Program-made: the position numbers and the translations under genes
The notes under the pieces: model-generated
What the model was told of the DNA's origin: nothing
Databases searched by the model: none
What the model saw: only the letters and a program-made list of their open reading frames with translations
NCBI GenBank assembly: GCA_028282325.1
Contig: JANQID010000050.1
Span: forward strand, 1,820 to 65,819
From: Chloroflexaceae bacterium
Lineage (GTDB): Bacteria; Chloroflexota; Chloroflexia; Chloroflexales; Chloroflexaceae
DNA length: 64,000 nt
Direction of reading: 5' to 3'
Part shown: positions 1-64,000 of the stretch, one piece after another
How the letters are laid out: each line of letters begins with the position of its first letter
Numbering within the stretch: position 1 is the stretch's first letter

Positions 1-992
1 TAAGCGCCCAACGAATTGGTGTCATAGTACCCTGCGCGCACACAACTCCCAATAAAGTTACAAATCAGGCGTTCGGCGTGAATCATTGTTATGTGCCCAA
101 CATCATAGGAAGGAGCGATTTCAACCAAGTCCATTCCCAGTACTCTCCCTTTATTGACTAGTCCATGAATTAACTTCCGAATCTGGAGCCACGAGAGCCC
201 GCCGGGTATTTGGGCCAATACAGCGGGCATGATAGTTGGGTCGATTCCATCTGCATCGATAGTAAGATAGTAGTAACCGTTATCTGGAATTTGATCGAGA
301 ATCGCGCCCATCCCGATTTCATGCATTTCGTAAGCATCAAAAATAGTTGCGCCGTAGGCAATTGCATCATCCACTTCTTGTTGACGAGCACTGCCAGTTC
401 CTCGCAAACCGATTTGGATGATTTTATCAATCCATGGCATTTCAGAAGCTCGCTTGATGGGGCTCGAATAGCCTTCTTTCTCGCCGTTGACATGGTCACG
501 CCAGTCAAGGTGCGCATCTACTTGCACTAATGTTACCTTGGTTTCGAATACCTCAAGGGCGCGCATAACTGGAATCGGCACTCCATGATCCCCTCCTAAT
601 GTGATCAGTGTGGCGTTTTGGCTAAATATTTTCCGGGCCACTTGTTCCGCTCTTATATAGTGTTGTCTGCGATCTGATTTATCGGCAGTTACATTTCCAC
701 AATCTATAATTTTAATATCATGACCATCCAGCAATGGGCCACGAAGGTCCCAATCAAAATGATTCACTGAGAGATAGTTGGAAGATTTGCTTCTAAATTG
801 GCGGATTACATCAGGCGCCCGGCTTTGATCATTGGCCATTTCATCGGGATCGTATGGCATACCGTAGGGTATACCCAGAATAGCAATATCTGCTTGCAAA
901 CTATCTAGGTTGCGGACCAAAGGAAAATTTAGGAAGGTACATGGAGAAACGTTTGGAGTTTCAATCAATGATTTGTTCTTGTTTTCATTCAA
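1..992 (-). CDS. agmatinase/arginase-family ureohydrolase (C-terminus runs off the window)
   Basis: Absent from the ORF track because this frame has no stop inside the window. My minus-strand translation uses the frame set by TTG 992-990 (AGGAG at 1005-1001, 8-nt spacer). It reads ...LITLGGDHGVPIPVMRALE...KVTLVQVDAHLDWRDHVNG...YYLTIDADGIDPTIMPA...GMDLVEIAPSYD. These are the GGDH / DAHxD / DxDxxDP metal-binding motifs of the arginase fold. The region is visibly AT-richer than its surroundings. Confidence 0.8.
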   Translation of the reverse strand, partial: MNENKNKSLIETPNVSPCTFLNFPLVRNLDSLQADIAILGIPYGMPYDPDEMANDQSRAPDVIRQFRSKSSNYLSVNHFDWDLRGPLLDGHDIKIIDCGNVTADKSDRRQHYIRAEQVARKIFSQNATLITLGGDHGVPIPVMRALEVFETKVTLVQVDAHLDWRDHVNGEKEGYSSPIKRASEMPWIDKIIQIGLRGTGSARQQEVDDAIAYGATIFDAYEMHEIGMGAILDQIPDNGYYYLTIDADGIDPTIMPAVLAQIPGGLSWLQIRKLIHGLVNKGRVLGMDLVEIAPSYDVGHITMIHAERLICNFIGSCVRAGYYDTNSLGA

Positions 993-1457
993 TTCTTTCG
1001 CTCCTACTTAATTAATGCTCTTCACGGATGCATAACGCTTGGGTTCACTGGCTGCCCACACGCAACCTGACCTAAAAGCGAGGTTGGAGTACAAACACCG
1101 GCTTGATTATACACCAACTCCGCCAGCAAGGTTACTTTCAATGCAGCCTCTGCGTCTCCGCGTGTCACCGTGTCGGTGCGTCGAAACTTACTCCAGCCCC
1201 AACGCGCGATATACGGCTCCGGCGGGGGTGAGCGCGCTCTGGAACATGAGCGGAATCGCCCCCAACCCACCGCGCATTTGCATTCAATCCAAAGCGATCG
1301 TACCATGCGCCCACGCAAATAGTCGCAGAGCAAGCACCGACGCAGGGTCACGCCGCGCAGCCGAGCAGGCGCGGCACATCTGGCGGCATCCAGATGCGTG
1401 GGCCGATCGCACTGCTTGTCGCTGCATAAACTCGTGTGGCATCCCGGGGAGGTTGAT

Positions 1458-3668
1458 GTGAAGCAGATCCTGGTGATAACGCTTGGTGATGAAGAGCGAA
1501 CCATGGAGGCATCGTTTCTCGGCCATACGGTTGAGATGATACGGGCGGGATGTGGCGGCGACGCCGATCGTGCCCATGCCTTGATCGGCGAATTCGATGG
1601 CAAAGTCGCTGCTATTGGCTTGGAAGGCTTGCCGACTCAATTGCGCCTGGGCTCGTTACGTCGCTCGCACACGGCGGGAAGCACCCTGCCAGCGGCCGCC
1701 CGCCATACGCCCGTCGTCGATGGCAGCGGCATTCGTGGCGGCCTCGAACGCTGGGCCATTATCCTGGCCGACCGCGCCAATCCCGGCATTTTTAGCCAGA
1801 AGCAGGTGTTGATGGTTCCCGGTCTAAACCACGAAGGCATGTCACAGGCGCTGGCCCGGCGCGGGTCGGCGCAACGCTACGCCGATCCGATCATCTACTT
1901 TGGTATGCCCGGCCCGCCTGGCGTGGGCAATCGCCAGACGCTTGATCGCTTTGGCCCGCTGACACTCGAGCGGCTACGCAACGCACCGTTTCACAAACTC
2001 AACGTCTTGCCTGGTGTGCCGCGGTATAAGCGCGACAATCGCCCGTTCCGCTGGGCCGACCTGATTGCCGGCGACATCGGGATGATCCGGCACTACGCCC
2101 CTATGAAGCTTCAGCGCAAGATCGTTGTTGTTGAACACGCCAACGAAGATGACCTGGAAGATCTGAAGCAGCGCGGTGTGTCGATTGCGATCACGCTGAT
2201 GCCGGCGATCCAGATTCAGGGTGAGCCGGAAACCGACCTGGGGCGCTGGTCGGCGGCCACGATTGAGGCGCTGCTGGCGGCATTGCGCCCCAATCCCGAA
2301 ACGCCGCTGACTGAAGATGCCTACCTTGACCTGATGGCCAATATTCAATGGTCGCCGGCCGTGCGCTACCTTCAACCGAGGGAGGCCGGCATTCACCGTT
2401 TCGCGTTTGTCATCCACCCGCTCAGCGTGAGCTTCATTCATAAGTATCCGCCAATGCGCTGGACGCGATACTTGCCCGACGAACTCGTCGAAACGGTCGC
2501 GGCGCATATACCGCCGATGCATGTCGGGTCGATCACCGGCGGCGTATCGCCCGCGACCAACCAGCGTATCGAAGGGTATCTGATCACGCTGGGCGCCACA
2601 CCGCGCCAGATGGTCAACCGCGATGCGCATTTCACCTACCGCCAGCTCAACGAAGCTGCGCGCATCGCCGAACGCAAAGGCGCACGCATTATGGGTCTGG
2701 GCGCCTTCACCAGCGTCGTGGGCGATGCCGGGATTACTGTCGCTCACGAGGCCGACATCGCCATTACCAGTGGAAATAGCCTGACCGTCGCGGCAACGCT
2801 GGAAGCCGCCAAACAGGCGATGATCAAGATGGGAACGACCGACCTGACTCGCGGCAAGGCGATGGTCGTCGGTGCGACGGGGTCGATTGGCTCGGTATGC
2901 GCGCGGCTGCTGGCCCAGGCGATTAACGACGTGGTGCTGGTCTCGATCGAACCGGAGAAGCTGATCGAACTCAAGCGCAAGATCCAGAGCGAAACGCCGG
3001 GTTCACATGTTACGATTGCCACGCGGGCCGATGACCATCTTGGCGCATGCGACCTCATTGTGACTGCCACGTCGGCGTTTGGCCAACGGATCGTGGATAT
3101 TACCCGCTGCAAGCCGGGTGCGGTGATCTGCGATGTAGCCCGCCCGCCCGACATCAGCGCAGCGGAAGCGGAACTGCGCCCCGACGTGCTGGTGATCGAG
3201 AGCGGCGAAGTGCGCATTCCTGGCGACATTAATATCGGCTACGACATTGGTCTGCCGCCAAAGACCGTCTATGCCTGCCTGGCCGAGACGGCGTTGTTGG
3301 CGATGGAAGGCCGTTTCGAGGACTACACCCTGGGTCGCAATATCACGATGGAGCGGGTGAAAGAAATCTATCGGCTGTTCAAGAAGCACGATTTTCAACT
3401 CGCCGGGCTGCGCTCGTTCGGCAAGTTCCTCAGCGACGAGGATTTCGCCCGCAAGCAAGAGTTGGCGGCCCAACTGCGCGACGATACCGAGCGCTTCGCT
3501 CGTATGCGCGAAGAGGCGGCGGCGAAGCTGGCCACGATTCCGGTGTCGTCGAAAGGGATCAAGTCATCAAACAACATGGCGAAATGGGGCTGGCTTAGCG
3601 TCGGGCTGGGTATGGCGGCTGCGCTGCTGATCGTGATCGTGCGGCGGCAAGCGGAGCGGCGGCGGTAG
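1458..3668 (+). CDS. fusion protein: uncharacterised N-domain + acyl-ACP-reductase (AAR)/shikimate-DH-like NAD(P) domain + C-terminal membrane anchor
   Basis: ORF 1398-3668. The in-frame GTG at 1458 is preceded by GGGGAGG (1446-1452) and opens the conserved part ([13 protein letters not shown]). The C-terminal half has [21 protein letters not shown], the Rossmann motif [16 protein letters not shown] and [19 protein letters not shown], which I recognise as AAR-family motifs. The protein ends with the hydrophobic helix [19 protein letters not shown]. Confidence 0.8.
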
Positions 3669-4004
3669 AACGGGCTTGCACTGTGACGGACGCAGTCCAG
3701 GCTGCCGGCGGTTCGCGGATGCTTTTGCGTCTATCGGCAACCGGCCCGGTCTTTGCAGTCGTCAAGCGAGTTTGCCCGTCTAGTTGTCTCGCTATAACCA
3801 GTAGTTGCGTTTTTATAACTATGCCCAAGTATGATATATGCTATAGTTAAAATTAATCATTCCTAACATCTGTAAGCATGAGCTTGGCGCGGTGATCAAT
3901 ACCTTCCTCTCCGCGCAGTGGTTCGGACATCTGTTGTTCCGGGCTTGTGGCTCATCCTCAATGCTTATACACGATGTCTGCATAACCAAACCGAGATTGC
4001 TCAC

Positions 4005-4034
4005 AGCAAAGACGCAGAGATAGCAAAGACGCAG
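4005..4034 (+). repeat. tandem direct repeat AGCAAAGACGCAG x2 (17-nt period) in the hdrA leader
   Basis: Exact 13-mer at 4005-4017 and 4022-4034, about 80 nt upstream of the hdrA start. CAGAGAT (4015-4021) is also complementary to ATCTCTG (4052-4058). Confidence 0.6.
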
Positions 4035-4114
4035 CGCGCGTATGGTTTTGCATCTCTGGGTCTTTTTTGTTGGCATATTTTCGTTTCGGCCTAATTGCAC
4101 AATAGAGAGCCGGC

Positions 4115-7100
4115 ATGGATCAACGTACACACGATGTGCTTATCATTGGCGGCGGCATCAGCGGGATGCAGGCCGCACTCAATCTGGGCGACAAGGGCTA
4201 TAAGGTCGTCGTCGTCGATAAGCAGGCGAGCATCGGCGGCACGATGGTGAAGCTCGACAAGACCTTCCCGACGAATGATTGTTCGATCTGCATCGCTGCG
4301 CCGAAAATGGTCGAACTGGCGCGGCATCCGAATATCGATCTGTTGACCTACGCTCAGGTTGAGCAGGTCAGCGGCACCGCAGGCAATTTCCAGATTTCGA
4401 TCTGGCGGCGCACCAACTATGTCGATCCCGAAAAGTGTACCGGGTGCGGTGATTGTGCGAATGTGTGTCCGGTCGATGTTGTTGATACGTTCAACGCCGG
4501 GATGGCGAAACGCAAGGCGATCTATATCCAGTTTCCCCAGGCGGTGCCGTCTGTCTACACTATCGACTTCAAGCATTGCACCGGCTGTGGCTCCTGTGAC
4601 CGCGCCTGTATGGCGAAAGCCATCTTGTTTCTCAAGCCCTCGCGCGAGACGCGGCTCACGGTCGGCAGCATTATCGTTGCTACCGGCTTCGATGTGCTGG
4701 AGCCGGTTGAGATGCGCAAAGAATATGGCTATGGCAAGTACGCCAATGTGATCACTGCCTTGCAATACGAGCGCATTCTCTCAGCGTCGGGGCCGACCGC
4801 GGGCAAAATTCTGCGGCCTTCGGATGGCAAGCAGCCCGAACGGATCGCCTGGATCCAGTGCGTCGGCTCGCGCAGCGCCCAGAACGGCAACCCATATTGC
4901 TCGAAGATCTGCTGTATGTACGCTACGAAAGAAGCTGCAATCACAATCGACAGCCATCCTGACATCGACGCGGCGATCTTCTATATGGATCTGCGCGCGT
5001 ACGGCAAGGATTTCCAGCAGTATTATCGCCAGGCCGAGCGCAACGGCGTGCGCTACATTCGTGGGCGTCCGTCGAGCGTCTATGAGAACGCCGACCGCAG
5101 CCTGACGCTGGTCTACGAAAATACGCTCACCGGCGAGGCGCACGAGGAAGTCTTCGATATGGTTGTGCTCTCGACTTCGGTCGTTCCTTCGCCCGACAGC
5201 CGTCGGCTGGCGAATGTGCTCGGCGTCGCGATTGACGAGCACGGGTTTTTTGTTCAGCAAGATATGTTGCGTGATCCGCTGAAATCGACCCGTGACGGCG
5301 TTTTTCTCGCCGGCGGCGCGCAGGGGCCGAATGACATCCCCGACTCGGTGGCGCAGGCCAGCGGCGCGGCGGGACGAGCGGCGGCGGCGCTTCGTGATCG
5401 GCACGGCACGGTCGAGCGCAAGCAGGCCCCGGAGAAGGAGATCGATGGCGATGCGCCGCGTACCGGCGTGTTCGTGTGCAGTTGCGGCAAGAACATCGGC
5501 GGCTATGTCGATGTAGCCGATGTCACCGAATATGCCCGCGGCTTGCCCAACGTCATCTTCGCTGGCGAGTATCTGTTCGCTTGCTCCGAGGATGCGCAAC
5601 GCCGAATTAAAGAGGCGATTCAGGTGTATGACCTCAACCGTGTGGTGGTCGCCGCCTGCTCGCCGATCACCCACGGCGGCGTGTTTCAGCAGACGTGCGA
5701 GGAAGCCGGCATCAACCAGAATCTGTTTGATATGGCTAACATTCGCAACCAATGTTCGTGGGTGCATTCGCATGACCGCAACCGGGCGACGACGAAGTCG
5801 CGCGACCTGGTGCGTATGTCGGTTGCCAAATCTGCCCATCTGCGCCCGCTCTCGAATCGCGAGATCGGCGTGACCCGCGCCTGCCTGATCATCGGCGGCG
5901 GGATCGCCGGGATCAAGGCGGCGTTGACCACTGCCGAGATGGGCATCGATACGTATCTGGTTGAACGCGAGGCGGTGCTCGGCGGCAAGCTGCGCGATCT
6001 GTATACGCTCTATCCTGCCGACATTCCCGCCGGCGAAGCGCTTGGCCCGCTGGTGAGCGCGGTGGAGCGCCATGAGCGCATTCGGGTGTTTGTGAATTCA
6101 GAGGTGCGCACGGTTGACGGTTATATCGGCAACTTCCAGGTCGAGGTGCAATCGCGAGCCAGCGGCTTGACCGAACGCCTCGACATCGGCGCGATCATCG
6201 TCGCCACCGGTTTCCAGGAGGTCGATTTCGGCGGGCGCTATGGCTATGGCGAGCATCCCAATATCATCTCCCAGCTTGAACTTGAGCAGCGATTGCGCGC
6301 TGGCACGCTTGGCAATCCACGCACGGCGGTGATACTCAACTGCGCCGGGTCGATGGATGCGAGCAACCCGTCGTGTTGTCGCATCGGCTGCGGCGTGTCG
6401 GTCAAGAATATGCGCCGGATCCACGAAGTCGCGCCGAACGCACGTATGTTTTTGCTCTATCAAGATTTGCGCATGTTCGGCAAACAACAGGAAGAGTACT
6501 TCGCGGAGACGGTCAGACAGGTGCAGCCCTATCTGATCCGCTATGTCGCCGACCGACCGCCAAGCGTGCGCGTGCGCGGTGATCGCATCTTTGTGACGGT
6601 CTTCGACGTGCTGCTGCGCGACTATGTCGAGGTCGAGGCCGATCTGGTCGTGCTGACCACGGCGATGCGTGGCGACGCACGTACGCCGCAGCTCAAGCAG
6701 ATGCTCAAGGTCGCCGCCAACAGCGAGGATTTCTACAACGAAGCGCATGCGAAGATTCGCCCGCTTGACTTCGCCACCGATGGCGTGTATTTGTGCGGTT
6801 CGGCCCACTATCCCAAGAGCGTTCCGGACACAATCGCTCAAGCCGAAGGCGCCGCCTCGCGGGCGGCGATCCCGCTGCTGCGGGGCAAGGTTAGCACCGA
6901 GCCGATTATCGCCGAGATCGATGCCACGCATTGCGCCGGTTGCGGCATCTGCGTCACCCTCTGCCCGTATGGGGCGATCTCGATCAACGCCGAGCGCAGT
7001 GCGGCTGTTATCACCGACGTGATGTGCAAAGGATGTGGAACGTGCGTCGCGGCGTGTCCTTCCGGCGCAGCGCAGCAGCGCAACTTCACCGACCAGCAAC

Positions 7101-7132
7101 TGTTCGCGATGATCGAAACGGCGTGGGACTGA
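4115..7132 (+). CDS. hdrA: heterodisulfide reductase subunit A-like flavoprotein, tandem two-module form (QmoA-like + full HdrA/QmoB-like)
   Basis: 1005 aa. Module 1 (aa 1 to about 440) has DVLIIGGGISGMQAAL, FPTNDCSICI, an inserted ferredoxin domain (CTGCGDCANVCP, CTGCGSCDRAC) and CSKICC. Module 2 (from about aa 449) has the Cys-rich VFVCSCGKNIGG N-domain, a second dinucleotide motif LIIGGGIAGIKAAL and a C-terminal 2x[4Fe-4S] ferredoxin (CAGCGICVTLCP, CKGCGTCVAACP). Confidence 0.9.
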   Translation: MDQRTHDVLIIGGGISGMQAALNLGDKGYKVVVVDKQASIGGTMVKLDKTFPTNDCSICIAAPKMVELARHPNIDLLTYAQVEQVSGTAGNFQISIWRRTNYVDPEKCTGCGDCANVCPVDVVDTFNAGMAKRKAIYIQFPQAVPSVYTIDFKHCTGCGSCDRACMAKAILFLKPSRETRLTVGSIIVATGFDVLEPVEMRKEYGYGKYANVITALQYERILSASGPTAGKILRPSDGKQPERIAWIQCVGSRSAQNGNPYCSKICCMYATKEAAITIDSHPDIDAAIFYMDLRAYGKDFQQYYRQAERNGVRYIRGRPSSVYENADRSLTLVYENTLTGEAHEEVFDMVVLSTSVVPSPDSRRLANVLGVAIDEHGFFVQQDMLRDPLKSTRDGVFLAGGAQGPNDIPDSVAQASGAAGRAAAALRDRHGTVERKQAPEKEIDGDAPRTGVFVCSCGKNIGGYVDVADVTEYARGLPNVIFAGEYLFACSEDAQRRIKEAIQVYDLNRVVVAACSPITHGGVFQQTCEEAGINQNLFDMANIRNQCSWVHSHDRNRATTKSRDLVRMSVAKSAHLRPLSNREIGVTRACLIIGGGIAGIKAALTTAEMGIDTYLVEREAVLGGKLRDLYTLYPADIPAGEALGPLVSAVERHERIRVFVNSEVRTVDGYIGNFQVEVQSRASGLTERLDIGAIIVATGFQEVDFGGRYGYGEHPNIISQLELEQRLRAGTLGNPRTAVILNCAGSMDASNPSCCRIGCGVSVKNMRRIHEVAPNARMFLLYQDLRMFGKQQEEYFAETVRQVQPYLIRYVADRPPSVRVRGDRIFVTVFDVLLRDYVEVEADLVVLTTAMRGDARTPQLKQMLKVAANSEDFYNEAHAKIRPLDFATDGVYLCGSAHYPKSVPDTIAQAEGAASRAAIPLLRGKVSTEPIIAEIDATHCAGCGICVTLCPYGAISINAERSAAVITDVMCKGCGTCVAACPSGAAQQRNFTDQQLFAMIETAWD

Positions 7133-7165
7133 CTTGTAAACCTGCCAGGGTTCGCCAGGAAGACG

Positions 7166-7603
7166 ATGGCCGATATGGACGACACGTTCCAACCGAGAAT
7201 CATGGGCTTTTTGTGTAGCTGGTGCTCCTACTCCGGCGCTGATACGGCAGGCGTGAGCCGGATGCAGTACCCGCCGAATATTCGCATCATTCGTGTGATG
7301 TGTAGCGGACGGATCGAGCCGCTGCACGTGATGAAGGCGTTTGAGCAAGGAGCCGACGGCGTGCTGGTCTCCGGCTGTCATCCCGGCGATTGTCACTACG
7401 CAACGGGCAATTATTACACCCAACGCCGCTTTGCCGTTATGCGCCAGTTGCTCGACTTTTTCGGCATCGATCAGCGCCGCCTCAAACTGACCTGGGTTTC
7501 GGCGTCCGAAGGCGCGCGCTTCGCCGATATTGTCACCGCTATGACCGAGGAAATTCGTATGGTGGGTCCGCTCAATCTGCGCGCGAACCCTAAGGGTGTA
7601 TGA
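7166..7603 (+). CDS. mvhD: MvhD/FlxD-family protein (methyl-viologen-reducing hydrogenase delta subunit-like)
   Basis: 145 aa with FLCSWCSY...MCSGR...VSGCHPGDCHY, the characteristic MvhD Cys pattern. It starts 34 nt after hdrA. Confidence 0.9.
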   Translation: MADMDDTFQPRIMGFLCSWCSYSGADTAGVSRMQYPPNIRIIRVMCSGRIEPLHVMKAFEQGADGVLVSGCHPGDCHYATGNYYTQRRFAVMRQLLDFFGIDQRRLKLTWVSASEGARFADIVTAMTEEIRMVGPLNLRANPKGV

Positions 7604-7604
7604 G

Positions 7605-8558
7605 ATGACGGTTGTCAATGATCAATTGACGCTGATCCTGCGCGAGAAAGTGCATACGCTCTTCGCCGAGGGCGTCGCTGATGTCTTCATCGGCTATCGG
7701 CACGGCGGCAAGCCGCTCCGCGTCCAACCACACGTTGCCAGGAGTGCGGCCGATGCCGATCAACTGGTCTGGAATCCGACATGCATCAACAACCTCACCT
7801 CGACGCTCCACAAGTTCGCCGATATGCGCGTTGGCATTCTGGTCAAAGGTTGCGACTCGCGCGCGCTGGTTGAACTGATCAAACTGCGCCAGGTTCGACG
7901 TGATGGCGTTTACATCATCGGCGCGCCCTGTCCGGGGATTGTCGATCACGAACTGATCGCGCGGTCGGTTGATCCGGCGACGATTACGGACATTTTCGTG
8001 GAGGAAGCGCAGGTTATGCTCACGACCGACGCAGGCGAGATTACCCTCGACCCTGCGGACGCCCTCTACGCCAAATGCCTGACCTGCGCACAGCCGACGC
8101 CGGATCTGTACGACGAGCTGCTGGGCGACCCGATCGCGGTGCACCCGATACCGCTCGATGCTCGCTTCAACGCTGCGATCGAATTGGAGCAGCTTAGCGT
8201 TGCCGAGCGCTTCGCATTTTGGGACGAGCAGTTAAACAAGTGTACGCTCTGCTATGCCTGTCAGGCGGTCTGCCCGGTGTGCTTTTGCACAGCATGCGCT
8301 CTCGCATTGCCGCGCAACGATCCGAAGCGTAAGAATCGCGACCGCGAGAGCGTTTTCTCCTTCCATTTGATGCGTGCCTATCATATGACCGGTCGTTGCA
8401 TCGGGTGTTACGAGTGTGAGCGCGTCTGTCCGGTTGACATACCGTTGAGCGCGATTTTCCAGAAGGCGGAGAAAGAGTCGCGCGATCTGTTCGGCTACAA
8501 GGCGGGGAGCGATGTCGCTGCCGTACCGCCGTTGAGCACGTTTGGCGACAAGACATAA
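7605..8558 (+). CDS. 4Fe-4S dicluster protein, FlxB/FlxC / sulfhydrogenase-beta / AsrA-like
   Basis: The ORF-track start is GTG 7596, overlapping the mvhD stop. ATG 7605 has AAGGG 8 nt upstream. Motifs are CTLCYACQAVCPVCFC and CIGCYECERVCPVDIP (CPxCxC type), plus KGCDSRAL. Confidence 0.75.
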   Translation: MTVVNDQLTLILREKVHTLFAEGVADVFIGYRHGGKPLRVQPHVARSAADADQLVWNPTCINNLTSTLHKFADMRVGILVKGCDSRALVELIKLRQVRRDGVYIIGAPCPGIVDHELIARSVDPATITDIFVEEAQVMLTTDAGEITLDPADALYAKCLTCAQPTPDLYDELLGDPIAVHPIPLDARFNAAIELEQLSVAERFAFWDEQLNKCTLCYACQAVCPVCFCTACALALPRNDPKRKNRDRESVFSFHLMRAYHMTGRCIGCYECERVCPVDIPLSAIFQKAEKESRDLFGYKAGSDVAAVPPLSTFGDKT

Positions 8559-8575
8559 CGCGGGGAGTCTGCCTT

Positions 8576-8977
8576 ATGATCAAAATCACGGCCAGCGGCC
8601 GCCCGAACGAACTCCTGCGCAAGGCCGCGGCGCTCAGCGGGCAGGATCTTTTCGCCTGCTATCAATGCGGCACGTGCTCGGCGGGCTGTCCGATGGTCGC
8701 GGAGATGGATCTTTTGCCCGACCAACTGATACGCCACGTGCTGTTCGGAATGTCCGATGCGTTGGAGAGCACGGCGATCTGGGTGTGCGCGTCGTGCTAC
8801 CTCTGTGATGAACGTTGCCCGCGCGGCATCGATGTGTCAAAGATCATGGAAGCGTTGCGCCAGATCTGGCTACGCCAGAATGAAGATTACGTCCACGTAG
8901 CACAACTTCCTAAAGAGACGCTGGCGGAACTGCCGCCAATCGCTCTGGTGGCCAATTTCCGCAAGAATACGGGGTAA
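8576..8977 (+). CDS. hdrC: heterodisulfide reductase subunit C-like (2x[4Fe-4S])
   Basis: 133 aa with CYQCGTCSAGCP and CASCYLCDERCP, in typical HdrC spacing and length. Confidence 0.9.
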   Translation: MIKITASGRPNELLRKAAALSGQDLFACYQCGTCSAGCPMVAEMDLLPDQLIRHVLFGMSDALESTAIWVCASCYLCDERCPRGIDVSKIMEALRQIWLRQNEDYVHVAQLPKETLAELPPIALVANFRKNTG

Positions 8978-8982
8978 ACGGA

Positions 8983-9861
8983 ATGCATATCGATTACTAT
9001 CCAGGGTGTACCATCAAAGCCTCCGCCGGGCAATATGAGACATCGGTCAGGGCCGTGCTCGCGACGCTCGGCATCCAGATGAAGGAGATGGAGCAGTGGA
9101 ACTGCTGCGGCGTGGTTCACTCGCTGGCCAGCGATAACCTCATTCGCCACATCGCGCCGATTCGAGTGTTCGCCCGCCTTCAGGAGCAGGGCGGCAGCGA
9201 AATGCTGACGCTTTGCGATATGTGTTACAACACGCTGTCGCAGGCGAATCACCTGGTGCGCCAGAACGCGCGCCAGCGCGAGTCAATCAATGATTTTATC
9301 GAAGCCGAGGAAGATTACGATGGCGAAATTCACGTGCTGCATCTCTTACAAATCCTCCGTGACCGGGTGGGCTATCAGACAATCAAAAAACATGTTCGGC
9401 GCGCATTGCAAGGTTTAACGGTTTTTCCTTACTATGGTTGCAAGCTGCTCAGGCCGGGAGGGATGGGCATTGATGATCCGGAAGCCCCGCGCGTGCTGCG
9501 TGACCTGATGCATACGCTGGGCGCTGCGGTGGCGGATGACCCGTTGCAAACGCAATGCTGCGGTTCGTATCATATCGTCAACCACGATGAGATTGTGTCG
9601 CGACGGGTGGGCAAAATCGCCGCCCGCGCGCTGGAACGCGGCGCCGATGTGATTGTTCTCTCGTGCCCGCTGTGCCATTTCAACCTCGATACCCGGCAGG
9701 CTCTGGTCGATTCGCCGCTGCCGGTGTTGTATTTTACCCAACTGATGGGCGTCGCTTTTGGCCTGGATCTGGATGTGCTCGGCCTGAACCAGCACCATAT
9801 CGATCCCTTGATGCTGCTCCAGCAGCGCGGCTTTGTCCAGGAGGAGGAAGCATTGGTATGA
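8983..9861 (+). CDS. hdrB: heterodisulfide reductase subunit B-like (two CCG domains)
   Basis: 292 aa with YYPGC...WNCCG and YYGC...CCGS...CPLCHFNLD, the duplicated CCG-domain signature. Confidence 0.9.
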   Translation: MHIDYYPGCTIKASAGQYETSVRAVLATLGIQMKEMEQWNCCGVVHSLASDNLIRHIAPIRVFARLQEQGGSEMLTLCDMCYNTLSQANHLVRQNARQRESINDFIEAEEDYDGEIHVLHLLQILRDRVGYQTIKKHVRRALQGLTVFPYYGCKLLRPGGMGIDDPEAPRVLRDLMHTLGAAVADDPLQTQCCGSYHIVNHDEIVSRRVGKIAARALERGADVIVLSCPLCHFNLDTRQALVDSPLPVLYFTQLMGVAFGLDLDVLGLNQHHIDPLMLLQQRGFVQEEEALV

Positions 9862-10637
9862 TCGATCAACCCAGGGAAATCAACATCCAATTGATGGGCA
9901 AGGATTATAAGGTTTCGAGCGGTCTCACGATTATTGCCGCGATCGAATACGCCGGGTATAAATTGGTGCGTGGCGCGGGATGTCGCGCCGGATTCTGCGG
10001 CGCTTGCCCGACGCTCTATCGCAGAGCTGGGAGCCACAAGCTCTACACGGCGTTGGCTTGCCAGACCCTCGCCGAAGATGGAATGTGCCTGGTTCAGGTA
10101 CCCTTTGTTCCGGTTGTGCGGCGCCCCTACGACATCGAAGAGGTCGCCCCATCCGCAAATATCATCCTGCAATACTATCCCGAAGTTGCCGCATGCGTCT
10201 CGTGCAACACCTGCACACGCGCCTGTCCGCAGGGCATCTCGGTGATGGACTACATTCAGACGGCGTTGCGCGGCGATATTGAACAAACCGCGCTGCTCTC
10301 GTTCGATTGCATCTCCTGCGGTATTTGTTCAAGTCGCTGCCCGGCGGACATCAAGCATTACCCGGTTGGGCAACTGGCCCGCCGCATCTACAGCAAGTAT
10401 CTGCTGCCCAGGTCGAGTCAACTGGCCGATCGGCTTGACGAAATGGAGACCGAGCAGTGCGAAGTCGAGGTCGAAACGATGATGCACCTTTCAACCGAAG
10501 AGCTACGCGCACGCTACGAGCAACGCTCCTTCGAGACCGTCGCCGGGCGCGATCAGAAGCACAGCGCCATCCAGAAATGGGGCACGGCGGTTGATCCGGT
10601 TGACTACCGCGATGAAGTCGAAGAAGTGGCGTATTAG
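9858..10637 (+). CDS. SdhB/FrdB/TfrB-N-like iron-sulfur protein ([2Fe-2S] + 2 cubane motifs)
   Basis: The ORF-track start at 9663 lies inside hdrB. The in-frame ATG 9858 forms an ATGA overlap with the hdrB stop. Motifs are CRAGFCGAC...C (plant-type 2Fe-2S, Cx4Cx2C), CVSCNTCTRACP and CISCGICSSRCP. Confidence 0.85.
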   Translation: MIDQPREINIQLMGKDYKVSSGLTIIAAIEYAGYKLVRGAGCRAGFCGACPTLYRRAGSHKLYTALACQTLAEDGMCLVQVPFVPVVRRPYDIEEVAPSANIILQYYPEVAACVSCNTCTRACPQGISVMDYIQTALRGDIEQTALLSFDCISCGICSSRCPADIKHYPVGQLARRIYSKYLLPRSSQLADRLDEMETEQCEVEVETMMHLSTEELRARYEQRSFETVAGRDQKHSAIQKWGTAVDPVDYRDEVEEVAY

Positions 10638-10646
10638 GGGGCGACT

Positions 10647-12296
10647 ATGAAACTTATCAGAGGCTATCCCGAATATATGCGCAAAAGCATCAAACAGGTT
10701 GAACGCACCCGCCCAAACCGGCTCGAGCAAAGCATTCCTCCAATGAGCCTTGATGAACGCAAAGCTCTGCTGACCAAGTTTCACCCGGATTTTCGCGAGG
10801 ACCAAAAGCGCGCGCTGGCATGCGGGCCGAGCAAGGGCATGCGCATTCATCGCGAATTGGCCGACCTGCTCGAAGCGCAGCCGCTCGTGACCTCAACCCT
10901 CGATCTCAACCAGATCGACTTTGACGTTGATGTGTTGATCATCGGCGGCGGCGGTGCCGGGACGGTGGCGGCGCTCTGGGCAATGAAAGAAGGCATCGAT
11001 CCCAAGCGCATCCTGATTGTCACCAAGCTGCGCCACGGCGACTCGAACTCGACGATGGCCCAGGGCGGGATTCAGGCTGCCGACCGCCCCAACGACTCGC
11101 CGGCGACGCACTATCTCGACGTGATTGGCGGCGGCCACTTCACCAACCGCGCCGATTTGGTCAAGGCGCTGGTGATGGATGCGCCGTCGATTATCGCCTG
11201 GCACGAGAGTCTGGGCATGATGTATGACAAAGACGCGGACGGTAACTTTGTCGAAAATCCTGGCGGCGGCACTTCGCGCAATCGAATGCACTCGGCGAAA
11301 GATTACACCGGCCTGGAAATCATGCGCGTTTTGCGCGACGAGGCTCGCAATGCCGGCATACCGGTGGTCGAGTTCGCCCCGGCTATCGAATTGCTGATGG
11401 ACGACCGGGGGCGCGTCGCGGGCGCGGTGTTGCTGAACCTGGAAACAAAGAAGTACCGCATTGTCAAAGCGCAGGCGACCATTTTGACGACCGGCGGGTT
11501 GGGGCGCCTGCATATGCAGCAGTTCCCGACGACCAACCACTATGGCGCAACCGGCGATGGCCTGGTGCTGGCCTATCGCGTCGGGGCGGAGTTGATCGAT
11601 CTGGACGCGATCCAATATCATCCGACCGGCGCAGCGTTTCCGGCTCAGATGGCGGGATTGTTGATTACCGAGAAGGTGCGCGGAATGGGCGCGCAGCCGG
11701 TGAACAAAGACGGTGAGTTGTTCGTTTTCCCGCTCGAACCGCGCGATGTTGAGTCGTCGGCGTTTATTCGCGAATGCTACGAACGCGAACTGGGCATCGA
11801 AACGCCGCAAGGTATGCGCGGCGTCTGGCTCGATTCGCCGATGGTTGATATGCTGCACGGGCCGGGCACGATCGAGGCGTCACTGCCGGCGATGTTCCGT
11901 ATGTATCAGCGCTTCGGCGTTGATATGACCCGCGATCCAATCCTGGTCTTTCCGACGTTGCACTATCAGAACGGAGGCGTTGTCGCCGATGAGCGCGGCG
12001 CGACCAACGTGCCGGGGTTGTATGTCGCCGGCGAGGTGATGGGCGGCATTCACGGGAAAAACCGCCTGATGGGCAACTCGCTGCTCGATTTCAACGTTTT
12101 TGGGCGTCGCGCTGGTATCGCCGCTGCGAACTACGCGCGACAGGCGATCGCCGGCAAGCTCTCGCTGGCCCACGTCGAGGAATACAAACGCCAGTTGCGC
12201 GATGCCGGTATCGATAATGATCACGCCGCGCCGCAAATTTTGCCCGAATATCGCGGCCAGGAAGCGCTGGAACGGATGCTGGACATTCCAATTTAG
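10647..12296 (+). CDS. FAD flavoprotein of the succinate dehydrogenase / fumarate reductase / L-aspartate oxidase superfamily
   Basis: 549 aa with DVLIIGGGGAGTVAAL, SNSTMAQGGIQAA (no His for covalent FAD), IQYHPTG, LITEKVRGMGA, HYQNGGV and GLYVAGEVMGGIHGKNRLMGNSLLDFNVFGRRAG. A roughly 90-aa N-terminal extension precedes the FAD motif. Confidence 0.85.
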   Translation: MKLIRGYPEYMRKSIKQVERTRPNRLEQSIPPMSLDERKALLTKFHPDFREDQKRALACGPSKGMRIHRELADLLEAQPLVTSTLDLNQIDFDVDVLIIGGGGAGTVAALWAMKEGIDPKRILIVTKLRHGDSNSTMAQGGIQAADRPNDSPATHYLDVIGGGHFTNRADLVKALVMDAPSIIAWHESLGMMYDKDADGNFVENPGGGTSRNRMHSAKDYTGLEIMRVLRDEARNAGIPVVEFAPAIELLMDDRGRVAGAVLLNLETKKYRIVKAQATILTTGGLGRLHMQQFPTTNHYGATGDGLVLAYRVGAELIDLDAIQYHPTGAAFPAQMAGLLITEKVRGMGAQPVNKDGELFVFPLEPRDVESSAFIRECYERELGIETPQGMRGVWLDSPMVDMLHGPGTIEASLPAMFRMYQRFGVDMTRDPILVFPTLHYQNGGVVADERGATNVPGLYVAGEVMGGIHGKNRLMGNSLLDFNVFGRRAGIAAANYARQAIAGKLSLAHVEEYKRQLRDAGIDNDHAAPQILPEYRGQEALERMLDIPI

Positions 12297-12299
12297 CAG

Positions 12300-12319
12300 G
12301 GGCGAAACCTCTTTCGCCC
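12300..12319 (+). terminator. GGGCGAAA-CCTC-TTTCGCCC hairpin, 4 nt after the flavoprotein stop
   Basis: 8-bp perfect stem. It is one of three copies of the GGCGAAA-NNNN-TTTCGCC motif in this window. No T-run follows, so terminator function is uncertain. Confidence 0.4.
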
Positions 12320-12388
12320 GCCATTGCGCCAGGGTCGAAGGAAGATGAGGCTATACGACGGACATTCGAGCGAATACGAGATGAGCTT

Positions 12389-12616
12389 ATGCATATGTTC
12401 ACAGTAACAATCAATGACAACTGGTGCAAAGGGTGCGAACTCTGCATTCTGTTCTGCCCGGTGAAGGCGCTGAAGCTATCGGAACACCTCAACAAACGCG
12501 GCATTCACCCGCCCGAAATGCTGCCGGTGAACACGTGCAACGGATGTCGCTTGTGCGAACTCGTCTGTCCTGATTTCGCGGTTACGGTAGAGGAGGGCGT
12601 CATCGTCAATGGATAG
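12389..12616 (+). CDS. korD: 2-oxoacid:ferredoxin oxidoreductase delta (ferredoxin-like) subunit
   Basis: 75 aa with CKGCELCILFCP and CNGCRLCELVCP. An alternative ATG lies at 12395. It overlaps korA by 8 nt. Confidence 0.85.
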   Translation: MHMFTVTINDNWCKGCELCILFCPVKALKLSEHLNKRGIHPPEMLPVNTCNGCRLCELVCPDFAVTVEEGVIVNG

Positions 12617-13772
12617 AAATCTGATTCGCAAAGCCCTGGGGGCAAAGGTGCAGTTTATTCAAGGCGATGAGGCATGCGCCTATGGTGCGCTCCTGGCCGG
12701 ATGCACCTTCTTCGGCGGCTACCCGATCACCCCTGCCACCGAAGTGGCCGAAGTGATGGCCCGGCTGCTGCCCAAAATCGGCGGCTGCTACATCCAGATG
12801 GAAGATGAAATCGCAAGCATTGCGGCGATCATCGGCGCAAGCTGGACCGGCGCCAAAACGATGACTTCGACTTCCGGGCCGGGCTTTTCGCTGATGCAGG
12901 AAAATCTGGGCTACGGGATTATGACCGAGACGCCCTGCGTGATTATCAACGTCCAGCGCTCCGGGCCATCGACCGGGCAGCCGACGCTCGGCGCCTACGG
13001 CGATATGATGCAGGCGCGCTGGGGCACCCACGGCGACCATGAAATCATTATGCTGTGCCCGGCGAATGTGCAGGAATCGCTCGACCTGACGATCACCGCG
13101 TTCAATTTCGCCGAACGCTATCGCACGCCGGTACTGGTATTCATCGATGGCGAGCTTGGTCATATGCGTGAGCGGGTGATTATTCCCGAAGACGACGAGA
13201 TCGCGATTGTCAATCGCACGATCAGCAACGTCTCTCCCGACGAATATGTCCCGTTCGGCGTAAATGGCGACCTGGTTCCCGCGTTTGCGCCATTTGGCGC
13301 TGGCTATCACACCTACGTCACCGGGCTGACCCACAACGAACAGGGGTTGCCCCGCGCATCGAGCGCGGAGGTGCATAACCGATTGGTGCGCCGTCTGGCC
13401 GATAAGATCCTGAACAACACCGATGACATTGTGTTGTATGAAGAGCTCGAAACCGACGACTGCGAGATTTTGCTCGTCAGCTATGGGATTACAGCCGGCG
13501 TCTGCCGGGACGTGGTCGCAACCGCGCGCCAGCGCGGCGTCAAAGTCGGTATGCTGCGGTTGATCACCATCTGGCCGTTCGCCGAAGAAGCCGTGGCCCG
13601 TCTGGCGCAACAGGTGCGCATGATGATTGTGTCGGAAATGAATATGGGCCAGATCATCCACCCTATTCGCGAAGCCGTGGCCGGTCGCTGCGATGTTCGG
13701 TTAATCTCGAAGATTGGCGGCGCTTTGCATATGCCGGCGGAAATTATGGAGGCTGTCGAACAATGGCGATGA
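12609..13772 (+). CDS. korA: 2-oxoglutarate/2-oxoacid:ferredoxin oxidoreductase alpha subunit
   Basis: 387 aa with GDEACAYGALLAGCTFFGGYPITPATE and TSTSGPGFSLMQENLGY, typical of OFOR alpha subunits. Confidence 0.9.
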   Translation: MDRNLIRKALGAKVQFIQGDEACAYGALLAGCTFFGGYPITPATEVAEVMARLLPKIGGCYIQMEDEIASIAAIIGASWTGAKTMTSTSGPGFSLMQENLGYGIMTETPCVIINVQRSGPSTGQPTLGAYGDMMQARWGTHGDHEIIMLCPANVQESLDLTITAFNFAERYRTPVLVFIDGELGHMRERVIIPEDDEIAIVNRTISNVSPDEYVPFGVNGDLVPAFAPFGAGYHTYVTGLTHNEQGLPRASSAEVHNRLVRRLADKILNNTDDIVLYEELETDDCEILLVSYGITAGVCRDVVATARQRGVKVGMLRLITIWPFAEEAVARLAQQVRMMIVSEMNMGQIIHPIREAVAGRCDVRLISKIGGALHMPAEIMEAVEQWR

Positions 13773-14617
13773 AGCAAGCCGAAGATCTGCGCGAAAAATA
13801 TCTGCGCCAGTCGATGTTTCCGACCATTTTCTGCGATGGATGCGGCATCGGCAATGTGTTGAACTACACGCTCTGGGCGATCGACGAGATAGAATTGGAC
13901 ATCGACCGCACGGTTTTTGTGTCAGGCATCGGCTGCTCATCGCGCCTGACTGGGTATGTGAATGCCGATGGCCTGCACACCACCCATGGGCGGGCGCTGG
14001 CCTTCGCCACCGGCGTGAAGGTTGCCAATCCTGACCTGACCGTGATCGTCTTCACCGGCGATGGCGATGGATCGGGCATCGGCGGCAACCACCTGCTGCA
14101 TACCATCCGGCGCAACATCGATATGACCGTCATTCTGGTGAACAACTACACCTACGGCATGACCGGCGGTCAGGTCGCGCCGACGACGCCGATGGGCAGT
14201 ATTACCACTACCACTCCCTATGGGAACTCCGAGTGGCCGTTAGATGTATGCGAGGTGGCGCGGGCGCTCGGCGCGCCTTACGTTGCACGCTGGCCGGTGA
14301 CGTTTCCCTATCAGCCGATCAAGTCGATTGAACAGGGCATTCGCAAGCGCGGGTTTGCCCTGATCGAGATGCTCGCGCCTTGCCCTACGGCCTATGGTCG
14401 GCGCAACAACCTTCGAGCGCTGGATCAAAGCTGGAAGTGGTACAAAGATCACTCGCTCCTCGTGGAAGAATACGAGCGGATCGAGCGCTTCGGAACCGAC
14501 GCCGAACGTGCAACGCTGCAAGGCAAGATCAAGGTCGGCGTTTTCCAGGACAGCGAGCGGGAGTGCTTCTCCGACCAATGGCGCGCGGTGGTGGAACGGG
14601 TGAAGCTGAAAGCGTGA
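13763..14617 (+). CDS. korB: 2-oxoacid:ferredoxin oxidoreductase beta (TPP-binding) subunit
   Basis: 284 aa with FCDGCGIG, GIGCSSR, FTGDGDGSGIGGNH and LVNNYTYGMTGGQ (TPP and FeS motifs). It overlaps korA by 10 nt. Confidence 0.9.
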   Translation: MAMKQAEDLREKYLRQSMFPTIFCDGCGIGNVLNYTLWAIDEIELDIDRTVFVSGIGCSSRLTGYVNADGLHTTHGRALAFATGVKVANPDLTVIVFTGDGDGSGIGGNHLLHTIRRNIDMTVILVNNYTYGMTGGQVAPTTPMGSITTTTPYGNSEWPLDVCEVARALGAPYVARWPVTFPYQPIKSIEQGIRKRGFALIEMLAPCPTAYGRRNNLRALDQSWKWYKDHSLLVEEYERIERFGTDAERATLQGKIKVGVFQDSERECFSDQWRAVVERVKLKA

Positions 14618-14680
14618 TGATGTCGGGGGAATAGCCCGCATCATCTTTATCATCATCTGGCGAGTAGCGAGAGTGAGCCT

Positions 14681-15259
14681 ATGCGTCAAGAAATCAGAAT
14701 TTGCGGCTTTGGCGGCCAGGGCGTGGTTACGGCGGCGGTTATTCTTGGTAAGGCGGCGGCGGTATTCGACAACCTCGTCGCTACGCAAACCCAGTCCTAT
14801 GGTCCGGAGGCGCGCGGCGGCGCAGCCAAAGCCGAGGTCGTGATCTCCGACGGGCCGATTGGCTTTCCGGCAGTTGTCGCTGCTGACGTGCTGGCGGCAA
14901 TGTCTCAAGAAGCCTTCAACAAATATAAACAGGATGTCAAAATCGATGGTGTCATCATCGTAGACCCCGACCTGGTGATCGATCATCACGCCGACCAGCC
15001 GATATATTGCGTTCCGGCAACCCGCATCGCCGAGGAGTTGGGCAACCCAATCGTCGCCAACATCGTAATGATCGGCGCTCTCACCGCTGTCGCCCATCCA
15101 GTGTCGTGGGATGCCATCCTCGCCTCAACGCTGGAAAGCGTCCCCGCGCGTTTCAAAGATCTGAACCAGCGCGCCCTGGAGACCGGATTTGAAGCCGGAC
15201 AGGCGGTAGCCTCAGGCAACGGGCGCGCTGCTGCTTCGGTAGATCGTGATTCACGCTGA
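14681..15259 (+). CDS. korC: 2-oxoacid:ferredoxin oxidoreductase gamma subunit
   Basis: 192 aa with IRICGFGGQGVVTAAVILG and QSYGPEARGGAAKAEV. The D-A-B-C gene order matches the oor/kor-type enzymes. Confidence 0.9.
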   Translation: MRQEIRICGFGGQGVVTAAVILGKAAAVFDNLVATQTQSYGPEARGGAAKAEVVISDGPIGFPAVVAADVLAAMSQEAFNKYKQDVKIDGVIIVDPDLVIDHHADQPIYCVPATRIAEELGNPIVANIVMIGALTAVAHPVSWDAILASTLESVPARFKDLNQRALETGFEAGQAVASGNGRAAASVDRDSR

Positions 15260-15509
15260 CGATTCTCTTATCCCATTCAATATTGCAGATATGAAGTCTC
15301 TACTTGCTGTTTAGCGCATCGCTGGCAGGAGGAATGCTGACGATGCGCGATGAGATTGTACAGTTTTACCTAATAGTAATGCCGCGTTAATTCTGATACA
15401 ACGTGCCTGTGCTACAATAGCTATCACCATACCGTATCTCGTTCTATATATCACAACTACGCATATACACAAGGGTATATGCTCATAGCCTGAGCAATGT
15501 GATAGCTGT

Positions 15510-18101
15510 ATGTTATATTGGCAACTGAATGCCTATATCTTAGCGTTGCTTATTTCTAGCATCCTATCCATAACAGCATCGATATATGTCTGGCAACGGC
15601 GTTTGGTCGTTGGCGCGGCGCCTCTGGCGCTGCTGATGATGGCAGCGGCCGAGTGGTCGTTGACCTATGCGCTGGAACTGGCCAATCCTTATCTAGAAGC
15701 TAAAATCTTCTGGGCCAGGATGCAATATTTTGGCATTGTCGGCGTCGTGGTTCTGCTCTTTGTAGTGGTTGTTCAGTACACAGGCCGCGAACGCTGGCTG
15801 ACCAGGCTCAACATTGCTGCGCTTGCCTCTGTGCCGCTGATCTCGTTGGCGCTGGTCTGGACCAATGACTTCCACGGATTGATCTGGAATGATATTAGCC
15901 TGGCCGCAGATGCTGCTTTCCCCGTGCTCGAGCTTGGTCACGGGCCGTTCTTCTGGGTTCTTATCATCTACTCATACCTCGTGCTGGTATTTGTGATACT
16001 GCTGCTATTCCCGCTGACGCTGGGCGCGGCACGCCCATATCGGGCCCAGTCCAGCGTGATGTTGGCCGGAATGTTTGCGCCCTGGGCCGGGAATGTCATT
16101 TACATCTTTGATCTCAGCCCGTTTCCCTATCTGGATCTGACGCCGTTCGCGTTTACTTTTTCCGGTCTGGCGGCGGTCTGGGGGTTGTTTCGCTTTCGGT
16201 TGCTCGATATCGTGCCGGCAGCTCGCGATATGGTTGTCGATAGCATCGAGTACGGCGTTATTGTATTGGATGACAAAGGGCGAATCGTCGATGCCAACGT
16301 TGCGGCCCAGCAATGGCTTGGACGGACGAGCGAAAATATTATTGGACAATCGACGCGGCAAGTTTTTGCATCCCGCCCCGACCTGTTCGCACGTTTTCGC
16401 CATGTCGCCAAAACCCAGACTGAGCTAGTGATTGAGAGCGAAGGCGCGCCCCGCTATTACGATCTCACGATTTCCCCGTTGCGTGATCGGCGCGGTAAAT
16501 TGAGCGGGCGGGTGTTGCTGATCCACGACATTACGCAGCGTAAAAACACCGAGCAGGCGTTGCGCGAGAGCGAGGAGCGCTCTCGCCGTCTGGTTGAGCT
16601 TTCACCCGAAGCGATCGTTGTTCTTAACGATTGCACGTTCGTCTATACAAACTCGTCTGGATTGCGCCTGTTCGGCGCTGCCAGCCTTGATGAGCTGATT
16701 GGAAAATCGCTGCTTGACCGGGTTGATCCCACTTGTCGCAAACTGGTTTCCATCAGTATCGAACAGTCGATGCAGCAACACATCGCCGCACCCCTGATTG
16801 AATACACATTGCTGCGGTTGGATGGCCAACCGTTCGAGGCCGAAGTCACCGCCACGATGACAACATATCAAGGCAAGTCGGCGATACAGGCGATCATTCG
16901 TGACATTACCGAACGCAAACGAGCCGATCAGCAACTCCGCGATTATCAAGCCCGGTTAGAGGAACAGAATGACGAGCTGCGCAAGCTTTCTCAGGCGATT
17001 GAGCAGAGCGCCAACTCGGTTGTCATTACCGACACGAACGGATATATCGAATACGTCAACCCTCGATTTATCGCCGTCACCGGCTACACTGCGGCGGAAT
17101 CGCTAGGACGCAACCCGCGGTTCTTGAAGTCCGGCGAGCACGATGCAGCGATCTATCGCGACTTATGGCAGACAATCAAGGCTGGGCAGATATGGCAAGG
17201 CGAATTCCACAATCGCCGCAAGGACGGAACGCTGTACTGGGAGATGTCAACTATAGCTCCCGTGTATGATAATGCAGGCCGGATTATGAACTTCATCGCG
17301 ATCAAGGAGGATATTACCGAGCGCAAAGAGGCCGAAGCGACGTTGCGCCACTACACGAGCGAACTGGAGAAGCGCAATGCCGAGCTTGACGCATTCGCCC
17401 ATACCGTCGCCCATGATCTGAAAAATCCGCTGACCGGGTTGCTCGGCTATATTCGATTGATGGAAATGCAGCTAAGTGAGACTTCCCAGGATCAGCAACG
17501 CGAATATTTGCAGATGCTGTCGCGCAGCGGGCAGAGGATAAAAAACATCATTAACGAGTTGCTCCTTTTGTCTAGCGTGCGCGAGATGGAGTCTATCGAG
17601 ACGTATGCATTGGATATGGCTGATATTGTGGATGAAGTTGTGGAGCGCCTGGAGTTCTTGATCGATCGATATCAGGCCGAAATCATTCGCCCCGATAGCT
17701 GGCCGATCGCACTAGGTTATGGTCCCTGGATCGAAGAGGTCTGGACCAATTACCTTAGCAATGCTTTGAAGTATGGCGGCTCGCCGCCGCGCATTGAATT
17801 GGGCGGCGACATCACCGAGAGTGGTGCAGTGTGTTACTGGGTGCGCGACAATGGCGAGGGTCTATCGCCCGAAGAGCAGGCGCGCCTGTTTACGCCGTTC
17901 GAGCGGATGCACAAGGTGCGCGCTGAAGGTCATGGCCTGGGGCTATCGATCGTGCGGCGCATTATGGAGAAGCTCGGCGGTCAGGTCGGCGTAGAAAGCG
18001 GCAAAGGTCAAGGCAGTACATTTTTCTTCATCTTGCCGTCGATTCATGGCGTTGAGGAACCGCGCTCGTTCGCCGCTGTGGTCGGTCAGCCCGATGTGTG
18101 A
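15510..18101 (+). CDS. sensor histidine kinase (N-terminal multi-TM domain, about 3 PAS domains, HisKA, HATPase_c)
   Basis: 863 aa. The first roughly 230 aa hold about 7 hydrophobic helices. PAS-like repeats follow (IHDITQRK, IRDITERK, IKEDITERK), then the H-box FAHTVAHDLKNPL and G-boxes DNGEGL and GHGLGLSIV. Confidence 0.9.
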   Translation: MLYWQLNAYILALLISSILSITASIYVWQRRLVVGAAPLALLMMAAAEWSLTYALELANPYLEAKIFWARMQYFGIVGVVVLLFVVVVQYTGRERWLTRLNIAALASVPLISLALVWTNDFHGLIWNDISLAADAAFPVLELGHGPFFWVLIIYSYLVLVFVILLLFPLTLGAARPYRAQSSVMLAGMFAPWAGNVIYIFDLSPFPYLDLTPFAFTFSGLAAVWGLFRFRLLDIVPAARDMVVDSIEYGVIVLDDKGRIVDANVAAQQWLGRTSENIIGQSTRQVFASRPDLFARFRHVAKTQTELVIESEGAPRYYDLTISPLRDRRGKLSGRVLLIHDITQRKNTEQALRESEERSRRLVELSPEAIVVLNDCTFVYTNSSGLRLFGAASLDELIGKSLLDRVDPTCRKLVSISIEQSMQQHIAAPLIEYTLLRLDGQPFEAEVTATMTTYQGKSAIQAIIRDITERKRADQQLRDYQARLEEQNDELRKLSQAIEQSANSVVITDTNGYIEYVNPRFIAVTGYTAAESLGRNPRFLKSGEHDAAIYRDLWQTIKAGQIWQGEFHNRRKDGTLYWEMSTIAPVYDNAGRIMNFIAIKEDITERKEAEATLRHYTSELEKRNAELDAFAHTVAHDLKNPLTGLLGYIRLMEMQLSETSQDQQREYLQMLSRSGQRIKNIINELLLLSSVREMESIETYALDMADIVDEVVERLEFLIDRYQAEIIRPDSWPIALGYGPWIEEVWTNYLSNALKYGGSPPRIELGGDITESGAVCYWVRDNGEGLSPEEQARLFTPFERMHKVRAEGHGLGLSIVRRIMEKLGGQVGVESGKGQGSTFFFILPSIHGVEEPRSFAAVVGQPDV

Positions 18102-18126
18102 TGCGAATCCGTGCCGTATCATGCAC

Positions 18127-18792
18127 TCACACACCATCGTCGGTTAGCATTTTCCCCGCCAATTCGCTTTGCAACTGTCGCAGATAGTCCGTGATAAACT
18201 GGGTTCGCCGTTGCGCTTCGGCTCGCCCGGCTGCGGTTTGCATTGTATCGACAAGCTTCAGTAGCTTCACGAAGAAGTGGTCGATCGTATAGATATGATC
18301 GTCGGGATCGCGCAGTATAGGAAACGGCTCGGTCGTATGGTATAGCGTCCGGCCCAGTGCCCCGCCGACCATTATGCAACGCGCGATCCCGATTGCTCCC
18401 AGTGCGTCGAGCCGATCAGCGTCTTGCACCGCCTTCGCTTCGATGGTACGCGGCGCGATGCCCGCCGAGAAGCTGTGCGCCGCGATTGCGTGGGCGATGC
18501 CCGCATAATGCGCCTGGGGGTAGCCTTCGGCGGCGAGGAATGCGACTGCCTCCTGCGCCGCCTCCGTCGATGCTGTATTGCGCCGCGCCGAGTCCTTCGG
18601 CGTTACCACGCAGTCGTGGAGCCAGGCGGCGGGAATGACGACCTCCAATGCCGCGCCTTCGGACAGCGCCAAGTGGCGCGCTGTCGCTACAACTCGGTTG
18701 ACGTGCGCCATATCGTGGGCGGGATCGGCGTTATGCAGGCGCGGTTCAAGAAAGTGCGCACAGCGAGTTTCCCAGTACGACCAATTGAGCAT
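18127..18792 (-). CDS. HD-domain phosphohydrolase
   Basis: 221 aa with HDMAHVNRV...AAWLHDCV...QDADRLDALGAIGIAR, the HD-superfamily H..HD..D pattern. It starts 17 nt downstream of the NYN/CSD gene on the same strand. Confidence 0.8.
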   Translation of the reverse strand: MLNWSYWETRCAHFLEPRLHNADPAHDMAHVNRVVATARHLALSEGAALEVVIPAAWLHDCVVTPKDSARRNTASTEAAQEAVAFLAAEGYPQAHYAGIAHAIAAHSFSAGIAPRTIEAKAVQDADRLDALGAIGIARCIMVGGALGRTLYHTTEPFPILRDPDDHIYTIDHFFVKLLKLVDTMQTAAGRAEAQRRTQFITDYLRQLQSELAGKMLTDDGV

Positions 18793-18808
18793 AGCCGCCT
18801 TGCCTTGT

Positions 18809-19672
18809 TCAGCGACGGGGGCTGATCAACTGAATATCAACCGCTTGCAACCCGCTCTCGCGAACCTCTGACGGGGCGATCTCAAACTCCAGGATCACAT
18901 CTCGGCTGGGCAATTTTGCGGGATTGACGTTATCGGGCAATTGCGAATCGTGGAAGAATACGCTCGTATAGGGCGAGTCGGGCTGGCGCGAGTCGGTCTT
19001 CCACAGATTCGTGGTGATCGTCTTCAAGAAACGCAGGAAGCCATAACCCTTGCCGGTGTGGCTATAGCACACGCCACGTACGCGCGAACCGGGATCGCCC
19101 CAGACTGGCCCGTTGCGTGGGGATATCGTGGGCAGCAGGTTGGGAATGAGGTACCCGGAAATGAACAGGTCGGCCTCGCGTCGCAAATCATTCGAGACGT
19201 TTTCGAAAGCCAGCACTTCCACACGACAGCCGCGATTTTGCAAGGCGCGCACGACCTGCACAAAATCGCCGTCGCCAGTGGCCAGCAGCACGCGATCGAT
19301 GTTCTCCGACTGCAACAACGCATCAACCGCCAGATCCAGGTCGGCGTTGGCCTTGCCAAAGCGATTGCCGTTCTCATCAACATACCACTTGACATTCTTC
19401 TGGATGACTTTGTAGCCAAAATCGCGTAAGAGCGAGAAAAAGCCGTGCTGGGCTTCCCGGAAAGCCGCATCCTGATCGGCGCGTTCGGCATCAAAACCGA
19501 CGTAGGCATTCAGCCGGATCGGCTCGGCCTCGCCGCGACAAGCAAACTCGCGCAATACATCGTAGCGCATTCCATAACCGCCATTGCGGGCAAGATTGGC
19601 GACATCGACATAGACCCCTACGCGAATATCTCGGTAATCCCCCATACCCTCATATCTCTTCCGGCGCGGCAA
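18809..19672 (-). CDS. NYN (LabA-like PIN-fold nuclease) domain protein with C-terminal cold-shock domain
   Basis: 287 aa. The NYN part has VGVYVDVANL...KANADLDLAVDAL...VLLATGDGDF..VV. The CSD part has GKGYGFL (RNP1-like) and VFFHD (RNP2-like). The ORF-track start is TTG 19672, and an alternative ATG lies at 19645. Confidence 0.8.
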   Translation of the reverse strand: MPRRKRYEGMGDYRDIRVGVYVDVANLARNGGYGMRYDVLREFACRGEAEPIRLNAYVGFDAERADQDAAFREAQHGFFSLLRDFGYKVIQKNVKWYVDENGNRFGKANADLDLAVDALLQSENIDRVLLATGDGDFVQVVRALQNRGCRVEVLAFENVSNDLRREADLFISGYLIPNLLPTISPRNGPVWGDPGSRVRGVCYSHTGKGYGFLRFLKTITTNLWKTDSRQPDSPYTSVFFHDSQLPDNVNPAKLPSRDVILEFEIAPSEVRESGLQAVDIQLISPRR

Positions 19673-19683
19673 TTCAAGAGATT

Positions 19684-20132
19684 GACGTGCTCGTGACCGT
19701 ACCCCCGATTCTGTTCAGCGCCGTCATCTCTCTCTCCGCAATGCGGAGGCCGCTCCTAGTCTGCCGGGCGTTACCCGGCCTCGCCGTCGCGGCGGCGATG
19801 TGAGCGAACGGGGTGGTATAGCGCCTTGCGGCTCCCACCGATAAGCCCGCCCCACACACCTTGCTCCCCATCAGCCAGCGCAGTCGCCTGGCCGCCGACG
19901 TTGCCGTCGACGCCGGTGCGCTTTTACCGCACCCTTTCACCCCTTACCGAGCTTGCCCTGAGGTTGAACTCGGCGGGACTGCTTTCTGTTGCCGTCTTGC
20001 GTCACGCGCAGCTTACACCGCACGTGCCCTCGCTTACGGTTTCGCGGGGTGGCCTTCCCTCGTTGTCGAGGGGCGAGGAGTCGGGAAGTTCCTCTGGAGG
20101 TATGCTCCAGCGACGGCTCGTCACGAGCACGC
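19684..20132 (-). ncRNA. rnpB: RNase P RNA (bacterial type A-like)
   Basis: The minus strand contains:
- P1: CGUGCUCGUGAC pairs with GUCACGAGCACG.
- P2: GCCGUC pairs with GACGGC.
- P3: hairpin CUGGAG-CAUAC-CUCCAG.
- GGUAAGGGGUGAAAGGGUGCGGUAAAAGCGCACC, close to E. coli M1 GGUAAGGGUGAAAGGGUGCGGUAAGAGCGCACC.
- GCAACAGAAAGCA.
- 3'-proximal ACAGAAUCGGGGGUA.
The ends are approximate. Confidence 0.85.
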
Positions 20133-20287
20133 AGTTGACTCAGTATAGCATACGATAGAATGGTCGGCAGATCATACGACGAACGGCGGCGCTCGAATGT
20201 TTCAGCGTGGTATCATAGCGCCTGCCAGAGCCTGTTTGCATAGAAGACGGGCTCGGTCTCAAGCGTTCATCATACGAAGGAGTGGTT

Positions 20288-21103
20288 ATGATTGCGGTTG
20301 GTTTTTGCCTCGGCGTGTTTGGAGCGACCTATGCCCAGGTGCGTGAAGTAGCCCGGCTCATCGATGACCTTGGCTTCGATTCGGTCTGGGTATGGGATCA
20401 CTATGTCTCGTGGAATGATCCGCGCGAGCCGGTGCTGGAATGTTGGACGACGCTGGCTGGTCTGGCCGAGGCGACCCGCCGCGTGTGGTTGGGCCCGCTG
20501 GTTGCCAACAATACCAATCGCCATCCGGGACGTCTGGCAAAGGTCGCTGCAACGCTGCAAGAGGTGTCGGGCGGGCGTTGCGAGCTGGGTCTCGGCGCGG
20601 GAGGGTATGAGGATGAGCAGATTCGGTTTGGCATCGATCAGGGCGCGGCGGGCAGACGCGTGGGTCAATTTGAAGAAGCGTTGCAAATCATTCCCGCGAT
20701 CTGGAGCGGCGAGCCGACGACGTTCGCCGGACGGTATTACCAACTGCGTGACGCGATCGCCGCGCCGGCGCCCGATCCGCGCCCGCGCATTATCGTTGGA
20801 GCGCACGGGTCGCGCATGATCGGCCTTGCCGCACGCTACGCCGACGGATTGAACCTAAATTGGAAGCGTCGTGATCAATTCCCGCAGATGTTCGCTGCCC
20901 TCGATGCCGGATTGGCGGAAGCCGGGCGTACGCGCGCCGGCTTCGACCTGTCGCTCCATCCCTACTGGCGCGACCTCGCGCCCGACCCCGCGCGCGCCCT
21001 TGCCGAGTGGGAGCGCATGGGTTTTACCCGCGCGCTTGTCTATGTCAGCGCGCCGTTTCCCTTGCACGAGCTCGAAAAGGTTGCCAGGGTTGTGCAGGGG
21101 TAG
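20288..21103 (+). CDS. luciferase-like monooxygenase (LLM) family oxidoreductase, probably F420-dependent
   Basis: The ORF-track start is GTG 20282. ATG 20288 lies 5 nt after AAGGAG (20277-20282). Motifs are GFDSVWVWDH, LGPLVANNTNRHP and ELGLGAGG, which are LLM-class features. Confidence 0.8.
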   Translation: MIAVGFCLGVFGATYAQVREVARLIDDLGFDSVWVWDHYVSWNDPREPVLECWTTLAGLAEATRRVWLGPLVANNTNRHPGRLAKVAATLQEVSGGRCELGLGAGGYEDEQIRFGIDQGAAGRRVGQFEEALQIIPAIWSGEPTTFAGRYYQLRDAIAAPAPDPRPRIIVGAHGSRMIGLAARYADGLNLNWKRRDQFPQMFAALDAGLAEAGRTRAGFDLSLHPYWRDLAPDPARALAEWERMGFTRALVYVSAPFPLHELEKVARVVQG

Positions 21104-21108
21104 CGTGC

Positions 21109-21327
21109 ATAATTCGAAACTGTGCCGCCCCGCACGATGCCGACGTTCACGGTCAGGTCGGGCCGCGCGCCGTTGAACGCCTGGAGCGCCTCGATCTGGC
21201 GCGCCAATTCGAGAATGGCGTTCGCGCCGCGTTCCGGTTCGACTCCGGCGTGGGCGGCGCGCCCCGCGACGTGAACGGTGAACACACCGTTGCCTTTGCG
21301 CGCGCTGACGATGTCGCCGTTAGGATA
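21109..21327 (-). pseudogene. relic of an M20-family peptidase (carboxypeptidase G2-like dimerisation domain only)
   Basis: ORF 21040-21429 (-) contains ARKGNGVFTVHVAGRAAHAGVEPERGANAILELARQIEALQAF..LTVNVGIVRGGTVSN, a good M20 lid-domain match. It lacks both flanking catalytic-domain halves. Its tail runs into the 3' end of the LLM gene. Confidence 0.6.
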
Positions 21328-21484
21328 TGCTCGCGATATCTGGCAACAGGCGGGCGGAAGTCTTTCGTCGTGCTCTGATTCTACCATTGACGCTATACAT
21401 TCTTGAGTGCAAACTAACCGGCTGTTCATATTCCGTATACCCTATCCGCGCGACCAACCGCGCTCGATAGCGCGCGAAGTTGCG

Positions 21485-21514
21485 TTGACACCGTTTTTGC
21501 CGGAGTGTTATACT
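21485..21514 (+). promoter_or_regulatory. sigma-70-type promoter candidate for the zinc-ribbon/MoxR cluster
   Basis: TTGACA (21485-21490), an 18-nt spacer, then TATACT (21509-21514), about 100 nt upstream of ATG 21614. Confidence 0.5.
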
Positions 21515-21613
21515 GCCAGCGAGCAGAGTTTTTTCAAGAATACGCTGCGCGAACCGGGTATTCGCCCGCTGCGCGTATGATTGCCATCACGTGGCCGCGT
21601 GAGGAGTGAGACT

Positions 21614-22054
21614 ATGGTTGAGCGTATCTGCCCGCAGTGTCAACACGCCAATGCGCTTGAAAACCGCTTCTGCGGTCGATGCGGCGCCCCCCTGGAGCGG
21701 CACGAGTTTGCTCCGCGCCAGGAGTACGCATTGACCGTGTTTGGTCAGAACCTGCCGATGACGCAGATCAAGCAGGTGGGACAGACGGTCGCGGTGAGTC
21801 TGGCGGCGCTGGCTGCCGAGGCTGGCCTAGCCTGGCTGCGTCGGCGTGTCGATCAGCTCAAAACGCCGACGCCTGCGATTCAAGCTACGCCATCTGCGGC
21901 GCAGCCGACCCAGACTGCGCAGACTGCGCTGACCACCGGTGCGGCCGTAAGCGATGTCGTTACGGTTGTCCGTCAACGTGTCGTTGAAGTCTGGGAGCAT
22001 GGCACGCTCACCCGGCAGACGATCGAGCGCACCTTCTGGCGGCGCGAAGGTTGA
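21614..22054 (+). CDS. zinc-ribbon protein with a hydrophobic segment
   Basis: The in-frame ATG 21614 follows GAGGAG. The N-terminus has CPQC..(x12)..CGRCG, followed by VAVSLAALAAEAGLAWL. Confidence 0.6.
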   Translation: MVERICPQCQHANALENRFCGRCGAPLERHEFAPRQEYALTVFGQNLPMTQIKQVGQTVAVSLAALAAEAGLAWLRRRVDQLKTPTPAIQATPSAAQPTQTAQTALTTGAAVSDVVTVVRQRVVEVWEHGTLTRQTIERTFWRREG

Positions 22055-22160
22055 ACCGTCTCCAGCATATCAACCGGGAACATCAAATCGAAATCTGGCG
22101 TCTATGCCAATGGTGCTGGTTGTGCGCCGGGTTCGGCTTTGATCGTCTGAAAGGTTTGCC

Positions 22161-23816
22161 ATGTCTGAATCGCTCAATTCCTATGACTTGCTCCAACGTC
22201 GCCTGCGTCCCCTCGGCATACGGTTGCGTCTGAGTGATATGTTCTCACTGGCCAGCCGTAGCCTGTGGATCGCCGCGACGTTGTTTGCCCTGATCGCCCT
22301 GGTTGGCTGGTTGACGCCGATCCCCAATCTGTGGGCGTGGTCATTGATCCCTCTGGTCGTCTGGACTCTGGCGATGCTGGGCTATCTGGCGTTTCGTCCA
22401 TTGTCGATGCAGCGGATTGCCCGACGGGTTGATACGCTGCTCGAATTGCGCGAGCGGCTGGCGACGGCGCTTGAACTGCACGATTATAACGCTCACGATC
22501 AACTGAGCGATATGCAGCAACAGGATGCCAGCGCCGCTGCGCAGCGCCTGAATCCGCGGCAGGTGTCGCTGCAATGGCGACGCACCCCGCTGCTGCTGAG
22601 TTTGGCTCCGCTGGCGATCGGCGTTGCCTTGCTAGCGTTGCCGAATCCACAAGATGCCGTGCTCGCCGATCGGCAGGCGGTTCGGGAAACACTGACCGAG
22701 GTTGCAGAGGAGATTAACGCGCTTCGCGAGGAGATCGCCGCCGACGAGACGCTCACACCGGAGGAGCGCGCGCTGCTGGAGGAACAGTTGGCCGAGTTGG
22801 AAGAGCGATTGCGCCAGAACGAAGGCAATCGTGAAGAAGCGCTCGCCGAACTTTCGGCTTCCGAGGCGCGCTTGCAGCAAGAGCTGGAGCCGGGAACCGA
22901 CGCGCGCCGAGCCGGGTTGGAGCAGATGGCCCGCGATCTGGAGCGACTTTCCGGCCGCGATGGCAGCCAGCAGCCTGATCTCAACCAGGCCGCGCAGCAG
23001 CTTGATCAGCTTGCCGAGCGACTGGCGGAAATGAGCGAAGAGGAACGCCAGCAGCTTGCCGATCAACTTGCGCAGGAGGCCGCCCGGATGGCGGCGAGCG
23101 ATCCGCAAACAGCCCAGGGTCTCTCGGATGCAGCGCAGGCGTTGAGCGGCGGCGACACGCAAACCGCCGCCGAACAGCTTCAGCAGGCCGCTGAGAATGT
23201 TCGCGGCGCCCAGCGTCAGCTTGCTGATCAGGAGGCTGTGCAGCAATCGCTTTCCGAGATCCAGAATGCGCGTCAGCAGGTGGCCCAGGCTGGCCAGCAA
23301 ACGCAGTCTGGTCAGGTTGCGCAGGAAGGGCAGCAGGGTCAGGAAAGCCAGCAAGGGCAGCAAGGCCAGCAGGGTCAGGAAGGTCAGCAAGGGCAGCAGG
23401 GTCAGGAAGGTCAGCAAGGCTCGAACCCGGGTGGTGGAGGCGGTGGTACGAATGCTTCGTCGGCGGATGGCGCCCAGAGCAGCGGCCAGGTTGACGTTGA
23501 TCCAAACCGTCCGGCCAATTCCGGTGCTGGCGGCGGCAGCGAAGATCTTGTCTACCAGCCGTATCAGCCGTCGGGCCAGGAAGGCGAGCAAGAGTTTGTG
23601 CAGGGCCAGCAGGGCCAGGGTGGGCAGACCGAGGTGCGTGAAGGCGAAAGCGCGGCGCCCGGCGCCAATAGCCCGTCACTGGTGCCGTACGAGCAGCTTT
23701 ATCCCGACTATGCCCGTTCGGCGAGCGAGGCGCTTGATCGGAGCTATATCCCACCGCATCTCAAAAACTACGTGCGCGACTATTTCTCGCGGCTTGAGCC
23801 GGGGAACGGCAATTAA
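22161..23816 (+). CDS. membrane-anchored coiled-coil / low-complexity protein of the MoxR-DUF58-VWA (Bat-type) cluster
   Basis: 551 aa with two N-terminal TM helices, ARRVDTLLELRERLATALE, a long E/Q/A/L-rich coiled region, a Q/G/E tandem repeat and the C-terminal motif IPPHLKNYVRDYFSRLEP. It is a paralog of the 47597-48892 (-) gene. Confidence 0.75.
   Translation: MSESLNSYDLLQRRLRPLGIRLRLSDMFSLASRSLWIAATLFALIALVGWLTPIPNLWAWSLIPLVVWTLAMLGYLAFRPLSMQRIARRVDTLLELRERLATALELHDYNAHDQLSDMQQQDASAAAQRLNPRQVSLQWRRTPLLLSLAPLAIGVALLALPNPQDAVLADRQAVRETLTEVAEEINALREEIAADETLTPEERALLEEQLAELEERLRQNEGNREEALAELSASEARLQQELEPGTDARRAGLEQMARDLERLSGRDGSQQPDLNQAAQQLDQLAERLAEMSEEERQQLADQLAQEAARMAASDPQTAQGLSDAAQALSGGDTQTAAEQLQQAAENVRGAQRQLADQEAVQQSLSEIQNARQQVAQAGQQTQSGQVAQEGQQGQESQQGQQGQQGQEGQQGQQGQEGQQGSNPGGGGGGTNASSADGAQSSGQVDVDPNRPANSGAGGGSEDLVYQPYQPSGQEGEQEFVQGQQGQGGQTEVREGESAAPGANSPSLVPYEQLYPDYARSASEALDRSYIPPHLKNYVRDYFSRLEPGNGN
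23318..23420 (+). repeat. in-frame tandem repeat encoding (QQGQ[EQ]G)n
   Basis: The DNA reads cagcagggtcaggaaggtcagcaagggcagcagggtcaggaaggtcagcaaggc... and the protein reads QEGQQGQESQQGQQGQQGQEGQQGQQGQEGQQGS. The period is about 27 nt. Confidence 0.8.
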
Positions 23817-23827
23817 GGAGTGATGGT

Positions 23828-24850
<1,023 letters not shown>

Positions 24851-24890
24851 GCGCCGGTTCGCGAGCCGCCGCGTCCTTTCAATCGGGGTT

Positions 24891-25805
24891 GTGATCGCGG
24901 TTATCCCAACAGTTTCGCATCCTATGACTGAACCTCTCTTTGAAACAACGTTTCTCCGCAAACTCGACCGGCTGATATTGATGACGCGCCGGGCGATGGC
25001 GGGTGAGATGCAAGGCGAACGCCGGAGTCCGCGCCGCGGCGCCTCGGTTGAGTTTGCCGACTTTCGTCCGTATACGCCGGGCGATGACATTCGCCAGATT
25101 GATTGGAATCTCTACGCGCGGATGGAGCGCTTCTTCCTCAAGCTGTTCGTAGCCGAGGAGGAGTTGACGATCCATCTTCTGATCGACGTCAGTTCCTCGA
25201 TGGATTGGGGCGAGCCGAATAAGCTCCGGCACGCGCTTAAGCTGGCCGGCGCGTTCGGCTATATCGCGTTGAGCAGCCTTGATCGGGTTACGGTGACCGC
25301 GCTCGGCGCGGAGGGCGCGCAGCGGCAACTGCCTGGCGTACGCGGCAAACGGGGCGCGCTGCCACTGTTCGCATTTCTGCAGCAGATTCGGCCCGAAACG
25401 GCGGTTGACCTGTCTACGGCCTGTCATCGCTATATGCGCACCGCGCGCACGCCCGGCCCGCTTTTGCTCTGCTCTGATTTGCTCGACGCCGGGTGGGAGG
25501 ATGCGCTGCGGGCCTTGTCGTCGCGTCCCTTCGAGATTACGTTGCTGCATATTCTGGCTCCGCAGGAGCTTGATCCCCAATTCGACGGCGACTTCCGCCT
25601 GGTGGACGCGGAGGGCGGCACGGCGGTAGAAATCAGCGCCGATCTAGATGCGCTCCGTCGCTATCGTGAAAACCTGACATCCTGGCAGGCTGAGATCGAG
25701 AGCTTCTGCAGCGGACGCGGCATCAACTATTTCTTTGTTGATACAGCCATCTCTGTGGAAGACTTCGTATTGTCGCGAATGCGTCAGCGGGGCGTGCTGC
25801 GCTAG
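24891..25805 (+). CDS. DUF58 domain protein (MoxR-operon partner)
   Basis: Contains GERRSPRRGASVEFADFRPYTPGDDIRQIDWNLYAR and LLIDVSSSM, the DUF58 signature. The start is uncertain (GTG 24891 or ATG 24924). Confidence 0.85.
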   Translation: MIAVIPTVSHPMTEPLFETTFLRKLDRLILMTRRAMAGEMQGERRSPRRGASVEFADFRPYTPGDDIRQIDWNLYARMERFFLKLFVAEEELTIHLLIDVSSSMDWGEPNKLRHALKLAGAFGYIALSSLDRVTVTALGAEGAQRQLPGVRGKRGALPLFAFLQQIRPETAVDLSTACHRYMRTARTPGPLLLCSDLLDAGWEDALRALSSRPFEITLLHILAPQELDPQFDGDFRLVDAEGGTAVEISADLDALRRYRENLTSWQAEIESFCSGRGINYFFVDTAISVEDFVLSRMRQRGVLR

Positions 25806-25813
25806 CCGCGTGT

Positions 25814-26320
25814 ATGGGAAGACGGTTGACGCGTATGCTGATAACAGTTCGGCTCGTCAAGCCGCTCAAGAACGCGACCATTACCTACACGGCGGAATTG
25901 GTGGAATGTACCGAGCGCTACGTTCTGCTCCACGCGCGCTGGACAAAGCGCCCGATTGATCTGGACGTGATGACACTTGTTCCCGGCGATCATCTCTACG
26001 AGCATTTCTACAGCGATCGTTGGTATAACGTCTACGAAGTCTATGCGGAAGACGGCGGACTCAAGGGCTGGTATTGCAATGTCACCCGCCCGGCGGTGTT
26101 CGAGCCATCCGTTGTGGTCTCGGAGGATCTTGAACTCGATCTGCTGGTCTCTCCGGAACGCGACCGAATCCTGACTCTCGATGAGGACGAGTTCGCCGCC
26201 CGTGAATTGCATATACACGATGCGGCGGCACATCGCGAGGCACTGGCGGCTTTAGAAACATTGCGCGTTCTGGCAATGCGCGGCGAAGGGCCATTCGCTT
26301 ACCGCCGCGAGAGGGTTTAG
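25814..26320 (+). CDS. DUF402 domain protein (FomD / nucleoside di- and triphosphatase-like)
   Basis: 168 aa with YEHFYSDRWYNVYEVY..GGLKGWYCNVTRP...EDLELDLLV, typical of DUF402. It is wedged between the DUF58 and BatA-like genes with 8-nt and 2-nt gaps. Confidence 0.7.
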   Translation: MGRRLTRMLITVRLVKPLKNATITYTAELVECTERYVLLHARWTKRPIDLDVMTLVPGDHLYEHFYSDRWYNVYEVYAEDGGLKGWYCNVTRPAVFEPSVVVSEDLELDLLVSPERDRILTLDEDEFAARELHIHDAAAHREALAALETLRVLAMRGEGPFAYRRERV

Positions 26321-26322
26321 CT

Positions 26323-28248
26323 ATGTCTTTCCTTGCCCCGCTGGCGATGCTTGCGGCTGCGGTTATTGGCCCGATCATCGTGGCAATGTATCTGCTGAAA
26401 CTGCGTCGCGAGGATCGCACAGTTTCCTCGACGTTTCTCTGGCGACGAATGGTGCGCGATGTAGAGGCCAACGCACCCTGGCAGAAACTCCGCCGCAACC
26501 TGCTGCTGTTGCTGCAATTGCTGCTGCTGCTTTTGCTTGTTCTGGCGCTGGCCCGTCCGTTTGTTCGTACCACCGGCATTGCCGGGCGCAACCTGATCAT
26601 GATCATCGATCGCTCGGCCAGTATGCAGGCGGCGGATGTCGGCCAGAATCGCCTGGAAGCTGCAAAGGCGCAGGCGATCAATCTAGTTGACCAGTTGCCG
26701 GATGGCGGGCGGGCGACGGTGATCGCGATGGGCGGGCAGATGGAAGTGCTGGCGGCGGCCACCAGCGACCGTCGCGAGTTGCGTGACGCGATCAGTGGTA
26801 TCGAGTTGCGAAATGGCGGTGGCAGCGATCTCTCCCAGGCGTTGACGCTGGCTTCGGCGCTGTCGGCCCGCGAAGAGCAGAGCGAAGCGGCGATCATTTC
26901 GGATGGCAATGTGATGATCCCCGACGACGTAAAAGTGCCCGCTACGGTGCGCTATTTTCCAATCGGACGGAGCGATGCGAATGTCGCGATCGGCGCAATA
27001 GCCTTGCAACCGAGCGCCGGCGGGCAGACGCTTTTTGTGCAGACGACGAACCACGGCAGCGCCAGCACGTCGGTGCGCGTCGATCTTTACCTCGACGGCG
27101 TGTTGTTTGATGCGCGCAACCTTGATCTCCCGCCCGGCGGCGATTCCAGCATCGTGACTGAAGTGCCGTCGCAGGTGCGGGTTGCGGAAGCGCGTGTAAG
27201 CGAAGCCGATGCTTTGGAGGCTGACAATCGCGCATGGGCGGTGAGCACGCTCGATGATACAACCAACGTACGCGTAATCGGGGCGGGTAATCGTTTCCTG
27301 GAAACCGGGTTGAGTTTGCTGCCCGGCGTGCGTTATACCACCGTCCCGACAAGCACGGCGATATTTACCGAGACTGTGGCCGAAGTGCCGGTAACGATAC
27401 TCGACGGTGTTGTACCAACAACCCTGCCGGCGGGCAATCTCTTCTTCATTGCGCCCCCGCGCAGCACCAACTTCTTCTCGGTGACGGGCGAGATCGAATT
27501 CCCGTCGGTGCGTCCCGTTTCCGGTGATGAGCCGTTATTGCGGCATATCAGCTTGAGCGAAGTCAATGTGCTGCGGGCAGCGCGGATCGCCCCCGGCGCG
27601 TGGGCGCGCGTGATCGTGGATAGCGAAGGCGCGCCGCTGTTGCTGGCTGGCGAACGCGAAGGGCGGCGAATTGTCGTGCTGGCCTTCGATTTGCACGAAT
27701 CAGACTTGCCGCTGCACGTGGCATTTCCGCTGCTGTTGTCGAACATCGTGAACTATCTCGCGCCCGGCAGCGGCGTTGAAGCGTCGCAGATCGCGCCGGG
27801 CCAGTCGCTAGCGATCCAGGTTGATGAAACCATCACCGAGGTGCGTCTCACGCAACCCGATGGCAACATCATGCGCTCGACCGACGGCGCGATCCAGATT
27901 CAGAATAATCAGGCGGTCTATGCAGATACCGATATGCTCGGCGTATACGTGGTCGAAGAGTTCCGCGGCGATGAATTGGTTGCGCGCCGCCGCTACGTGG
28001 TCAATTTCCCCAATGCCGAGTCTGTTATTGCGCCGCAGCCTGATTTGAATATCTTACAGGCGAGCGGTTTACAATCGGCGATCTCACAAGAGCGGGTTGG
28101 GCGCACAGAATTTTGGCGCTGGCTGGCGGCGCTGGCCTTGATTGTGCTAATTGTCGAGTGGTTGTTCTATCAGCGCAATGGGCTCGCCTATCTGCGCGAA
28201 CGCTGGCGGAGTCGCACGCGTGACAAAGGGGCGCTTCGCGCTCGCTAA
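26323..28248 (+). CDS. BatA-like protein: N-terminal aerotolerance-regulator TM domain + VWA domain + C-terminal TM
   Basis: 641 aa with MSFLAPLAMLAAAVIGPIIVAMYLLKLRR, the VWA MIDAS-like motif MIIDRSASM and the C-terminal helix FWRWLAALALIVLIVEWLF. Confidence 0.85.
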   Translation: MSFLAPLAMLAAAVIGPIIVAMYLLKLRREDRTVSSTFLWRRMVRDVEANAPWQKLRRNLLLLLQLLLLLLLVLALARPFVRTTGIAGRNLIMIIDRSASMQAADVGQNRLEAAKAQAINLVDQLPDGGRATVIAMGGQMEVLAAATSDRRELRDAISGIELRNGGGSDLSQALTLASALSAREEQSEAAIISDGNVMIPDDVKVPATVRYFPIGRSDANVAIGAIALQPSAGGQTLFVQTTNHGSASTSVRVDLYLDGVLFDARNLDLPPGGDSSIVTEVPSQVRVAEARVSEADALEADNRAWAVSTLDDTTNVRVIGAGNRFLETGLSLLPGVRYTTVPTSTAIFTETVAEVPVTILDGVVPTTLPAGNLFFIAPPRSTNFFSVTGEIEFPSVRPVSGDEPLLRHISLSEVNVLRAARIAPGAWARVIVDSEGAPLLLAGEREGRRIVVLAFDLHESDLPLHVAFPLLLSNIVNYLAPGSGVEASQIAPGQSLAIQVDETITEVRLTQPDGNIMRSTDGAIQIQNNQAVYADTDMLGVYVVEEFRGDELVARRRYVVNFPNAESVIAPQPDLNILQASGLQSAISQERVGRTEFWRWLAALALIVLIVEWLFYQRNGLAYLRERWRSRTRDKGALRAR

Positions 28249-28452
28249 TGTTGTTCAGTCGTGTCGTCCCGCCCTCATACCATACTTCCCCAACCGCGCG
28301 TGACAATGGTACAGACAAGTAATGTTATACTATGTGTCTAAAGCATAGAAGCTGTGTTCTTGCCTCAATAATGCCTTGGCTTTCCCGACAGATTGGGATA
28401 CCAGGCTCATTGAGTCAATGCCAAAGCCAGAGAAAGATCGTAAGAGGATCGT

Positions 28453-29604
28453 ATGCATTTTGACCTCACTGAAGAACAACACATTATCCGCCGGACAGTG
28501 CGGGATTTCGCCGAAAAAGAGATCATACCGCGTGCCAAATATGTTGATGAAACCGGTGAGTTTCCTGCCGAAACCTTCCGCAAGATGGGTGAGCTAGGTC
28601 TGATGGGGTTGCCATTCTCGGCAGAGTTCGGTGGCGCCGATGTCGATTCGGTCAGCACGGCGATTGCTATCGAAGAGGTGTCGCGGGCATGCGGTTCGAC
28701 AGGGCTGACCTATGCAGCGCACCTTGGCTTGGGATGCGCGCCGTTGGCGATGTTCGGCACGCAAGAGCAAAAAGAGCAATTCTTGACGCCTGCAGCTCAG
28801 GGGCAGCATCTGGGCGCATTCGGTTTGACCGAGCCGCATGCTGGCAGCGATGCCGGCTCGACCCGTACGACAGCCGTGCTTGAAGGCGACCAGTGGGTTA
28901 TCAACGGCAGCAAAATGTGGATCACCAATGCGCCGATGGCCGGTCACGTTATCGCGACGGCTGTCACCGATAAGGATAAAGGCAAGCACGGCATCAGCGC
29001 GATCATCATTCCCCAGGGGGCACCGGGGATGACGTTCGGTAAGCACGAGCCAAAAATGGGCTTGCGTGGTTCGGTGAGTACCGCGATTACGTTCGAGAAC
29101 GTACGTGTGCCCAAAGTGAATCTGCTGGGCGAGCGTGGAAAAGGCTTCATCCAGTTTTTGCAGGTGCTTGACGGCGGTCGGGTCGGCATCGGCGCTATGT
29201 CCATTGGCCTGGCCCAAGCGGCGTATGAGGCGGCGGTGAGCTATGCGCGCGAGCGAGAAGCCTTTGGCAAACCCATTGGCGCGTTTCAATCGATCTCGAA
29301 TATGATCGCCGATATGAACGTGGGCCTGGAAGCCGCACGGTTGTTGATCTATCAGGCCGCCTGGCTCAAGGATCAAGGTCGCCCCTACACGCGCGAAGCC
29401 GCTATCGGCAAGCTCTATGCTTCGGAAGCGGCGGAGCGCATTTGCCGCGACGCGATCCAGATATTCGGCGGCTATGGGTACAGCCAGGAATTTCCTGTCG
29501 AGCGCTATTATCGTGATGTGCGCCTGTTGACTATTGGCGAGGGCACATCGGAGATCCTGCGTGGTGTGATTTCGCATCGGGCGCTTGGCAAGCTGGGGCA
29601 ATAA
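28453..29604 (+). CDS. acyl-CoA dehydrogenase (short/medium-chain type)
   Basis: 383 aa with GAFGLTEPHAGSDAGS, WITNA, QIFGGYGYSQEFPVERYYRDVRLLTIGEGTSEI. Confidence 0.9.
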   Translation: MHFDLTEEQHIIRRTVRDFAEKEIIPRAKYVDETGEFPAETFRKMGELGLMGLPFSAEFGGADVDSVSTAIAIEEVSRACGSTGLTYAAHLGLGCAPLAMFGTQEQKEQFLTPAAQGQHLGAFGLTEPHAGSDAGSTRTTAVLEGDQWVINGSKMWITNAPMAGHVIATAVTDKDKGKHGISAIIIPQGAPGMTFGKHEPKMGLRGSVSTAITFENVRVPKVNLLGERGKGFIQFLQVLDGGRVGIGAMSIGLAQAAYEAAVSYAREREAFGKPIGAFQSISNMIADMNVGLEAARLLIYQAAWLKDQGRPYTREAAIGKLYASEAAERICRDAIQIFGGYGYSQEFPVERYYRDVRLLTIGEGTSEILRGVISHRALGKLGQ

Positions 29605-29789
29605 ATATTGCTGTGCGTCGCGACTCGCTGGTGAGATTGCGGCTCTCTTCACGACGATGTGCGAAGGGGGCCGCGGCTGCATACGCAAATTCCCCGCGCC
29701 TATATTTCCCTGTGCTATTCAGAGCTTAACCTGCACCTGAAATGGAATCTCATCGCGGGTGTCCGTATCAGCAGGCTAGCGGAGACTTC

Positions 29790-31514
29790 ATGAAGCGCGA
29801 GCTTATTTTGATCGGAAGCGTTGCAGCGCCAGGTATTGCGATAGGTCCGGCGCTGATTTGTCGCCCTTCTGCATTTAACGGCGATATGTCGGATCGAATG
29901 GCGGCGCGACTCTTCTCACCTCATGCCGAGATTGAACAGCTCGATCTGGCCATTGCAGCGACTGACGCAGTTTTAGCTCAGGTGGAAGAGACGTTGCGCG
30001 CTGATGGCAAGTATGAAGAAGCGCATATCTTTATTGCGCATCGCATGATTTTGCACGATCCGATATTGCGCGCGCGAACTGTTGAATTAGTTGAGAATGC
30101 GGGCAAGTCAGCAGCGGCGGCGATTGTAGCTGCGGGCGAAGAGCAGGTTGAACAACTTCTGGCGTTGAGCGACTCGCATTTGCGGTCGCGGGCGGCCGAC
30201 GTGCGCGATCTGGTTACGCAAGTGCGTCGTATGCTTATGGGCGAGCAAGCTCTGGGCGAGCGCTTGAAACAACCCTCAGTCATCGTCGCCTATGATATTG
30301 GGCCATCCGAGTTGATGAGCATGCCGCGCGAAAACTTGCTTGGAATTGCACTCGCCGCCGGCGGCCCAACCGCTCATGTCACTATTCTGGCCCGTGCTCT
30401 GGGGATTCCGGCTGTCGTTGGATTGGGTTCGGCTATCCTGGAAACGACATTCAGTGATACGCTGCTGGCGCTTGATGGAGGTTCGGGGCAGGTCGTTGTC
30501 ACACCGTCCGACGTGACGCTTGAACGTATGCGTGCTCAGGCCGATCTCGAAGCGGCGCGCCTGGAAGAATTTCGCGACCAGCGGGATCTGGCGACGGTGA
30601 CGCGCGATGGTCTCGCAATCAAATTGCTGGCCAACGTCTCGTCGGTGGCGGAAGCGCGACAATCATACGAGTGGGGAGCCGCAGGCATTGGTTTGTTGCG
30701 AACGGAAATGTTGTTCCTCGATCGCCCAATGCTGCCCGACGAAGAAGAGCAACTGGCGTTGTATCAAGCCGTCGTGAATGAAATCTCCGGGCATCCGGCA
30801 GTCGCGCGCACGCTTGATTTAGGCGGTGACAAATATCTGCCGGGTTCTGCACCTCACGAAGCCAATCCTTTTTTGGGCTGGCGAGCGATTCGCATTGGCT
30901 TAAGCCGACCCGAAGCGTTTATGCCGCAACTGCGAGCGTTGTTGCGGGCCGGGGCGGAACGAGATGTTCGCATCCTATTGCCAATGATCTCTACGGTGCA
31001 AGAAATACGCCAGGTGCGTGCGTTGATTCAACAGGCGCTGGCTGAATTGGCCGTCGAGAGAAAGGCGCATACGACAGCACCGCAGATCGGTGTTATGATT
31101 GAAGTTCCGGCAGCGGCGCTGATGGCCGATAGTCTGGCGCCGGAGGTGGACTTCTTTAGCATTGGCACGAACGATCTGGTGCAGTATACGCTGGCGTGTG
31201 ATCGCACCAATCAACATGTTGCGCACCTGTACCAACCTTTGGAACCCGCGGTATTGCGTCTGATAATGATGGTTATCACGGCGGCGCATCGCTCTGGCCG
31301 AACCGTTACCGTATGCGGCGAGATGGCGGGAGACGCGAAATTGACAGCACTGCTGATCGGAATGGGCGTTGATGAGTTGAGTTGCAGTCCTGCCTCATTG
31401 CCGCTGATACGGAACGCGATCCGCTTGACCGATGCCGCCGCCGCGCAGAAGACGGCGCAGGCGGCGGTTGCTGCGCTTAGTCTTGAAGAGGTGTGCAATA
31501 TACTCTCTGGCTGA
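29790..31514 (+). CDS. ptsI: phosphoenolpyruvate-protein phosphotransferase (PTS enzyme I)
   Basis: The in-frame ATG 29790 (MKRELILIG) is the likely start. Motifs are GGPTAHVTILARALGIPAV (phospho-His loop), GIGLLRTEMLF, FFSIGTNDLVQYTLA and TVCGEMAGD. Confidence 0.9.
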   Translation: MKRELILIGSVAAPGIAIGPALICRPSAFNGDMSDRMAARLFSPHAEIEQLDLAIAATDAVLAQVEETLRADGKYEEAHIFIAHRMILHDPILRARTVELVENAGKSAAAAIVAAGEEQVEQLLALSDSHLRSRAADVRDLVTQVRRMLMGEQALGERLKQPSVIVAYDIGPSELMSMPRENLLGIALAAGGPTAHVTILARALGIPAVVGLGSAILETTFSDTLLALDGGSGQVVVTPSDVTLERMRAQADLEAARLEEFRDQRDLATVTRDGLAIKLLANVSSVAEARQSYEWGAAGIGLLRTEMLFLDRPMLPDEEEQLALYQAVVNEISGHPAVARTLDLGGDKYLPGSAPHEANPFLGWRAIRIGLSRPEAFMPQLRALLRAGAERDVRILLPMISTVQEIRQVRALIQQALAELAVERKAHTTAPQIGVMIEVPAAALMADSLAPEVDFFSIGTNDLVQYTLACDRTNQHVAHLYQPLEPAVLRLIMMVITAAHRSGRTVTVCGEMAGDAKLTALLIGMGVDELSCSPASLPLIRNAIRLTDAAAAQKTAQAAVAALSLEEVCNILSG

Positions 31515-31761
31515 TCAACGCAGAATGGCCAGAATAGTGCGCAATTTCGGATGCTGTAGGCGTCAGCAGAGAGGCGCTAGATGTGCTACAATGCGATAGT
31601 TGAGAAGGGGCCAGCGCCTGCGCAGTCGTAATCCCAGTTGATCTCCGCACATACCCTCTTTGCTGGGTCTGCTGTAATTGTGTGATATTTGCATTTGCCT
31701 GTAGGGTTTCTGGTTTCACTTTCTTCCTGCCGATAAGGCTCTTGCTATACTGAGGAAATGT

Positions 31762-32958
31762 ATGGCTCAGACTCCAACTGATAGCGCTCGGTCTGCCGCA
31801 ACTCCGCCGCCGGCTGAATTAGCAGCTTTGATTGCTCAGGGTAAGCAGCGCGGATATGTGACGCTGGATGAGTTGCTGCAGCTGGTGCCAGCGCCTGAAG
31901 AAGCGTCTGAAAGCATCGACGCTTTGTACTCCGCCCTTGCCGAGGCAGGCATACCCGTACGCGATCCGAGCGATGACGCTTCCCCGATAAGCGATGACTC
32001 GGAAGCAGTGCAGGTCTCTAATCTTGATGAGGGGTTGTCCGATGCATTGCTCGGTGACAGCGTGCGGCTCTACTTGCGTGAAATCGGTCAGGTGCCGTTG
32101 CTAACAACTGAACAGGAACAACATCTTGCACGTACAATTGCGGATGGCATCAGGGCTGCCAGCGAATTGACTAATGGCGCTGCCGATACTGAGCATTCCA
32201 GACAATTGCGCGCCAGAATTGAGGCCGGCAATGACGCACGCCAGCGGATGGCCGCCGCCAACTTACGTCTTGTAGTCAGCATCGCCAAGCGCTACCGTGA
32301 TCGTGGACTGCCTCTGCTTGACCTTATTCAGGAAGGAAGCTTGGGTCTGTTGCGGGCTATTGAGAAATTTGATGTCGAAAAGGGTTATAAGTTTAGCACG
32401 TATGCGACCTGGTGGATCAAACAAGCGTTGAGCCGCGCTCTGGCTGATCAGTCGCGTCTGGTGCGATTGCCGGTGCATCTTGGCGAAACGCTGAACCGAA
32501 TCCAATCGGCTCGCCGCCAACTTACGCAGAGTCTTGGCCGCGAACCTAACGATAGCGAACTTGCGACAGCGTTGAGTATGAGCGAGGAAAAACTGCGCGA
32601 GCTTCGTCGTACGGCTCAAGATCCAGTCTCGCTGGCGACGCCGGTAGGCGAAGAAGCGGATAGCACCCTGGCAGATTTTATCCCCGATCCGCATGCTCTC
32701 GATGCAGATGATGCCGCCGCCGGGGGGATGCTCCGCACACAAATCGCCGATGCGCTCAATCAACTCACCGATCGTGAGCGTAAAGTGTTGGAATTGCGCT
32801 ATGGTCTTGTAGATGGCCAGCCGCGTACACTAGAAGAAGTTGGCAAGGCTTTCAGTGTAACTCGCGAGCGTGTGCGCCAGATTGAAGTAAAGGCGCTTCG
32901 CAAGCTTCGCCACCCCCGCCTTGGCAAGCTGTTGAAAGATTACCTCGACCAGATTTAA
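31762..32958 (+). CDS. rpoD: primary RNA polymerase sigma factor (sigma-70/RpoD group 1)
   Basis: 398 aa with [53 protein letters not shown] and [20 protein letters not shown]. Confidence 0.95.
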
Positions 32959-33460
32959 GTAATGTTAGCGTGCGTTTGCTCAAACTTCACTGATGCCAAA
33001 TGGCTGTTGCAGTCATAGGCCAGGTGACGATGCTCCCTCCTGGCGGAGAGGAGATTCTAAATTTCTGCAAATATAGCAATCCTATCCGGTTTGTGAATAC
33101 CCAAAACTTTTCAGGTGCGGCGTAACGAACTTCGTGAACGGACATGGCCATGGTTTGCTGCACCTGAAAGGTTTCTATGCTGCGTAGTATCACTATACGT
33201 GACAAATATTTCAGGATTAAAGGATTTTTATGCTGTGTCGTAGAAAAAGTTGTGCGTATCATGTATAATTTAGAGACCGCTTTTATATTACATTGTAGAG
33301 TTGAAATGTGCGCCGCACATCTTTATATGTTTGGGGTTCTTTTAGCGGAGCGACATTAGATACTAAATGAACATTGGCTCGTGACCAAGGTATCGTCACG
33401 AGCGTATTCGGCTTTATTCTAGGGGTATTCATTTAAACTTCGATGTAATGGGGACGTACC

Positions 33461-36400
33461 ATGCCAGGCTGCATTCATTCACGAACACTCGTCCTTTTTA
33501 TCGTAATTCTTATTGCCCTCGTCAGCTCTCCCCTGGCTATGCACGAAGCGAGCGCCAGCTCGTTGTATGCAATGCCTGCTACGGCGACACCTGCTTCTAT
33601 CGGCTTTCTCAACGCGCCAATTACAACAAGCGTGGGAGGTCAGGTTCGTGTGGTGGCTGCCGCCGATTTCAATGCTGATGGCAGAGCCGAGGCGAGTGTC
33701 ACGACGGCTCGTGGTTCTAACCCGGCTCGTGATGAGCGCCAGTACCTCTATGCGTTGAGCGACGGCGCTCTGGTTGAGCAGCAGCAATTGCTAGCCGGCG
33801 CCGAGCCTGAAGCGGCTATCGCTGCTGATTTCGATCGTGATGGAAGGACTGATGTCGCTGTAGCGTTGACCAGTGCGAATGCGATCGCCGTGTATACCCA
33901 GACCTCCTCGCTGCCGCCCCTGAGCAATCCTGTGCAGTTGGAATCCCCTGGCGCTCCCAATGCGCTAGCTGCTGGCGATTTTGATGGCGACCTCTATGAT
34001 GATCTGGCAGTGGCTGCGCCATTGTCGGATACGATCATTATCCGTCGAACATCGAGCGCCGAGTTGTTGCCCGAAATTCAGCGCTTGCCGTTTGCCAGCG
34101 ACGGCTATAGCGATCTCGTCGCTGGAGACCTCGACAACGATGGTGATGATGATATAGCCGCTCTGCGTGTTACTGCCTCTTCAATTGCTCCAGTGGTTGT
34201 GTTCTTGCAAGATAGCGGCGCATTCCCAATTAGCTATACGCTTTCACCCAACATTGGAGGTTCTCTGGCGCGTAGTCTGGCCATTGGCGATGTGAGCAAC
34301 GATGGCCTCAACGATCTGATTGTCACTGCCGGCGGTAATAGCCTCGATGCTATCCTCAATGTGTTCCTGCAACGTGTTACCGACCCGACAACGGTTCCGC
34401 CACGGTCGAGTCTGGATACGAGCCCGGTCACGTATCTGGCGAGCGATCTGCCGAGCGCAGTGGGAATTGCTGACATCAATCACGATGGACGTGATGATGT
34501 AGTACTCCTCAGCGATGCATCGAGCACGTTGAGCGTTCATTTACAGAATATCGGCGGCGCGCTGGGCAGTTTTATCGTGACAGATGTTCCCTACAGCGAT
34601 CAATTCCGGCCTGATGCGCTCGATATCGCCGATCTTAACGGCGATGGAGGCTTAGATGTTGTATTGGCTGCGGAGCCTTCTGACCTGGCCGTTTTGACGA
34701 ATCGGCGTTCGGCTCCAGTTGCACAAATTGTTACGCCCGCCTATGGCGCGTTTGTTAGCCGGGATCTGACGGTCAGCGGAACCGTTAGCTCCAAGGCGTC
34801 CGCCGTTGAGGTGCGGGTGAAAGGATTGACCGACTGGAGGAGTGCGACGCTTGTTGGCGATGCCTGGCAATTGGATCTGTCGCTGCCCGACGTACAGCGT
34901 TCATGGTGGATTGAAGCGCGGGCGATTGGAAGTAATGGATATGTGCAGGCGCCGCTTGCCCGGCACCGGGTCAAACCGAGGGATGCTAGCTGCGTGCGTG
35001 TGAGTGACGGTTTGCAGGCATTGTATGACTTTGAGGAACGCAATGGAACCATTGTCAACGACGTTTCGGGCGTAGGTGAACCGCTCAATCTAATCATCGG
35101 CGACGAGAGCGCTGTGAGTTGGGTTCCTGGCGGACTCTATGTGAATGCGCCGACAATGATCGCCTCGACCGACCCTGCGCAGAAAATCATCGATGCTGCG
35201 AGCGAAACGAACGAGATAACGATCGAGGCATGGGTGCGCCCGGCCAATACGACTCAGAGTGGACCGGCGCGTATTGTGACAATGTCCGAAGCATCGCATC
35301 GCCTGAACTTTTCAATGGCGCAAGGATCGTTTGGTATTGGATCGTCTAGATATTACAGTTACGGCGTGCGGTTAAATACTTCCGCAATGTCGCACAGCGA
35401 TTTTCGGTTGCTTGTCAGCGATTATCCGGTTGAAACGCAGCTTGCCCATGTTGTTTATACGCGCGATGCGAAAGGAAACGTACGCATCTATGTTGACGGC
35501 GTGGAGCAAGCGAGCGATATTATCGCTGGTGATTTCTCAGCCTGGAATGATACATTTCGGTTGGCTTTGGCCAACGATGTATCTGTTGAGCGTCCCTGGC
35601 TGGGTGAATACTACCTGGTTGCACTCTACAACCGCGCACTGACAAATAGCGAAGTGGTGCAGAACTTCAACGCCGGAACCTATGGAGATTGTTCCGATCA
35701 GTTCATCGCCGATGTCCAGGCCGAATACATCTTCAACGCAGGAAGCGGTGAAACGGTAAATGATAGTTCGCTGGTCGGCGAGCCGCTCGATCTGTTGATC
35801 GCTGACCTTAACGCAGTAAGTTGGACTCCGCGCGGGTTGAGCGTGGTTACGCCGACAATCATCGCTTCGACTGAACCGGCGACAAAGGTGAATAACGCTA
35901 TCCGGGCGACCAAAGAACTCGCGCTCGAAGCCTGGGTAGCTCCAGCAAATGTAATGCAAGATGGACCGGCGCGCATCGTAACGATATCAAGGAATACTGC
36001 TCGTCGGAATGCAATGCTCGGGCAGGGGCGCTGGGATGACTTTCCATCATCGACGTATGTTGTCCGGTTGCGTGCTACCGAGACGTCGTTGAATGGAACG
36101 CCCTCCCTGATAACGCCGGAAGATACGCTCACCCTCGATCCGACTTATGTGGTGTATACACGTGATGCAAGTGGCGAGGCGATTCTTTACGTGAATGGCG
36201 TTGAGCAGTCTCGTATGACTGTTGGCGGTGATCTCTCCAACTGGGATGTATCATATCGTCTGGGCTTCGCCAACGAGTTTACTCTCAATCGTCCCTGGCT
36301 TGGTGAGTTGTATATGGCGGCAATTTCGCATCATATTATTAGCCCTGAGGTGATTGCCGAGCGTTATGCTGCTGGTCCGCCGTTCATCGGATCGCCGCCT

Positions 36401-36517
36401 GAGCCGTTGCCTGAGCCGTCGCCTGAGCCGTCGCCTGAGCCGTCGCCTGATGAATCGCCAGATGATCCGCCGCCGCAGTTTTCGCATGCACTCTACCTGC
36501 CGATGATGATACGCTGA
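33461..36517 (+). CDS. secreted FG-GAP/VCBS-repeat protein with two tandem LamG-like (concanavalin A-type) modules and a PEPS-repeat tail
   Basis: 1018 aa with a signal-like N-terminus. It has multiple xDFDxDGxxD and GDxxNDGxxD repeats. Two homologous modules of about 230 aa each have ..VNDxSxVGEPLxLxIxDxxAVSWxP.., ..EAWVxPAN..GPARIVT.. and RPWLGExY. Confidence 0.85.
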   Translation: MPGCIHSRTLVLFIVILIALVSSPLAMHEASASSLYAMPATATPASIGFLNAPITTSVGGQVRVVAAADFNADGRAEASVTTARGSNPARDERQYLYALSDGALVEQQQLLAGAEPEAAIAADFDRDGRTDVAVALTSANAIAVYTQTSSLPPLSNPVQLESPGAPNALAAGDFDGDLYDDLAVAAPLSDTIIIRRTSSAELLPEIQRLPFASDGYSDLVAGDLDNDGDDDIAALRVTASSIAPVVVFLQDSGAFPISYTLSPNIGGSLARSLAIGDVSNDGLNDLIVTAGGNSLDAILNVFLQRVTDPTTVPPRSSLDTSPVTYLASDLPSAVGIADINHDGRDDVVLLSDASSTLSVHLQNIGGALGSFIVTDVPYSDQFRPDALDIADLNGDGGLDVVLAAEPSDLAVLTNRRSAPVAQIVTPAYGAFVSRDLTVSGTVSSKASAVEVRVKGLTDWRSATLVGDAWQLDLSLPDVQRSWWIEARAIGSNGYVQAPLARHRVKPRDASCVRVSDGLQALYDFEERNGTIVNDVSGVGEPLNLIIGDESAVSWVPGGLYVNAPTMIASTDPAQKIIDAASETNEITIEAWVRPANTTQSGPARIVTMSEASHRLNFSMAQGSFGIGSSRYYSYGVRLNTSAMSHSDFRLLVSDYPVETQLAHVVYTRDAKGNVRIYVDGVEQASDIIAGDFSAWNDTFRLALANDVSVERPWLGEYYLVALYNRALTNSEVVQNFNAGTYGDCSDQFIADVQAEYIFNAGSGETVNDSSLVGEPLDLLIADLNAVSWTPRGLSVVTPTIIASTEPATKVNNAIRATKELALEAWVAPANVMQDGPARIVTISRNTARRNAMLGQGRWDDFPSSTYVVRLRATETSLNGTPSLITPEDTLTLDPTYVVYTRDASGEAILYVNGVEQSRMTVGGDLSNWDVSYRLGFANEFTLNRPWLGELYMAAISHHIISPEVIAERYAAGPPFIGSPPEPLPEPSPEPSPEPSPDESPDDPPPQFSHALYLPMMIR
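36398..36457 (+). repeat. 12-nt in-frame tandem repeat (CCTGAGCCGTCG) encoding PEPS x4-5
   Basis: Units at 36398, 36410, 36422 and 36434, plus a degenerate fifth. The protein reads PEPLPEPSPEPSPEPSPDESP. Confidence 0.85.
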
Positions 36518-36559
36518 CACAGCGGGTTGGGCAGCATCTCCCCGTGTCACGTTTGCAGC

Positions 36560-36599
36560 AAACGCCCCTGACGCTGATACATATAGCGCGGGGGCGTTT
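36560..36599. terminator. hairpin between convergent genes (AAACGCCCC ... GGGGCGTTT)
   Basis: A 9-bp perfect stem (36560-36568 with 36591-36599), with inner pairing ACGCT/AGCG. It lies between the stops at 36517 (+) and 36633 (-). Confidence 0.45.
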
Positions 36600-36632
36600 C
36601 GGCGTCTGCGGACAGCGTGATGTCAGATGCCA

Positions 36633-37193
36633 TCAGCGTCTTCGTCCTCGTAGCCCGATCGCTCGGAGCTGGCGTCTGCTGAAAGTTGATACGTGGTCGG
36701 TGGCCGTGTGAATGAGATCGCTCAACACAATGCCGATGGCGATCAATCCAGCTTCGCGAGGATGGTTGATGATGAGGCCCAACACCCACTCGTTGAGTGT
36801 GCGTATGGCCGGCCATGACGGTGTTGCGCCGAACCAAGTTGCCAGGAGCATCGCGGTGATGAGCATAAGGCAAACGATCAGGTAGAGATAAGCGATGCGC
36901 AACAGCCCGGAGATGCCGGAGTGTGAGAATATGCGGTGGCGATGGGGAACAGCCCACATATACGGTCGCCAGATCCAGAAGAGCGGCCCCCAACGATTGT
37001 CGATGGCGCTGTCAATATCAAGATCAGGGCTGAGCCAGAATGAGCCGATCAAGTGAGCGCCGATCAACAGTCCGGCTCCAGCGGCAGCCTCGATTGGCGT
37101 GTCGCCGCGCACTGCCAGTGCCATATAGCTTATGGGCGCAATAACAACGCTGCTGGCGAGCGCAATTGCGTCGTGCGTTTTTGCTCCGGGCAT
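36633..37193 (-). CDS. DUF2227-like polytopic membrane / metal-binding protein
   Basis: The ORF track gives 36633-37655, but the first 154 aa are S/A/R-rich and overlap the divergent gene. The in-frame ATG 37193 follows AAGGAG and gives MPGAKTHD..., 186 aa with about 5 hydrophobic helices and the motif HRHRIFSHS. Confidence 0.7.
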   Translation of the reverse strand: MPGAKTHDAIALASSVVIAPISYMALAVRGDTPIEAAAGAGLLIGAHLIGSFWLSPDLDIDSAIDNRWGPLFWIWRPYMWAVPHRHRIFSHSGISGLLRIAYLYLIVCLMLITAMLLATWFGATPSWPAIRTLNEWVLGLIINHPREAGLIAIGIVLSDLIHTATDHVSTFSRRQLRAIGLRGRRR

Positions 37194-37311
37194 ATAGCTC
37201 CTTATAGTTGCGAGTCTGTTAGCAGAATAGCTCATGTGTGCAATTTTGACAAGCTGTCGCAGAGAGAAGGCAGTCCACTCCTTTCTGTAAGGCTTGCGCG
37301 AAGGTGCTATA

Positions 37312-38784
37312 ATGAGCGCATTACCTGTCGCGATAAATAATGCGTGTATACGTTTCCTCTTGCCTGATTTCGATGGGCCTATGGATGTGCAGACGACACC
37401 GCCGGAAGAACTGTTGACCCAGGCCGAAGGTTTGCGCCTGGCGTTTCTGCGCGAACGCTTCAAGGTTGATGAACTTGCCGAAACGCTGGTTGCGCTGGCC
37501 AATACGCGCGGCGGGGCGGTGATAATTGGCGTGAGCGGCAAGGTACGACCGCGTCCTGAGGGCCTAAATGATATTGATGCCACCCGTGAAGCGGTACTGC
37601 AGGCTGCACTGGCATGTTCTCCGCCGCTGGTGCTTCCGTTGCCCCAGGCGGTCAATTTCGGTGAGGTGACCTTGTTGCTGGTTATGGTTCCGCCGGGCTT
37701 GCCCCATGTCTACAGTCTGCGGGGCGCCTATTTCCAGCGCGAAGGTCCGACCAATCAGCCGTTGACGCTCGATGCGCTCCGTCGCCTCTTGCGTGATCGC
37801 GATGATGCGAGTTGGGATCGCCTCGCGCCGGATGACGCAACGCTCGCCGATCTGGATATGAGCAAAATCCAGGTGTATGTTGAGCGGGTTGGCCTTGCGG
37901 CAGAGAACGATCCACATAGATTGCTCTATCAACGCGGCTGCCTGGCGCGCGGCGCCGACGGCGGTTATCGCCCGACGCATGCTGGCTTGCTACTGTTCGG
38001 TCGTGATGATGATCTGGAGCGGCGTTTCCCGCAAGCTGAGATTGTTCTGGTTCATTATCAAGGGATTGAGCGCGCCGATGAGTTTGAACGCGAAGATATT
38101 CGCGCGCCGCTGGTCGAGGCCGCCCGCCGCGCCGAACGCTGGCTGAACGAGCATATGCGCAAAGGCAGCCGGATGGTTGGCCTTGAGCGCCAGGATTGGA
38201 CGCAGTTTCCGCTTGCCGCGGTGCGCGAGACGTTGATCAACGCTCTTGCCCATCGGGATTACGCCATTCGAGGCGAGGGCATTCGGGTGGCGCTCTTTGC
38301 CGATCGCCTGGAGTGCTATTCGCCCGGGCGCCTCCCCGGTCATGTAACGCTGGAAAATCTTATCGAAGAGCGCTTCAGTCGCAATGAGGCTATCGTCCAG
38401 ACGCTCGCCGACTGGGGGTTGATCGAACGCCTGGGATATGGCATTGACCGGATGGTGCATCAGATGGACATCGCCGGTCTTCCGCCGCCGGTCTTCCGTG
38501 AGACTGCCGCCGGTTTTCTGGTGACCTTGTATGGCCAGTCGTTTCCTACCGGCGATGCTGTGAGCCTGGATACCAGCGAGTGGTTGCGCCAGGGATTAAA
38601 CGAGCGCCAGATTGCTGCCCTGCTGCGCTTAACCGAGCACCAGCGGATCACCAATCGGGATCTGCAAGAACTGGCCCCCGACGTGAGTGCTGAAACCATT
38701 CGGCGCGATCTTGCGGATCTGGTCGAGCGCGGATTGTTGCTCAAAGTCGGCGAAAAGCGTGCGACGTACTATATTCTTAAGTAG
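37312..38784 (+). CDS. AlbA_2 (Schlafen-type DNA-binding) + HATPase_c_4-like + C-terminal wHTH protein (COG2865-type putative regulator)
   Basis: Contains ALANTRGGAVIIGV (AlbA_2), VRETLINALAHRDY...DRLECYSPGRLP and the C-terminal wHTH ITNRDLQELAPDVSAETIRRDLADLVERGLL. Start options are TTG 37294, ATG 37312 (GAAGGTG upstream) and ATG 37381. Confidence 0.8.
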   Translation: MSALPVAINNACIRFLLPDFDGPMDVQTTPPEELLTQAEGLRLAFLRERFKVDELAETLVALANTRGGAVIIGVSGKVRPRPEGLNDIDATREAVLQAALACSPPLVLPLPQAVNFGEVTLLLVMVPPGLPHVYSLRGAYFQREGPTNQPLTLDALRRLLRDRDDASWDRLAPDDATLADLDMSKIQVYVERVGLAAENDPHRLLYQRGCLARGADGGYRPTHAGLLLFGRDDDLERRFPQAEIVLVHYQGIERADEFEREDIRAPLVEAARRAERWLNEHMRKGSRMVGLERQDWTQFPLAAVRETLINALAHRDYAIRGEGIRVALFADRLECYSPGRLPGHVTLENLIEERFSRNEAIVQTLADWGLIERLGYGIDRMVHQMDIAGLPPPVFRETAAGFLVTLYGQSFPTGDAVSLDTSEWLRQGLNERQIAALLRLTEHQRITNRDLQELAPDVSAETIRRDLADLVERGLLLKVGEKRATYYILK

Positions 38785-38833
38785 CATTTGCTCGCTGTTT
38801 CACCGGCGATTCGTCGTTCCCTGAATATGTCGC

Positions 38834-39586
38834 ATGAACGCTTCGTTCGATAATGTTGTCGTCGTTCTGTATCAACCGCGCGGTGTGGCGAATATCGGCG
38901 GGGTTGTGCGGGCGATGAAAAATATGGGTGCACGCTATCTGCGGTTGGTGGCGCCCGCTGCGTTCGACCCCGCCGATGTCACCGGTATCGCTCATCGCAG
39001 CGAGGATATTCTGGCGTCGATGCAGATTTATGCTGCGCTTGACGCTGCGCTGGCCGATGCAAGCTATGTTGTCGGAACCACTGCTCGTCATCGAGGCGAC
39101 CGCCCGGTTCGCGACGATGTGCGTGCCCTGGCTGCGGATCTGGTTCGCCGTGCGGCGGTCGGGCGGGTTGCGTTGCTGTTTGGGCCGGAAGACAACGGCC
39201 TGGACAATCCGGCGCTTGATCGCTGCCACATTGTCGTCAGGTTGCCCGTTGATCCGGCGTATCCATCGCTCAACCTGGCGCAGGCCGCGCTGCTGTTGAT
39301 GTATGAATTGCGGATGGCGACGATGCATACTGCCGCTGCCGCAATGTCGGTGTCAGCACCCGCAGATTCTCAGACGCTGGAGACGTTGTTTGCCGCGACA
39401 GAACAGGCGCTTCGCAGTGTCGAGTTTTTTAAATCCGCCAACGAGGAAGTGATTATGCGGCGGCTGCGCACGCTGGTTTATCGCGTCGAGCCGGATCGGC
39501 GCGAAGCGGCTTTGCTAACGGCGATAGCGCGCGAAGTGGAAGCCTTTGCCAGGCGCATTGGCGCATTCCGGCGCGAGGTCCCATAG
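38834..39586 (+). CDS. SpoU/TrmH-class RNA 2'-O-methyltransferase (TrmJ-like)
   Basis: 250 aa with VVVLYQPRGVANIGGVVRAMKNMG, ALLFGPEDNGL and PSLNLAQAALLLMYEL. Confidence 0.85.
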   Translation: MNASFDNVVVVLYQPRGVANIGGVVRAMKNMGARYLRLVAPAAFDPADVTGIAHRSEDILASMQIYAALDAALADASYVVGTTARHRGDRPVRDDVRALAADLVRRAAVGRVALLFGPEDNGLDNPALDRCHIVVRLPVDPAYPSLNLAQAALLLMYELRMATMHTAAAAMSVSAPADSQTLETLFAATEQALRSVEFFKSANEEVIMRRLRTLVYRVEPDRREAALLTAIAREVEAFARRIGAFRREVP

Positions 39587-39616
39587 GTTTCGTCTAGAGC
39601 AACGAGAGATAACTGT

Positions 39617-39997
39617 ATGCCGCCATCGAAGATTCTGATCGTCGAAGATGAGTCTGATGTCCTGTCTATTATGCGCGGGCTGATCCGTGAGTTGATCGAT
39701 GGGTATGACATTATCACCGTCGGCAGCGGCGCGGAAGCATTGGCGTGCGTTGAGAACGAATCGGTGGCATTGGTGCTGACCGATTATCATATGCCGGGCG
39801 TCAATGGTCTGGATCTCGCCAGAGGCATCAAAGTGCGCCGACCCGATGTCAAGGTTATGATGATCACCGCCTACCCTTCCGCCGACCTCGAACAACGAGC
39901 GCGCGCCGTCGGTGTTGATGAGTTTCTCTCGAAGCCGTTTGCTTTAGAGCGTCTGACCTCTCTGCTATGGCGTCTGTTGAACATCGGCGGGCAATAA
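39617..39997 (+). CDS. single-domain response regulator (CheY-like receiver)
   Basis: 126 aa with ILIVEDE, LVLTDYHMPGVNG and MMITAY..., with no output domain. Confidence 0.9.
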   Translation: MPPSKILIVEDESDVLSIMRGLIRELIDGYDIITVGSGAEALACVENESVALVLTDYHMPGVNGLDLARGIKVRRPDVKVMMITAYPSADLEQRARAVGVDEFLSKPFALERLTSLLWRLLNIGGQ

Positions 39998-40087
39998 ATT
40001 CATATACCCTGGCGTGGTATGCAATAATCTGCAATCCAGAAACTGCAATCTCGGATGGTATGAGATACGGAGCAAGGAGGCGCGTAT

Positions 40088-40846
40088 ATGAGCGGACGTG
40101 TAGCAATTGTCACGGGAGCGGGAAGCGGAATTGGCCAGGCCGTCGCCGAGGATCTAGCGAGACAGGGCGATCACGTCGTTGTGGCCGACGTGAAGGAAGC
40201 CGATGGACAATCGGTAGCTGAAGCTATCGGCGGTATGTTTGTGATGACGGATTTGTCACAACGATCCGCTTGCCGCCACCTGGTTGATGCGACGCTGGAG
40301 CGCTATGGCCGGGTGGACATCCTGGTCAACAACGCAGGGTTTCAGCATATCGCCCCGATCGATGAGTTCTCGGAAGATGTCTGGGACAAACTGATCGCGG
40401 TGATGCTGACGGCGCCGTTTCTGTTGATCAAATACGCCTGGCCGTCGATGAAGGCGAACGGCTGGGGTCGCGTGATCAATATCGGCTCGGTGCATAGCCT
40501 GCGTGCTTCGCCCTTCAAGGTCGGCTATATCTCGGCCAAGCACGGTCTGATGGGGCTGACCCGCACCACCGCGCTAGAGGGCGGCCCTCTCGGCATTACG
40601 GTGAATACGCTCTGCCCGGCGTATGTGCGCACGCCGCTGGTGGAAAATCAAATCGAGGCGCAGGCTCAATCGCGCGGCATCGCGCCGGATGACGTGGTCG
40701 AGCAGGTGATGCTGGCGCCGGCGGCCATCAAACGCCTGATCGAGCCGTCGGAGGTCGCCGCGCTGGTGAGTTTTCTCTGCTCTGACAACGGCGCGTCGGT
40801 GACAGGCGTGGCCTGGGAGATTGATCTGGGCTGGACGGCGCATTAG
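40088..40846 (+). CDS. short-chain dehydrogenase, 3-hydroxybutyrate dehydrogenase-like
   Basis: 252 aa with AIVTGAGSGIGQA, NNAG and YISAKHG (YxxxK), ending in DLGWTAH as BdhA-type enzymes do. Confidence 0.8.
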   Translation: MSGRVAIVTGAGSGIGQAVAEDLARQGDHVVVADVKEADGQSVAEAIGGMFVMTDLSQRSACRHLVDATLERYGRVDILVNNAGFQHIAPIDEFSEDVWDKLIAVMLTAPFLLIKYAWPSMKANGWGRVINIGSVHSLRASPFKVGYISAKHGLMGLTRTTALEGGPLGITVNTLCPAYVRTPLVENQIEAQAQSRGIAPDDVVEQVMLAPAAIKRLIEPSEVAALVSFLCSDNGASVTGVAWEIDLGWTAH

Positions 40847-40848
40847 TT

Positions 40849-40876
40849 GTAGGGGCGAAACAGCTTTCGCCCCTAC
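40849..40876. terminator. perfect 12-bp palindromic hairpin GTAGGGGCGAAA-CAGC-TTTCGCCCCTAC between convergent genes
   Basis: It starts 3 nt after the stop of the + gene (40846). Its 3' arm contains the stop codon (40873-40875) of the - gene. It belongs to the same motif family as 12300-12319 and 46494-46521. Confidence 0.55.
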
Positions 40877-41925
40877 GCAATCGCCGCCTGAACGACGGCG
40901 GCGGTAACGGCGTGGTGGCGATAGGGCGGCGGCGTGCGGCGCGGGTAGGTGCGGTTGTTCAGCAGAATGATCGCGATTTGGGCGTGCGGCGCGATCACCA
41001 GCGCCGGGCCGGTAAAGCCGGTGTGACCGTAGGTTCCGGCGGGCGCCGGGCCCATAAAGTTAAGCCGGTCGATCATCCATCCCAGACCGCTCGGCAACGG
41101 ATGCCCCGGTTCCGCTTCCAGATGTGCGGTGTAGTCGCGGGTCGCCCGCGCTACGGTTTCTTCGCGCAAGAGCTGTTGCCCTGCGTATGCGCCGCCGTTT
41201 AACCAGAGTTGCGTGAAGCACTCCAGATCGGCGGCAGTGCTGAACATCCCGGCGTGACCGGCCACGCCGCCCAGCGTATGCGCACTCTCGTCGTGGACGC
41301 TGCCGTGAACCAGCCCGCCGCGCCATTCGGCATCCCACTCGGTTGGCGCGATCCGCGACTTCATGTCGGCGGAAGGACGGAATCCGGTCTCATGTATCTC
41401 CAACGGTGCGAGGATCATCTCGTGGATTGCACTGTCGAGCGGTTTTCCGTACACACGCGCGACGACCTCGCCCAGCAGCAGGCTATTAATGTTGGTATAG
41501 GCGGTGAATGTTCCCGGCGGTCGGGTTGGCGTGGCTGCGTAGACTGTAGCGCGCAGCCCTGCCGCACCACGGTCGCGCAGCGCCGAGAGGCGCAAGTTTA
41601 GCCCGGACGTGTGGGTGAACAGTTGTCGCAGCGTCACATCACGGGTTTGCAGATCAGGGAGGTAGCTCATGACGGCGGCGTCAAGCTTCAACTCCCCGGC
41701 GTCGAGTAAGCGCAGGGCTGCGGTCGCCGTGAAAACTTTGGTGAGTGAGGCAATATCGTAGATCGTATCGAGCGTCACCGGTTGATCACCGGGATCGGTG
41801 TACATCGTGCTGCCGTAAGCATTCGCGTAGCGGGTGCGGCCGGACTGAACGATGCGCACGACGGCGCCGGGAAAGATGCGTTGCTCGATGGCATTTACGA
41901 TTATCTGATCAATTGCCGCGTTCAT
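40873..41925 (-). CDS. serine hydrolase, beta-lactamase/PBP4*-like (class C fold)
   Basis: The in-frame ATG 41925 (MNAAIDQ...) is preferred over the ORF-track start 42069, which lies inside the upstream gene. Motifs are SLTKVFTA (SxxK) and HTGFTG. It overlaps the upstream VWA gene by 17 nt. Confidence 0.8.
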   Translation of the reverse strand: MNAAIDQIIVNAIEQRIFPGAVVRIVQSGRTRYANAYGSTMYTDPGDQPVTLDTIYDIASLTKVFTATAALRLLDAGELKLDAAVMSYLPDLQTRDVTLRQLFTHTSGLNLRLSALRDRGAAGLRATVYAATPTRPPGTFTAYTNINSLLLGEVVARVYGKPLDSAIHEMILAPLEIHETGFRPSADMKSRIAPTEWDAEWRGGLVHGSVHDESAHTLGGVAGHAGMFSTAADLECFTQLWLNGGAYAGQQLLREETVARATRDYTAHLEAEPGHPLPSGLGWMIDRLNFMGPAPAGTYGHTGFTGPALVIAPHAQIAIILLNNRTYPRRTPPPYRHHAVTAAVVQAAIA

Positions 41926-44557
41926 ACGCCGTCCATTTCTGCCGGCGCACAAAAACGCCGCGCCGTGTAGCGATCTCCAGCACCCAGGCGACCAAAGCCG
42001 TTCCCAGCAGCCACGGCCACAGTGCGAACGGTTCGTCGTGTACGGTTGACGCAAGCCCCACCGCATCATTTGTCAGATTTATCTCATCGGTCAGCACTTG
42101 CCCGCCGGTTGCTGCGGCGATCTGTTCTAGCAACGCACGCCCCTGTTCCGAGACATTGTTTGTCAGCGCCAGGCGATATTCCGCCGGAACCGGCTGCGTA
42201 TAGCCGGTGTCGGCTTGCTGACGTTCTCCGTCGCGCATCAGCACAACCGAAACGGCATAGGGGCCGGCGGCGGGCAACCGCAGATCCTGCGTATAACGCC
42301 CCGGAGCGGTCTGGCTGATGTTGAAGTCGCGGATGGTCCCATCGGGCAGGGTGATGCGGGCGTTTACCAGGGCGAGGTCGAGCGGTTCGCCACCCGGCTG
42401 GATGGCATCCACGATCAGGCGTGCGCCGTCAGCCTGCGGAGCCATACGCACCTGCAACGGGCCGCTTTCCGGGTCGGGCAGCGTATAGCGCACCACCTGC
42501 GCCCAGAAACGATCATAGTCGAGCCAGAACGCCCAGGTGTCTGCCCAGGGCTCGCCGACCGACGGCGTCCAGGCGACAGCTCGACCCAGGCCGTATTGCC
42601 ACACTGCCAGCACCGGGTCATCGGCGGGCGAACGAAGCACCGTCTCGGCGCCGTCTTTGGGTGTTGTCGCGACGTAGCCTTCGAGTTGGGGCAAATCGGC
42701 AGGCGCAAAATTACGCAGTAGAGGGTGGGCTTCGGCCAGCAGCGCGCGAAAGTCTTCCTCAACGATCGGGTCGGCGCGCGCGATCTCGCTTTCCAGCAGC
42801 GTGAGCCGGGGCAGGTCTTCGGGCGATCCTGCGAAATAGTACCTCCCGCCGCCCCATTGAGCCAGCGCGTCGAGCAATTGCATATCGGCGTCTTGCCCGA
42901 TTGCAATGGTCGAGAGTGTTATGTTTTGCGCGCGGGCGTCTTCAACCAGGCGTTGATAGGCGCTGCGGTTGTTGGTGAAGGAGCGACCGTCGGTGAGCAG
43001 AACGGCGTGGCGTACGCTGGACGGTTGTATAGCCAGTTCGGCGAGACCAAGATCGAGCGCTGCGAAAATGTCGGTGCCGCCGCCGCTCGGTAGGCGGGCG
43101 ACCGAGTCCTGGATTTGCTCCAGGCCCAGTCCGTCGCCGATGTTCTGAAACGGCACGACCCACAACTGGCCGGTGTCGAAGGCCAGGATGCCGATGCGGT
43201 CTTCGCTCTGCAGCGACTCGGTGGCGAGAATGGCGGCTTCTTTGGCCATATCGAATTTGGAAACGTCGATCGCGGCGGTCATGCTGGCCGAACGGTCGAT
43301 GATCAGCAGCAATGCGACATCCGAGCGTTGCGGGCGCGGCGGCGGATCCATCGAGACGGGCAAAACTTCTTCCAACGGCGAGTCTTTGTAAGCGCCCAGC
43401 CCGAACGAGTTGCGCCCGCCGATCACGACCAGCCCGCGCCCCTCGCCCCGCACGAATTCCCGGACGCTGGCCAGTTGATCGAGTGAGAGGGAACTGGCGG
43501 GCACGTCGACCAACACCATGCCGTCGAAGGCATCGAGCGCGGTGAGGCGCACCGGCAATTGGCTGGCGAAGATCGTCTGCGTTTCTATCCCTGATCGGCG
43601 CAGCGCCAGATCAAGTTCGATCGCGCCGTTCCCGCGGCCCTCGACCAGCAGTATGCGCGGCGGCGGTGTAACCGTCGCCGTAGCGGCGGCGCGATTGTTC
43701 TGTGCGAATGTGTCGGCGGCGGCTTCGATGTCGGCGCTCAGTTGCACGACGCCGGCCAGCGTCGCGCGGTGATCAAACGTGAAATGGTTAACGCCTGGAT
43801 CGAGGATAACGTCCTGTTCAGCGAGCAGGTGTTCGCCTTCGCGCAGGCGCAATATGGCATTGACGGGGTCGTCGCCCGGTCTGGCTTGATAATGCACCGC
43901 GATCCGCACCGTGTATTCCTGGTTGAGCCACAAGGTGCGCGGCGTCTCTACTGCAACGATCCCGACCTCCGCGCCGGTTGCTGGCGCAATCGGCCAGACG
44001 TCGATTCGCCCATATTCGGCAATGCGACGCGCTTCGAGCAGGGCGTCGTCGGTGGTGGCCAGCCCGTCGGAGAGCACGATGATCTGACCGTCGGAGGCAG
44101 GCAGCAACTCGCGGGCGGTGCGCAATGCTCGCGCCAGGTCGCTCCCTGCCGGGTCCAGCGCCTCCCCGTCGGTGTTTTCGGCGATGACATTCGCGCCAAA
44201 CCAGAGCGTTGCCACGGCCCCAACGCCGCTTTCACGGGCCGTCTCCGCCAGTTGTTCGGCCACTGTTCGCAGCGTTGCCTGACCCTCCGCCGTCAGGCTG
44301 TCGGATTGATCGACCAGTATCACCAGTGCGCCGGGCGGCGGTGTCTGGCTGCCGAGCGCGGGATCGGCCAGGGCCAGCGCCACCAGACCGACGGTGAGCA
44401 GGCGTAGCAGCAGGGCCGCGAACGAGACGCGCATACCGCGCCAGCGCCAGATCAGAATGATGGCGGGCAAGAGCAGCAAGAGCGCCAGCAGTTGAGGATT
44501 GCGAAAAATCACCCGTTGGCTCCAATCGGTCGTCGCCGGGTGTGGAGATGCCACCAT
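41909..44557 (-). CDS. large membrane protein with two VWA domains (BatB-like)
   Basis: 882 aa with N-terminal TM helices, VWA regions at ILVDQSDSL and LLIIDRSASM, and the C-terminal TM WPWLLGTALVAWVL. An alternative GTG start at 44512 would form a GTGA overlap with the upstream stop. Confidence 0.8.
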   Translation of the reverse strand: MVASPHPATTDWSQRVIFRNPQLLALLLLLPAIILIWRWRGMRVSFAALLLRLLTVGLVALALADPALGSQTPPPGALVILVDQSDSLTAEGQATLRTVAEQLAETARESGVGAVATLWFGANVIAENTDGEALDPAGSDLARALRTARELLPASDGQIIVLSDGLATTDDALLEARRIAEYGRIDVWPIAPATGAEVGIVAVETPRTLWLNQEYTVRIAVHYQARPGDDPVNAILRLREGEHLLAEQDVILDPGVNHFTFDHRATLAGVVQLSADIEAAADTFAQNNRAAATATVTPPPRILLVEGRGNGAIELDLALRRSGIETQTIFASQLPVRLTALDAFDGMVLVDVPASSLSLDQLASVREFVRGEGRGLVVIGGRNSFGLGAYKDSPLEEVLPVSMDPPPRPQRSDVALLLIIDRSASMTAAIDVSKFDMAKEAAILATESLQSEDRIGILAFDTGQLWVVPFQNIGDGLGLEQIQDSVARLPSGGGTDIFAALDLGLAELAIQPSSVRHAVLLTDGRSFTNNRSAYQRLVEDARAQNITLSTIAIGQDADMQLLDALAQWGGGRYYFAGSPEDLPRLTLLESEIARADPIVEEDFRALLAEAHPLLRNFAPADLPQLEGYVATTPKDGAETVLRSPADDPVLAVWQYGLGRAVAWTPSVGEPWADTWAFWLDYDRFWAQVVRYTLPDPESGPLQVRMAPQADGARLIVDAIQPGGEPLDLALVNARITLPDGTIRDFNISQTAPGRYTQDLRLPAAGPYAVSVVLMRDGERQQADTGYTQPVPAEYRLALTNNVSEQGRALLEQIAAATGGQVLTDEINLTNDAVGLASTVHDEPFALWPWLLGTALVAWVLEIATRRGVFVRRQKWTAYERGN

Positions 44558-46431
44558 TCAAACAGCATCACCAGCAGCGCCAGGCCGGCCAGCCAGGGCC
44601 ACGCCGGACGGGCGTCATTTTCCGTACCGGGATCGGCTTCATCGGCAGCCGTTGGCGCGGGCGGGTTTGGTTGCGAGGCGGGAATGGGGCGCGGGCGCAA
44701 ATCCGACTCCAGGGGCGATCCGGCATTGACCGCCAGTTGGCCGGTGAACAGCGTTTTGTCGCCTTGCCGTTCGCTGAGGACATAGTTCCCCGGCTGAGTC
44801 AACGCCAGGTCAATCGTAGTTGCCCCGGCCTCGTCTGGCGGTTCTTCGGTACGTTCAGGATACGATATTGTGCGCATGTTGCCATCTGGGCCGCGTATGT
44901 CCAGCGCGTCGGCGTGCGGGCTGGGCCGCAGCGTGAGCGTTTCGCCGGCCGCCACCGACGCCGGCAGCGGCGCGGGCGTGAGATCGCGAACCGTGCGCGT
45001 CACCAGGAGCGGGAAAATCAGGCGCGTCGCCAGGGGCTCCGCATTCGCATCAAAAGTCCAGACGGCGATCTCACTCTGCCCGCTGTGTCCGCGCAGGATC
45101 AGCGGCGTCTCGCCATCCGCAAGCTGAATCGTCGCCCAGTCCGGCGCATCCAGATCGCGCGCGGTGTTGGATGGCAGGCTGTCGATGTTCAGGCCGTCGA
45201 ATAATTGCGTATCTGCGGCGGGGCGTATGTCGAACGCCGGTTTACGATCCGGCGTCGTTTCGCGCACGGGCAACAGCGGCCCGTTGTTCACCGGCGGATG
45301 AATGACCAGCACGCCGCCGGCTGGCCAGGCTGACGGCAGCGTATTATCGAAGATGGTCAGATCGATATATGCTGCCGGGGACGCTATGGCATAAGCTTCC
45401 GGCGTGATCATCTGAACGTTGAGGCCGGGCGTTGCGCGCAATGCTTTTTCCAGCGCTCCCGGCGTGTTGGATACCAGCAACGTGTTGATCGTGCGCGCCG
45501 GGGATAAGTTAAGGCTGGCGCTATTGTCGTCGGCCAATGCGTCAGCGTCCGCCAGTTCTAGCCGCAGCGTTTCGATGCCGGGAGGCAATTCCCAGGTCAG
45601 CCCGATATCGCCTTCGGGGCGGATGCTCAGGCGGCGTTCCTCAATCAGGGCGTCGTCGCCGATGAGTCGCAGCCGGGCGCCGACCGCGGTCTGGCTATAG
45701 TTCGCCACGCGGGCGTACACGCGCGATTGCCCTCCGCTCCACGGCTGTGCTGCGAATGCCACAATCGCGCGATTGTCGAGATTCGCGCCCACCTGTTCCC
45801 AATCGATAGGGCGCGCGTGGTCGGCGAGCGTGCTTTCCAGATCGGGCAAGGCCGCATCGCTGATTACCACAATGCGACCCTGGTCGTTCGCCTCCAGAGC
45901 CGCGTTTGCCAGCGTCAGCGCGCCGTCGAGATCGGTTCCCACGCCTTCGGGCGCCAGGTTATCGAGCGCAGTTTGCAAACCGGAGGCGTGCGCGATCCCG
46001 CCGGTCATCAGGAGTTGCGCCTGTGGCCCGGCGCTGATCAACGTGATGGCGTCGTCGCCCCGCAGGCCGTTGATCAGGGCGTTGGCGCGATCGCGTGCCT
46101 GCTGCAGGCGAATGCCGCTTCTATCACGCGCGGCCATGCTGAGCGATGTGTCGATAATGACTGCCAGGCGTTGTTCGCCGCCGAGCAAACCGCCGAGCCA
46201 TTGGGGTTGCGCCAAGGCCAGGGCCAGGGCCGCGGCGGCCAGCAGATGGAGCAGCAACAGCAGCGTGAGCGGCAGGCGGCGGCGTTGTGTATCGGGGCGC
46301 TGCGGCAGATGCTGCCACAATAGCACCGATGGCACCAAAACGCGCCGCCGTCGTTCGCGGATTAGGTGTAGCGCCAGGATAATCGGCAGGCTGACCAGGG
46401 CCAGCAAGCCGGGTAGAAACAGGAAGAGCAT
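44509..46431 (-). CDS. BatA-like N-terminal TM domain + VWA protein (paralog of 26323-28248)
   Basis: A start at ATG 46431 gives MLFLFLPGLLALVSLPIILALHLIRERR, which aligns with the N-terminus of the paralog. The ORF-track start is 46482. The VWA motif is VIIDTSLSM, and the C-terminal TM is WPWLAGLALLVMLFEWW. Confidence 0.8.
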   Translation of the reverse strand: MLFLFLPGLLALVSLPIILALHLIRERRRRVLVPSVLLWQHLPQRPDTQRRRLPLTLLLLLHLLAAAALALALAQPQWLGGLLGGEQRLAVIIDTSLSMAARDRSGIRLQQARDRANALINGLRGDDAITLISAGPQAQLLMTGGIAHASGLQTALDNLAPEGVGTDLDGALTLANAALEANDQGRIVVISDAALPDLESTLADHARPIDWEQVGANLDNRAIVAFAAQPWSGGQSRVYARVANYSQTAVGARLRLIGDDALIEERRLSIRPEGDIGLTWELPPGIETLRLELADADALADDNSASLNLSPARTINTLLVSNTPGALEKALRATPGLNVQMITPEAYAIASPAAYIDLTIFDNTLPSAWPAGGVLVIHPPVNNGPLLPVRETTPDRKPAFDIRPAADTQLFDGLNIDSLPSNTARDLDAPDWATIQLADGETPLILRGHSGQSEIAVWTFDANAEPLATRLIFPLLVTRTVRDLTPAPLPASVAAGETLTLRPSPHADALDIRGPDGNMRTISYPERTEEPPDEAGATTIDLALTQPGNYVLSERQGDKTLFTGQLAVNAGSPLESDLRPRPIPASQPNPPAPTAADEADPGTENDARPAWPWLAGLALLVMLFEWWHLHTRRRPIGANG

Positions 46432-46493
46432 GAAATAGCCGATAGTGTCGATAGCCGATGTTCGACAGACTGATTGTGTCACAGAGCGTTGCG

Positions 46494-46521
46494 GTGGAGG
46501 CGAAACATCTTTCGCCCCTAC
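46494..46521. repeat. third copy of the GGCGAAA-NNNN-TTTCGCC hairpin motif
   Basis: GTGGAGGCGAAA-CATC-TTTCGCCCCTAC, imperfect relative to the 40849 copy. It lies in the intergenic gap of the second Bat-type cluster. Confidence 0.55.
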
Positions 46522-46544
46522 TTCGCGTTCCTCTGCTCTGAGAT

Positions 46545-46687
46545 GCTACCAAACAATATGGGAGACCCCGCATAGTGTCATTCTGAGCGCAGCGAAGAAT
46601 CTCAGATTCCCACAACGCCGAGACCCTTCACGCTGCCTGCGGCTCCGTTCAGGGCGACATGCGGCATGGGTAGCATCGTTTGGTAGC
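46545..46687. repeat. about 143-bp MITE-like palindromic element with 10-bp terminal inverted repeats
   Basis: GCTACCAAAC (46545-46554) pairs with GTTTGGTAGC (46678-46687). The internal core is GTCATTCTGAGCGCAGCGAAGAATCTCAGATTCC. There is no ORF of its own. The right TIR abuts the stop codon of the DUF58 gene. Confidence 0.5.
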
Positions 46688-47625
46688 TAGGCCAACAAGC
46701 GCCGGACGCGCAGATAGGGCACAATCTTCTGCTCCAGCGGCCAGGTAGTCAGAACGCTCGCGTAGGTTGCGCCGCGTCGTGCGCACGTCAGCGCGATGCG
46801 CTCGCGCCAGGCCGTCATATTGCGTCGATAGCTCTCCAGCGTGTCCGCGTCAAGCGTCAGCGACAGCACGCGCCCGGTCTCGCTGTCTTGCAATTCCAGC
46901 GGGCCTTGCAATTCGGGTCGCATTTCGCGCGGATCAAGAATGTGTAGCACCAACACCTGCCAGCGCGACGGCGTCAGCGCCTGCAATGCTTCGGTCAGGT
47001 CGCCTTCCGCCAACAGATCCGAGCAGATCACCAGTATGCCGCCCATCCGGTGCTGCCGGGCGTAGGTTGGCAAGACCGCGTTCAAGTCGGTGTGCTGTTG
47101 GATGGAGATGGCTTCGATGAAACGCAGCATATCCGCCAGCCGGCCTTTGCCCTGCGCCGGCCCGAAGGGATGCAGCGGCGTTGCGCCGAAAGGAAGGAGG
47201 TGAACCCGATCGCTATGCGCCAGACCCAGGTAGCCCAGTGCGCCGACCATTTGGCGGGCGACGTGAAATTTGGCGGGCTGCCCCCAGGACATACTGCGCG
47301 AACAGTCAAGCAACAGATGGACGTGAACATCCTGCTCGGCCTCGCCCAGCTTGAGCAACAGATGTTCCTGGCGGGCGTAGGCGTTCCAGTCGACATAACG
47401 TACATCATCGCCGCCGGTGTATGGGCGATGGTCGCTGAAAATGCTGGCCGGAATCTGCTGGCGGCTGGGATGATCGCCGCTGGACGGGTTGCCGCGCAAC
47501 GTGCGCTGGGCCTGCAAGCTCAGGCGTTCCAGGCGGCGCAAGAAGCGCTCATCGAAGAGCGGGCCGTCGGCGCCGAAGAACCGGCGTCGATTCTGGTTAC
47601 GGCGCAAAATATTCCTGAACCACAT
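46687..47625 (-). CDS. DUF58 domain protein (paralog of 24891-25805)
   Basis: The ORF-track start 48087 lies deep inside the upstream gene. The in-frame ATG 47625 gives MWFRNILRR... The protein contains HRPYTGGDDVRYVDWNAYAR and LLLDCSRSM. It overlaps the upstream gene by 29 nt. Confidence 0.8.
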   Translation of the reverse strand: MWFRNILRRNQNRRRFFGADGPLFDERFLRRLERLSLQAQRTLRGNPSSGDHPSRQQIPASIFSDHRPYTGGDDVRYVDWNAYARQEHLLLKLGEAEQDVHVHLLLDCSRSMSWGQPAKFHVARQMVGALGYLGLAHSDRVHLLPFGATPLHPFGPAQGKGRLADMLRFIEAISIQQHTDLNAVLPTYARQHRMGGILVICSDLLAEGDLTEALQALTPSRWQVLVLHILDPREMRPELQGPLELQDSETGRVLSLTLDADTLESYRRNMTAWRERIALTCARRGATYASVLTTWPLEQKIVPYLRVRRLLA

Positions 47626-48892
47626 TGCGCAAATCCATGGGTATACGCAGCGGATCATCACCGGTCTGCACTCTGGTGCTGTCGGGAGCCTGTGCGCCCT
47701 GTTCGAAACCGCCCACCCCGCCGCTGCCCCCGACCGGGGTTTGATTATCCGCGTTGCCGGCAATATCACCGGCGCCTTCGTTCTCCAGTTCCAGCGGTAC
47801 GCCCTCGATGCCCAGGCGATCGGCGGGACGTTCGAGTGCGCGTTGTTCACTGGGCGGACTGTTGCCCGCTCCGCCGCCTTGCCCGTTGCTCTGATCGCTT
47901 CGATCCTGGCCTGCCGCTGCATCGAACTGTGCGCCCTGGCCCGCGCCGCCCAGTTGCTCCACCGTGCTCGCCAGATCGTCGAGCGCCAGCGCCGCGCTCT
48001 CTGCGTCTTGCTGGAGGCGGTCGGCCTCCGAACGGAGTTGATCGGCCAGTTCGGGATCGGCGTTCTGCACGTTGCGCGCCGCTTCACGCAGCGAGCTGGC
48101 TATGCTGTCACGCGCCGCCTGCGAGATGCGATCGGTTTGGTCGGCCAGCTCGCGCAGAGTCTGCGCAGCGCCGGCGGTATCGCCCTGGTCGAGCGCATCG
48201 GCTGCCGGGCGGGTCAAACTGTCGTCGCGCAGGGCGTCGGCCAGCGCGGCGAGCGCCGCCTGATTCCCGCCGGACACCTGCCCGCCGCCGGTTTGCGTCC
48301 CCGGTTCGGGCGGCGTATTCGGTTGCGGAGCAGGAGGTTCGGGCAACGTTTCTTCGATAGGAGGCGGCGAGACAATATCGGGCAGCGGCTCGGCGACTGG
48401 CGGCAAGCGCAGCGGTATCGCTCCGATCATCATCAGCAGACCGAACACAACCAATGCCAGCGACGCCAGCGTGATCACCTCGGCGATCGGGAAGCGGCGG
48501 CGCGCGGCGATCGTGCGATTGACCTGGTTCAAGGTGCGATTGGCGTGCTCCAGCAGGTTGGCCGCGACGCCCTGGGGGTTGCCGTGGGCGCCGACCTCCA
48601 GCGCGGTGGCCAGCTCTTCGTTTAGCCGGAAGCGGCGATCTAGGCGTCGGGCGACAATGGCGGGAGCGGTTCGCGGGCGTAGCAACAACAGTGCACCTAC
48701 GGCGACGCACACCAGTGATGCGATGCCCAGCAAGCGCGAGTCAAGCGGCCAGTCGAAAAGCAGGTGCAATCCCAGACCGAAGCACCAGACCGACAACCCC
48801 AGCCAGGCGGCGCGGATGAGCGTGAGCAGTCCGCGTTGAGCCCACTGGTTGCTGGCGATGCGTTCGAGCCTGATTCGAAGCGTATGGCGCAT
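47597..48892 (-). CDS. membrane-anchored coiled-coil / low-complexity protein (paralog of 22161-23816)
   Basis: It has TM helices, ARRLDRRFRLNEELATALE, an A/Q/D/L-rich region and the C-terminal motif IPMDLRNVVQEYFAP. The start ATG 48892 (MRHTLRIRLERI) is chosen by alignment with the paralog. The ORF-track start is 48997. Confidence 0.7.
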   Translation of the reverse strand: MRHTLRIRLERIASNQWAQRGLLTLIRAAWLGLSVWCFGLGLHLLFDWPLDSRLLGIASLVCVAVGALLLLRPRTAPAIVARRLDRRFRLNEELATALEVGAHGNPQGVAANLLEHANRTLNQVNRTIAARRRFPIAEVITLASLALVVFGLLMMIGAIPLRLPPVAEPLPDIVSPPPIEETLPEPPAPQPNTPPEPGTQTGGGQVSGGNQAALAALADALRDDSLTRPAADALDQGDTAGAAQTLRELADQTDRISQAARDSIASSLREAARNVQNADPELADQLRSEADRLQQDAESAALALDDLASTVEQLGGAGQGAQFDAAAGQDRSDQSNGQGGGAGNSPPSEQRALERPADRLGIEGVPLELENEGAGDIAGNADNQTPVGGSGGVGGFEQGAQAPDSTRVQTGDDPLRIPMDLRNVVQEYFAP

Positions 48893-49229
48893 GAAATAGA
48901 ATAAATCCTCGCGGCCAATTCGTTGCAGCGCATATATGAATCGGAGGCGAACAGGTTTCTGTTTCGAGTGTCGCACGTGCAGTATAGCTATCGGCATCGG
49001 TCACGTCAACCTGATTTGATGCGGCCTCATCAGATTCTCAGATTCAGCGCGCTCGCCGGGAGTGCGGGAGGTTTGCTACCGCTAAACTTCTCGCGATGAG
49101 CAAAGCGGGTGACGCACGCGGTATAATAAGGAACGAGCGCTGAAAAGCGCGCGACGCTTACACGCTCGGCTGCACAAACGAAAATGCGCCACCAACCGAA
49201 TCTGGCGTCAGATAATGAGGAGAGCCGCG

Positions 49230-49934
49230 ATGCACCAGGCGACTGATGAAGAACGAGCGCTAGCTGCGCTGGCCCACGCGGGCATCATTGCCAATGGATT
49301 CAACTTGCTGGGGATTATTGGCGCGGCGTTGATCTGGGCGTTCAACCGCAAACGTTCGGCGTATGTGGCCGATCACGCGCTCAAGGCCCTGGCGTTTCAG
49401 GGCCTGGGTCTGCTGATCACGCTGGTGATGGCTTTCGCCTGGGGCGGGTGCATGCTCATCTCGTTGCTCCCGGCTCTACTGCGCCCTGAACTCTATCGCA
49501 CCGGCCCGCCGGCCCTTTTCTGGTTCGCCTTGCTGCTGGGCCTGGTGATCCTGGCGTTTGCGTTGTCGGGGATAGTGTATGGTTTGATCGGCGCGTGGGC
49601 GGCCTGGCGCGGGCAGCCCTTCCGCTATATGGGCGTGGACGTTTTGCTGGAGCGACCCGCCGCCCCGCAAACCGCGCCGTCAACGTCAGAATCTGCGCCG
49701 CCGACCGAGGCGGAGAAGTCGCCACGCCAGGCCGCCGATAAGGACGCAGCAGACGCGCCCCCGCCGGCCACCGACGATGCGCCGCCGCAAGCAAGCGCCC
49801 CCGCGTCCCCTGCCGCGCCGCTGCCGGAGTCCGAGACGACGGATGCGCCGGAGCCGCCCGCCGCGCCGTCGAACCCCGATGCCGGCCCCGCCGAACCGGG
49901 CGCGGGCGATGGTTCAGCGAAGCAGGCGGAGTGA
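49230..49934 (+). CDS. DUF4870-like small membrane protein with P/A-rich C-terminal tail
   Basis: ATG 49230 lies 6 nt after GAGGAG (49218-49223). The protein has EERALAALAHAG...LIWAFNRKRSAYVADHALKALAFQG, 3-4 TM helices, then about 90 aa of P/A/E/T-rich sequence. Confidence 0.7.
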   Translation: MHQATDEERALAALAHAGIIANGFNLLGIIGAALIWAFNRKRSAYVADHALKALAFQGLGLLITLVMAFAWGGCMLISLLPALLRPELYRTGPPALFWFALLLGLVILAFALSGIVYGLIGAWAAWRGQPFRYMGVDVLLERPAAPQTAPSTSESAPPTEAEKSPRQAADKDAADAPPPATDDAPPQASAPASPAAPLPESETTDAPEPPAAPSNPDAGPAEPGAGDGSAKQAE

Positions 49935-50264
49935 GAGGGTGGGTGGTTCGGTGCTTCGCGTCAGCCGCACCGCTGGCAGTGTTGTGAGGCGAGACAGGTG
50001 GCAGCAAGGGAAAGCTGTGAAAGTCACTCCTTCCAGGTAAATAGAGGATCAGCTGCGCCGACTCCTGAATGTCGCGAAGCGGAGCGCAGCGGAGCATAAT
50101 ACCATGCTTCAGGTGCGCCCGCGGCGTCGCTTGCGAGCGATGTTGGGCAGCGGCGGCTTTACACATTGGGTACAAAGAAGTAATACAGGCGGGGTGTATA
50201 CAGCCTACCTGGACCACTACCCGCTCTTCTATCAAGAAATTGGATAATGTATGGAGGCATTAGG

Positions 50265-50993
50265 GTGAAAATTCTTGTAGCTGGAGCAAGCGGCGCGACC
50301 GGACAACGACTCGTGGCGCAGTTGCTCGAACGTGGGCAACAAGTGGTAGCGGTTGTCCGTTCAACCAACAGTTTGCCAGAAGCACTACGGAATGACGAAA
50401 ACATATCGGTGGTTCAGGCCAGCCTTCTCGATCTCAGCGACGCCGAGCTAATCCAGCTCGTTAACGGATGTAGCGCGGTCGCCTCGTGTCTGGGGCATAA
50501 TCTGTCCTTCAAAGGCATATACGGCCATCCTCGCCGACTGGTAACCGATGCCGCCCGGCGATTATGTATGGCTATCAAGGCTAACCAGCCGCAAACGCCA
50601 GTTAAATATGTACTGATGAACACGGTTGGCAATAGTAATCGTGACCTCGACGAGCCATTGTCATTGGGTGAAAGAATCGTCATCGGCATTCTTCGCCTGG
50701 CGCTGCCCCCGCAGGCGGACAATGAACAAGCTGCCGATTACTTGCGTACCGTAATCGGGCAGAACGACACAATAGTCGAATGGTGTGCAGTCCGTCCGGA
50801 CAACCTGGTTAATGAAGACTTAGTCACTGATTACACGGTGCATCCTTCGCCCACTAGAAGCGGTATCTTCAATCCTGGCAAGACCAGTCGCATCAATGTT
50901 GGTCACTTTATGGCTGAACTGATTACGGATGACGTCATCTGGGAGCGATGGAAAGGGAAAATGCCGGTGATCTACAACAAGACATCAGCGTAG
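50265..50993 (+). CDS. NAD(P)-binding atypical SDR / NmrA-like protein
   Basis: GTG 50265 lies 7 nt after GGAGG (50253-50257), giving VKILVAGASGATGQRLV (Rossmann motif). The ORF-track start is 50247. Confidence 0.75.
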   Translation: MKILVAGASGATGQRLVAQLLERGQQVVAVVRSTNSLPEALRNDENISVVQASLLDLSDAELIQLVNGCSAVASCLGHNLSFKGIYGHPRRLVTDAARRLCMAIKANQPQTPVKYVLMNTVGNSNRDLDEPLSLGERIVIGILRLALPPQADNEQAADYLRTVIGQNDTIVEWCAVRPDNLVNEDLVTDYTVHPSPTRSGIFNPGKTSRINVGHFMAELITDDVIWERWKGKMPVIYNKTSA

Positions 50994-51039
50994 TATGGTA
51001 GAGGAGCGAACAATAATAATGAAGACGTACAGAATGAAT

Positions 51040-51315
51040 GCAGCGATGGCAGGCGGCCTCCAAGTCCCCCTGGATTTCCTTCAAACTGGCCCGGATAATG
51101 CGTGAGCGATACCGCTAATCCTGCAACGCCGCCTGCTCGCCCAGTTCCTCGCTTTTGGCCAGGTTCAGTACGGCGGCATCCAGATCGCCCTATTCACAAT
51201 ACAACTCGCCCAAACCTAAATGCAGTTCTGCTGTTCCCCGTAACACACGCTCGTCCTGTGCCTGCACAAGCTGCAACGATCGCTCGTACAATTGGACCGG
51301 CGCCAGAACGGAATT
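51040..51315 (-). pseudogene. relic of a TPR-containing MalT/LuxR-type regulator
   Basis: My minus-strand translation reads LAPVQLYERSLQLVQAQDERVLRGTAELHLGLGELYCE*GDLDAAVLNLAKSEELGEQAALQD*RYRSRIIRASLKEIQGDLEAA. The in-frame stops are at 51190-51192 and 51115-51117. The pattern resembles the TPR region of large LuxR/MalT regulators, judged from memory only. Confidence 0.4.
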
Positions 51316-51343
51316 TTATGGGATCGCTTTTCTTGATTTTACA

Positions 51344-52117
51344 CTAGCGGAGCAAGTCAACCTTCGCAGGGAGCGGGAGTTCCCAGACGGCCACCAGGCG
51401 ATTGCTGTCGCTGGTAAACGGCTCTTTTTTCCACCCCGACCACCGCTCACGCCGTCGCATCCCTGCCAGCCGCGCCATCAAATCCAGCTCCGCAGGCCAG
51501 ACGTAACGGAATGGCATTGACCAGCGCTCCCACCTGCCGTCGATCATCTCGAAGTGGTGGGAGACCAGTTCCTGCTTTGCGATGTGGTATTCGTCAAACC
51601 CCAGTTGGGTCTCGCTGATCCTGAAAGGGCGGATCCTCTCGCCTGGTGGAAGACGTTGCAGGTCTGGCAGCATGACCTCAATAACGAAGCAGCCGCCGGG
51701 CTCAAGGTGCGCTGCGGCGTTGCGGAAGCCGGCAATCTGTGCTTCTTGCGTTGTCAGGTTCATAATGGTGTTGAAGATCAGGTACACGACCGAGAACATC
51801 CCATCGACCGCCGCCGTCGCGAAGTCGCCGACCGTGACGCCAATGTCGCCTCCGCCGGGTTTTGCCCGCAATCGCGCCACCATTGCCTCCGAACTATCGA
51901 TCCCGTGGACTGGCACACCGCGCTGCACAAGCGGGATGGCGATCCGTCCCGTGCCGACGCCAAACTCGAGCGCACAGCCCTTCCCGGCGAGCGCCGCCAG
52001 GAAGTCCACCGTCGGGATGACCACCGCGGGGTCGAGCATCTCCGCCGAGGACTCGTCGTATCGCGCGGCTACACGCTCATCGAAATATCCGTCCTTGTGC
52101 ATATCTTGTCCGATCAC
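51344..52117 (-). CDS. class I SAM-dependent methyltransferase
   Basis: 257 aa with ALEFGVGTGRIAIPL (motif I), HGIDSSEAM and VYLIFNT. Confidence 0.8.
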   Translation of the reverse strand: MIGQDMHKDGYFDERVAARYDESSAEMLDPAVVIPTVDFLAALAGKGCALEFGVGTGRIAIPLVQRGVPVHGIDSSEAMVARLRAKPGGGDIGVTVGDFATAAVDGMFSVVYLIFNTIMNLTTQEAQIAGFRNAAAHLEPGGCFVIEVMLPDLQRLPPGERIRPFRISETQLGFDEYHIAKQELVSHHFEMIDGRWERWSMPFRYVWPAELDLMARLAGMRRRERWSGWKKEPFTSDSNRLVAVWELPLPAKVDLLR

Positions 52118-52129
52118 TCGCCTTCACCC

Positions 52130-52972
52130 TCACCTTTCGATTTCCTTCGCCCTGAGCACGCTGAACACCACGACGCGATAGCGCCACTGCGCTCGCAGGT
52201 GCAGCCCGCTCGTGCGCAGGAGGTCATTCAATGCGACGAGCGACCAGAATCTGACGTCGCCGATGGCGAAAAAGCGCTGGATCAACCGTCCGACCCTGCT
52301 CTCGGTACGCACCAGGTTCATCATCACGAAGCGACCGTCATCGCGCAACACCCGCCGGATTTCGCGCAGCGCCACGTCGGCGGCGCCGATTTCGTTGAGC
52401 GACGCCCCCATCACTGCTCCGGCGACGCTTTGCGCGCGCAACGGCAACGCCTGCGCCCGCGCCCGGACGCAACTGATGCGCAGGCGTTCGTCGTGGGCCA
52501 TCCTGCGTGCCTGTTGCAGCATAACGCGGGCGTGATCCACCGCCATAACGTGGCCTGCCGCCGCTCCCTGCGCCCGGTCGAGCGCGCGGGCGTACAAGCC
52601 GCTGGAGCTGGCGACATCCACATACAAACCGCCGCGTTCGGGCGCGGTCAATCCGGTGACGAGCGGCAACTCGCGGTCAAAGCCAAACGGCTCGCCGGTC
52701 AGGATCGACAACGCCCGTGACCGCCAGATGCGCTCGTAGCCCCAGGCCGTCACGGGCATTGTGTTGATCCACTGAGTGAGATTTCGGGGCAGCGGCTGCG
52801 ATCCGATGAAGTCGACGATGCCTTCCTCGATAGGGTATGCCGTGTGGCAGATCGGGCAGCGTAACCGCCCGTGCTCAATCTCGCCATCGTCGCCCCGCGT
52901 TTCCGATTCCAGGCCGAGGGTCGCTTGCGGGTGATCGGGACAAACCAGGGCCAGCAGCGCTTCAGGGTACAT
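52130..52972 (-). CDS. SAM-dependent methyltransferase with N-terminal Trm112-like zinc ribbon
   Basis: 280 aa with LVCPDH...LRCPICHTAYPIEEGIVDF, then YVDVASSSGLYARAL (motif I-like). Confidence 0.75.
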   Translation of the reverse strand: MYPEALLALVCPDHPQATLGLESETRGDDGEIEHGRLRCPICHTAYPIEEGIVDFIGSQPLPRNLTQWINTMPVTAWGYERIWRSRALSILTGEPFGFDRELPLVTGLTAPERGGLYVDVASSSGLYARALDRAQGAAAGHVMAVDHARVMLQQARRMAHDERLRISCVRARAQALPLRAQSVAGAVMGASLNEIGAADVALREIRRVLRDDGRFVMMNLVRTESRVGRLIQRFFAIGDVRFWSLVALNDLLRTSGLHLRAQWRYRVVVFSVLRAKEIER

Positions 52973-53049
52973 AGGTGTTGTTATCGTAGCCCCGACTTCC
53001 AGCCGGGGACGTGTCTAGCTATCAATACGCGTCACTCGCATAACGTGCG

Positions 53050-53763
53050 CTATTCGGCGAGCGCTGCCTGCTGGGCCGCCAGGAGTTCGGCGATGCCGCG
53101 GTCGGCCAGATCTAACAACGTATTGAACTGATTCCGGCTGATCGGGGTCTGTTCCGCCGTTCCCTGTACCTCGACGAGTGCGCCATCGGCGGTTTGCACG
53201 ACGTTGCAGTCAACATCGGCGACGCGATCTTCGTCGTAGTTCAAATCGAGCAGCGCAATGCCATCCACAACGCCCACGCTTACTGCCGCCACTGCCCGGC
53301 GCAGCGGAGACGACGCGATCTGGCCGATGTGCTGGAGGTGCGTGATAGCCTGTGTCAGCGCCACATACCCGCCGGTGATCGCGGCGGTGCGCGTGCCGCC
53401 GTCAGCCTGCAAGACATCGCAGTCGATCGTGATCGTGTATTCGCCCAGGGCTTCGAGATCGACCGCGATGCGCAGCGCCCGACCAATCAGGCGCTGAATC
53501 TCCTGGGTGCGTCCGCCCGGCCCGTTGCGCTCGCGACGGGTGCGGGTCAGGGTTGATCGCGGCAGCAAGGCGTATTCGCCCGTCACCCAGCCGCGGTGTT
53601 GCCCGCGCATCCAGTTGGGCGCGCCTTCCTCCACACTTGCCGTGCACAAGACGCGGGTGGCGCCCATTTCGATCAACGCTGATCCTTCGGCATAGGGTGC
53701 GGCGCCGGGCGTAATGCGCACCGGGCGCAGTTGATCGGGCGAACGTCCGTCGTTGCGGGTCAT
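53050..53763 (-). CDS. rph: ribonuclease PH
   Basis: The in-frame ATG 53763 follows AGGAG. The protein reads [17 protein letters not shown]...[17 protein letters not shown]...[16 protein letters not shown]...[14 protein letters not shown]. Confidence 0.9.
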
Positions 53764-53858
53764 AGCTGGTCTCCTGACGGCATACAAAAGCAAAAGTGGA
53801 ATGAACCGATCATACCATAGTATGGAAGACGAATTGTACAACTTCTAGCTGAATTTAT

Positions 53859-54497
53859 TCATATCCGGGGCGTATTGTTGAGGCTGCGCCAGAGATGCCA
53901 GACGGCGATGCTGCGATACGGTCGCCATACCTCGGCGATGCTGCGAATGGCCGCGCCGTCCGGTAATTCGTCGAGCAGATAGGCACGCTTGATGGCCTGG
54001 CGCAAGCCCAGATCGGCGACCGGCAGCACATCAACGCGCCCTAATCCGAAGATGAGGTACATCTCGGCGGTCCAGCGCCCGATTCCTTTGATCTGGGTGA
54101 GCTGGTCGATCACGCTCTCGTCGGTGCAATCTTCCAGGCGGGCGAAGTCAAGCGCGCCGGAATGCGTTTGCGCCGCCAGGTCGAGCACATAGCGGGCTTT
54201 CTGGTTCGACAGTCCCGCCGCGCGCAGGTCGTCGGGGGCGAGCGCCAGAATGCGCGCCGGGAGCAGATCGCCGACGGCGGCTTCCAGGCGGCGCATAATC
54301 GCCGCGGCGGCTTTGGTCGAGATCTGCTGTGACACAATGGCGTTGACCAGCGTGGCGAAGCCTTCGCTGTGGGGACGCAGGCTGAATGTCCCGACTGCGT
54401 CGATGATCGCGCGCAGTGTGGCATCGGCTCGACGCAGATGCGCGATGGCCTGGGTTGCATCGATAGTGTGCAGTGATTGGGGCGGTTGTTGGGTCAT
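53859..54497 (-). CDS. HhH-GPD DNA glycosylase (3-methyladenine glycosylase II / AlkA-like)
   Basis: 212 aa with IVSQQISTKAA, LTQIKGIGRWTAEMYLIF and DVLPVADLGL. Confidence 0.8.
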   Translation of the reverse strand: MTQQPPQSLHTIDATQAIAHLRRADATLRAIIDAVGTFSLRPHSEGFATLVNAIVSQQISTKAAAAIMRRLEAAVGDLLPARILALAPDDLRAAGLSNQKARYVLDLAAQTHSGALDFARLEDCTDESVIDQLTQIKGIGRWTAEMYLIFGLGRVDVLPVADLGLRQAIKRAYLLDELPDGAAIRSIAEVWRPYRSIAVWHLWRSLNNTPRI

Positions 54498-54763
54498 AGT
54501 ACCTGTTTGATTTGATATGACACGAGCTTACGCAGTGCTCCTCTGAGTGACCATATTCGCCTTCGGCAGAGTAGAGAATATACTTCTTCGGAGGGTCGCA
54601 GGCTCTCCGAGACTCCGCGCTTGCGATCGTCCGCGCAACTCGTGTGATATGATTGGCGAGTGCAGAGTCGCACGTTGTCGCACGTTTCGCATTGCAGTAT
54701 GAAACGCAGACCGAACCAGTATACTCTAATTCACGACGGTTCGATCTGCGTCTGGCATAAGCG

Positions 54764-57700
54764 CTATGACCCCTCTGGCGCATTATCCGCCGGGAAGATG
54801 CTGGCCTCGCTGAGTCCCAGGATGGCGCTGTGCGCGCCCTGGAGCCCGCCTTCGCCATGCAGCGGATCTATCGCGCCGTTGGTGTCAAAATCCGCGCCGT
54901 CGGCCACTTCGTTCAGCAAGCGCTCGACTTCATCGACAAACGGTTGGGCTTCGGCGACGGTATCAGAGGCGAACACCTTCAGCGCCTGTTCAAACGCAGC
55001 TTCGACCGTTTCCAGTCCGTTTGCACTGGTTGCCTGGATGCGCGCGGCAAAGAAACGTTGGTTGCCGATCAGGTCGGAGCGATCCTCCAGTTCTTCCATT
55101 GCGGTGATCATACGTTGCAAATAGCCGCGCACGCCGACTCCGTCGCCCGGATTCTGGGCCTGACCGTCAAGGTTGAGATCGCCGAAATGTACGCCGCCCG
55201 CGCCATCGAGAATGTTGACGACATGCTCGATATGCATTTTGGCTTCGGCCAGATTGCCGCTTGCCAGCGACTCGCGGGCGAAGTCTTTGTGTTGCATCGC
55301 TACGCCCAGTTGCTCTTCGGCGCCAAAGAACGCGCCTTTGGTTTCGCTTTCCGAAGCCAGCAGTTGGGTGCCGTCCGGCGATGCGAATGCCGCCAGATCG
55401 CTGGTAAATACGATGGCGTCGGTGGGGCGCAGATTAGCGTCGCCGTCGATCTCCACGCTGATAACCAGGCGGTTGTAGTTGTTCAGCAGATGCTCGTCGT
55501 GGGTTCCGGCGAGCAGAGCGCTTCCCGCGACCAGATCAAGCGGGCCGAGAAACAGCGTCGCGTCACGTTCATCGCTGATCAGCCAGGCGTCGTAGTGTGA
55601 GCCGTCCGGCGGCGTCGGTACGCGGGTCATTTCCAGCAGAAACGCTGCGCCGCGCGTCGTCTCGCTGTCGGATACGCGAAGGACGCCGACGCGTCCCGGC
55701 ACGGTTTCGGCCAGTGCGTCGGGCGCCGGCGCAGCGTCCTGTTCATCCGCAATGGGTATTGCTGCCATCGCCAGTGTGTAAGTATAGGCCTCCGGCAGAG
55801 TTTCCTGATCACGCGATCCGTTCGCCAGCGCCTCGGCCTGTTCGATCAGCTCTTCTACAAATGGTCGCGCTTCGTCGGGCGTGTCGGAGGCGACCAACCG
55901 CGCTGCATTGGCGATCATCGCGTCGAGCGTTTCCTGCGCCGTTTCGATGGCGACGCCGGCGCGTTGGGCATAGAAGCGCTGATCGGTGCTCAAGCCGTGG
56001 CTTTCCAACGCCTGCACGACCTGCTGGCGTCCCGCTTCGAGGTACGCGCGCACGCCGAAGCCGTCGCCGGGATTCTGGGTCTGACCGTCAAGGTTGAGGT
56101 CGCCGTAGAACTCGCCGCTCTCGCCGTCGAGAATATTGACGACGTGCTCGATGTGCGTTTTGGCTTCGTCCAGGTCGCCCTTGTCGAAGCCTTCCAGGCT
56201 GAATTGCGTGTGTTGCAGCGCGACCTGGGCCTGTTCGCGTGCGCCGATCAGGGCGCCGGTTTCATTCACGCCTTCGATGAGCAACTGCCGAACCGCGGCG
56301 GCGTAGTCGGCGGACAGTTCGCCGACGAAGGCGATCTCGCCGCCGATGGCGGTCGCCTGGCTATTGTCGGCGCCATCCGGCTCGATGCTGATGATCGCCG
56401 AGTCGGTCGTCACGATGAGGTTCTGATCCGCTGCGCCGCTCAATACGATGCGGTTGTTCGCCACTTCCAACGGCCCCAGATTGCGCACGTCGCCGTCGCG
56501 CGTCGCGAGCCAGAGCTCGTAGTGTTGTCCGCTCGGCGGCTGCGCGACCCGGTCGATCTGGAGTGTGAAGGCGCCGGCGTTCACGTCTGCGCTGTCGGTG
56601 AAACGCAACGCTCCGGCATAACCGGGATCTTCGGGCGGCGCCGGCTCCGCTGTGGGCGAGGCCGGTTCGGCGGTCGGCGCTGCGGTTGGCACGACGGCGG
56701 CCACAGCTTCGGTCGGCGCTGCGGTTGGCTGCGTTACGACAGTCGCTGTTGCGGCGGGATCGGGGGCGGTGGTAATATTGGCGGCTTGTTGGTCGTCGTC
56801 CCGGCTGAATGCGAACCAGAGACCGGCGCCGCCCAACAGCACCACCAGAATGGCGACTGCAATAAACACCGGCGTTCGTAATCCGCCCTCCGGCTGAGGC
56901 GCCGGGCCAGTTTCGGCGACCGGAGATTGGCCATCGACGCCCAGGTGTGATGTTGTTCTGGGCGACGGCGATTCAGCGCCGGTCGTTGAAGCGCTCAATG
57001 TGCTTCCGTCGGCGATGGTCTCTTCCATCATCAGAACCGTTTGTGCGTCGTGGCTACCGGGCGCTGCTGGAAGCGCCGCCTGGGTTTCGCGAATAGCCTG
57101 GGCAAATGCTTCGGCGGACTGAAACCGCTCCTGCGGGTCTTTGGCGAGCGCCTTCTCGATCAGGCGAACCACCGGTTCGGGAAAATCGGGGCGCGTATCG
57201 CGCAGTGATGGCAATGGCTCTTGCAACTGCTTCATAATCACGGACATTGGCGTATCGCCCGTGTAGGGGACGTGTCCGGTCACCATCTCATAGAGCATGA
57301 TGCCAAGGCTGTAGATGTCGGCGCGGGCGTCGATGCGCTGACCCATAACTGCTTCGGGGCTCATATACGCAGGCGTACCGACCATTGCGCCGGTCGTTGT
57401 TACGGTTGCATCGTTGAGCAGCTTGCCAATGCCAAAATCGTTGAGTACTACATGGGTGCTGGCCTCATCCTTGAAAATGACGTTACCGGGCTTGATGTCG
57501 CGGTGGATCGTGCCGCGCGCATGGGCATACGCCAGAGCTTCCGTGAGTTGCGTCGTGATGGCCAGCGCCTCCGACCAGGTCAGCGCGCCGCGTTCATCGA
57601 GATACGCGCGCAACGTCTTGCCGGGAATATAGTCCACGATCATGAAATAGTAGCCGTCGGCGACATCGAAATCGATCACATGGACGATATGCGGGTGCTG

Positions 57701-57898
57701 AAGTTGCCCCAGGCTGCGGGCTTCGCGCTTGAAGCGGACGACGAAGTCATCGGATGCGGCCAGATGGCTGTGCAGCACTTTCACCGCGACCAGACGCTCG
57801 ATCGTTGGCTGAACGGCTTTGTAGACGGTAGCCATACCTCCTTGTCCAAGGCGTTCAACAAGCTGGTATCGGCCTAGTGTGCGACCTGTCAGATCCAT
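54764..57898 (-). CDS. Ser/Thr protein kinase with single TM and large duplicated extracellular region
   Basis: 1044 aa. Kinase motifs are LGQGGMATVYKA, HRDIKPGN, DFG and GTPAYMSPE. The TM is VFIAVAILVVLLGGAGLWFAF. Two extracellular copies of an RskA-C-like unit follow (HYELWLATRDG..LGPL and HYDAWLISDER..LGPL). There is also a repeated unit with HIEHVVNILDG..G..[FY]GDLNLDGQxQNPGDGxGVRxYL. Confidence 0.9.
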   Translation of the reverse strand: MDLTGRTLGRYQLVERLGQGGMATVYKAVQPTIERLVAVKVLHSHLAASDDFVVRFKREARSLGQLQHPHIVHVIDFDVADGYYFMIVDYIPGKTLRAYLDERGALTWSEALAITTQLTEALAYAHARGTIHRDIKPGNVIFKDEASTHVVLNDFGIGKLLNDATVTTTGAMVGTPAYMSPEAVMGQRIDARADIYSLGIMLYEMVTGHVPYTGDTPMSVIMKQLQEPLPSLRDTRPDFPEPVVRLIEKALAKDPQERFQSAEAFAQAIRETQAALPAAPGSHDAQTVLMMEETIADGSTLSASTTGAESPSPRTTSHLGVDGQSPVAETGPAPQPEGGLRTPVFIAVAILVVLLGGAGLWFAFSRDDDQQAANITTAPDPAATATVVTQPTAAPTEAVAAVVPTAAPTAEPASPTAEPAPPEDPGYAGALRFTDSADVNAGAFTLQIDRVAQPPSGQHYELWLATRDGDVRNLGPLEVANNRIVLSGAADQNLIVTTDSAIISIEPDGADNSQATAIGGEIAFVGELSADYAAAVRQLLIEGVNETGALIGAREQAQVALQHTQFSLEGFDKGDLDEAKTHIEHVVNILDGESGEFYGDLNLDGQTQNPGDGFGVRAYLEAGRQQVVQALESHGLSTDQRFYAQRAGVAIETAQETLDAMIANAARLVASDTPDEARPFVEELIEQAEALANGSRDQETLPEAYTYTLAMAAIPIADEQDAAPAPDALAETVPGRVGVLRVSDSETTRGAAFLLEMTRVPTPPDGSHYDAWLISDERDATLFLGPLDLVAGSALLAGTHDEHLLNNYNRLVISVEIDGDANLRPTDAIVFTSDLAAFASPDGTQLLASESETKGAFFGAEEQLGVAMQHKDFARESLASGNLAEAKMHIEHVVNILDGAGGVHFGDLNLDGQAQNPGDGVGVRGYLQRMITAMEELEDRSDLIGNQRFFAARIQATSANGLETVEAAFEQALKVFASDTVAEAQPFVDEVERLLNEVADGADFDTNGAIDPLHGEGGLQGAHSAILGLSEASIFPADNAPEGS

Positions 57899-58047
57899 AC
57901 TATCCTACTCTGCAATCTATATTTATCAATACGAACAATGCGAAAATTTACGGCGTTTAGGTGGAGTTGTGTGTGTATGGTAACACGTTACTAAACAAAA
58001 ATCTATCGTAATTTTTGAACGTGTCGTGGAGACTTCGGCGTGATTGA

Positions 58048-58127
58048 GGGTGCGGCAGAGTACCGCAGTTTGCTGCCGCACCCGATGGAAGAATCGTACG
58101 AGCCAGTTGATACAACAACTGGCTCGT
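58048..58127 (-). terminator. two stem-loops downstream of pspC
   Basis: The first is ACGAGCCAGTTG-ATACAA-CAACTGGCTCGT (58098-58127, 12 bp). The second is GGGTGCGGCAG...CTGCCGCACCC (58048-58083, 11 bp). Neither has a clear U-tract. Confidence 0.35.
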
Positions 58128-58161
58128 GACGGATGCGATGAAGGTTAACGTCTCTTACGGG

Positions 58162-58485
58162 CTAGCGCTCGATCTTTTCGCCTGTGTACGGGTCATACTT
58201 CCATTCGCCGGTCGGATCCTGGGCCTGCGGCGCTTGCTGCTGCGGCGCAGGCTGCTGTGGTACATACTGCTGCGGCGTCGAGTATAGGGGTGCGCCTTCC
58301 TCCGGCATCACGATCCAGAGAATGATGTAGATCAAAGGACTGAGGCCGCTCAATACCGCCAGGACAAACACCAGCCGGACGATTGTGCTGTCGATGCCGA
58401 AATAGTTGGCCAGGCCGCCGCATACGCCGGCGATCATCTTGTCGTTCGCGCTGCGAGCGAGACGTACGCTCGTGTTCATAATCAT
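58162..58485 (-). CDS. PspC-domain membrane protein
   Basis: 107 aa with KMIAGVCGGLANYFGIDSTIVRLVFVL...IYIILWIVMP, then a Q/P-rich tail. Confidence 0.85.
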   Translation of the reverse strand: MIMNTSVRLARSANDKMIAGVCGGLANYFGIDSTIVRLVFVLAVLSGLSPLIYIILWIVMPEEGAPLYSTPQQYVPQQPAPQQQAPQAQDPTGEWKYDPYTGEKIER

Positions 58486-58715
58486 CTCCTTATGCTTTAC
58501 TTATTATTATTTGCCGCTGTTGTGCGGTTTGCTGTTCCATTCGCTTCACCCTCTGAGACGAATAATGCGTCTGGAGAGTTGCAGGCGATTCTTCACGACA
58601 CTCCTACGCGGCCTTCACAACTTCTTCACACCCGTCGGCTATAGTGCTACTCGAACGAAACGCGTTCAACCTGAAAACGGTCAAGCCTTTCAAACATAAC
58701 GCAGGAGGAATAACA

Positions 58716-59465
58716 ATGTTTGGCAAGATACTACGCTACGGCGGAACGACACTGGCCGGTGTGGCATTGGCGGGCGCGGTAGTCTGGAGTGGGATTGTTC
58801 CGACCGACGCCTCGACCACGGCGGCGCAGATCCCGCAGCAAGGGCAGATGCAAGATACTGCTGAGCCCGGCTTCCAGGGACAGTTCCCCGACGGCTCTGG
58901 CCGCGACCGGCGTGATCGCCGTCCTCACAAGGGCGAAATGCTCGTCGGTGCGCTGATCCGCCAGACCAGCGAAGCGACGGAACTGAGCGTCCAGGAGGTG
59001 ACGGAGCAGGTGCGCAGCGGCGCGACCCTGGCCGAGGTGGCGGGCGATAGCGCCGATGCGGTGGTCGATGCCGTGGTCGCCCAGGCTCAGGAACGCCTGG
59101 ATCAAGTGGTGGAGAATGGACGATTGACGCAGGAACGCGCTGACGAGATGATCGCTCAAGTCACCGAGCAGGCCAACCAGCTTATGGTGGATGCCGAACT
59201 GGGCAGCAAGATCAATCAGCGCTTTGATCAGGTTAAAGATAACTATGCGCGCGCCGGTCTGGTAGCGACCCTGGCCGATGAAACCGACCTGACGGCGAAA
59301 GAGATCGCCCAGCAGTTGCGCGATGGCGCAAGCCTGGCGGAAATTGCCGCCGACCAGGGGTTGAGCAGCGAGGATCTGGTCAATACGGCGGTAGACAACT
59401 TCCGTACGATTGCCGAGGATGTGGTTGACGACGTCTTCAGCCCGCCGGCCAACGGCAACGAGTAA
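58716..59465 (+). CDS. secreted helical-repeat protein of unknown function
   Basis: ATG 58716 lies 7 nt after AGGAGG (58703-58708). The N-terminus is signal-like (MFGKILRYGGTTLAGVALAGAVVW). The internal repeat is E[VI][TA]EQ[VL]R[SD]GA[TS]LAE[VI]A. Confidence 0.7.
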   Translation: MFGKILRYGGTTLAGVALAGAVVWSGIVPTDASTTAAQIPQQGQMQDTAEPGFQGQFPDGSGRDRRDRRPHKGEMLVGALIRQTSEATELSVQEVTEQVRSGATLAEVAGDSADAVVDAVVAQAQERLDQVVENGRLTQERADEMIAQVTEQANQLMVDAELGSKINQRFDQVKDNYARAGLVATLADETDLTAKEIAQQLRDGASLAEIAADQGLSSEDLVNTAVDNFRTIAEDVVDDVFSPPANGNE

Positions 59466-59482
59466 CGTCTAGTGAAAGCAAT

Positions 59483-59548
59483 GGGGGAGCCAGCTTTACC
59501 CTAGCTCCCCCTTTCCGGCTTCTGAGCGCTCGATTGAGCGCTTTTTTG
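59483..59548 (+). terminator. tandem intrinsic terminators
   Basis: The first hairpin is GGGGGAGC...GCTCCCCC (59483-59511) followed by TTT. The second is AGCGCTC-GATT-GAGCGCT (59525-59542) followed by TTTTT. Confidence 0.65.
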
Positions 59549-59630
59549 CTGTAGAGAATAAGATGTCAGATCGTGTTCGATCCGGTACAATATCCAGAGC
59601 GATCATTCCTTACTCATCCGGAGGATAGCG

Positions 59631-60314
59631 ATGCCCCAGCGCGTATTGATTGTCGATGACGAACCCAAACTGGTGCAGGGGCTGGCGGCCTATTTTCAGC
59701 AGGCCGGGTTTGACACCCTGTCGGCGTATGATGGCAAGACCGCTTTGGCAATGGCCCGCCGCGAACAGCCGGATTTGATCTTGCTCGATCTGATGATGCC
59801 GGAGATCGATGGCCTGGAGGTCTGTCGCGAGGTGCGTCGCGATTCCGCCGTGCCGATTATTATGATCACGGCGCGCGTCGAGGAGACGGATATGCTGATC
59901 GGCCTGGAACTTGGCGCCGACGACTATATCACCAAGCCCTACAGTCCGCGCGAAGTGGTGGCGCGGGCACGGGCCGTGCTGCGCCGCGCCAGCGGCGGTC
60001 TCATATCGGCGAACGTGTTGCGCGCCGGTCCGGTGGCGATCGATCTCGATCGCTACAGCGTGCAAGTCAACGGCCAGCCGGTCGAGTTGACGCCGACCGA
60101 GTTCGCGCTGCTGTCCGCGTTGCTGCGCAATGTCGGACGTCCGCTCAATCGCTCGCAATTGCTCGACGCCGCCCAGGGCGACGCCTACGAAGGTTATGAA
60201 CGCACGATCGACGCGCATATCAAGAATCTGCGCCGCAAGATCGAGCCAAACCCGACCAGGCCGAGCTATATTCTTACGGTGTTCGGCGTAGGGTACAAAT
60301 TCAACGATACATAA
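59631..60314 (+). CDS. OmpR/PhoB-family response regulator
   Basis: 227 aa with a receiver domain (VLIVDDE, LILLDLMMPEIDG) and a winged-helix domain (LTPTEFALLSALL, YILTVFGVGYKF). Confidence 0.9.
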   Translation: MPQRVLIVDDEPKLVQGLAAYFQQAGFDTLSAYDGKTALAMARREQPDLILLDLMMPEIDGLEVCREVRRDSAVPIIMITARVEETDMLIGLELGADDYITKPYSPREVVARARAVLRRASGGLISANVLRAGPVAIDLDRYSVQVNGQPVELTPTEFALLSALLRNVGRPLNRSQLLDAAQGDAYEGYERTIDAHIKNLRRKIEPNPTRPSYILTVFGVGYKFNDT

Positions 60315-60326
60315 GAACGCACACGA

Positions 60327-61742
60327 ATGAAACGCTCCCTCCATAGACGGCTCACGGTGACTCATACGCTCGTGGCGTTGCTGGCGGTCATCCTTGTTGC
60401 GCTCTTAGCCAGCGGCTTGATTGTGCAGGCCTACCGCGTTCTTGCGGAACAGCAGGCGCGCAGTGTCAGCCAGCGTCTGGCCGATCAGCTGGGGCCGTAC
60501 TACGCCCGGAGCCGGAGTTGGGACAATATCGAGCGTGATTTCCGGCAACGCCTCGAAGACTCGCCGGTGCTGTCTGATCGGCGCGTCATCCTGGCCGATA
60601 CGCAGAACATTGTTGTCTTTGATAGCGCCGATAGACTGGAAGGCCAGTTGTTGCCGCAGAGGCTTCTCAGACAGGCGTCGTCGGTGCGTTTCCTCAACCG
60701 GCCCGTTGGTATGGTCGTTATCCCGTACGGCTCGGATGGGCAGAACAACGTTGAGCTTGGTTTTATCCGCAGCATCATCGGGATAACCATCGTCGGCAGT
60801 CTTGTTGCCGGGGGAGTGGCGTTGCTGGTGGCGCTGTTGGTATCCCGCCAGCTCACTAAGCCGTTGCGCTCGCTGACCGACGCCGTCCGGCGGCTGGCTT
60901 CCGGCAAGCAGCATGAGCCGATCGATCCGCCCAGGGAAATCGAGTTGGCCGAACTGGCCGGGGCGTTTAATACGATGGCCGCCGAACTGTCTCGCCAGGA
61001 AGCATTGCGCCGCCAGCTTGTCGCCGACATCGCCCACGAGCTACGCACGCCGCTAAGTGTGTTGCGCCTCCAGGTGGAGAGTCTGGAGGATGGCGTTGAG
61101 CAGCCGACGCCTGAAGTGTTTTCCTCGCTCAGCCACGAGGTAGGTTTGCTCTCCCGCCTGATCGGCGATTTGCGCTTGCTGTCACTTGCCGATGCCGGAC
61201 AACTTCAGCTAGCGATCGAGGCGATCGATGCGCAGAGCTTGATCGAGCAGGCGGCGCTTTCGGGTATGCCGCGCGCTCGCCAGGAGGGCATCGATCTGCG
61301 CGTCGAAGCCAACGGCGCGTTGCCGCCGATCAAAGGCGACCGCCAGCGTATGACCCAGGTGCTGGGCAATCTGGTGGAAAACGCACTGCGCTACACGCCG
61401 AGCGGCGGTTCGGTGACGTTGCGGGCGCGTCGTGCAGACGCCGAGGCGACAAGCTGGCGCGCGACCGACGCGCGCATAACCAGACCGTTGTCACAGCTCG
61501 ATGCGTCGGCTGCGGTCGTGATCGAGGTGAGCGATACCGGGCCTGGTATCGCCCCCGATGACCTTGAGCACATCTTCGAGCGCTTCTATCGCGCCGACCG
61601 AGCCCGCGCGCGCGAAACCGGCGGGAGCGGCCTGGGGCTAGCGATTGTCCAGCGTCTGGTCGAATCCCAGGGCGGCCAGGTGGGCGTGAAGAGCGCCCTT
61701 GGTCAAGGCACGACGTTCTGGGTGACACTGCCGACTGCGTAG
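60327..61742 (+). CDS. HAMP-domain sensor histidine kinase
   Basis: 471 aa with two TM helices, a HAMP domain, the H-box VADIAHELRTPL, the N-box NLVENALRYTP and the G-boxes DTGPGI and GSGLGLAIV. Confidence 0.9.
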   Translation: MKRSLHRRLTVTHTLVALLAVILVALLASGLIVQAYRVLAEQQARSVSQRLADQLGPYYARSRSWDNIERDFRQRLEDSPVLSDRRVILADTQNIVVFDSADRLEGQLLPQRLLRQASSVRFLNRPVGMVVIPYGSDGQNNVELGFIRSIIGITIVGSLVAGGVALLVALLVSRQLTKPLRSLTDAVRRLASGKQHEPIDPPREIELAELAGAFNTMAAELSRQEALRRQLVADIAHELRTPLSVLRLQVESLEDGVEQPTPEVFSSLSHEVGLLSRLIGDLRLLSLADAGQLQLAIEAIDAQSLIEQAALSGMPRARQEGIDLRVEANGALPPIKGDRQRMTQVLGNLVENALRYTPSGGSVTLRARRADAEATSWRATDARITRPLSQLDASAAVVIEVSDTGPGIAPDDLEHIFERFYRADRARARETGGSGLGLAIVQRLVESQGGQVGVKSALGQGTTFWVTLPTA

Positions 61743-61791
61743 CGCGCTTGCACTGTTGCTGGGCCGACATACTCCGGGTATACTGAGTACT

Positions 61792-62205
61792 ATGCAGCCC
61801 AATGCCGGCCCGAAGCGTATATTGTTTCCTCCTCTTATTCTGGGAGCGGTGTTTGTCCTCAGCCTCATCGGATTTCTCGGATTGGCGCTTTACGTCAATG
61901 TCCGCGTGATCGACTATCCGGGCGCCGATATCGTCTCCCAACATTTTTCGACGCATTTTCGGGGCCATCCATATTTTCGACAAGATGTGTCATACCGCTC
62001 CGCCGACGATTTCCCGGTCGTTTATAATTGGTACTCGACCGGCTTTGATCTGGGGCCGGAAAAACATGCGATTAGCTCCTGCATTTTGATGGAAAATACG
62101 GCAGCGTGGTTCGTATTCACCCGGCATATGAGCGTGATACTCTGCGATGCGCAAAGCGGGCGACGGATTTTTGTCGAGCGCACACTGTCGCTGCATATGC
62201 CGTGA
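61792..62205 (+). CDS. hypothetical membrane-anchored protein
   Basis: The in-frame ATG 61792 gives MQPNAGPKRILFPPLILGAVFVLSLIGFLGLALYV. I recognise no domain. It starts 50 nt after the kinase stop. Confidence 0.5.
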   Translation: MQPNAGPKRILFPPLILGAVFVLSLIGFLGLALYVNVRVIDYPGADIVSQHFSTHFRGHPYFRQDVSYRSADDFPVVYNWYSTGFDLGPEKHAISSCILMENTAAWFVFTRHMSVILCDAQSGRRIFVERTLSLHMP

Positions 62206-62232
62206 TCCGACCGTGGCGAATATCTCCGGCTG

Positions 62233-62877
62233 ATGGTGCAAATCATTATGGAGGGCGTAATGACGAATGCTGAAAAGCCCGAAGGCGCGCGATCCAGGAA
62301 TATGATGGATATGTATCCGCAAACGCGCCGGGCTGCGCAAATGTGGCGGCTGCCGCTGATCACCTGGCGGCTAGGTCTGGGGCCGATCGTCGGGCGCGTG
62401 ATGCTGGTGTTGACGACGACTGGGCGCAAGAGCGGCTTGCCGCGCCAGACGATGGTTGAGTATCACGTGCTGAATGGACGCAAATACTCCCCGTGCGCGT
62501 TTGGCGAAAAGGCCCAGTGGTATCGCAATATCCTCGCCGATCCCCACGTGACGGTCCAAACCTCCGACGGGACGGAGCGGATGCTCGCCCGGCGCGTCAC
62601 CGACGAAGATGAATTGGTCGCCGTGTTTGAGGTTCTGATGCGGCGAAACTCGGCTATGCTGAACTGGTATTTGCAGTCGATTGGTGTGGAGCCTGATAAA
62701 GATTCTATCCGTGCAAACAAGGATAAAATCTATTGGGTATGCTTCGAGCCGACCAATGAGCCGGGCCCGCCAGGCCTGGAGGTTGACCTGGCCTGGATCT
62801 GGCCCGCGGCGCTGACGTTGTTGCTGCTGATGCACGTCGTTGGCGGAAAGCGTCGCCGTCGCCATGTGCAGGTGTAG
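62233..62877 (+). CDS. deazaflavin (F420H2)-dependent nitroreductase-family (Ddn-like) protein with C-terminal TM
   Basis: Contains VMLVLTTTGRKSGLPRQTMVEY...GEKAQWYRNILADPHVTV, the typical Ddn/split-barrel signature. The C-terminal helix is WIWPAALTLLLLMHVV. The start codon is uncertain. Confidence 0.75.
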   Translation: MVQIIMEGVMTNAEKPEGARSRNMMDMYPQTRRAAQMWRLPLITWRLGLGPIVGRVMLVLTTTGRKSGLPRQTMVEYHVLNGRKYSPCAFGEKAQWYRNILADPHVTVQTSDGTERMLARRVTDEDELVAVFEVLMRRNSAMLNWYLQSIGVEPDKDSIRANKDKIYWVCFEPTNEPGPPGLEVDLAWIWPAALTLLLLMHVVGGKRRRRHVQV

Positions 62878-62945
62878 CGCTGTGAAGCCTGTGATTTCGT
62901 GATCGCGCCGCCCGTTGCCTATGCTGAGATGAGAGAGCGACATCA

Positions 62946-63416
62946 ATGATCGATATTGCTATCCCCGGCGCCAAGCATTTGAAACTTCAACACCTGGCGC
63001 TAGATTACAATGGCACGCTGGCCTTTGACGGCGTGTTGATCGATGGCGTCCGCGAGCGATTGAACACGTTGGCTAGGAGTCTGGATGTTCATGTGCTGAC
63101 TGCTGACACCTTCGGCGGCGTGCAAGCGGAAATGGAAGGCGTCGCCTGTACCGTGCATATTCTGCCGCGTGAACATCAGGACGAGGGCAAGCTCACCTAT
63201 GTGCAGCGGCTGGGGGCCGATGCCTGCATTGGCATCGGCAACGGGCGCAACGACTGGCTTATGCTCAAAGCCGCTGCGCTGGGCATTGTGGTGATGCAAG
63301 GCGAAGGCGTGGCGGTCGAGACGCTGCTGGCCGCCGATGTCATCGCGCCCGACATCCTCGCGGCGTTAGATCTCTTGACCAACCCGCTGCGCCTGATTGC
63401 CACGCTGCGAACGTAA
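62946..63416 (+). CDS. small HAD-superfamily hydrolase (soluble P-type-ATPase-like, COG4087-type)
   Basis: 156 aa with LALDYNGTL, VLTADTFG and GIGNGRNDWLMLKAA. Confidence 0.7.
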   Translation: MIDIAIPGAKHLKLQHLALDYNGTLAFDGVLIDGVRERLNTLARSLDVHVLTADTFGGVQAEMEGVACTVHILPREHQDEGKLTYVQRLGADACIGIGNGRNDWLMLKAAALGIVVMQGEGVAVETLLAADVIAPDILAALDLLTNPLRLIATLRT

Positions 63417-63438
63417 GAACATCTGGTATCATAGCGTA

Positions 63439-64000
63439 ATGCGCGACCACCCGGCGATCTCCCCGATCAAGCGCCCGGCGGCGAGGCGCCTGCCGCTGGC
63501 GCTTTTTTTGCTGCTCACCGGCTTCTATCTCCTCACGATGAGCGGGCACACCTACTCGTCGGATGCGGAGACGATGTACGCGGTCACGCGTGGTATCGCG
63601 ACGCACAGCGATGTCGCCGTCGCTGCGCCCGACGATGCGCCGGTGTCGGCGTTGCGGTATGGCCCTGATGGGCGTAGCTACTCGCCCTATGGCATCTTGC
63701 CTTCGCTGCTGGCGCTGCCGTTGTTTGCCGTCGGCGCGCTGGTTGCTCCGCCGGACGCTGTCGGATTTGACTATGCCACACGTTTCGCCGTGACGGCGTT
63801 GAACGCGCCGGTGACGGCAGCGACGGCGGCGTTGTTGACGGCGTGGGCCTTGCGCCTGGGCGCGCGACGGAGCGTCGCGGTTGCGCTCGCGCTGCTCTAC
63901 GCCCTTTGCACCTTCGCCTGGCCCTACGCGCGCACATTTTTCTCCGAACCGTTGGCGGCGCTGCTGCTGTTGCTCGCCGCCGAACGCGTTGATGCCGCCC
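63439..64000 (+). CDS. polytopic membrane glycosyltransferase-like protein (GT39/GT83 ArnT/PMT-like), N-terminal part only
   Basis: Absent from the ORF track because there is no stop before the window end. My translation from ATG 63439 reads MRDHPAISPIKRPAARRLPLALFLLLTGFYLLTMSGHTYSSDAETMY... and stays open to 64000 with several hydrophobic helices. The family assignment is tentative. Confidence 0.6.
   Translation, partial: MRDHPAISPIKRPAARRLPLALFLLLTGFYLLTMSGHTYSSDAETMYAVTRGIATHSDVAVAAPDDAPVSALRYGPDGRSYSPYGILPSLLALPLFAVGALVAPPDAVGFDYATRFAVTALNAPVTAATAALLTAWALRLGARRSVAVALALLYALCTFAWPYARTFFSEPLAALLLLLAAERVDAA

Follow-up and report, generated by a model that had tools for sequence, protein, structure and literature searches.

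Gene clusters of the composition flxABCD-hdrABC-tfrAB-korABCD are known from tubeworm symbionts (Endoriftia and the Escarpia symbiont) and from Thioflavicoccus mobilis, where electron bifurcation was proposed to serve both fumarate reduction and the supply of ferredoxin to 2-oxoglutarate:ferredoxin oxidoreductase (OGOR) (Rubin-Blum 2019, PMC6315080). In Endoriftia these genes form a co-expressed operon (Mitchell 2024, PMC11636981), and a 2026 paper still presents the mechanism as a suggestion (PMC13147460). In Pseudoclostridium thermosuccinogenes, a cultured succinate producer, a 'succinate operon' in which FlxABCD-HdrABC adjoins a two-subunit fumarate reductase and a fumarase is expressed about 4-fold more strongly under CO2 limitation, and was proposed to encode a fumarate reductase that depends on NADH and reduces ferredoxin (Koendjbiharie & van Kranenburg 2019 preprint; PMC7282089). 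With these two systems in print, the statement of the first-pass annotation that the present combination of genes fits no known architecture is wrong.

The window, i.e. the whole 64-kb stretch of DNA analyzed, carries at 4115-15259 eleven tightly packed genes, all on the + strand, in the order hdrA-mvhD-flxC-hdrCB-frdBA-korDABC. Every ORF coordinate was reproduced, and the earlier description of eleven same-strand genes with short gaps and several overlaps holds: the junctions are, from 5' to 3', +33, -8, +17, +5, -4, +9, +92, -8, -10 and +63 nt (-10 to +92 nt overall), with the stop codon of hdrB and the start codon of the FrdB-like gene overlapping as ATGA. Annotation of all eleven proteins with Pfam and NCBIfam profile models, a check that the first-pass annotation had itself proposed, gave assignments compatible with each gene and agrees with its gene identifications. 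The features are as follows.

3669..4114, + strand: upstream non-coding region, 446 nt, AT-rich around 3800-3870; candidate operon promoter
4115..7132, + strand: tandem HdrA, 1005 aa, a pseudo-dimer fusion
7166..7603, + strand: MvhD/FlxD/ElpC-type [2Fe-2S] connector, 145 aa (Pfam FlpD, E = 1.4e-55)
7596..8558, + strand: FlxC/ElpB/FdhB-like iron-sulfur (probably flavo-) protein, 320 aa (phmmer and Foldseek matches)
8576..8977, + strand: HdrC-like 2x[4Fe-4S] subunit, 133 aa (NCBIfam CoB_CoM_SS_C, 80 bits, below cutoff)
8983..9861, + strand: HdrB-like subunit, 292 aa (Pfam CCG x2), with two complete CCG motifs, the sites for non-cubane [4Fe-4S] clusters
9858..10637, + strand: FrdB/SdhB/TfrB-N-like subunit, 259 aa, with a [2Fe-2S] motif C-x4-C-x2-C-x17-C and two CxxCxxCxxxCP motifs
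10647..12296, + strand: FrdA/TfrA-like flavoprotein, 549 aa, non-covalent FAD, no Succ_DH_flav_C domain, 91-aa N-terminal extension
12389..12616, + strand: KorD/OorD-type 2x[4Fe-4S] delta subunit, 75 aa (top NCBIfam model OGOR_delta, 61 bits, below cutoff)
12609..13772, + strand: KorA alpha subunit, 387 aa (NF006412, 569 bits, above the cutoff of 411)
13763..14617, + strand: KorB beta (TPP) subunit, 284 aa (Pfam TPP_enzyme_C)
14681..15259, + strand: KorC gamma subunit, 192 aa (Pfam POR; NF006323, 213 bits vs. a cutoff of 235)

The upstream region may possibly hold the operon promoter; a consensus promoter scan gave no match in 3669..4114, its counts being at chance level, and an Rfam search of the window matched no family. 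The same eleven-gene order was found in Chloroflexales MAGs L005, L009 and L010 and partly in L006, at 47-81% protein identity, and the genes flanking these clusters are unrelated; the boundaries of the unit are conserved in Chloroflexales. Because this order recurs in independent MAGs with unrelated flanks, and because the modules are found together in many phyla, the arrangement is far beyond chance. As a point against the explanation given next, hdrA and the FlxC-like gene both carry frameshifting deletions in a 99.6%-identical assembly (L004). The explanation that we favor, and regard as somewhat probable, is that the eleven genes form one conserved operon-like unit of three cooperating modules: a fumarate reductase, an electron-bifurcating Hdr module and KorDABC.

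As far as the published descriptions allow comparison, the locus shares frdB, frdA, hdrC, hdrB, korDABC, hdrA, flxD and flxC with the rTCA cluster of the tubeworm symbionts and Thioflavicoccus, and the published block order hdrC-hdrB-korDABC-hdrA-flxD recurs in two loci of the present family (L053, L056). It differs from that cluster in lacking flxB and flxA, in its tandem 1005-aa HdrA, in gene order and in not lying among acl, idh or pnt genes. The P. thermosuccinogenes operon, again compared by description, differs from the window in that its Flx module is complete and Kor genes are missing.

The first module is best explained, on sequence grounds, as a probable soluble fumarate reductase/succinate dehydrogenase of a distinct and very widespread Tfr-like family, the flavoprotein having relatives of 57-81% identity in at least 588 species genomes of Bacteria and Archaea. 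Compared with E. coli SdhA, the dicarboxylate-site residues (His/Thr-Glu/Arg/His/Arg, the fumarate-succinate site) are kept and the His that binds FAD covalently is replaced by Asn. The AF2 model (pTM 0.80) has E. coli FrdA and M. smegmatis SdhA as top fold matches, ahead of NadB. The FrdB-like gene lies immediately 5' of the flavoprotein gene in 81 of 82 loci, the lone exception being a truncated contig, and all 12 cluster Cys residues of its product are invariant in 77/77 homologues.

Methanothermobacter TfrAB is the nearest named family for the flavoprotein. The [2Fe-2S] domain, the dicluster domain and the HdrB-like CCG domains of TfrB are all found in window proteins, and the HdrB-like, HdrC-like and FrdB-like subunits would together amount to a 'split TfrB', divided among three proteins and with one extra dicluster domain. 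Both enzymes appear to be soluble, to belong to the reductive branch to 2-oxoglutarate and to go together with Kor. The window flavoprotein departs from TfrA, however, in its score (325.6 bits vs. a cutoff of 718), its N-terminal extension and its missing C-terminal domain, and the system as a whole is linked to HdrA and MvhD and occurs in hosts mostly without CoM and CoB. A flavoprotein, an FeS subunit and an HdrB-like CCG-domain subunit are also shared with the type E succinate:quinone oxidoreductase/MFR enzymes (SdhABE, FrdABEF), but those are membrane-associated and quinone-linked, whereas the window shows no sign of quinone coupling and has HdrA and MvhD as partners.

The second module is best explained as a flavin-based electron-bifurcation module made of tandem HdrA and MvhD with an interchangeable input arm. 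The first half of HdrA (NCBIfam HdrA2, 1041 bits, under the cutoff of 1100) contains a FAD domain with an inserted 2x[4Fe-4S] ferredoxin domain, and the second half an HdrA N-terminal domain, a diverged second FAD domain and a C-terminal ferredoxin domain; against M. thermolithotrophicus HdrA (5odc_A), residues 8-378 align with 146-517, 447-618 with 3-174 and 860-1002 with 504-648. Full-length homologues of about 1000 aa occur in Chloroflexales and in many Thermoplasmata loci. Conservation extends to five Cys of MvhD (40-41 of 42 homologues), all eight of HdrC (55/55), which lacks the QmoC membrane part, and the ten motif Cys of HdrB (59/59), which scores 150 bits with HdrB, 135 with SdhE and 24 with the C-terminal part of TfrB. 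HdrA, HdrB, HdrC and MvhD homologues with all cofactor motifs are shared with methanogen MvhAGD-HdrABC; unlike that complex, the window lacks a hydrogenase, and the acceptor would be fumarate via the attached Frd rather than CoM-S-S-CoB. The FlxABCD-HdrABC of Desulfovibrio vulgaris, said to be the subject of work by Ramos in 2015, is reportedly associated with alcohol dehydrogenase and DsrC. It shares FlxD (MvhD), FlxC-like, HdrA, HdrB and HdrC proteins with the window, in which FlxA and FlxB are lacking and the partners are Frd and Kor instead.

No FlxA, FlxB or MvhAG is encoded in the whole 64-kb window, within which the first-pass annotation was right to report neither hydrogenase nor FlxA, and no two-electron donor module is recognizable there. 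The input subunit most resembles, in sequence and predicted structure, ElpB and FdhB, the F420H2-oxidizing arm of methanogen Hdr complexes: phmmer against PDB gave 9t1s_M (5e-30), ElpB 8rvu_E (1.5e-26) and FdhB 7bkb_E (1.3e-24), and Foldseek with the AF2 model (pLDDT 90.3) gave 7bkb_E (TMq 0.77) and 8rvu_E (TMq 0.75), with FrhB next. Its PF04432 match is weak, although 31 of 37 relatives match this family, and 16 Cys are invariant or nearly so. As in Elp-Hdr (ElpABC-HdrABC) and Fdh-Hdr-Fmd (PDB 8rvu, 7bkb), its partner beside HdrA is an MvhD/ElpC-type protein, and in those complexes the equivalent subunit feeds HdrA via the MvhD-type protein (PMC12350162). The window differs in having neither ElpA nor FdhA; the FlxC-like protein is 60-90 residues shorter, its flavin/F420 binding is putative, and in most relatives FlxB and FlxA (NAD(P)H type) follow it. 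Electrons may be delivered to this subunit by F420H2 or a different hydride donor, or may come from a partner encoded elsewhere.

KorDABC would be a four-subunit OGOR. KorA matches 1yd7_A (6.7e-142), the 2-oxoglutarate synthase alpha subunit 8ys5_A (1.2e-74) and OGOR 6n2n_A (3e-65) in PDB, and the top NCBIfam model for KorB is the 2-oxoglutarate ferredoxin oxidoreductase beta subunit (245 bits, below cutoff); the NCBIfam models specific for 2-oxoglutarate all score below cutoff.

In the 41 loci with long flanks the flavoprotein is accompanied by FrdB-like (41), HdrBC (36), HdrA (35), MvhD (32) and Kor (25) genes, Kor being missing from 16, and by MvhAG (18), FlxCBA (7) or FlxC alone (4) as input arm, with MvhAG placed between MvhD and HdrC in many sister clusters. 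Unbiased clustering of neighbors identified class I fumarase (alpha in 15 loci, beta in 11), SucC (12) and SucD (8), malic enzyme (9) and glutamate dehydrogenase (5) as the commonest other families, which supports a role in fumarate/succinate and 2-oxoglutarate metabolism; the window itself contains neither sucCD nor fumarase.

From these data we infer a physically associated, bifurcating complex. Electron pairs would enter from MvhAG hydrogenase (H2) or FlxCBA (NAD(P)H) in relatives, and here from the FlxC/ElpB-like protein alone, and pass via MvhD to the HdrA flavin. The downhill electron would then be wired directly through HdrC, HdrB, the FrdB-like subunit and FAD to fumarate, and the uphill electron would leave HdrA for ferredoxin. 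Textbook potentials are -320 mV for NADH, about +30 mV for fumarate and about -500 mV for ferredoxin, at which bifurcation from NADH to fumarate and ferredoxin would yield roughly -33 kJ per fumarate.

It is unlikely that Hdr and Frd are instead separate enzymes joined by a diffusible thiol/disulfide carrier, an option raised by Rubin-Blum et al. (PMC6315080), in which HdrABC would reduce the disulfide by bifurcation, also yielding reduced ferredoxin, and the Tfr-like enzyme would re-oxidize the thiols with fumarate. TfrA is indeed the top NCBIfam match of the flavoprotein, HdrB has both CCG motifs complete, the disulfide-reducing site in methanogen Hdr, and a four-gene core occurs alone in Methanofastidiosa. 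If, as described, this lineage is a methyl-reducing methanogen, it should possess CoM and CoB. Two HdrCB pairs are present in a few loci (L051, L036, L079), but the window and most loci have one, which would have to both oxidize the thiol and reduce the disulfide and would thus make the carrier redundant. Moreover, TfrB contains CCG domains whereas the FrdB-like subunit contains none, the cluster is mostly carried by organisms other than methanogens, and no carrier protein (DsrC, lipoate protein) is conserved among the neighbors.

Similarly doubtful is a wire without bifurcation, in which a low-potential donor would reduce fumarate, or succinate would reduce an acceptor, with HdrA as a mere relay, as argued for sHdrA; the donor could be Kor-derived reduced ferredoxin, or F420H2 or NAD(P)H through the FlxC-like subunit. 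HdrA-like proteins without bifurcation exist, and the PDB matches include 6tjr_A, a 349-residue 'fumarate reductase/succinate dehydrogenase flavoprotein domain protein' that we take to be a sulfur-oxidizer sHdrA. The diverged second FAD domain and the lack of an obvious hydride-donor module in the window would fit such a relay, and since some lineages, e.g. Methanofastidiosa (L001) and Theionarchaea (L012), have the Frd core but no HdrA, and others have the two-gene core alone, the Frd core can function without bifurcation. Residues 8-378 of HdrA, however, are very similar to bifurcating methanogen HdrA (428 bits), including the inserted ferredoxin domain that is the low-potential exit, most loci pair HdrA/MvhD with the classical bifurcation arms MvhAG or FlxABC, and passing Kor ferredoxin electrons directly to fumarate would lose about 0.5 V.

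Considerably less probable still is a different substrate, e.g. L-aspartate (NadB-like), some other C4/C5 dicarboxylate (mesaconate/methylsuccinate) or a thiol-substituted succinate, with Kor as a general 2-oxoacid oxidoreductase. The flavoprotein scores under the cutoff of every NCBIfam model, with NadB (270 bits) close to Sdh (273), its Pfam FAD_binding_2 domain spans only residues 95-479 between an unusual N-terminal extension and a missing C-terminal domain, and the Kor-specific models are below cutoff as well. Against this, FrdA and SdhA are the top folds and an FeS partner is typical of Frd/Sdh/Tfr, while we know of none with NadB. Fumarase, SucCD, malic enzyme and glutamate dehydrogenase as neighbors also argue against it, as does the Flx-Hdr-Frd plus fumarase operon of the succinate-forming P. 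thermosuccinogenes (PMC7282089).

A Qmo/Apr-type sulfur metabolism, with the tandem HdrA as a QmoAB fusion, HdrCB in place of QmoC and a divergent APS reductase, is suggested by the QmoA- plus QmoB-like domain split, by the 62-bit match of HdrC to the qmoC model and by the aprBA-qmoAB-hdrCB arrangement that Gram-positive sulfate reducers reportedly carry, but it is effectively refuted by a flavoprotein that is Frd/Sdh/Tfr in sequence and fold (the first-pass annotation had correctly rejected an Apr-like reading), a [2Fe-2S] N-domain in the FeS subunit, unlike AprB, the absence of AprA/AprB models from the reported NCBIfam matches, and the absence of sat/dsr genes from the annotated window ORFs and the recurrent neighbor families of related loci.

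Clusters of this kind are very widespread and were proposed in 2019 to work by the same hypothesis as the fumarate-linked bifurcation preferred here; what is new is a Chloroflexales variant with a tandem HdrA and without FlxA/FlxB. Versions with MvhAG or FlxA are common in relatives, so that the lack of both in the window represents a reduction specific to its lineage. Fumarate as the high-potential acceptor of HdrA bifurcation, with ferredoxin for the adjacent OGOR, which was the working hypothesis of the first-pass annotation, is consistent with the synteny and the TCA-branch neighbors. One two-electron ferredoxin would be produced per fumarate reduced, which would match exactly the requirement of Kor for making 2-oxoglutarate by carboxylation of succinyl-CoA formed from the resulting succinate, and in fermenters the machine could run in reverse, succinate and reduced ferredoxin driving reduction of the donor.

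The 11 genes are a real, conserved operon. Eleven open reading frames lie on the + strand at 4115-15259, as the first-pass annotation described, adjacent genes overlapping by up to 10 nt or lying up to 92 nt apart, and profile annotation of all 11 proteins agrees with the gene labels proposed there.

Products of the eleven-gene cluster (4115-15259, + strand) in gene order, with the basis of each assignment
tandem HdrA, 1005 aa; profile search
MvhD/FlpD protein; profile search
7596-8558, +, FlxC-like FeS protein, 320 aa; profile search
HdrC-like protein, 133 aa; profile search
HdrB-like protein with two CCG domains; profile search
FrdB-like protein, 259 aa; plant-type [2Fe-2S] motif and two CxxCxxCxxxCP motifs
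flavoprotein, 549 aa; FAD_binding_2
KorDABC; delta, alpha, beta and gamma subunits of 2-oxoacid:ferredoxin oxidoreductase

An identical 11-gene order was found in the independent Chloroflexales MAGs L005, L009 and L010, and in part in L006. Outside the cluster the gene content varies among the Chloroflexales loci, and the cluster is thus a discrete conserved unit. A promoter and terminator scan of 3500-15700 gave chance-level counts, with nothing at 12297-12388 or 14618-14680, and is uninformative on operon structure; no Rfam family was matched across the entire window. The 99.6%-identical assembly L004 (run SRR20820733) lacks 19 bp of hdrA (window 5021-5039) and 4 bp of the FlxC-like gene (window 8056-8059). 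Both deletions cause frameshifts, so that gene callers split each of these genes in two; frd and kor are unaffected. The deletions may stem from faulty assembly or reflect decay, at strain level, of the input side of Hdr.

A 756-aa ORF (1398-3668, +), immediately upstream of the operon, was considered as a donor module and rejected. It resembles acyl-ACP-reductase/PigE-type proteins, its C-terminal half being similar to the N-terminal part of PigE and to acyl-ACP reductases (NAD-binding), and is probably unrelated to the cluster because no homologue adjoins any of 82 related loci. An 863-aa 7TM-PAS-PAS-PAS histidine kinase (15510-18101, +), whose gene starts 250 nt past korC, is not kept beside the cluster at other Chloroflexales loci. 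The window also contains two sets of MoxR AAA / VWA / BatA-type (aerotolerance-operon-like) genes, at 23828-28248 (+) and 41909-46482 (-).

All functional inference for the cluster is based on homology and gene neighbourhood. The flavoprotein belongs to a family with 65-81% identity among the best 120 database proteins, extending from Chloroflexales to Methanofastidiosa, Theionarchaea, Asgard and Thermoplasmata. It is carried by at least 588 species-representative genomes, mostly not methanogens among the matches listed; the scan gave the best 80 of the at least 588 loci, all from MAGs. We performed tblastn searches over 82 distinct loci with the window proteins, MvhA/MvhG from an Asgard locus and FlxA/FlxB from L008 (a Chloroflexaceae MAG) and a second relative, L070. 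The FrdB-like gene is directly upstream of the flavoprotein gene in 81 of the 82, the exception being a truncated contig. Other components were counted at the 41 loci with full flanks, that is, at least 6 kb upstream and at least 4 kb downstream.

Components found near the flavoprotein gene at full-flank loci (n = 41)
HdrB and HdrC, 36/41
HdrA, 35/41
MvhD, 32/41
KorA/B/C, 25/41
MvhAG hydrogenase, 18/41
FlxC-like protein, 11/41

FlxB and FlxA accompany the FlxC-like protein in 7 of 11 loci, and a tandem HdrA of ~1000 aa is also common in Thermoplasmata loci. A core without nearby HdrA or MvhD occurs as the four genes hdrC-hdrB-frdB-frdA in L001 (Methanofastidiosa) and L012 (Theionarchaea), and a bare frdB-frdA pair is present in several bacterial MAGs (L039, L060, L065, L075 and L084), several of them with glutamate dehydrogenase nearby. 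The Thermoplasmatota MAG locus L036 combines one frdBA-korDABC core with a FlxCBA arm, two MvhD genes, an additional HdrB and three paralogues of the tandem HdrA, which suggests several alternative bifurcation modules serving one fumarate reductase. A second protein search, seeded with an Eubacteriales-labelled homologue, returned Aminicenantes, WOR-3 and Thermoplasmatota, and no Thioflavicoccus, Endoriftia or P. thermosuccinogenes among the matches listed.

The flavoprotein falls outside every curated NCBIfam family. Its top match is TfrA (NF004900; 325.6 bits vs. a cutoff of 718), and the alignment covers no more than positions 6-426 of the 546 in that model. Models for SdhA/FrdA and NadB come next. 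Residues of the fumarate/succinate site and of proton transfer (the HPT His, Thr-Glu, the catalytic Arg, a second His and the Arg of NRLxGNSL) align with those of E. coli SdhA (1nek_A), and all of these are invariant in 16 family members. The covalent-FAD histidine of SdhA is replaced by Asn, and there is no match to Succ_DH_flav_C (PF02910) in the flavoprotein. The best matches of the predicted structure are E. coli FrdA and M. smegmatis SdhA, with NadB behind, and a NadB reading was rejected on comparison with the known families. An N-terminal extension of 91 residues (residues 1-93, window 10647-10925; AlphaFold pLDDT about 80-95) is kept in both Bacteria and Archaea, many of its positions being invariant, and might be a candidate docking element for HdrB or FrdB. 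All cofactor cysteines are retained at every locus compared in HdrB (10 in 59/59), HdrC (8 in 55/55) and the FrdB-like subunit (12 in 77/77), both dicluster motifs of the latter having four Cys each.

Classical complex II (SdhABCD/FrdABCD) was rejected on the His to Asn replacement and the missing PF02910, and because the cluster has no anchor gene and its dicluster motifs, with four Cys each, include no [3Fe-4S] motif. The first-pass statement that the flavoprotein and FeS pair are not Apr-like is borne out by NCBIfam best matches to Tfr/Sdh/NadB and by the Frd/Sdh fold of the flavoprotein; Apr/Qmo was rejected on this fold and because no AprA or AprB is among the NCBIfam matches shown for the flavoprotein or the FrdB-like protein. 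The 133-aa HdrC aligns to positions 7-104 of the 360 in the QmoC model, its soluble portion alone, so a membrane QmoC was ruled out. A possible Hdr-like character of the Hydrogenobacter FrdCDE subunits was dropped, the Aquifex table giving no support (subunits of 59.5, 53.3 and 19.4 kDa).

The first half of HdrA consists of the FAD domain with an inserted ferredoxin domain (428 bits, aligned to the methanogen HdrA structure). The second half contributes the N-terminal domain, then a diverged FAD domain that lacks the insert, and finally the C-terminal ferredoxin domain. Every HdrA domain is thus present once, plus a second FAD domain, and the protein reads as a putative fused, differentiated pseudo-dimer, recalling QmoA/QmoB. 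The first-pass annotation was right that hydrogenase and FlxA are absent: neither MvhAG, FlxA nor FlxB (tblastn, L008 and L070 queries) was found anywhere in the 64-kb window. FlxA (FAD_binding_6, NAD_binding_1 and DHODB_Fe-S_bind domains) and FlxB (Fer4_22) were found in the relatives L008, L036, L041, L047, L053, L054, L070, L076 and L081, and in most relatives FlxB and FlxA of the NAD(P)H type come next after the FlxC-like protein. The input arm is modular, since the position following MvhD is taken by either MvhAG or FlxCBA. FlxC alone is kept in the window and in its closest relatives (L005, L006, L009, L010 and L011). L008 retains FlxCBA, with FlxB and FlxA ahead of hdrC, and a gene for a Uma2-family putative endonuclease (L008:3974-4750) separates its mvhD from flxC.

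The 320-aa FeS protein goes beyond a simple ferredoxin. Its sequence matches ElpB (8rvu_E) at E = 1.5e-26, and its model (pLDDT 90.3) gives Foldseek TMq values of 0.75-0.77 on ElpB/FdhB structures, followed by FrhB-family proteins. PF04432 is matched by 31 of 37 relatives, and weakly by the window protein (19.2 bits vs. a cutoff of 23.3). Its 16 conserved Cys would be enough for four [4Fe-4S] clusters, the count reported for ElpB (PMC12350162). By likeness to Elp-Hdr, MvhD and the FeS protein would make up an ElpC- and ElpB-like arm.

KorDABC comprises four subunits with TPP and two [4Fe-4S] domains, and KorA scores above the NF006412 cutoff. The best specific models are Oor/Kor, all below cutoff, and PDB matches include the 2-oxoglutarate synthases (OGORs) 8ys5 and 6n2n; together the models and PDB relatives suggest 2-oxoglutarate specificity. 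Remaining neighbour ORFs of the related loci were clustered without prior assumptions.

Metabolic genes recurring beside related loci (neighbour clustering)
class I fumarase alpha and beta, 15 and 11 loci
succinyl-CoA synthetase beta and alpha, 12 and 8 loci
malic enzyme, 9 loci
glutamate dehydrogenase, 5 loci

Genes for a regulator, a hydrogenase protease and the ATPase of an ABC transporter were also among the commonest neighbours. The metabolic enzymes listed flank fumarate reduction and 2-oxoglutarate synthesis, the strongest evidence here that the flavoenzyme would act on fumarate/succinate and Kor on 2-oxoglutarate. In the rest of the window no sucCD, fumarase or other TCA genes were found.

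In the parsimonious reading, electrons from a donor would pass through the input arm and MvhD to the HdrA FAD, from which one would travel via HdrC, HdrB and the FrdB-like protein to the FAD of the flavoprotein and fumarate, and the other to ferredoxin. Succinate and two-electron ferredoxin would be formed 1:1, the requirement of SucCD and Kor for making 2-oxoglutarate from that succinate. With standard textbook potentials, our own arithmetic gives about -33 kJ per fumarate for the NADH-driven reaction, and more with H2. The system might run in the anabolic, reductive direction or as succinate oxidation by confurcation. With a single HdrCB pair and an FrdB-like protein that lacks a CCG domain, direct wiring through HdrB is a more economical scheme than a thiol shuttle. 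The shuttle is the less likely alternative; a Tfr-like thiol reaction is plausible in Methanofastidiosa and Theionarchaea, where the four-gene core stands alone.

The proposed electron flow has precedents, and the first-pass claim that the architecture matches none known did not survive the literature search. In tubeworm symbionts and T. mobilis, korABCD and tfrAB are interspersed with flxABCD-hdrABC, and the same electron flow was proposed there (Rubin-Blum et al. 2019, PMC6315080). Co-expression across the cluster was shown by Mitchell et al. (2024, PMC11636981), a ferredoxin-reducing Flx-Hdr fumarate reductase was proposed in P. thermosuccinogenes by Koendjbiharie and co-workers (PMC7282089), and a 2026 survey still terms the mechanism a suggestion (PMC13147460); we found no biochemical proof of it in the literature. 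Compared with the published flx-hdr-tfr-kor rTCA supercluster, the window has frdBA, hdrCB, korDABC, hdrA, flxD and flxC, and only flxB and flxA are missing. Judged by the components listed and by block order (relatives L053 and L056), and not by sequence, the published clusters are putative orthologues. With FlxABCD-HdrABC the window shares HdrA, HdrB, HdrC and the MvhD-like FlxD, without FlxA and FlxB, and compared with MvhAGD-HdrABC it lacks the [NiFe] hydrogenase subunits MvhA and MvhG. The flavoprotein keeps the Frd/Sdh/Tfr site residues but fails the TfrA model cutoff, and the [2Fe-2S], two [4Fe-4S] and two CCG domains that TfrB unites in a single protein are here split over three genes, the FrdB-, HdrC- and HdrB-like proteins each matching a separate segment of the TfrB model (NF004898). 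As in Elp-Hdr, an ElpB/FdhB-type subunit adjoins an MvhD/ElpC-type connector, but the cluster lacks genes for ElpA and FdhA.

In Elp-Hdr the ElpB FAD accepts hydride from F420H2 (PMC12350162). The window has an LLM-class (luciferase-like) oxidoreductase gene (20282-21103, +) whose NCBIfam best matches are all F420-dependent subfamilies (TIGR03560, 203 bits vs. a cutoff of 231), and F420 production is documented in Chloroflexi (PMC8498797); both are weak hints of F420 use. It is conceivable, though we think it improbable, that in this Chloroflexales lineage the NADH (FlxAB) or H2 (MvhAG) input gave way to an ElpB-like subunit that itself oxidizes F420H2 or a different hydride carrier. In that case the operon would specify an F420-dependent enzyme of the Elp type in a bacterium, fumarate-driven and bifurcating to ferredoxin, coupled stoichiometrically, perhaps physically, to 2-oxoglutarate synthase, and relatives of type-II-reaction-centre phototrophs would gain a route to low-potential ferredoxin. 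The window variant is a reduced one, with its tandem HdrA and an ElpB-like arm only, and it poses a sharply defined question open to testing: which electron donor is used.

Several points appear to be new to the literature: how broad the family is, its Mvh-linked version in archaea, the likeness of FlxC to ElpB, and the Chloroflexales variant with tandem HdrA and no FlxAB. In MAG papers on WOR-3 and Thermoplasmatota, mvh/hdr, sdhAB and kor are treated as separate and unrelated, and metabolic reconstructions may therefore misread the locus. In the rTCA literature the source of low-potential ferredoxin for 2-oxoglutarate synthase is a question still standing, which the proposed mechanism, if true, would address in organisms with a reductive TCA branch; in reverse, it would explain how fermenters oxidize succinate to fumarate with H2 as product. 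Heterodisulfide, crotonyl-CoA and others are high-potential acceptors that drive ferredoxin reduction. If the mechanism holds, fumarate would be a further one, and its reach would include very many uncultured anaerobes, among them Asgard, Thermoplasmata, Bathyarchaeia, Chloroflexota, Acetothermia, Thermotogae and WOR-3.

What the first reader, a model, noticed from the sequence alone, without database searches (positions are those of the whole stretch)
8983..12296. 'Split TfrB' arrangement: hdrB and an SdhB-like FeS gene translationally coupled (ATGA) next to the flavoprotein
Thiol:fumarate reductase TfrB of Methanothermobacter is a single protein. It combines a [2Fe-2S] + 2x[4Fe-4S] SdhB-like part with an HdrB-type CCG domain, and it partners with the flavoprotein TfrA. 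Here the same parts exist as separate, tightly coupled genes. The hdrB stop and the FeS-gene start share ATGA at 9858-9861, and the flavoprotein gene follows 9 nt later. This suggests that the CCG-domain active site and the dicarboxylate-type flavin site cooperate. The arrangement may be a bacterial, multi-subunit relative of Tfr using an unknown thiol/disulfide or other CCG substrate.
Basis: partly seen in the sequence, partly recalled or inferred. Interest (0 to 1): 0.6.

Follow-up and report, generated by a model that had tools for sequence, protein, structure and literature searches.

The report
Hdr-linked soluble fumarate reductase operon
Three tightly packed genes in a photosynthetic Chloroflexaceae bacterium end an 11-gene operon that joins a membrane-free, fumarate-reductase-like enzyme to an electron-splitting heterodisulfide-reductase module and a 2-oxoglutarate enzyme. 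The arrangement is real and widespread, but it was already predicted in the literature, has turned up many times in this scan, and has never been tested at the bench.

Summary
hdrB (8983-9861), an Fe-S gene (9858-10637, ATGA overlap) and a flavoprotein gene (10647-12296, 9-nt gap) are intact and co-directional. All cofactor and catalytic residues are conserved.

They are the tail of hdrA-mvhD-fdhB-like-hdrC-hdrB-FeS-flavoprotein-korDABC (4115-15259).

- The flavoprotein belongs to a sharply separate, very conserved clade found in at least 588 species of Bacteria and Archaea. It is neither NadB nor TfrA nor SdhA/FrdA. It keeps the whole fumarate/succinate site but lacks the covalent-FAD histidine and the Pfam C-terminal domain.
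- The Fe-S gene sits beside it in 78 of 79 loci.
- The neighbouring HdrB belongs to a dedicated HdrB clade. That clade accompanies the pair even when unlinked, and excludes other HdrB copies of the same genomes.

The most likely function is a cytoplasmic fumarate reductase fed by the high-potential branch of a bifurcating HdrA. The low-potential branch would make ferredoxin for Kor.

"Split TfrB" is a fair picture of the architecture but not of descent, and no thiol needs to be invoked.

The idea is already published as a hypothesis (Endoriftia rTCA cluster; P. thermosuccinogenes succinate operon). This scan has met the same kind of operon in at least 34 other genomes. No biochemistry was found in the library searched.

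The parts
4115..7132 (+). hdrA, a 1005-aa tandem two-module HdrA-type flavoprotein (putative bifurcating FAD subunit)
   Evidence: NCBIfam HdrA2 model scores 1041 bits (cut-off 1100) in three stretches. Pfam finds Pyr_redox_2, FAD_oxidored and several Fer4 domains. A hdrA match of about 3 kb (full length) recurs in Chloroflexaceae and many Thermoplasmata loci. This is the only hdrA in the genome.
7166..7603 (+). mvhD/flxD-type [2Fe-2S] adaptor subunit
   Evidence: Pfam FlpD, E = 1.4e-55. It is the only copy in the genome.
7596..8558 (+). FdhB/FrhB-like Fe-S subunit, the probable electron-input module (donor unknown)
   Evidence: PDB sequence hits to FdhB subunits of Fdh-Hdr complexes: 9t1s_M (5e-30), 8rvu_E and 7bkb_E. 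Pfam gives a weak FrhB_FdhB_C match plus a 4Fe-4S dicluster. The gene overlaps mvhD by 8 nt. It recurs after mvhD in 16 of 73 loci.
8576..8977 (+). hdrC, a 2x[4Fe-4S] subunit
   Evidence: NCBIfam HdrC model TIGR03290, 80 bits. Motifs CX2CX2CX3CP at C28-C38 and C71-C81. It ends 5 nt before hdrB.
8983..9861 (+). hdrB, with two CCG domains (two non-cubane [4Fe-4S] sites)
   Evidence: Pfam CCG x2. PDB HdrB 8rvu_b, 1.2e-35 over residues 1-273. The ten Cys are invariant in 45 of 45 relatives. It belongs to the dedicated HdrB clade.
9858..10637 (+). Fe-S subunit with [2Fe-2S] + 2x[4Fe-4S], remotely SdhB/TfrB-N-like, plus a helical tail of about 90 aa
   Evidence: Twelve Cys invariant in 46 sequences. 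hhalign to the genome's own SdhB gives 94% and to TfrB gives 95%. AlphaFold pLDDT 82.7. Adjacent to the flavoprotein gene in 78 of 79 loci.
10647..12296 (+). flavoprotein, fumarate-reductase-like, with non-covalent FAD and a 94-aa N-terminal extension
   Evidence: FAD_binding_2 over residues 95-479. Catalytic set H325, T341, E342, R345, R366, H439 and R473 is invariant in 56 sequences; N134 replaces the covalent-FAD His. Best fold match is E. coli FrdA 1kf6_A, E = 5e-32. Own clade with 100/100 support.
12389..12616 (+). korD, the 2x[4Fe-4S] delta subunit of 2-oxoacid:ferredoxin oxidoreductase
   Evidence: 75-aa ORF with two CX2CX2CX3CP motifs, overlapping korA by 8 nt.
12609..15259 (+). korA, korB and korC (2-oxoacid:ferredoxin oxidoreductase alpha, beta and gamma)
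   Evidence: Pfam POR_N/PFOR_II, TPP_enzyme_C and POR. kor genes lie in the same locus as the flavoprotein gene in 27 of 43 loci longer than 15 kb.

Best explanation
hdrB, the Fe-S gene and the flavoprotein gene encode the acceptor end of a cytoplasmic, membrane-free complex. Its subunits are the FdhB-like protein, MvhD, HdrA, HdrC, HdrB, the Fe-S protein and the flavoprotein.

Proposed mechanism.
1. An electron donor enters through the FdhB-like/MvhD side and reaches the FAD of HdrA. The donor is not identified; the genome has no Mvh hydrogenase.
2. HdrA splits the electron pair.
3. The high-potential electron runs through the clusters of HdrC, the two CCG clusters of HdrB and the three clusters of the Fe-S subunit. 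It ends at a non-covalently bound FAD, where fumarate is reduced to succinate.
4. The low-potential electron reduces ferredoxin.
5. The co-transcribed KorDABC uses that ferredoxin to carboxylate succinyl-CoA to 2-oxoglutarate. In this RuBisCO-containing phototroph that would be a reductive branch to glutamate.

Shown here: the genes, their cofactor motifs, an intact dicarboxylate active site, conserved linkage and a dedicated HdrB lineage.

Inferred: fumarate as substrate, complex formation, bifurcation, the direction of flow, and that the CCG clusters act as a wire rather than a thiol site.
For: - Operon structure. Eleven co-directional genes have gaps of -8 to 92 nt, including the ATGA overlap.
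- Active site. HPT His325, T341-E342-x2-R345, the PRD motif with R366 (equivalent to FrdA R287), H439 and R473 are invariant in 56 family members. The predicted fold is closest to E. coli FrdA.
- Not a substitute for a missing enzyme. The genome has its own nadA-nadB and a canonical sdhCAB.
- Linkage across 83 species loci. Fe-S and flavoprotein genes are adjacent in 78 of 79. hdrB lies directly upstream in 45 of 73. In loci longer than 15 kb, hdrB is present in 37 of 43, hdrA in 34 of 43 and kor in 27 of 43.
- Dedicated HdrB clade with SH-aLRT 100. It includes the best unlinked copies in 5 of 5 genomes where the pair stands alone.
- In Methanofastidiosum and Theionarchaea genomes the linked HdrB scores about 147 bits on the CoB-CoM HdrB model. 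Other copies in the same genomes score 280-330 bits.
- Input side. The 320-aa protein resembles the FdhB subunits that dock to Hdr in solved complexes.
- Literature. The same gene set is proposed as a bifurcating complex in Ca. Endoriftia and Thioflavicoccus (PMC6315080). The Endoriftia cluster is reported as co-expressed, except for tfrAB (PMC11636981). P. thermosuccinogenes, which produces succinate, has a 'succinate operon' of fumarase, Flx-Hdr and a two-subunit fumarate reductase (PMC7282089).
Against: - No biochemical or structural evidence for this family was found in the library searched.
- Substrate identity rests on active-site conservation, which L-aspartate oxidase shares.
- In 6 of 43 long loci no hdr gene lies within 10 kb, so the pair can at least be encoded separately.
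- The electron donor in this genome is unidentified. There is no MvhAG, only a Hox-type hydrogenase elsewhere. CofD is present but CofH was not found.
- In Endoriftia, tfrAB did not follow the expression pattern of the rest of the cluster.
- I did not verify that the published Endoriftia and P. thermosuccinogenes enzymes belong to this exact protein family.
- No multimer prediction could be run.
Confidence: 0.65

Rival explanations
1. True 'split Tfr'. HdrC-HdrB-FeS-flavoprotein would be a self-contained thiol:fumarate oxidoreductase. The CCG clusters of HdrB oxidise two thiols (or a dithiol protein such as a DsrC-like carrier) to a disulfide and pass the electrons to fumarate. HdrA-MvhD then re-reduces that disulfide in a separate catalytic cycle.
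For: - The module content equals TfrB plus TfrA.
- All ten CCG cysteines are invariant, as in disulfide-converting HdrB.
- In some archaea the four genes stand alone with no hdrA within 9-10 kb (L001, L013, L018).
- A thiol or DsrC-like route is one of the two options named for Endoriftia (PMC11636981).
Against: - No candidate thiol is known in Chloroflexaceae.
- A single HdrB would have to serve both as thiol oxidase for the reductase and as disulfide reductase for HdrA, which amounts to a futile loop within one complex.
- The linked HdrB is a lineage distinct from the CoM-S-S-CoB-reducing HdrB of methanogens.
- hdrA lies in the same locus in 34 of 43 long loci.
Confidence: 0.12
2. Same complex, opposite physiological direction. 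Succinate oxidation to fumarate (an uphill donor at about +30 mV) would be driven by confurcation with reduced ferredoxin from Kor-catalysed 2-oxoglutarate oxidation. The product would be NAD(P)H, F420H2 or H2.
For: - One 2-oxoglutarate gives one reduced ferredoxin and one succinate, which is exactly the pair a confurcating HdrA needs. Kor linkage is common.
- Many carriers are peptide- or amino-acid-fermenting archaea, some with MvhADG in the operon (L003).
- The Culexarchaeia paper suggests succinate oxidation coupled to proton reduction (PMC9723716).
Against: - This genome already has a quinone-linked SdhCAB for succinate oxidation, and it is a RuBisCO-containing phototroph.
- Non-covalent FAD is usual for enzymes that work as fumarate reductases (established knowledge of the Sdh/Frd family).
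- P. thermosuccinogenes produces succinate.
Confidence: 0.12
3. The flavoprotein acts on another substrate, for example L-aspartate, another C4/C5 unsaturated dicarboxylate, or an enoate such as urocanate- or acrylate-type compounds. The Hdr module would supply or accept electrons for that reaction.
For: - The family is a separate clade on a long stem (2.07 substitutions per site). It sits in a supergroup with NadB and TfrA whose internal order is unresolved.
- It has a unique, confidently folded 94-aa N-terminal extension and lacks the usual C-terminal domain.
Against: - Every residue that binds and protonates fumarate in FrdA and Fcc3 is invariant.
- A true NadB exists in the genome.
- Frequent neighbours are TCA-cycle genes: kor, isocitrate dehydrogenase in L004, and fumarase in the published P. 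thermosuccinogenes operon.
Confidence: 0.08
4. Chance or merely regulatory adjacency. An ordinary HdrABC-MvhD complex with its own unknown disulfide substrate happens to be co-transcribed with an independent two-subunit ferredoxin-dependent fumarate reductase.
For: The Fe-S/flavoprotein pair forms a two-gene unit with no hdr gene nearby in some lineages (L040, L076).
Against: - The HdrB clade is dedicated and tracks the pair across both domains of life, even when unlinked.
- This is the genome's only hdrABC set.
- The translational overlap is conserved within the family.
Confidence: 0.03

Closest known systems
Proposed Flx/Hdr-linked two-subunit fumarate reductase. Examples are the rTCA gene cluster of Ca. 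Endoriftia persephone and Thioflavicoccus mobilis (Rubin-Blum et al. 2019, PMC6315080; Mitchell et al. 2024, PMC11636981) and the 'succinate operon' of Pseudoclostridium thermosuccinogenes (PMC7282089, citing the Koendjbiharie and van Kranenburg 2019 preprint).
   Same: - Anchor-less Fe-S plus flavoprotein pair ('frdB/frdA' or 'tfrAB') together with hdrC, hdrB, hdrA and an MvhD/FlxD gene.
- In the symbionts korDABC is also present in the same cluster.
- The same functional proposal: bifurcation to fumarate and ferredoxin.
   Different: - Gene order differs. Here it is hdrA-mvhD-X-hdrC-hdrB-FeS-flavo-korDABC. In Endoriftia it is frdB-frdA-hdrC-hdrB-korDABC-hdrA-flxDCBA.
- There is no FlxA/FlxB NADH module here, only a single FdhB-like subunit.
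- HdrA here is a 1005-aa tandem fusion.
- The host is a Chloroflexaceae phototroph with RuBisCO and no ATP-citrate-lyase context examined.
- Orthology of the published proteins to this family was not checked here.
Thiol:fumarate reductase TfrAB of Methanothermobacter and Methanococcales (NCBIfam NF004900 and NF004898)
   Same: - Soluble enzyme.
- TfrA is the best-scoring curated model for the flavoprotein (325 bits) and the best BLAST reference (222-260 bits).
- TfrB holds the same three modules: [2Fe-2S], 2x[4Fe-4S] and two CCG motifs.
   Different: - The flavoprotein scores far below the TfrA cut-off (718) and matches only profile positions 6-426.
- It forms a separate clade, with an N-terminal extension and a short C-terminus.
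- The TfrB modules lie on two or three polypeptides, in the order CCG then Fe-S.
- HdrB here is the long HdrB type, not the short CCG domain of TfrB.
- No CoM/CoB is expected in this host.
MvhADG-HdrABC and Fdh-Hdr complexes of methanogens (PDB 5odc, 7bkb, 8rvu, 9t1s)
   Same: HdrA, HdrB, HdrC, MvhD and an FdhB-like subunit all have clear sequence matches to the solved subunits. A bifurcating FAD subunit is wired to the CCG clusters.
   Different: - There is no hydrogenase or FdhA catalytic subunit.
- All HdrB and HdrC equivalog scores are below cut-off (150 against 345; 80 against 160).
- This HdrB lineage is distinct from methanogen HdrB.
- An extra Fe-S/flavoprotein pair follows HdrB.
Type E succinate:quinone reductase (SdhABEF of Sulfolobales) and methylmenaquinol:fumarate reductase (MfrABE/SdhABE of Campylobacterota)
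   Same: A separate CCG-domain subunit (SdhE) accompanies an SdhA/SdhB pair. The window's HdrB hits the MFR SdhE model at 135 bits.
   Different: - Those flavoproteins are canonical SdhA with the C-terminal domain, and the complexes are membrane-associated and quinone-linked.
- Here all models score far below cut-off, and HdrA/MvhD are present instead of a quinone site.
Soluble five-subunit NADH-dependent fumarate reductase of Hydrogenobacter thermophilus (Miura et al. 2008, cited in PMC13147460)
   Same: A cytoplasmic, multi-subunit fumarate reductase serving a reductive TCA route.
   Different: Its subunit composition was not examined here, and its genes are reported as dispersed in the genome. 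Relatedness to this family is untested.

Membership tests
Thiol:fumarate reductase TfrA (NCBIfam NF004900) | Whole-protein score at or above the curated cut-off (718 bits), with a full-length match | tested here: not met
   325.6 bits, matching profile positions 6-426 of 546. True TfrA from methanogen genomes scores 766-828 bits.
Thiol:fumarate reductase TfrA | Falls inside the TfrA clade in a tree with NadB and SdhA/FrdA | tested here: not met
   The family (28 rows) and TfrA (8 rows) are each monophyletic at 100/100. They share a supergroup with NadB (99/97) whose internal order is unresolved.
Thiol:fumarate reductase TfrB (NCBIfam NF004898) | A single polypeptide carrying [2Fe-2S] + 2x[4Fe-4S] + two CCG motifs, scoring at least 385 bits | tested here: not met
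   The Fe-S protein, HdrC and HdrB each hit a different part of the model at 24-27 bits. There is no fusion in any of the loci; apparent fusions from my script were disproved by translation.
Thiol:fumarate reductase | Uses CoM-SH plus CoB-SH as the electron donor | not testable with these tools
   This needs an enzyme assay. CoM/CoB biosynthesis genes were not searched.
Succinate dehydrogenase / quinol:fumarate reductase flavoprotein (SdhA/FrdA) | Dicarboxylate active-site residues: HPT His, TExxR, proton-donor Arg, HY..GG His and NRL Arg | tested here: met
   H325, T341/E342/R345, R366, H439 and R473 align to E. coli SdhA/FrdA residues and are invariant in 56 sequences.
Succinate dehydrogenase / quinol:fumarate reductase flavoprotein (SdhA/FrdA) | Histidine for covalent 8-alpha-FAD linkage | tested here: not met
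   N134 aligns with SdhA His45 (RSHTVAAQGG against DSNSTMAQGG), and the Asn is invariant in the family.
Succinate dehydrogenase / quinol:fumarate reductase flavoprotein (SdhA/FrdA) | C-terminal Succ_DH_flav_C domain, and a family model score above cut-off | tested here: not met
   No PF02910 hit. TIGR01812 scores 273 bits against a cut-off of 567. The genome's own SdhA scores 1196 bits on its model.
SdhB/FrdB iron-sulfur subunit | [2Fe-2S] + [4Fe-4S] + [3Fe-4S] arrangement, with a TIGR00384 score of at least 88 | tested here: not met
   20 bits. The third motif is a full four-Cys [4Fe-4S] motif. Remote homology only: hhalign 94% to the genome's own SdhB and 9.7% to E. coli SdhB.
Complex II (any type) | A membrane anchor or quinone-site subunit encoded with the AB pair | tested here: not met
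   None of the 11 operon genes has an anchor-family hit. The genome's canonical sdhC (b558 type) lies elsewhere.
L-aspartate oxidase NadB (TIGR00551) | Score of at least 452.75 bits, placement in the NadB clade, and linkage to nadA | tested here: not met
   270 bits. The NadB clade (100/100) excludes the family. A true nadB (529.5 bits) next to nadA lies on contig C64.
Heterodisulfide reductase HdrB (TIGR03288) | Two CCG motifs (CXnCCGXmCXXC), ten Cys in all | tested here: met
   all ten Cys present and invariant in 45 of 45 relatives.
Heterodisulfide reductase HdrB (TIGR03288) | Equivalog score of at least 345 bits (CoM-S-S-CoB reductase proper) | tested here: not met
   150 bits. Methanogen HdrB scores 460-483 bits. 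The window's HdrB falls in a clade separate from these.
Proposed Hdr/Flx-linked soluble fumarate reductase (literature hypothesis) | An anchor-less Fe-S/flavoprotein pair co-located with hdrA, hdrB, hdrC and an MvhD/FlxD gene (with or without kor) | tested here: met
   for the window.
Proposed Hdr/Flx-linked soluble fumarate reductase (literature hypothesis) | Orthology of the window's flavoprotein to the published Endoriftia and P. thermosuccinogenes proteins | not tested
A search seeded with a Clostridia-labelled member returned no named cultured organism.
Proposed Hdr/Flx-linked soluble fumarate reductase (literature hypothesis) | Physical complex and coupled reduction of fumarate and ferredoxin | not testable with these tools
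   This needs purification and assay or a multimer structure. No such data turned up in the paper searches.

The most novel reading that the evidence does not exclude
Outside methanogens, this dedicated HdrB lineage would not handle any disulfide. Its two non-cubane CCG clusters would serve purely as an electron wire from a bifurcating HdrA to a fumarate-reducing flavoprotein. Fumarate would then be the long-sought high-potential acceptor of HdrABC-type complexes in hundreds of uncultured bacterial and archaeal lineages. In this RuBisCO-containing phototroph, the complex plus KorDABC would form a self-contained device that makes 2-oxoglutarate from fumarate, succinyl-CoA and CO2 without any separate low-potential reductant.
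Probability: 0.4. Interest if true: 0.7.

Novelty: new member of a known kind. Interest (0 to 1): 0.4.

Why it matters
HdrABC-type genes are common in non-methanogenic anaerobes, where their acceptor is mostly unknown. Fumarate (about +30 mV) would be an excellent high-potential acceptor for flavin-based bifurcation.

A complex that couples fumarate reduction to ferredoxin reduction, feeding 2-oxoglutarate synthase directly, would change several energy budgets. These include reductive and branched TCA routes, succinate fermentation and, run in reverse, anaerobic succinate oxidation.

The family is very conserved (58-81% identity across both domains). It is present in at least 588 species representatives, yet no biochemistry was found for it.

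This window adds three things:
- a Chloroflexaceae phototroph host;
- a variant with tandem HdrA and an FdhB-like input subunit;
- comparative evidence that the accompanying HdrB is a dedicated lineage.

The concept itself is already in the literature and has been met repeatedly in this scan.

Tried and rejected
1. HdrB-FeS gene fusions. My first script suggested fused ORFs in L021, L024 and L083. Direct translation shows a stop between the genes, so there are no fusions.
2. NadB reading. Rejected on model score, tree position and the presence of nadA-nadB elsewhere in the genome.
3. Whole-fold similarity of the Fe-S subunit to SdhB/FrdB. Foldseek gave only domain-level hits (NuoG/HydA/Xdh-type [2Fe-2S] domain; HdrC/RnfC-type dicluster domain). 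hhalign to E. coli SdhB was insignificant. Only the genome's own type-B SdhB and TfrB gave significant profile matches.
4. H2 as donor in this genome. There is no MvhAG. The only related [NiFe] hydrogenase is a HoxEFUYH-type operon on contig C51.
5. F420 as donor. The result is inconclusive. CofD is present above cut-off, but CofH was not found in a 99.98%-complete genome.
6. Naming a cultured carrier, or linking the family to the published P. thermosuccinogenes or Endoriftia proteins, through a second homologue search. Only MAG labels were returned.
7. Promoter and terminator scans gave nothing above the shuffled expectation.
9. Complex prediction. No multimer tool was available.

Full report
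**Observation.**
- An ORF at 8983-9861 (292 aa) ends with TGA at 9859-9861.
- The next ORF begins with ATG at 9858, so ATGA at 9858-9861 is shared. It ends at 10637.
- A 549-aa ORF begins 9 nt later, at 10647, and ends at 12296.
- A GGAGGAGG Shine-Dalgarno-like run precedes the overlapped start.
- The same 4-nt overlap is kept in five other Chloroflexaceae loci (coordinates).

**Domain content (Pfam and NCBIfam).**
- The first protein has two CCG domains. Its best models are HdrB (150 bits) and the CCG subunit SdhE of methylmenaquinol:fumarate reductase (135 bits).
- The second has a weak [2Fe-2S] domain plus a 4Fe-4S dicluster domain.
- The third has a FAD_binding_2 domain over residues 95-479 and no Succ_DH_flav_C domain. 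Its best model is TfrA at 325.6 bits, far below the 718-bit cut-off. SdhA/FrdA and NadB models follow, also below cut-off.

**Cofactor and catalytic residues.**
- HdrB carries both CXnCCGXmCXXC motifs. All ten cysteines are invariant in 45 related HdrBs.
- The Fe-S protein has C42/C47/C50/C68 ([2Fe-2S]) and two CX2CX2CX3CP motifs. All 12 cysteines are invariant in 46 orthologues.
- In residue-level alignments to E. coli SdhA and FrdA, Salmonella NadB and mycobacterial SdhA, the flavoprotein keeps the whole dicarboxylate site:
  - the HPT histidine (H325);
  - T341-E342-x2-R345;
  - the PRD arginine that matches FrdA R287 (R366);
  - the HY..GG histidine (H439);
  - the NRL arginine (R473).
- All of these are invariant in 56 family members.
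- The histidine that links FAD covalently in SdhA/FrdA is replaced by an invariant Asn (N134).
- The AlphaFold model (pLDDT 87, pTM 0.89) is closest to E. coli FrdA (1kf6_A, E = 5e-32, TM 0.66). NadB appears only at rank 46.
- The 94-residue N-terminal extension is confidently folded. The C-terminus is short.

**Context in the window.** The three genes end a longer co-directional run:
- hdrA (4115-7132), a 1005-aa tandem HdrA;
- mvhD (7166-7603);
- a 320-aa protein (7596-8558) that matches the FdhB subunits of solved Fdh-Hdr complexes (9t1s_M at 5e-30, 8rvu_E, 7bkb_E);
- hdrC (8576-8977);
- then hdrB, the Fe-S gene and the flavoprotein gene;
- after 92 nt, korD (12389-12616), korA, korB and korC (to 15259).

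Pattern scans for promoters and terminators gave nothing above the shuffled expectation.

**The genome.**
- The assembly is 4.6 Mb, 57.7% G+C and 99.98% complete. It encodes PufL/PufM and a RuBisCO large subunit.
- Its closest relatives for this gene are labelled Chloroflexaceae or Oscillochloris MAGs. It is therefore an Oscillochloris-like filamentous phototroph.
- It has a genuine nadB (529.5 bits, above cut-off) next to nadA. It also has a canonical sdhC(b558)-sdhA-sdhB set elsewhere. The window's flavoprotein is thus a third, separate paralogue.
- This is the only hdrABC/mvhD set in the genome.
- There is no MvhAG. The one related [NiFe] hydrogenase is a HoxEFUYH operon.
- CofD is present, but CofH was not found. 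The electron donor of the FdhB-like subunit remains open.

**Distribution and linkage.**
- The flavoprotein family is unusually conserved. Identity is 74-81% within Chloroflexaceae. It is 58-68% to Thermoplasmata, Theionarchaea, Methanofastidiosa, Asgard, Bathyarchaeia, Culexarchaeia, Acetothermia/Bipolaricaulota, Thermotogae, WOR-3, Aminicenantes, Spirochaetota and others.
- In 83 non-redundant loci:
  - the Fe-S gene is adjacent to the flavoprotein gene in 78 of 79 loci with enough upstream sequence;
  - hdrB lies directly upstream of the Fe-S gene in 45 of 73.
- In the 43 loci longer than 15 kb, hdrB is present in 37, hdrA in 34, mvhD in 34 and kor genes in 27.
- Gene order varies. Examples are kor-hdrA-mvhD-(mvhGA)-hdrCB-FeS-flavo, and FeS-flavo-kor-hdrA-hdrCB. 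In Methanofastidiosa the four genes stand alone.
- Within the order Chloroflexales the gene was found in 9 of 26 sampled genomes of the same family, and in 0 of 54 genomes of three other families. Taken with the high identity to archaeal copies, this points to lateral acquisition.

**Is HdrB a real partner?** I built a tree of 61 HdrB sequences.
- One clade (SH-aLRT 100, stem 1.02) holds three groups: all 29 copies adjacent to the Fe-S gene, 11 copies elsewhere in the same locus, and the best HdrB hits from five genomes where the pair has no hdr gene within 10 kb.
- This clade excludes the other HdrB paralogues of those same genomes and the true HdrB of methanogens.
- In Methanofastidiosum and Theionarchaea genomes, the linked copy scores about 147 bits on the CoB-CoM HdrB model. 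Other copies in the same genomes score 280-330 bits.

This is the strongest evidence here that the CCG subunit and the flavoenzyme work together.

**Where does the flavoprotein sit?** I built a tree of 56 sequences (IQ-TREE, LG+C20). It held 28 family members, 8 TfrA that pass the curated cut-off, archaeal and E. coli SdhA/FrdA, and E. coli, archaeal and own-genome NadB.
- The family is monophyletic (100/100) on a long stem (2.07).
- It lies in a supported supergroup (99/97) with TfrA and NadB, apart from SdhA/FrdA.
- The branching order inside that supergroup is unresolved.
- It lies inside neither the NadB clade (100/100) nor the TfrA clade (100/100).

Equally, it is not a TfrA.

**The 'split TfrB' idea.**
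- True TfrB (475 aa, from a methanogen genome) aligns with the Fe-S family over residues 54-200 (hhalign 95%).
- It aligns with the window's HdrB over residues 261-457 (E = 1e-5), and with HdrC over residues 128-233.
- Architecturally, then, Fe-S protein plus HdrB equals TfrB, with HdrC as an extra dicluster unit.
- HdrB here is the long HdrB/SdhE type, the chromosomal order is CCG then Fe-S, and no fusion exists in any locus.

This looks like an independent assembly of the same modules rather than a split gene.

**Most likely mechanism.** See Best explanation. The high-potential branch of a bifurcating HdrA would be wired through HdrC, HdrB and the Fe-S subunit to a non-covalent FAD that reduces fumarate. 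The low-potential branch would reduce ferredoxin for KorDABC. From memory, not checked here: Oscillochloris-type phototrophs have been reported to lack 2-oxoglutarate dehydrogenase and to make 2-oxoglutarate reductively, which would fit such a device.
- Shown: genes, motifs, linkage and the dedicated HdrB lineage.
- Inferred: substrate, complex formation, bifurcation and direction.
- Rivals: a thiol-mediated split Tfr; the same complex run in reverse (succinate plus reduced ferredoxin confurcation); another substrate; mere adjacency.

**What is known.**
- The same gene set was described for Ca. Endoriftia and Thioflavicoccus (frdB-frdA-hdrC-hdrB-korDABC-hdrA-flxDCBA). [quoted passage not shown]
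- Co-expression of that cluster, with tfrAB as the exception, was reported later (PMC11636981).
- P. thermosuccinogenes has a 'succinate operon' of fumarase, Flx-Hdr and a two-subunit fumarate reductase. [quoted passage not shown]
- Culexarchaeia and Thiomargarita papers mention SdhA-like genes next to Hdr genes.
- The paper searches found no purification, assay or structure.
- This scan's own notes list the same kind of operon in at least 34 other genomes, and the follow-up reports shown reached similar conclusions. I consulted them only after the main analyses.

**Verdict.**
- This is a new member, with a Chloroflexaceae-specific variant, of a kind already hypothesised but biochemically untested.

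Noticed in passing
window 7596-8558: An FdhB/FrhB-like Fe-S subunit follows mvhD with an 8-nt overlap. No FdhA, hydrogenase or FlxA/B partner lies anywhere in the operon. The genome has CofD above cut-off but no CofH hit, so it is unclear whether F420, NAD(P)H or something else is the donor.
   Followed up: partly
window 4115-7132: HdrA is a 1005-aa tandem fusion of two HdrA-type modules. The same full-length form (matches of about 3 kb) recurs in several Thermoplasmata loci (for example L017, L025, L032), not only in Chloroflexaceae.
   Followed up: partly
own genome contig C51:315-8082 (L157): A HoxE-HoxF-HoxU-HoxY-HoxH bidirectional [NiFe] hydrogenase operon followed by hypF. It is the only relative of MvhA in the genome.
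   Followed up: partly
Chloroflexales survey: Distribution is patchy. The flavoprotein gene was found in 9 of 26 sampled genomes of the same family (several genera, but 0 of 13 in the largest genus) and in 0 of 54 genomes of three sister families. Archaeal homologues are 58-68% identical. This suggests lateral transfer into one Chloroflexaceae lineage. One genome (G186) also has a second copy at 47% identity.
   Followed up: no
L004:10686-12980 (Acetothermia): In this locus the flavoprotein gene is followed by a 374-aa Fer4+CCG protein (HdrD/GlpC-like) and an isocitrate dehydrogenase gene. That makes a second CCG protein in the same TCA-flavoured operon.
   Followed up: no
L003:3591-6987 (Asgard): mvhD-mvhG-mvhA plus a HycI-type protease sit directly upstream of hdrC-hdrB-FeS-flavoprotein. 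This is an H2-linked version of the same module.
   Followed up: no
genomes G106, G107 and G110: The unlinked HdrB matches of the dedicated clade are flagged with one in-frame TGA inside the match. I did not check whether this is only the neighbouring gene's stop or a selenocysteine codon.
   Followed up: no
window 1398-3668: A 756-aa protein whose C-terminal half matches acyl-ACP reductase and PigE-type models well below cut-off. It has no obvious partner nearby. First-stage notes had already flagged it.
   Followed up: no
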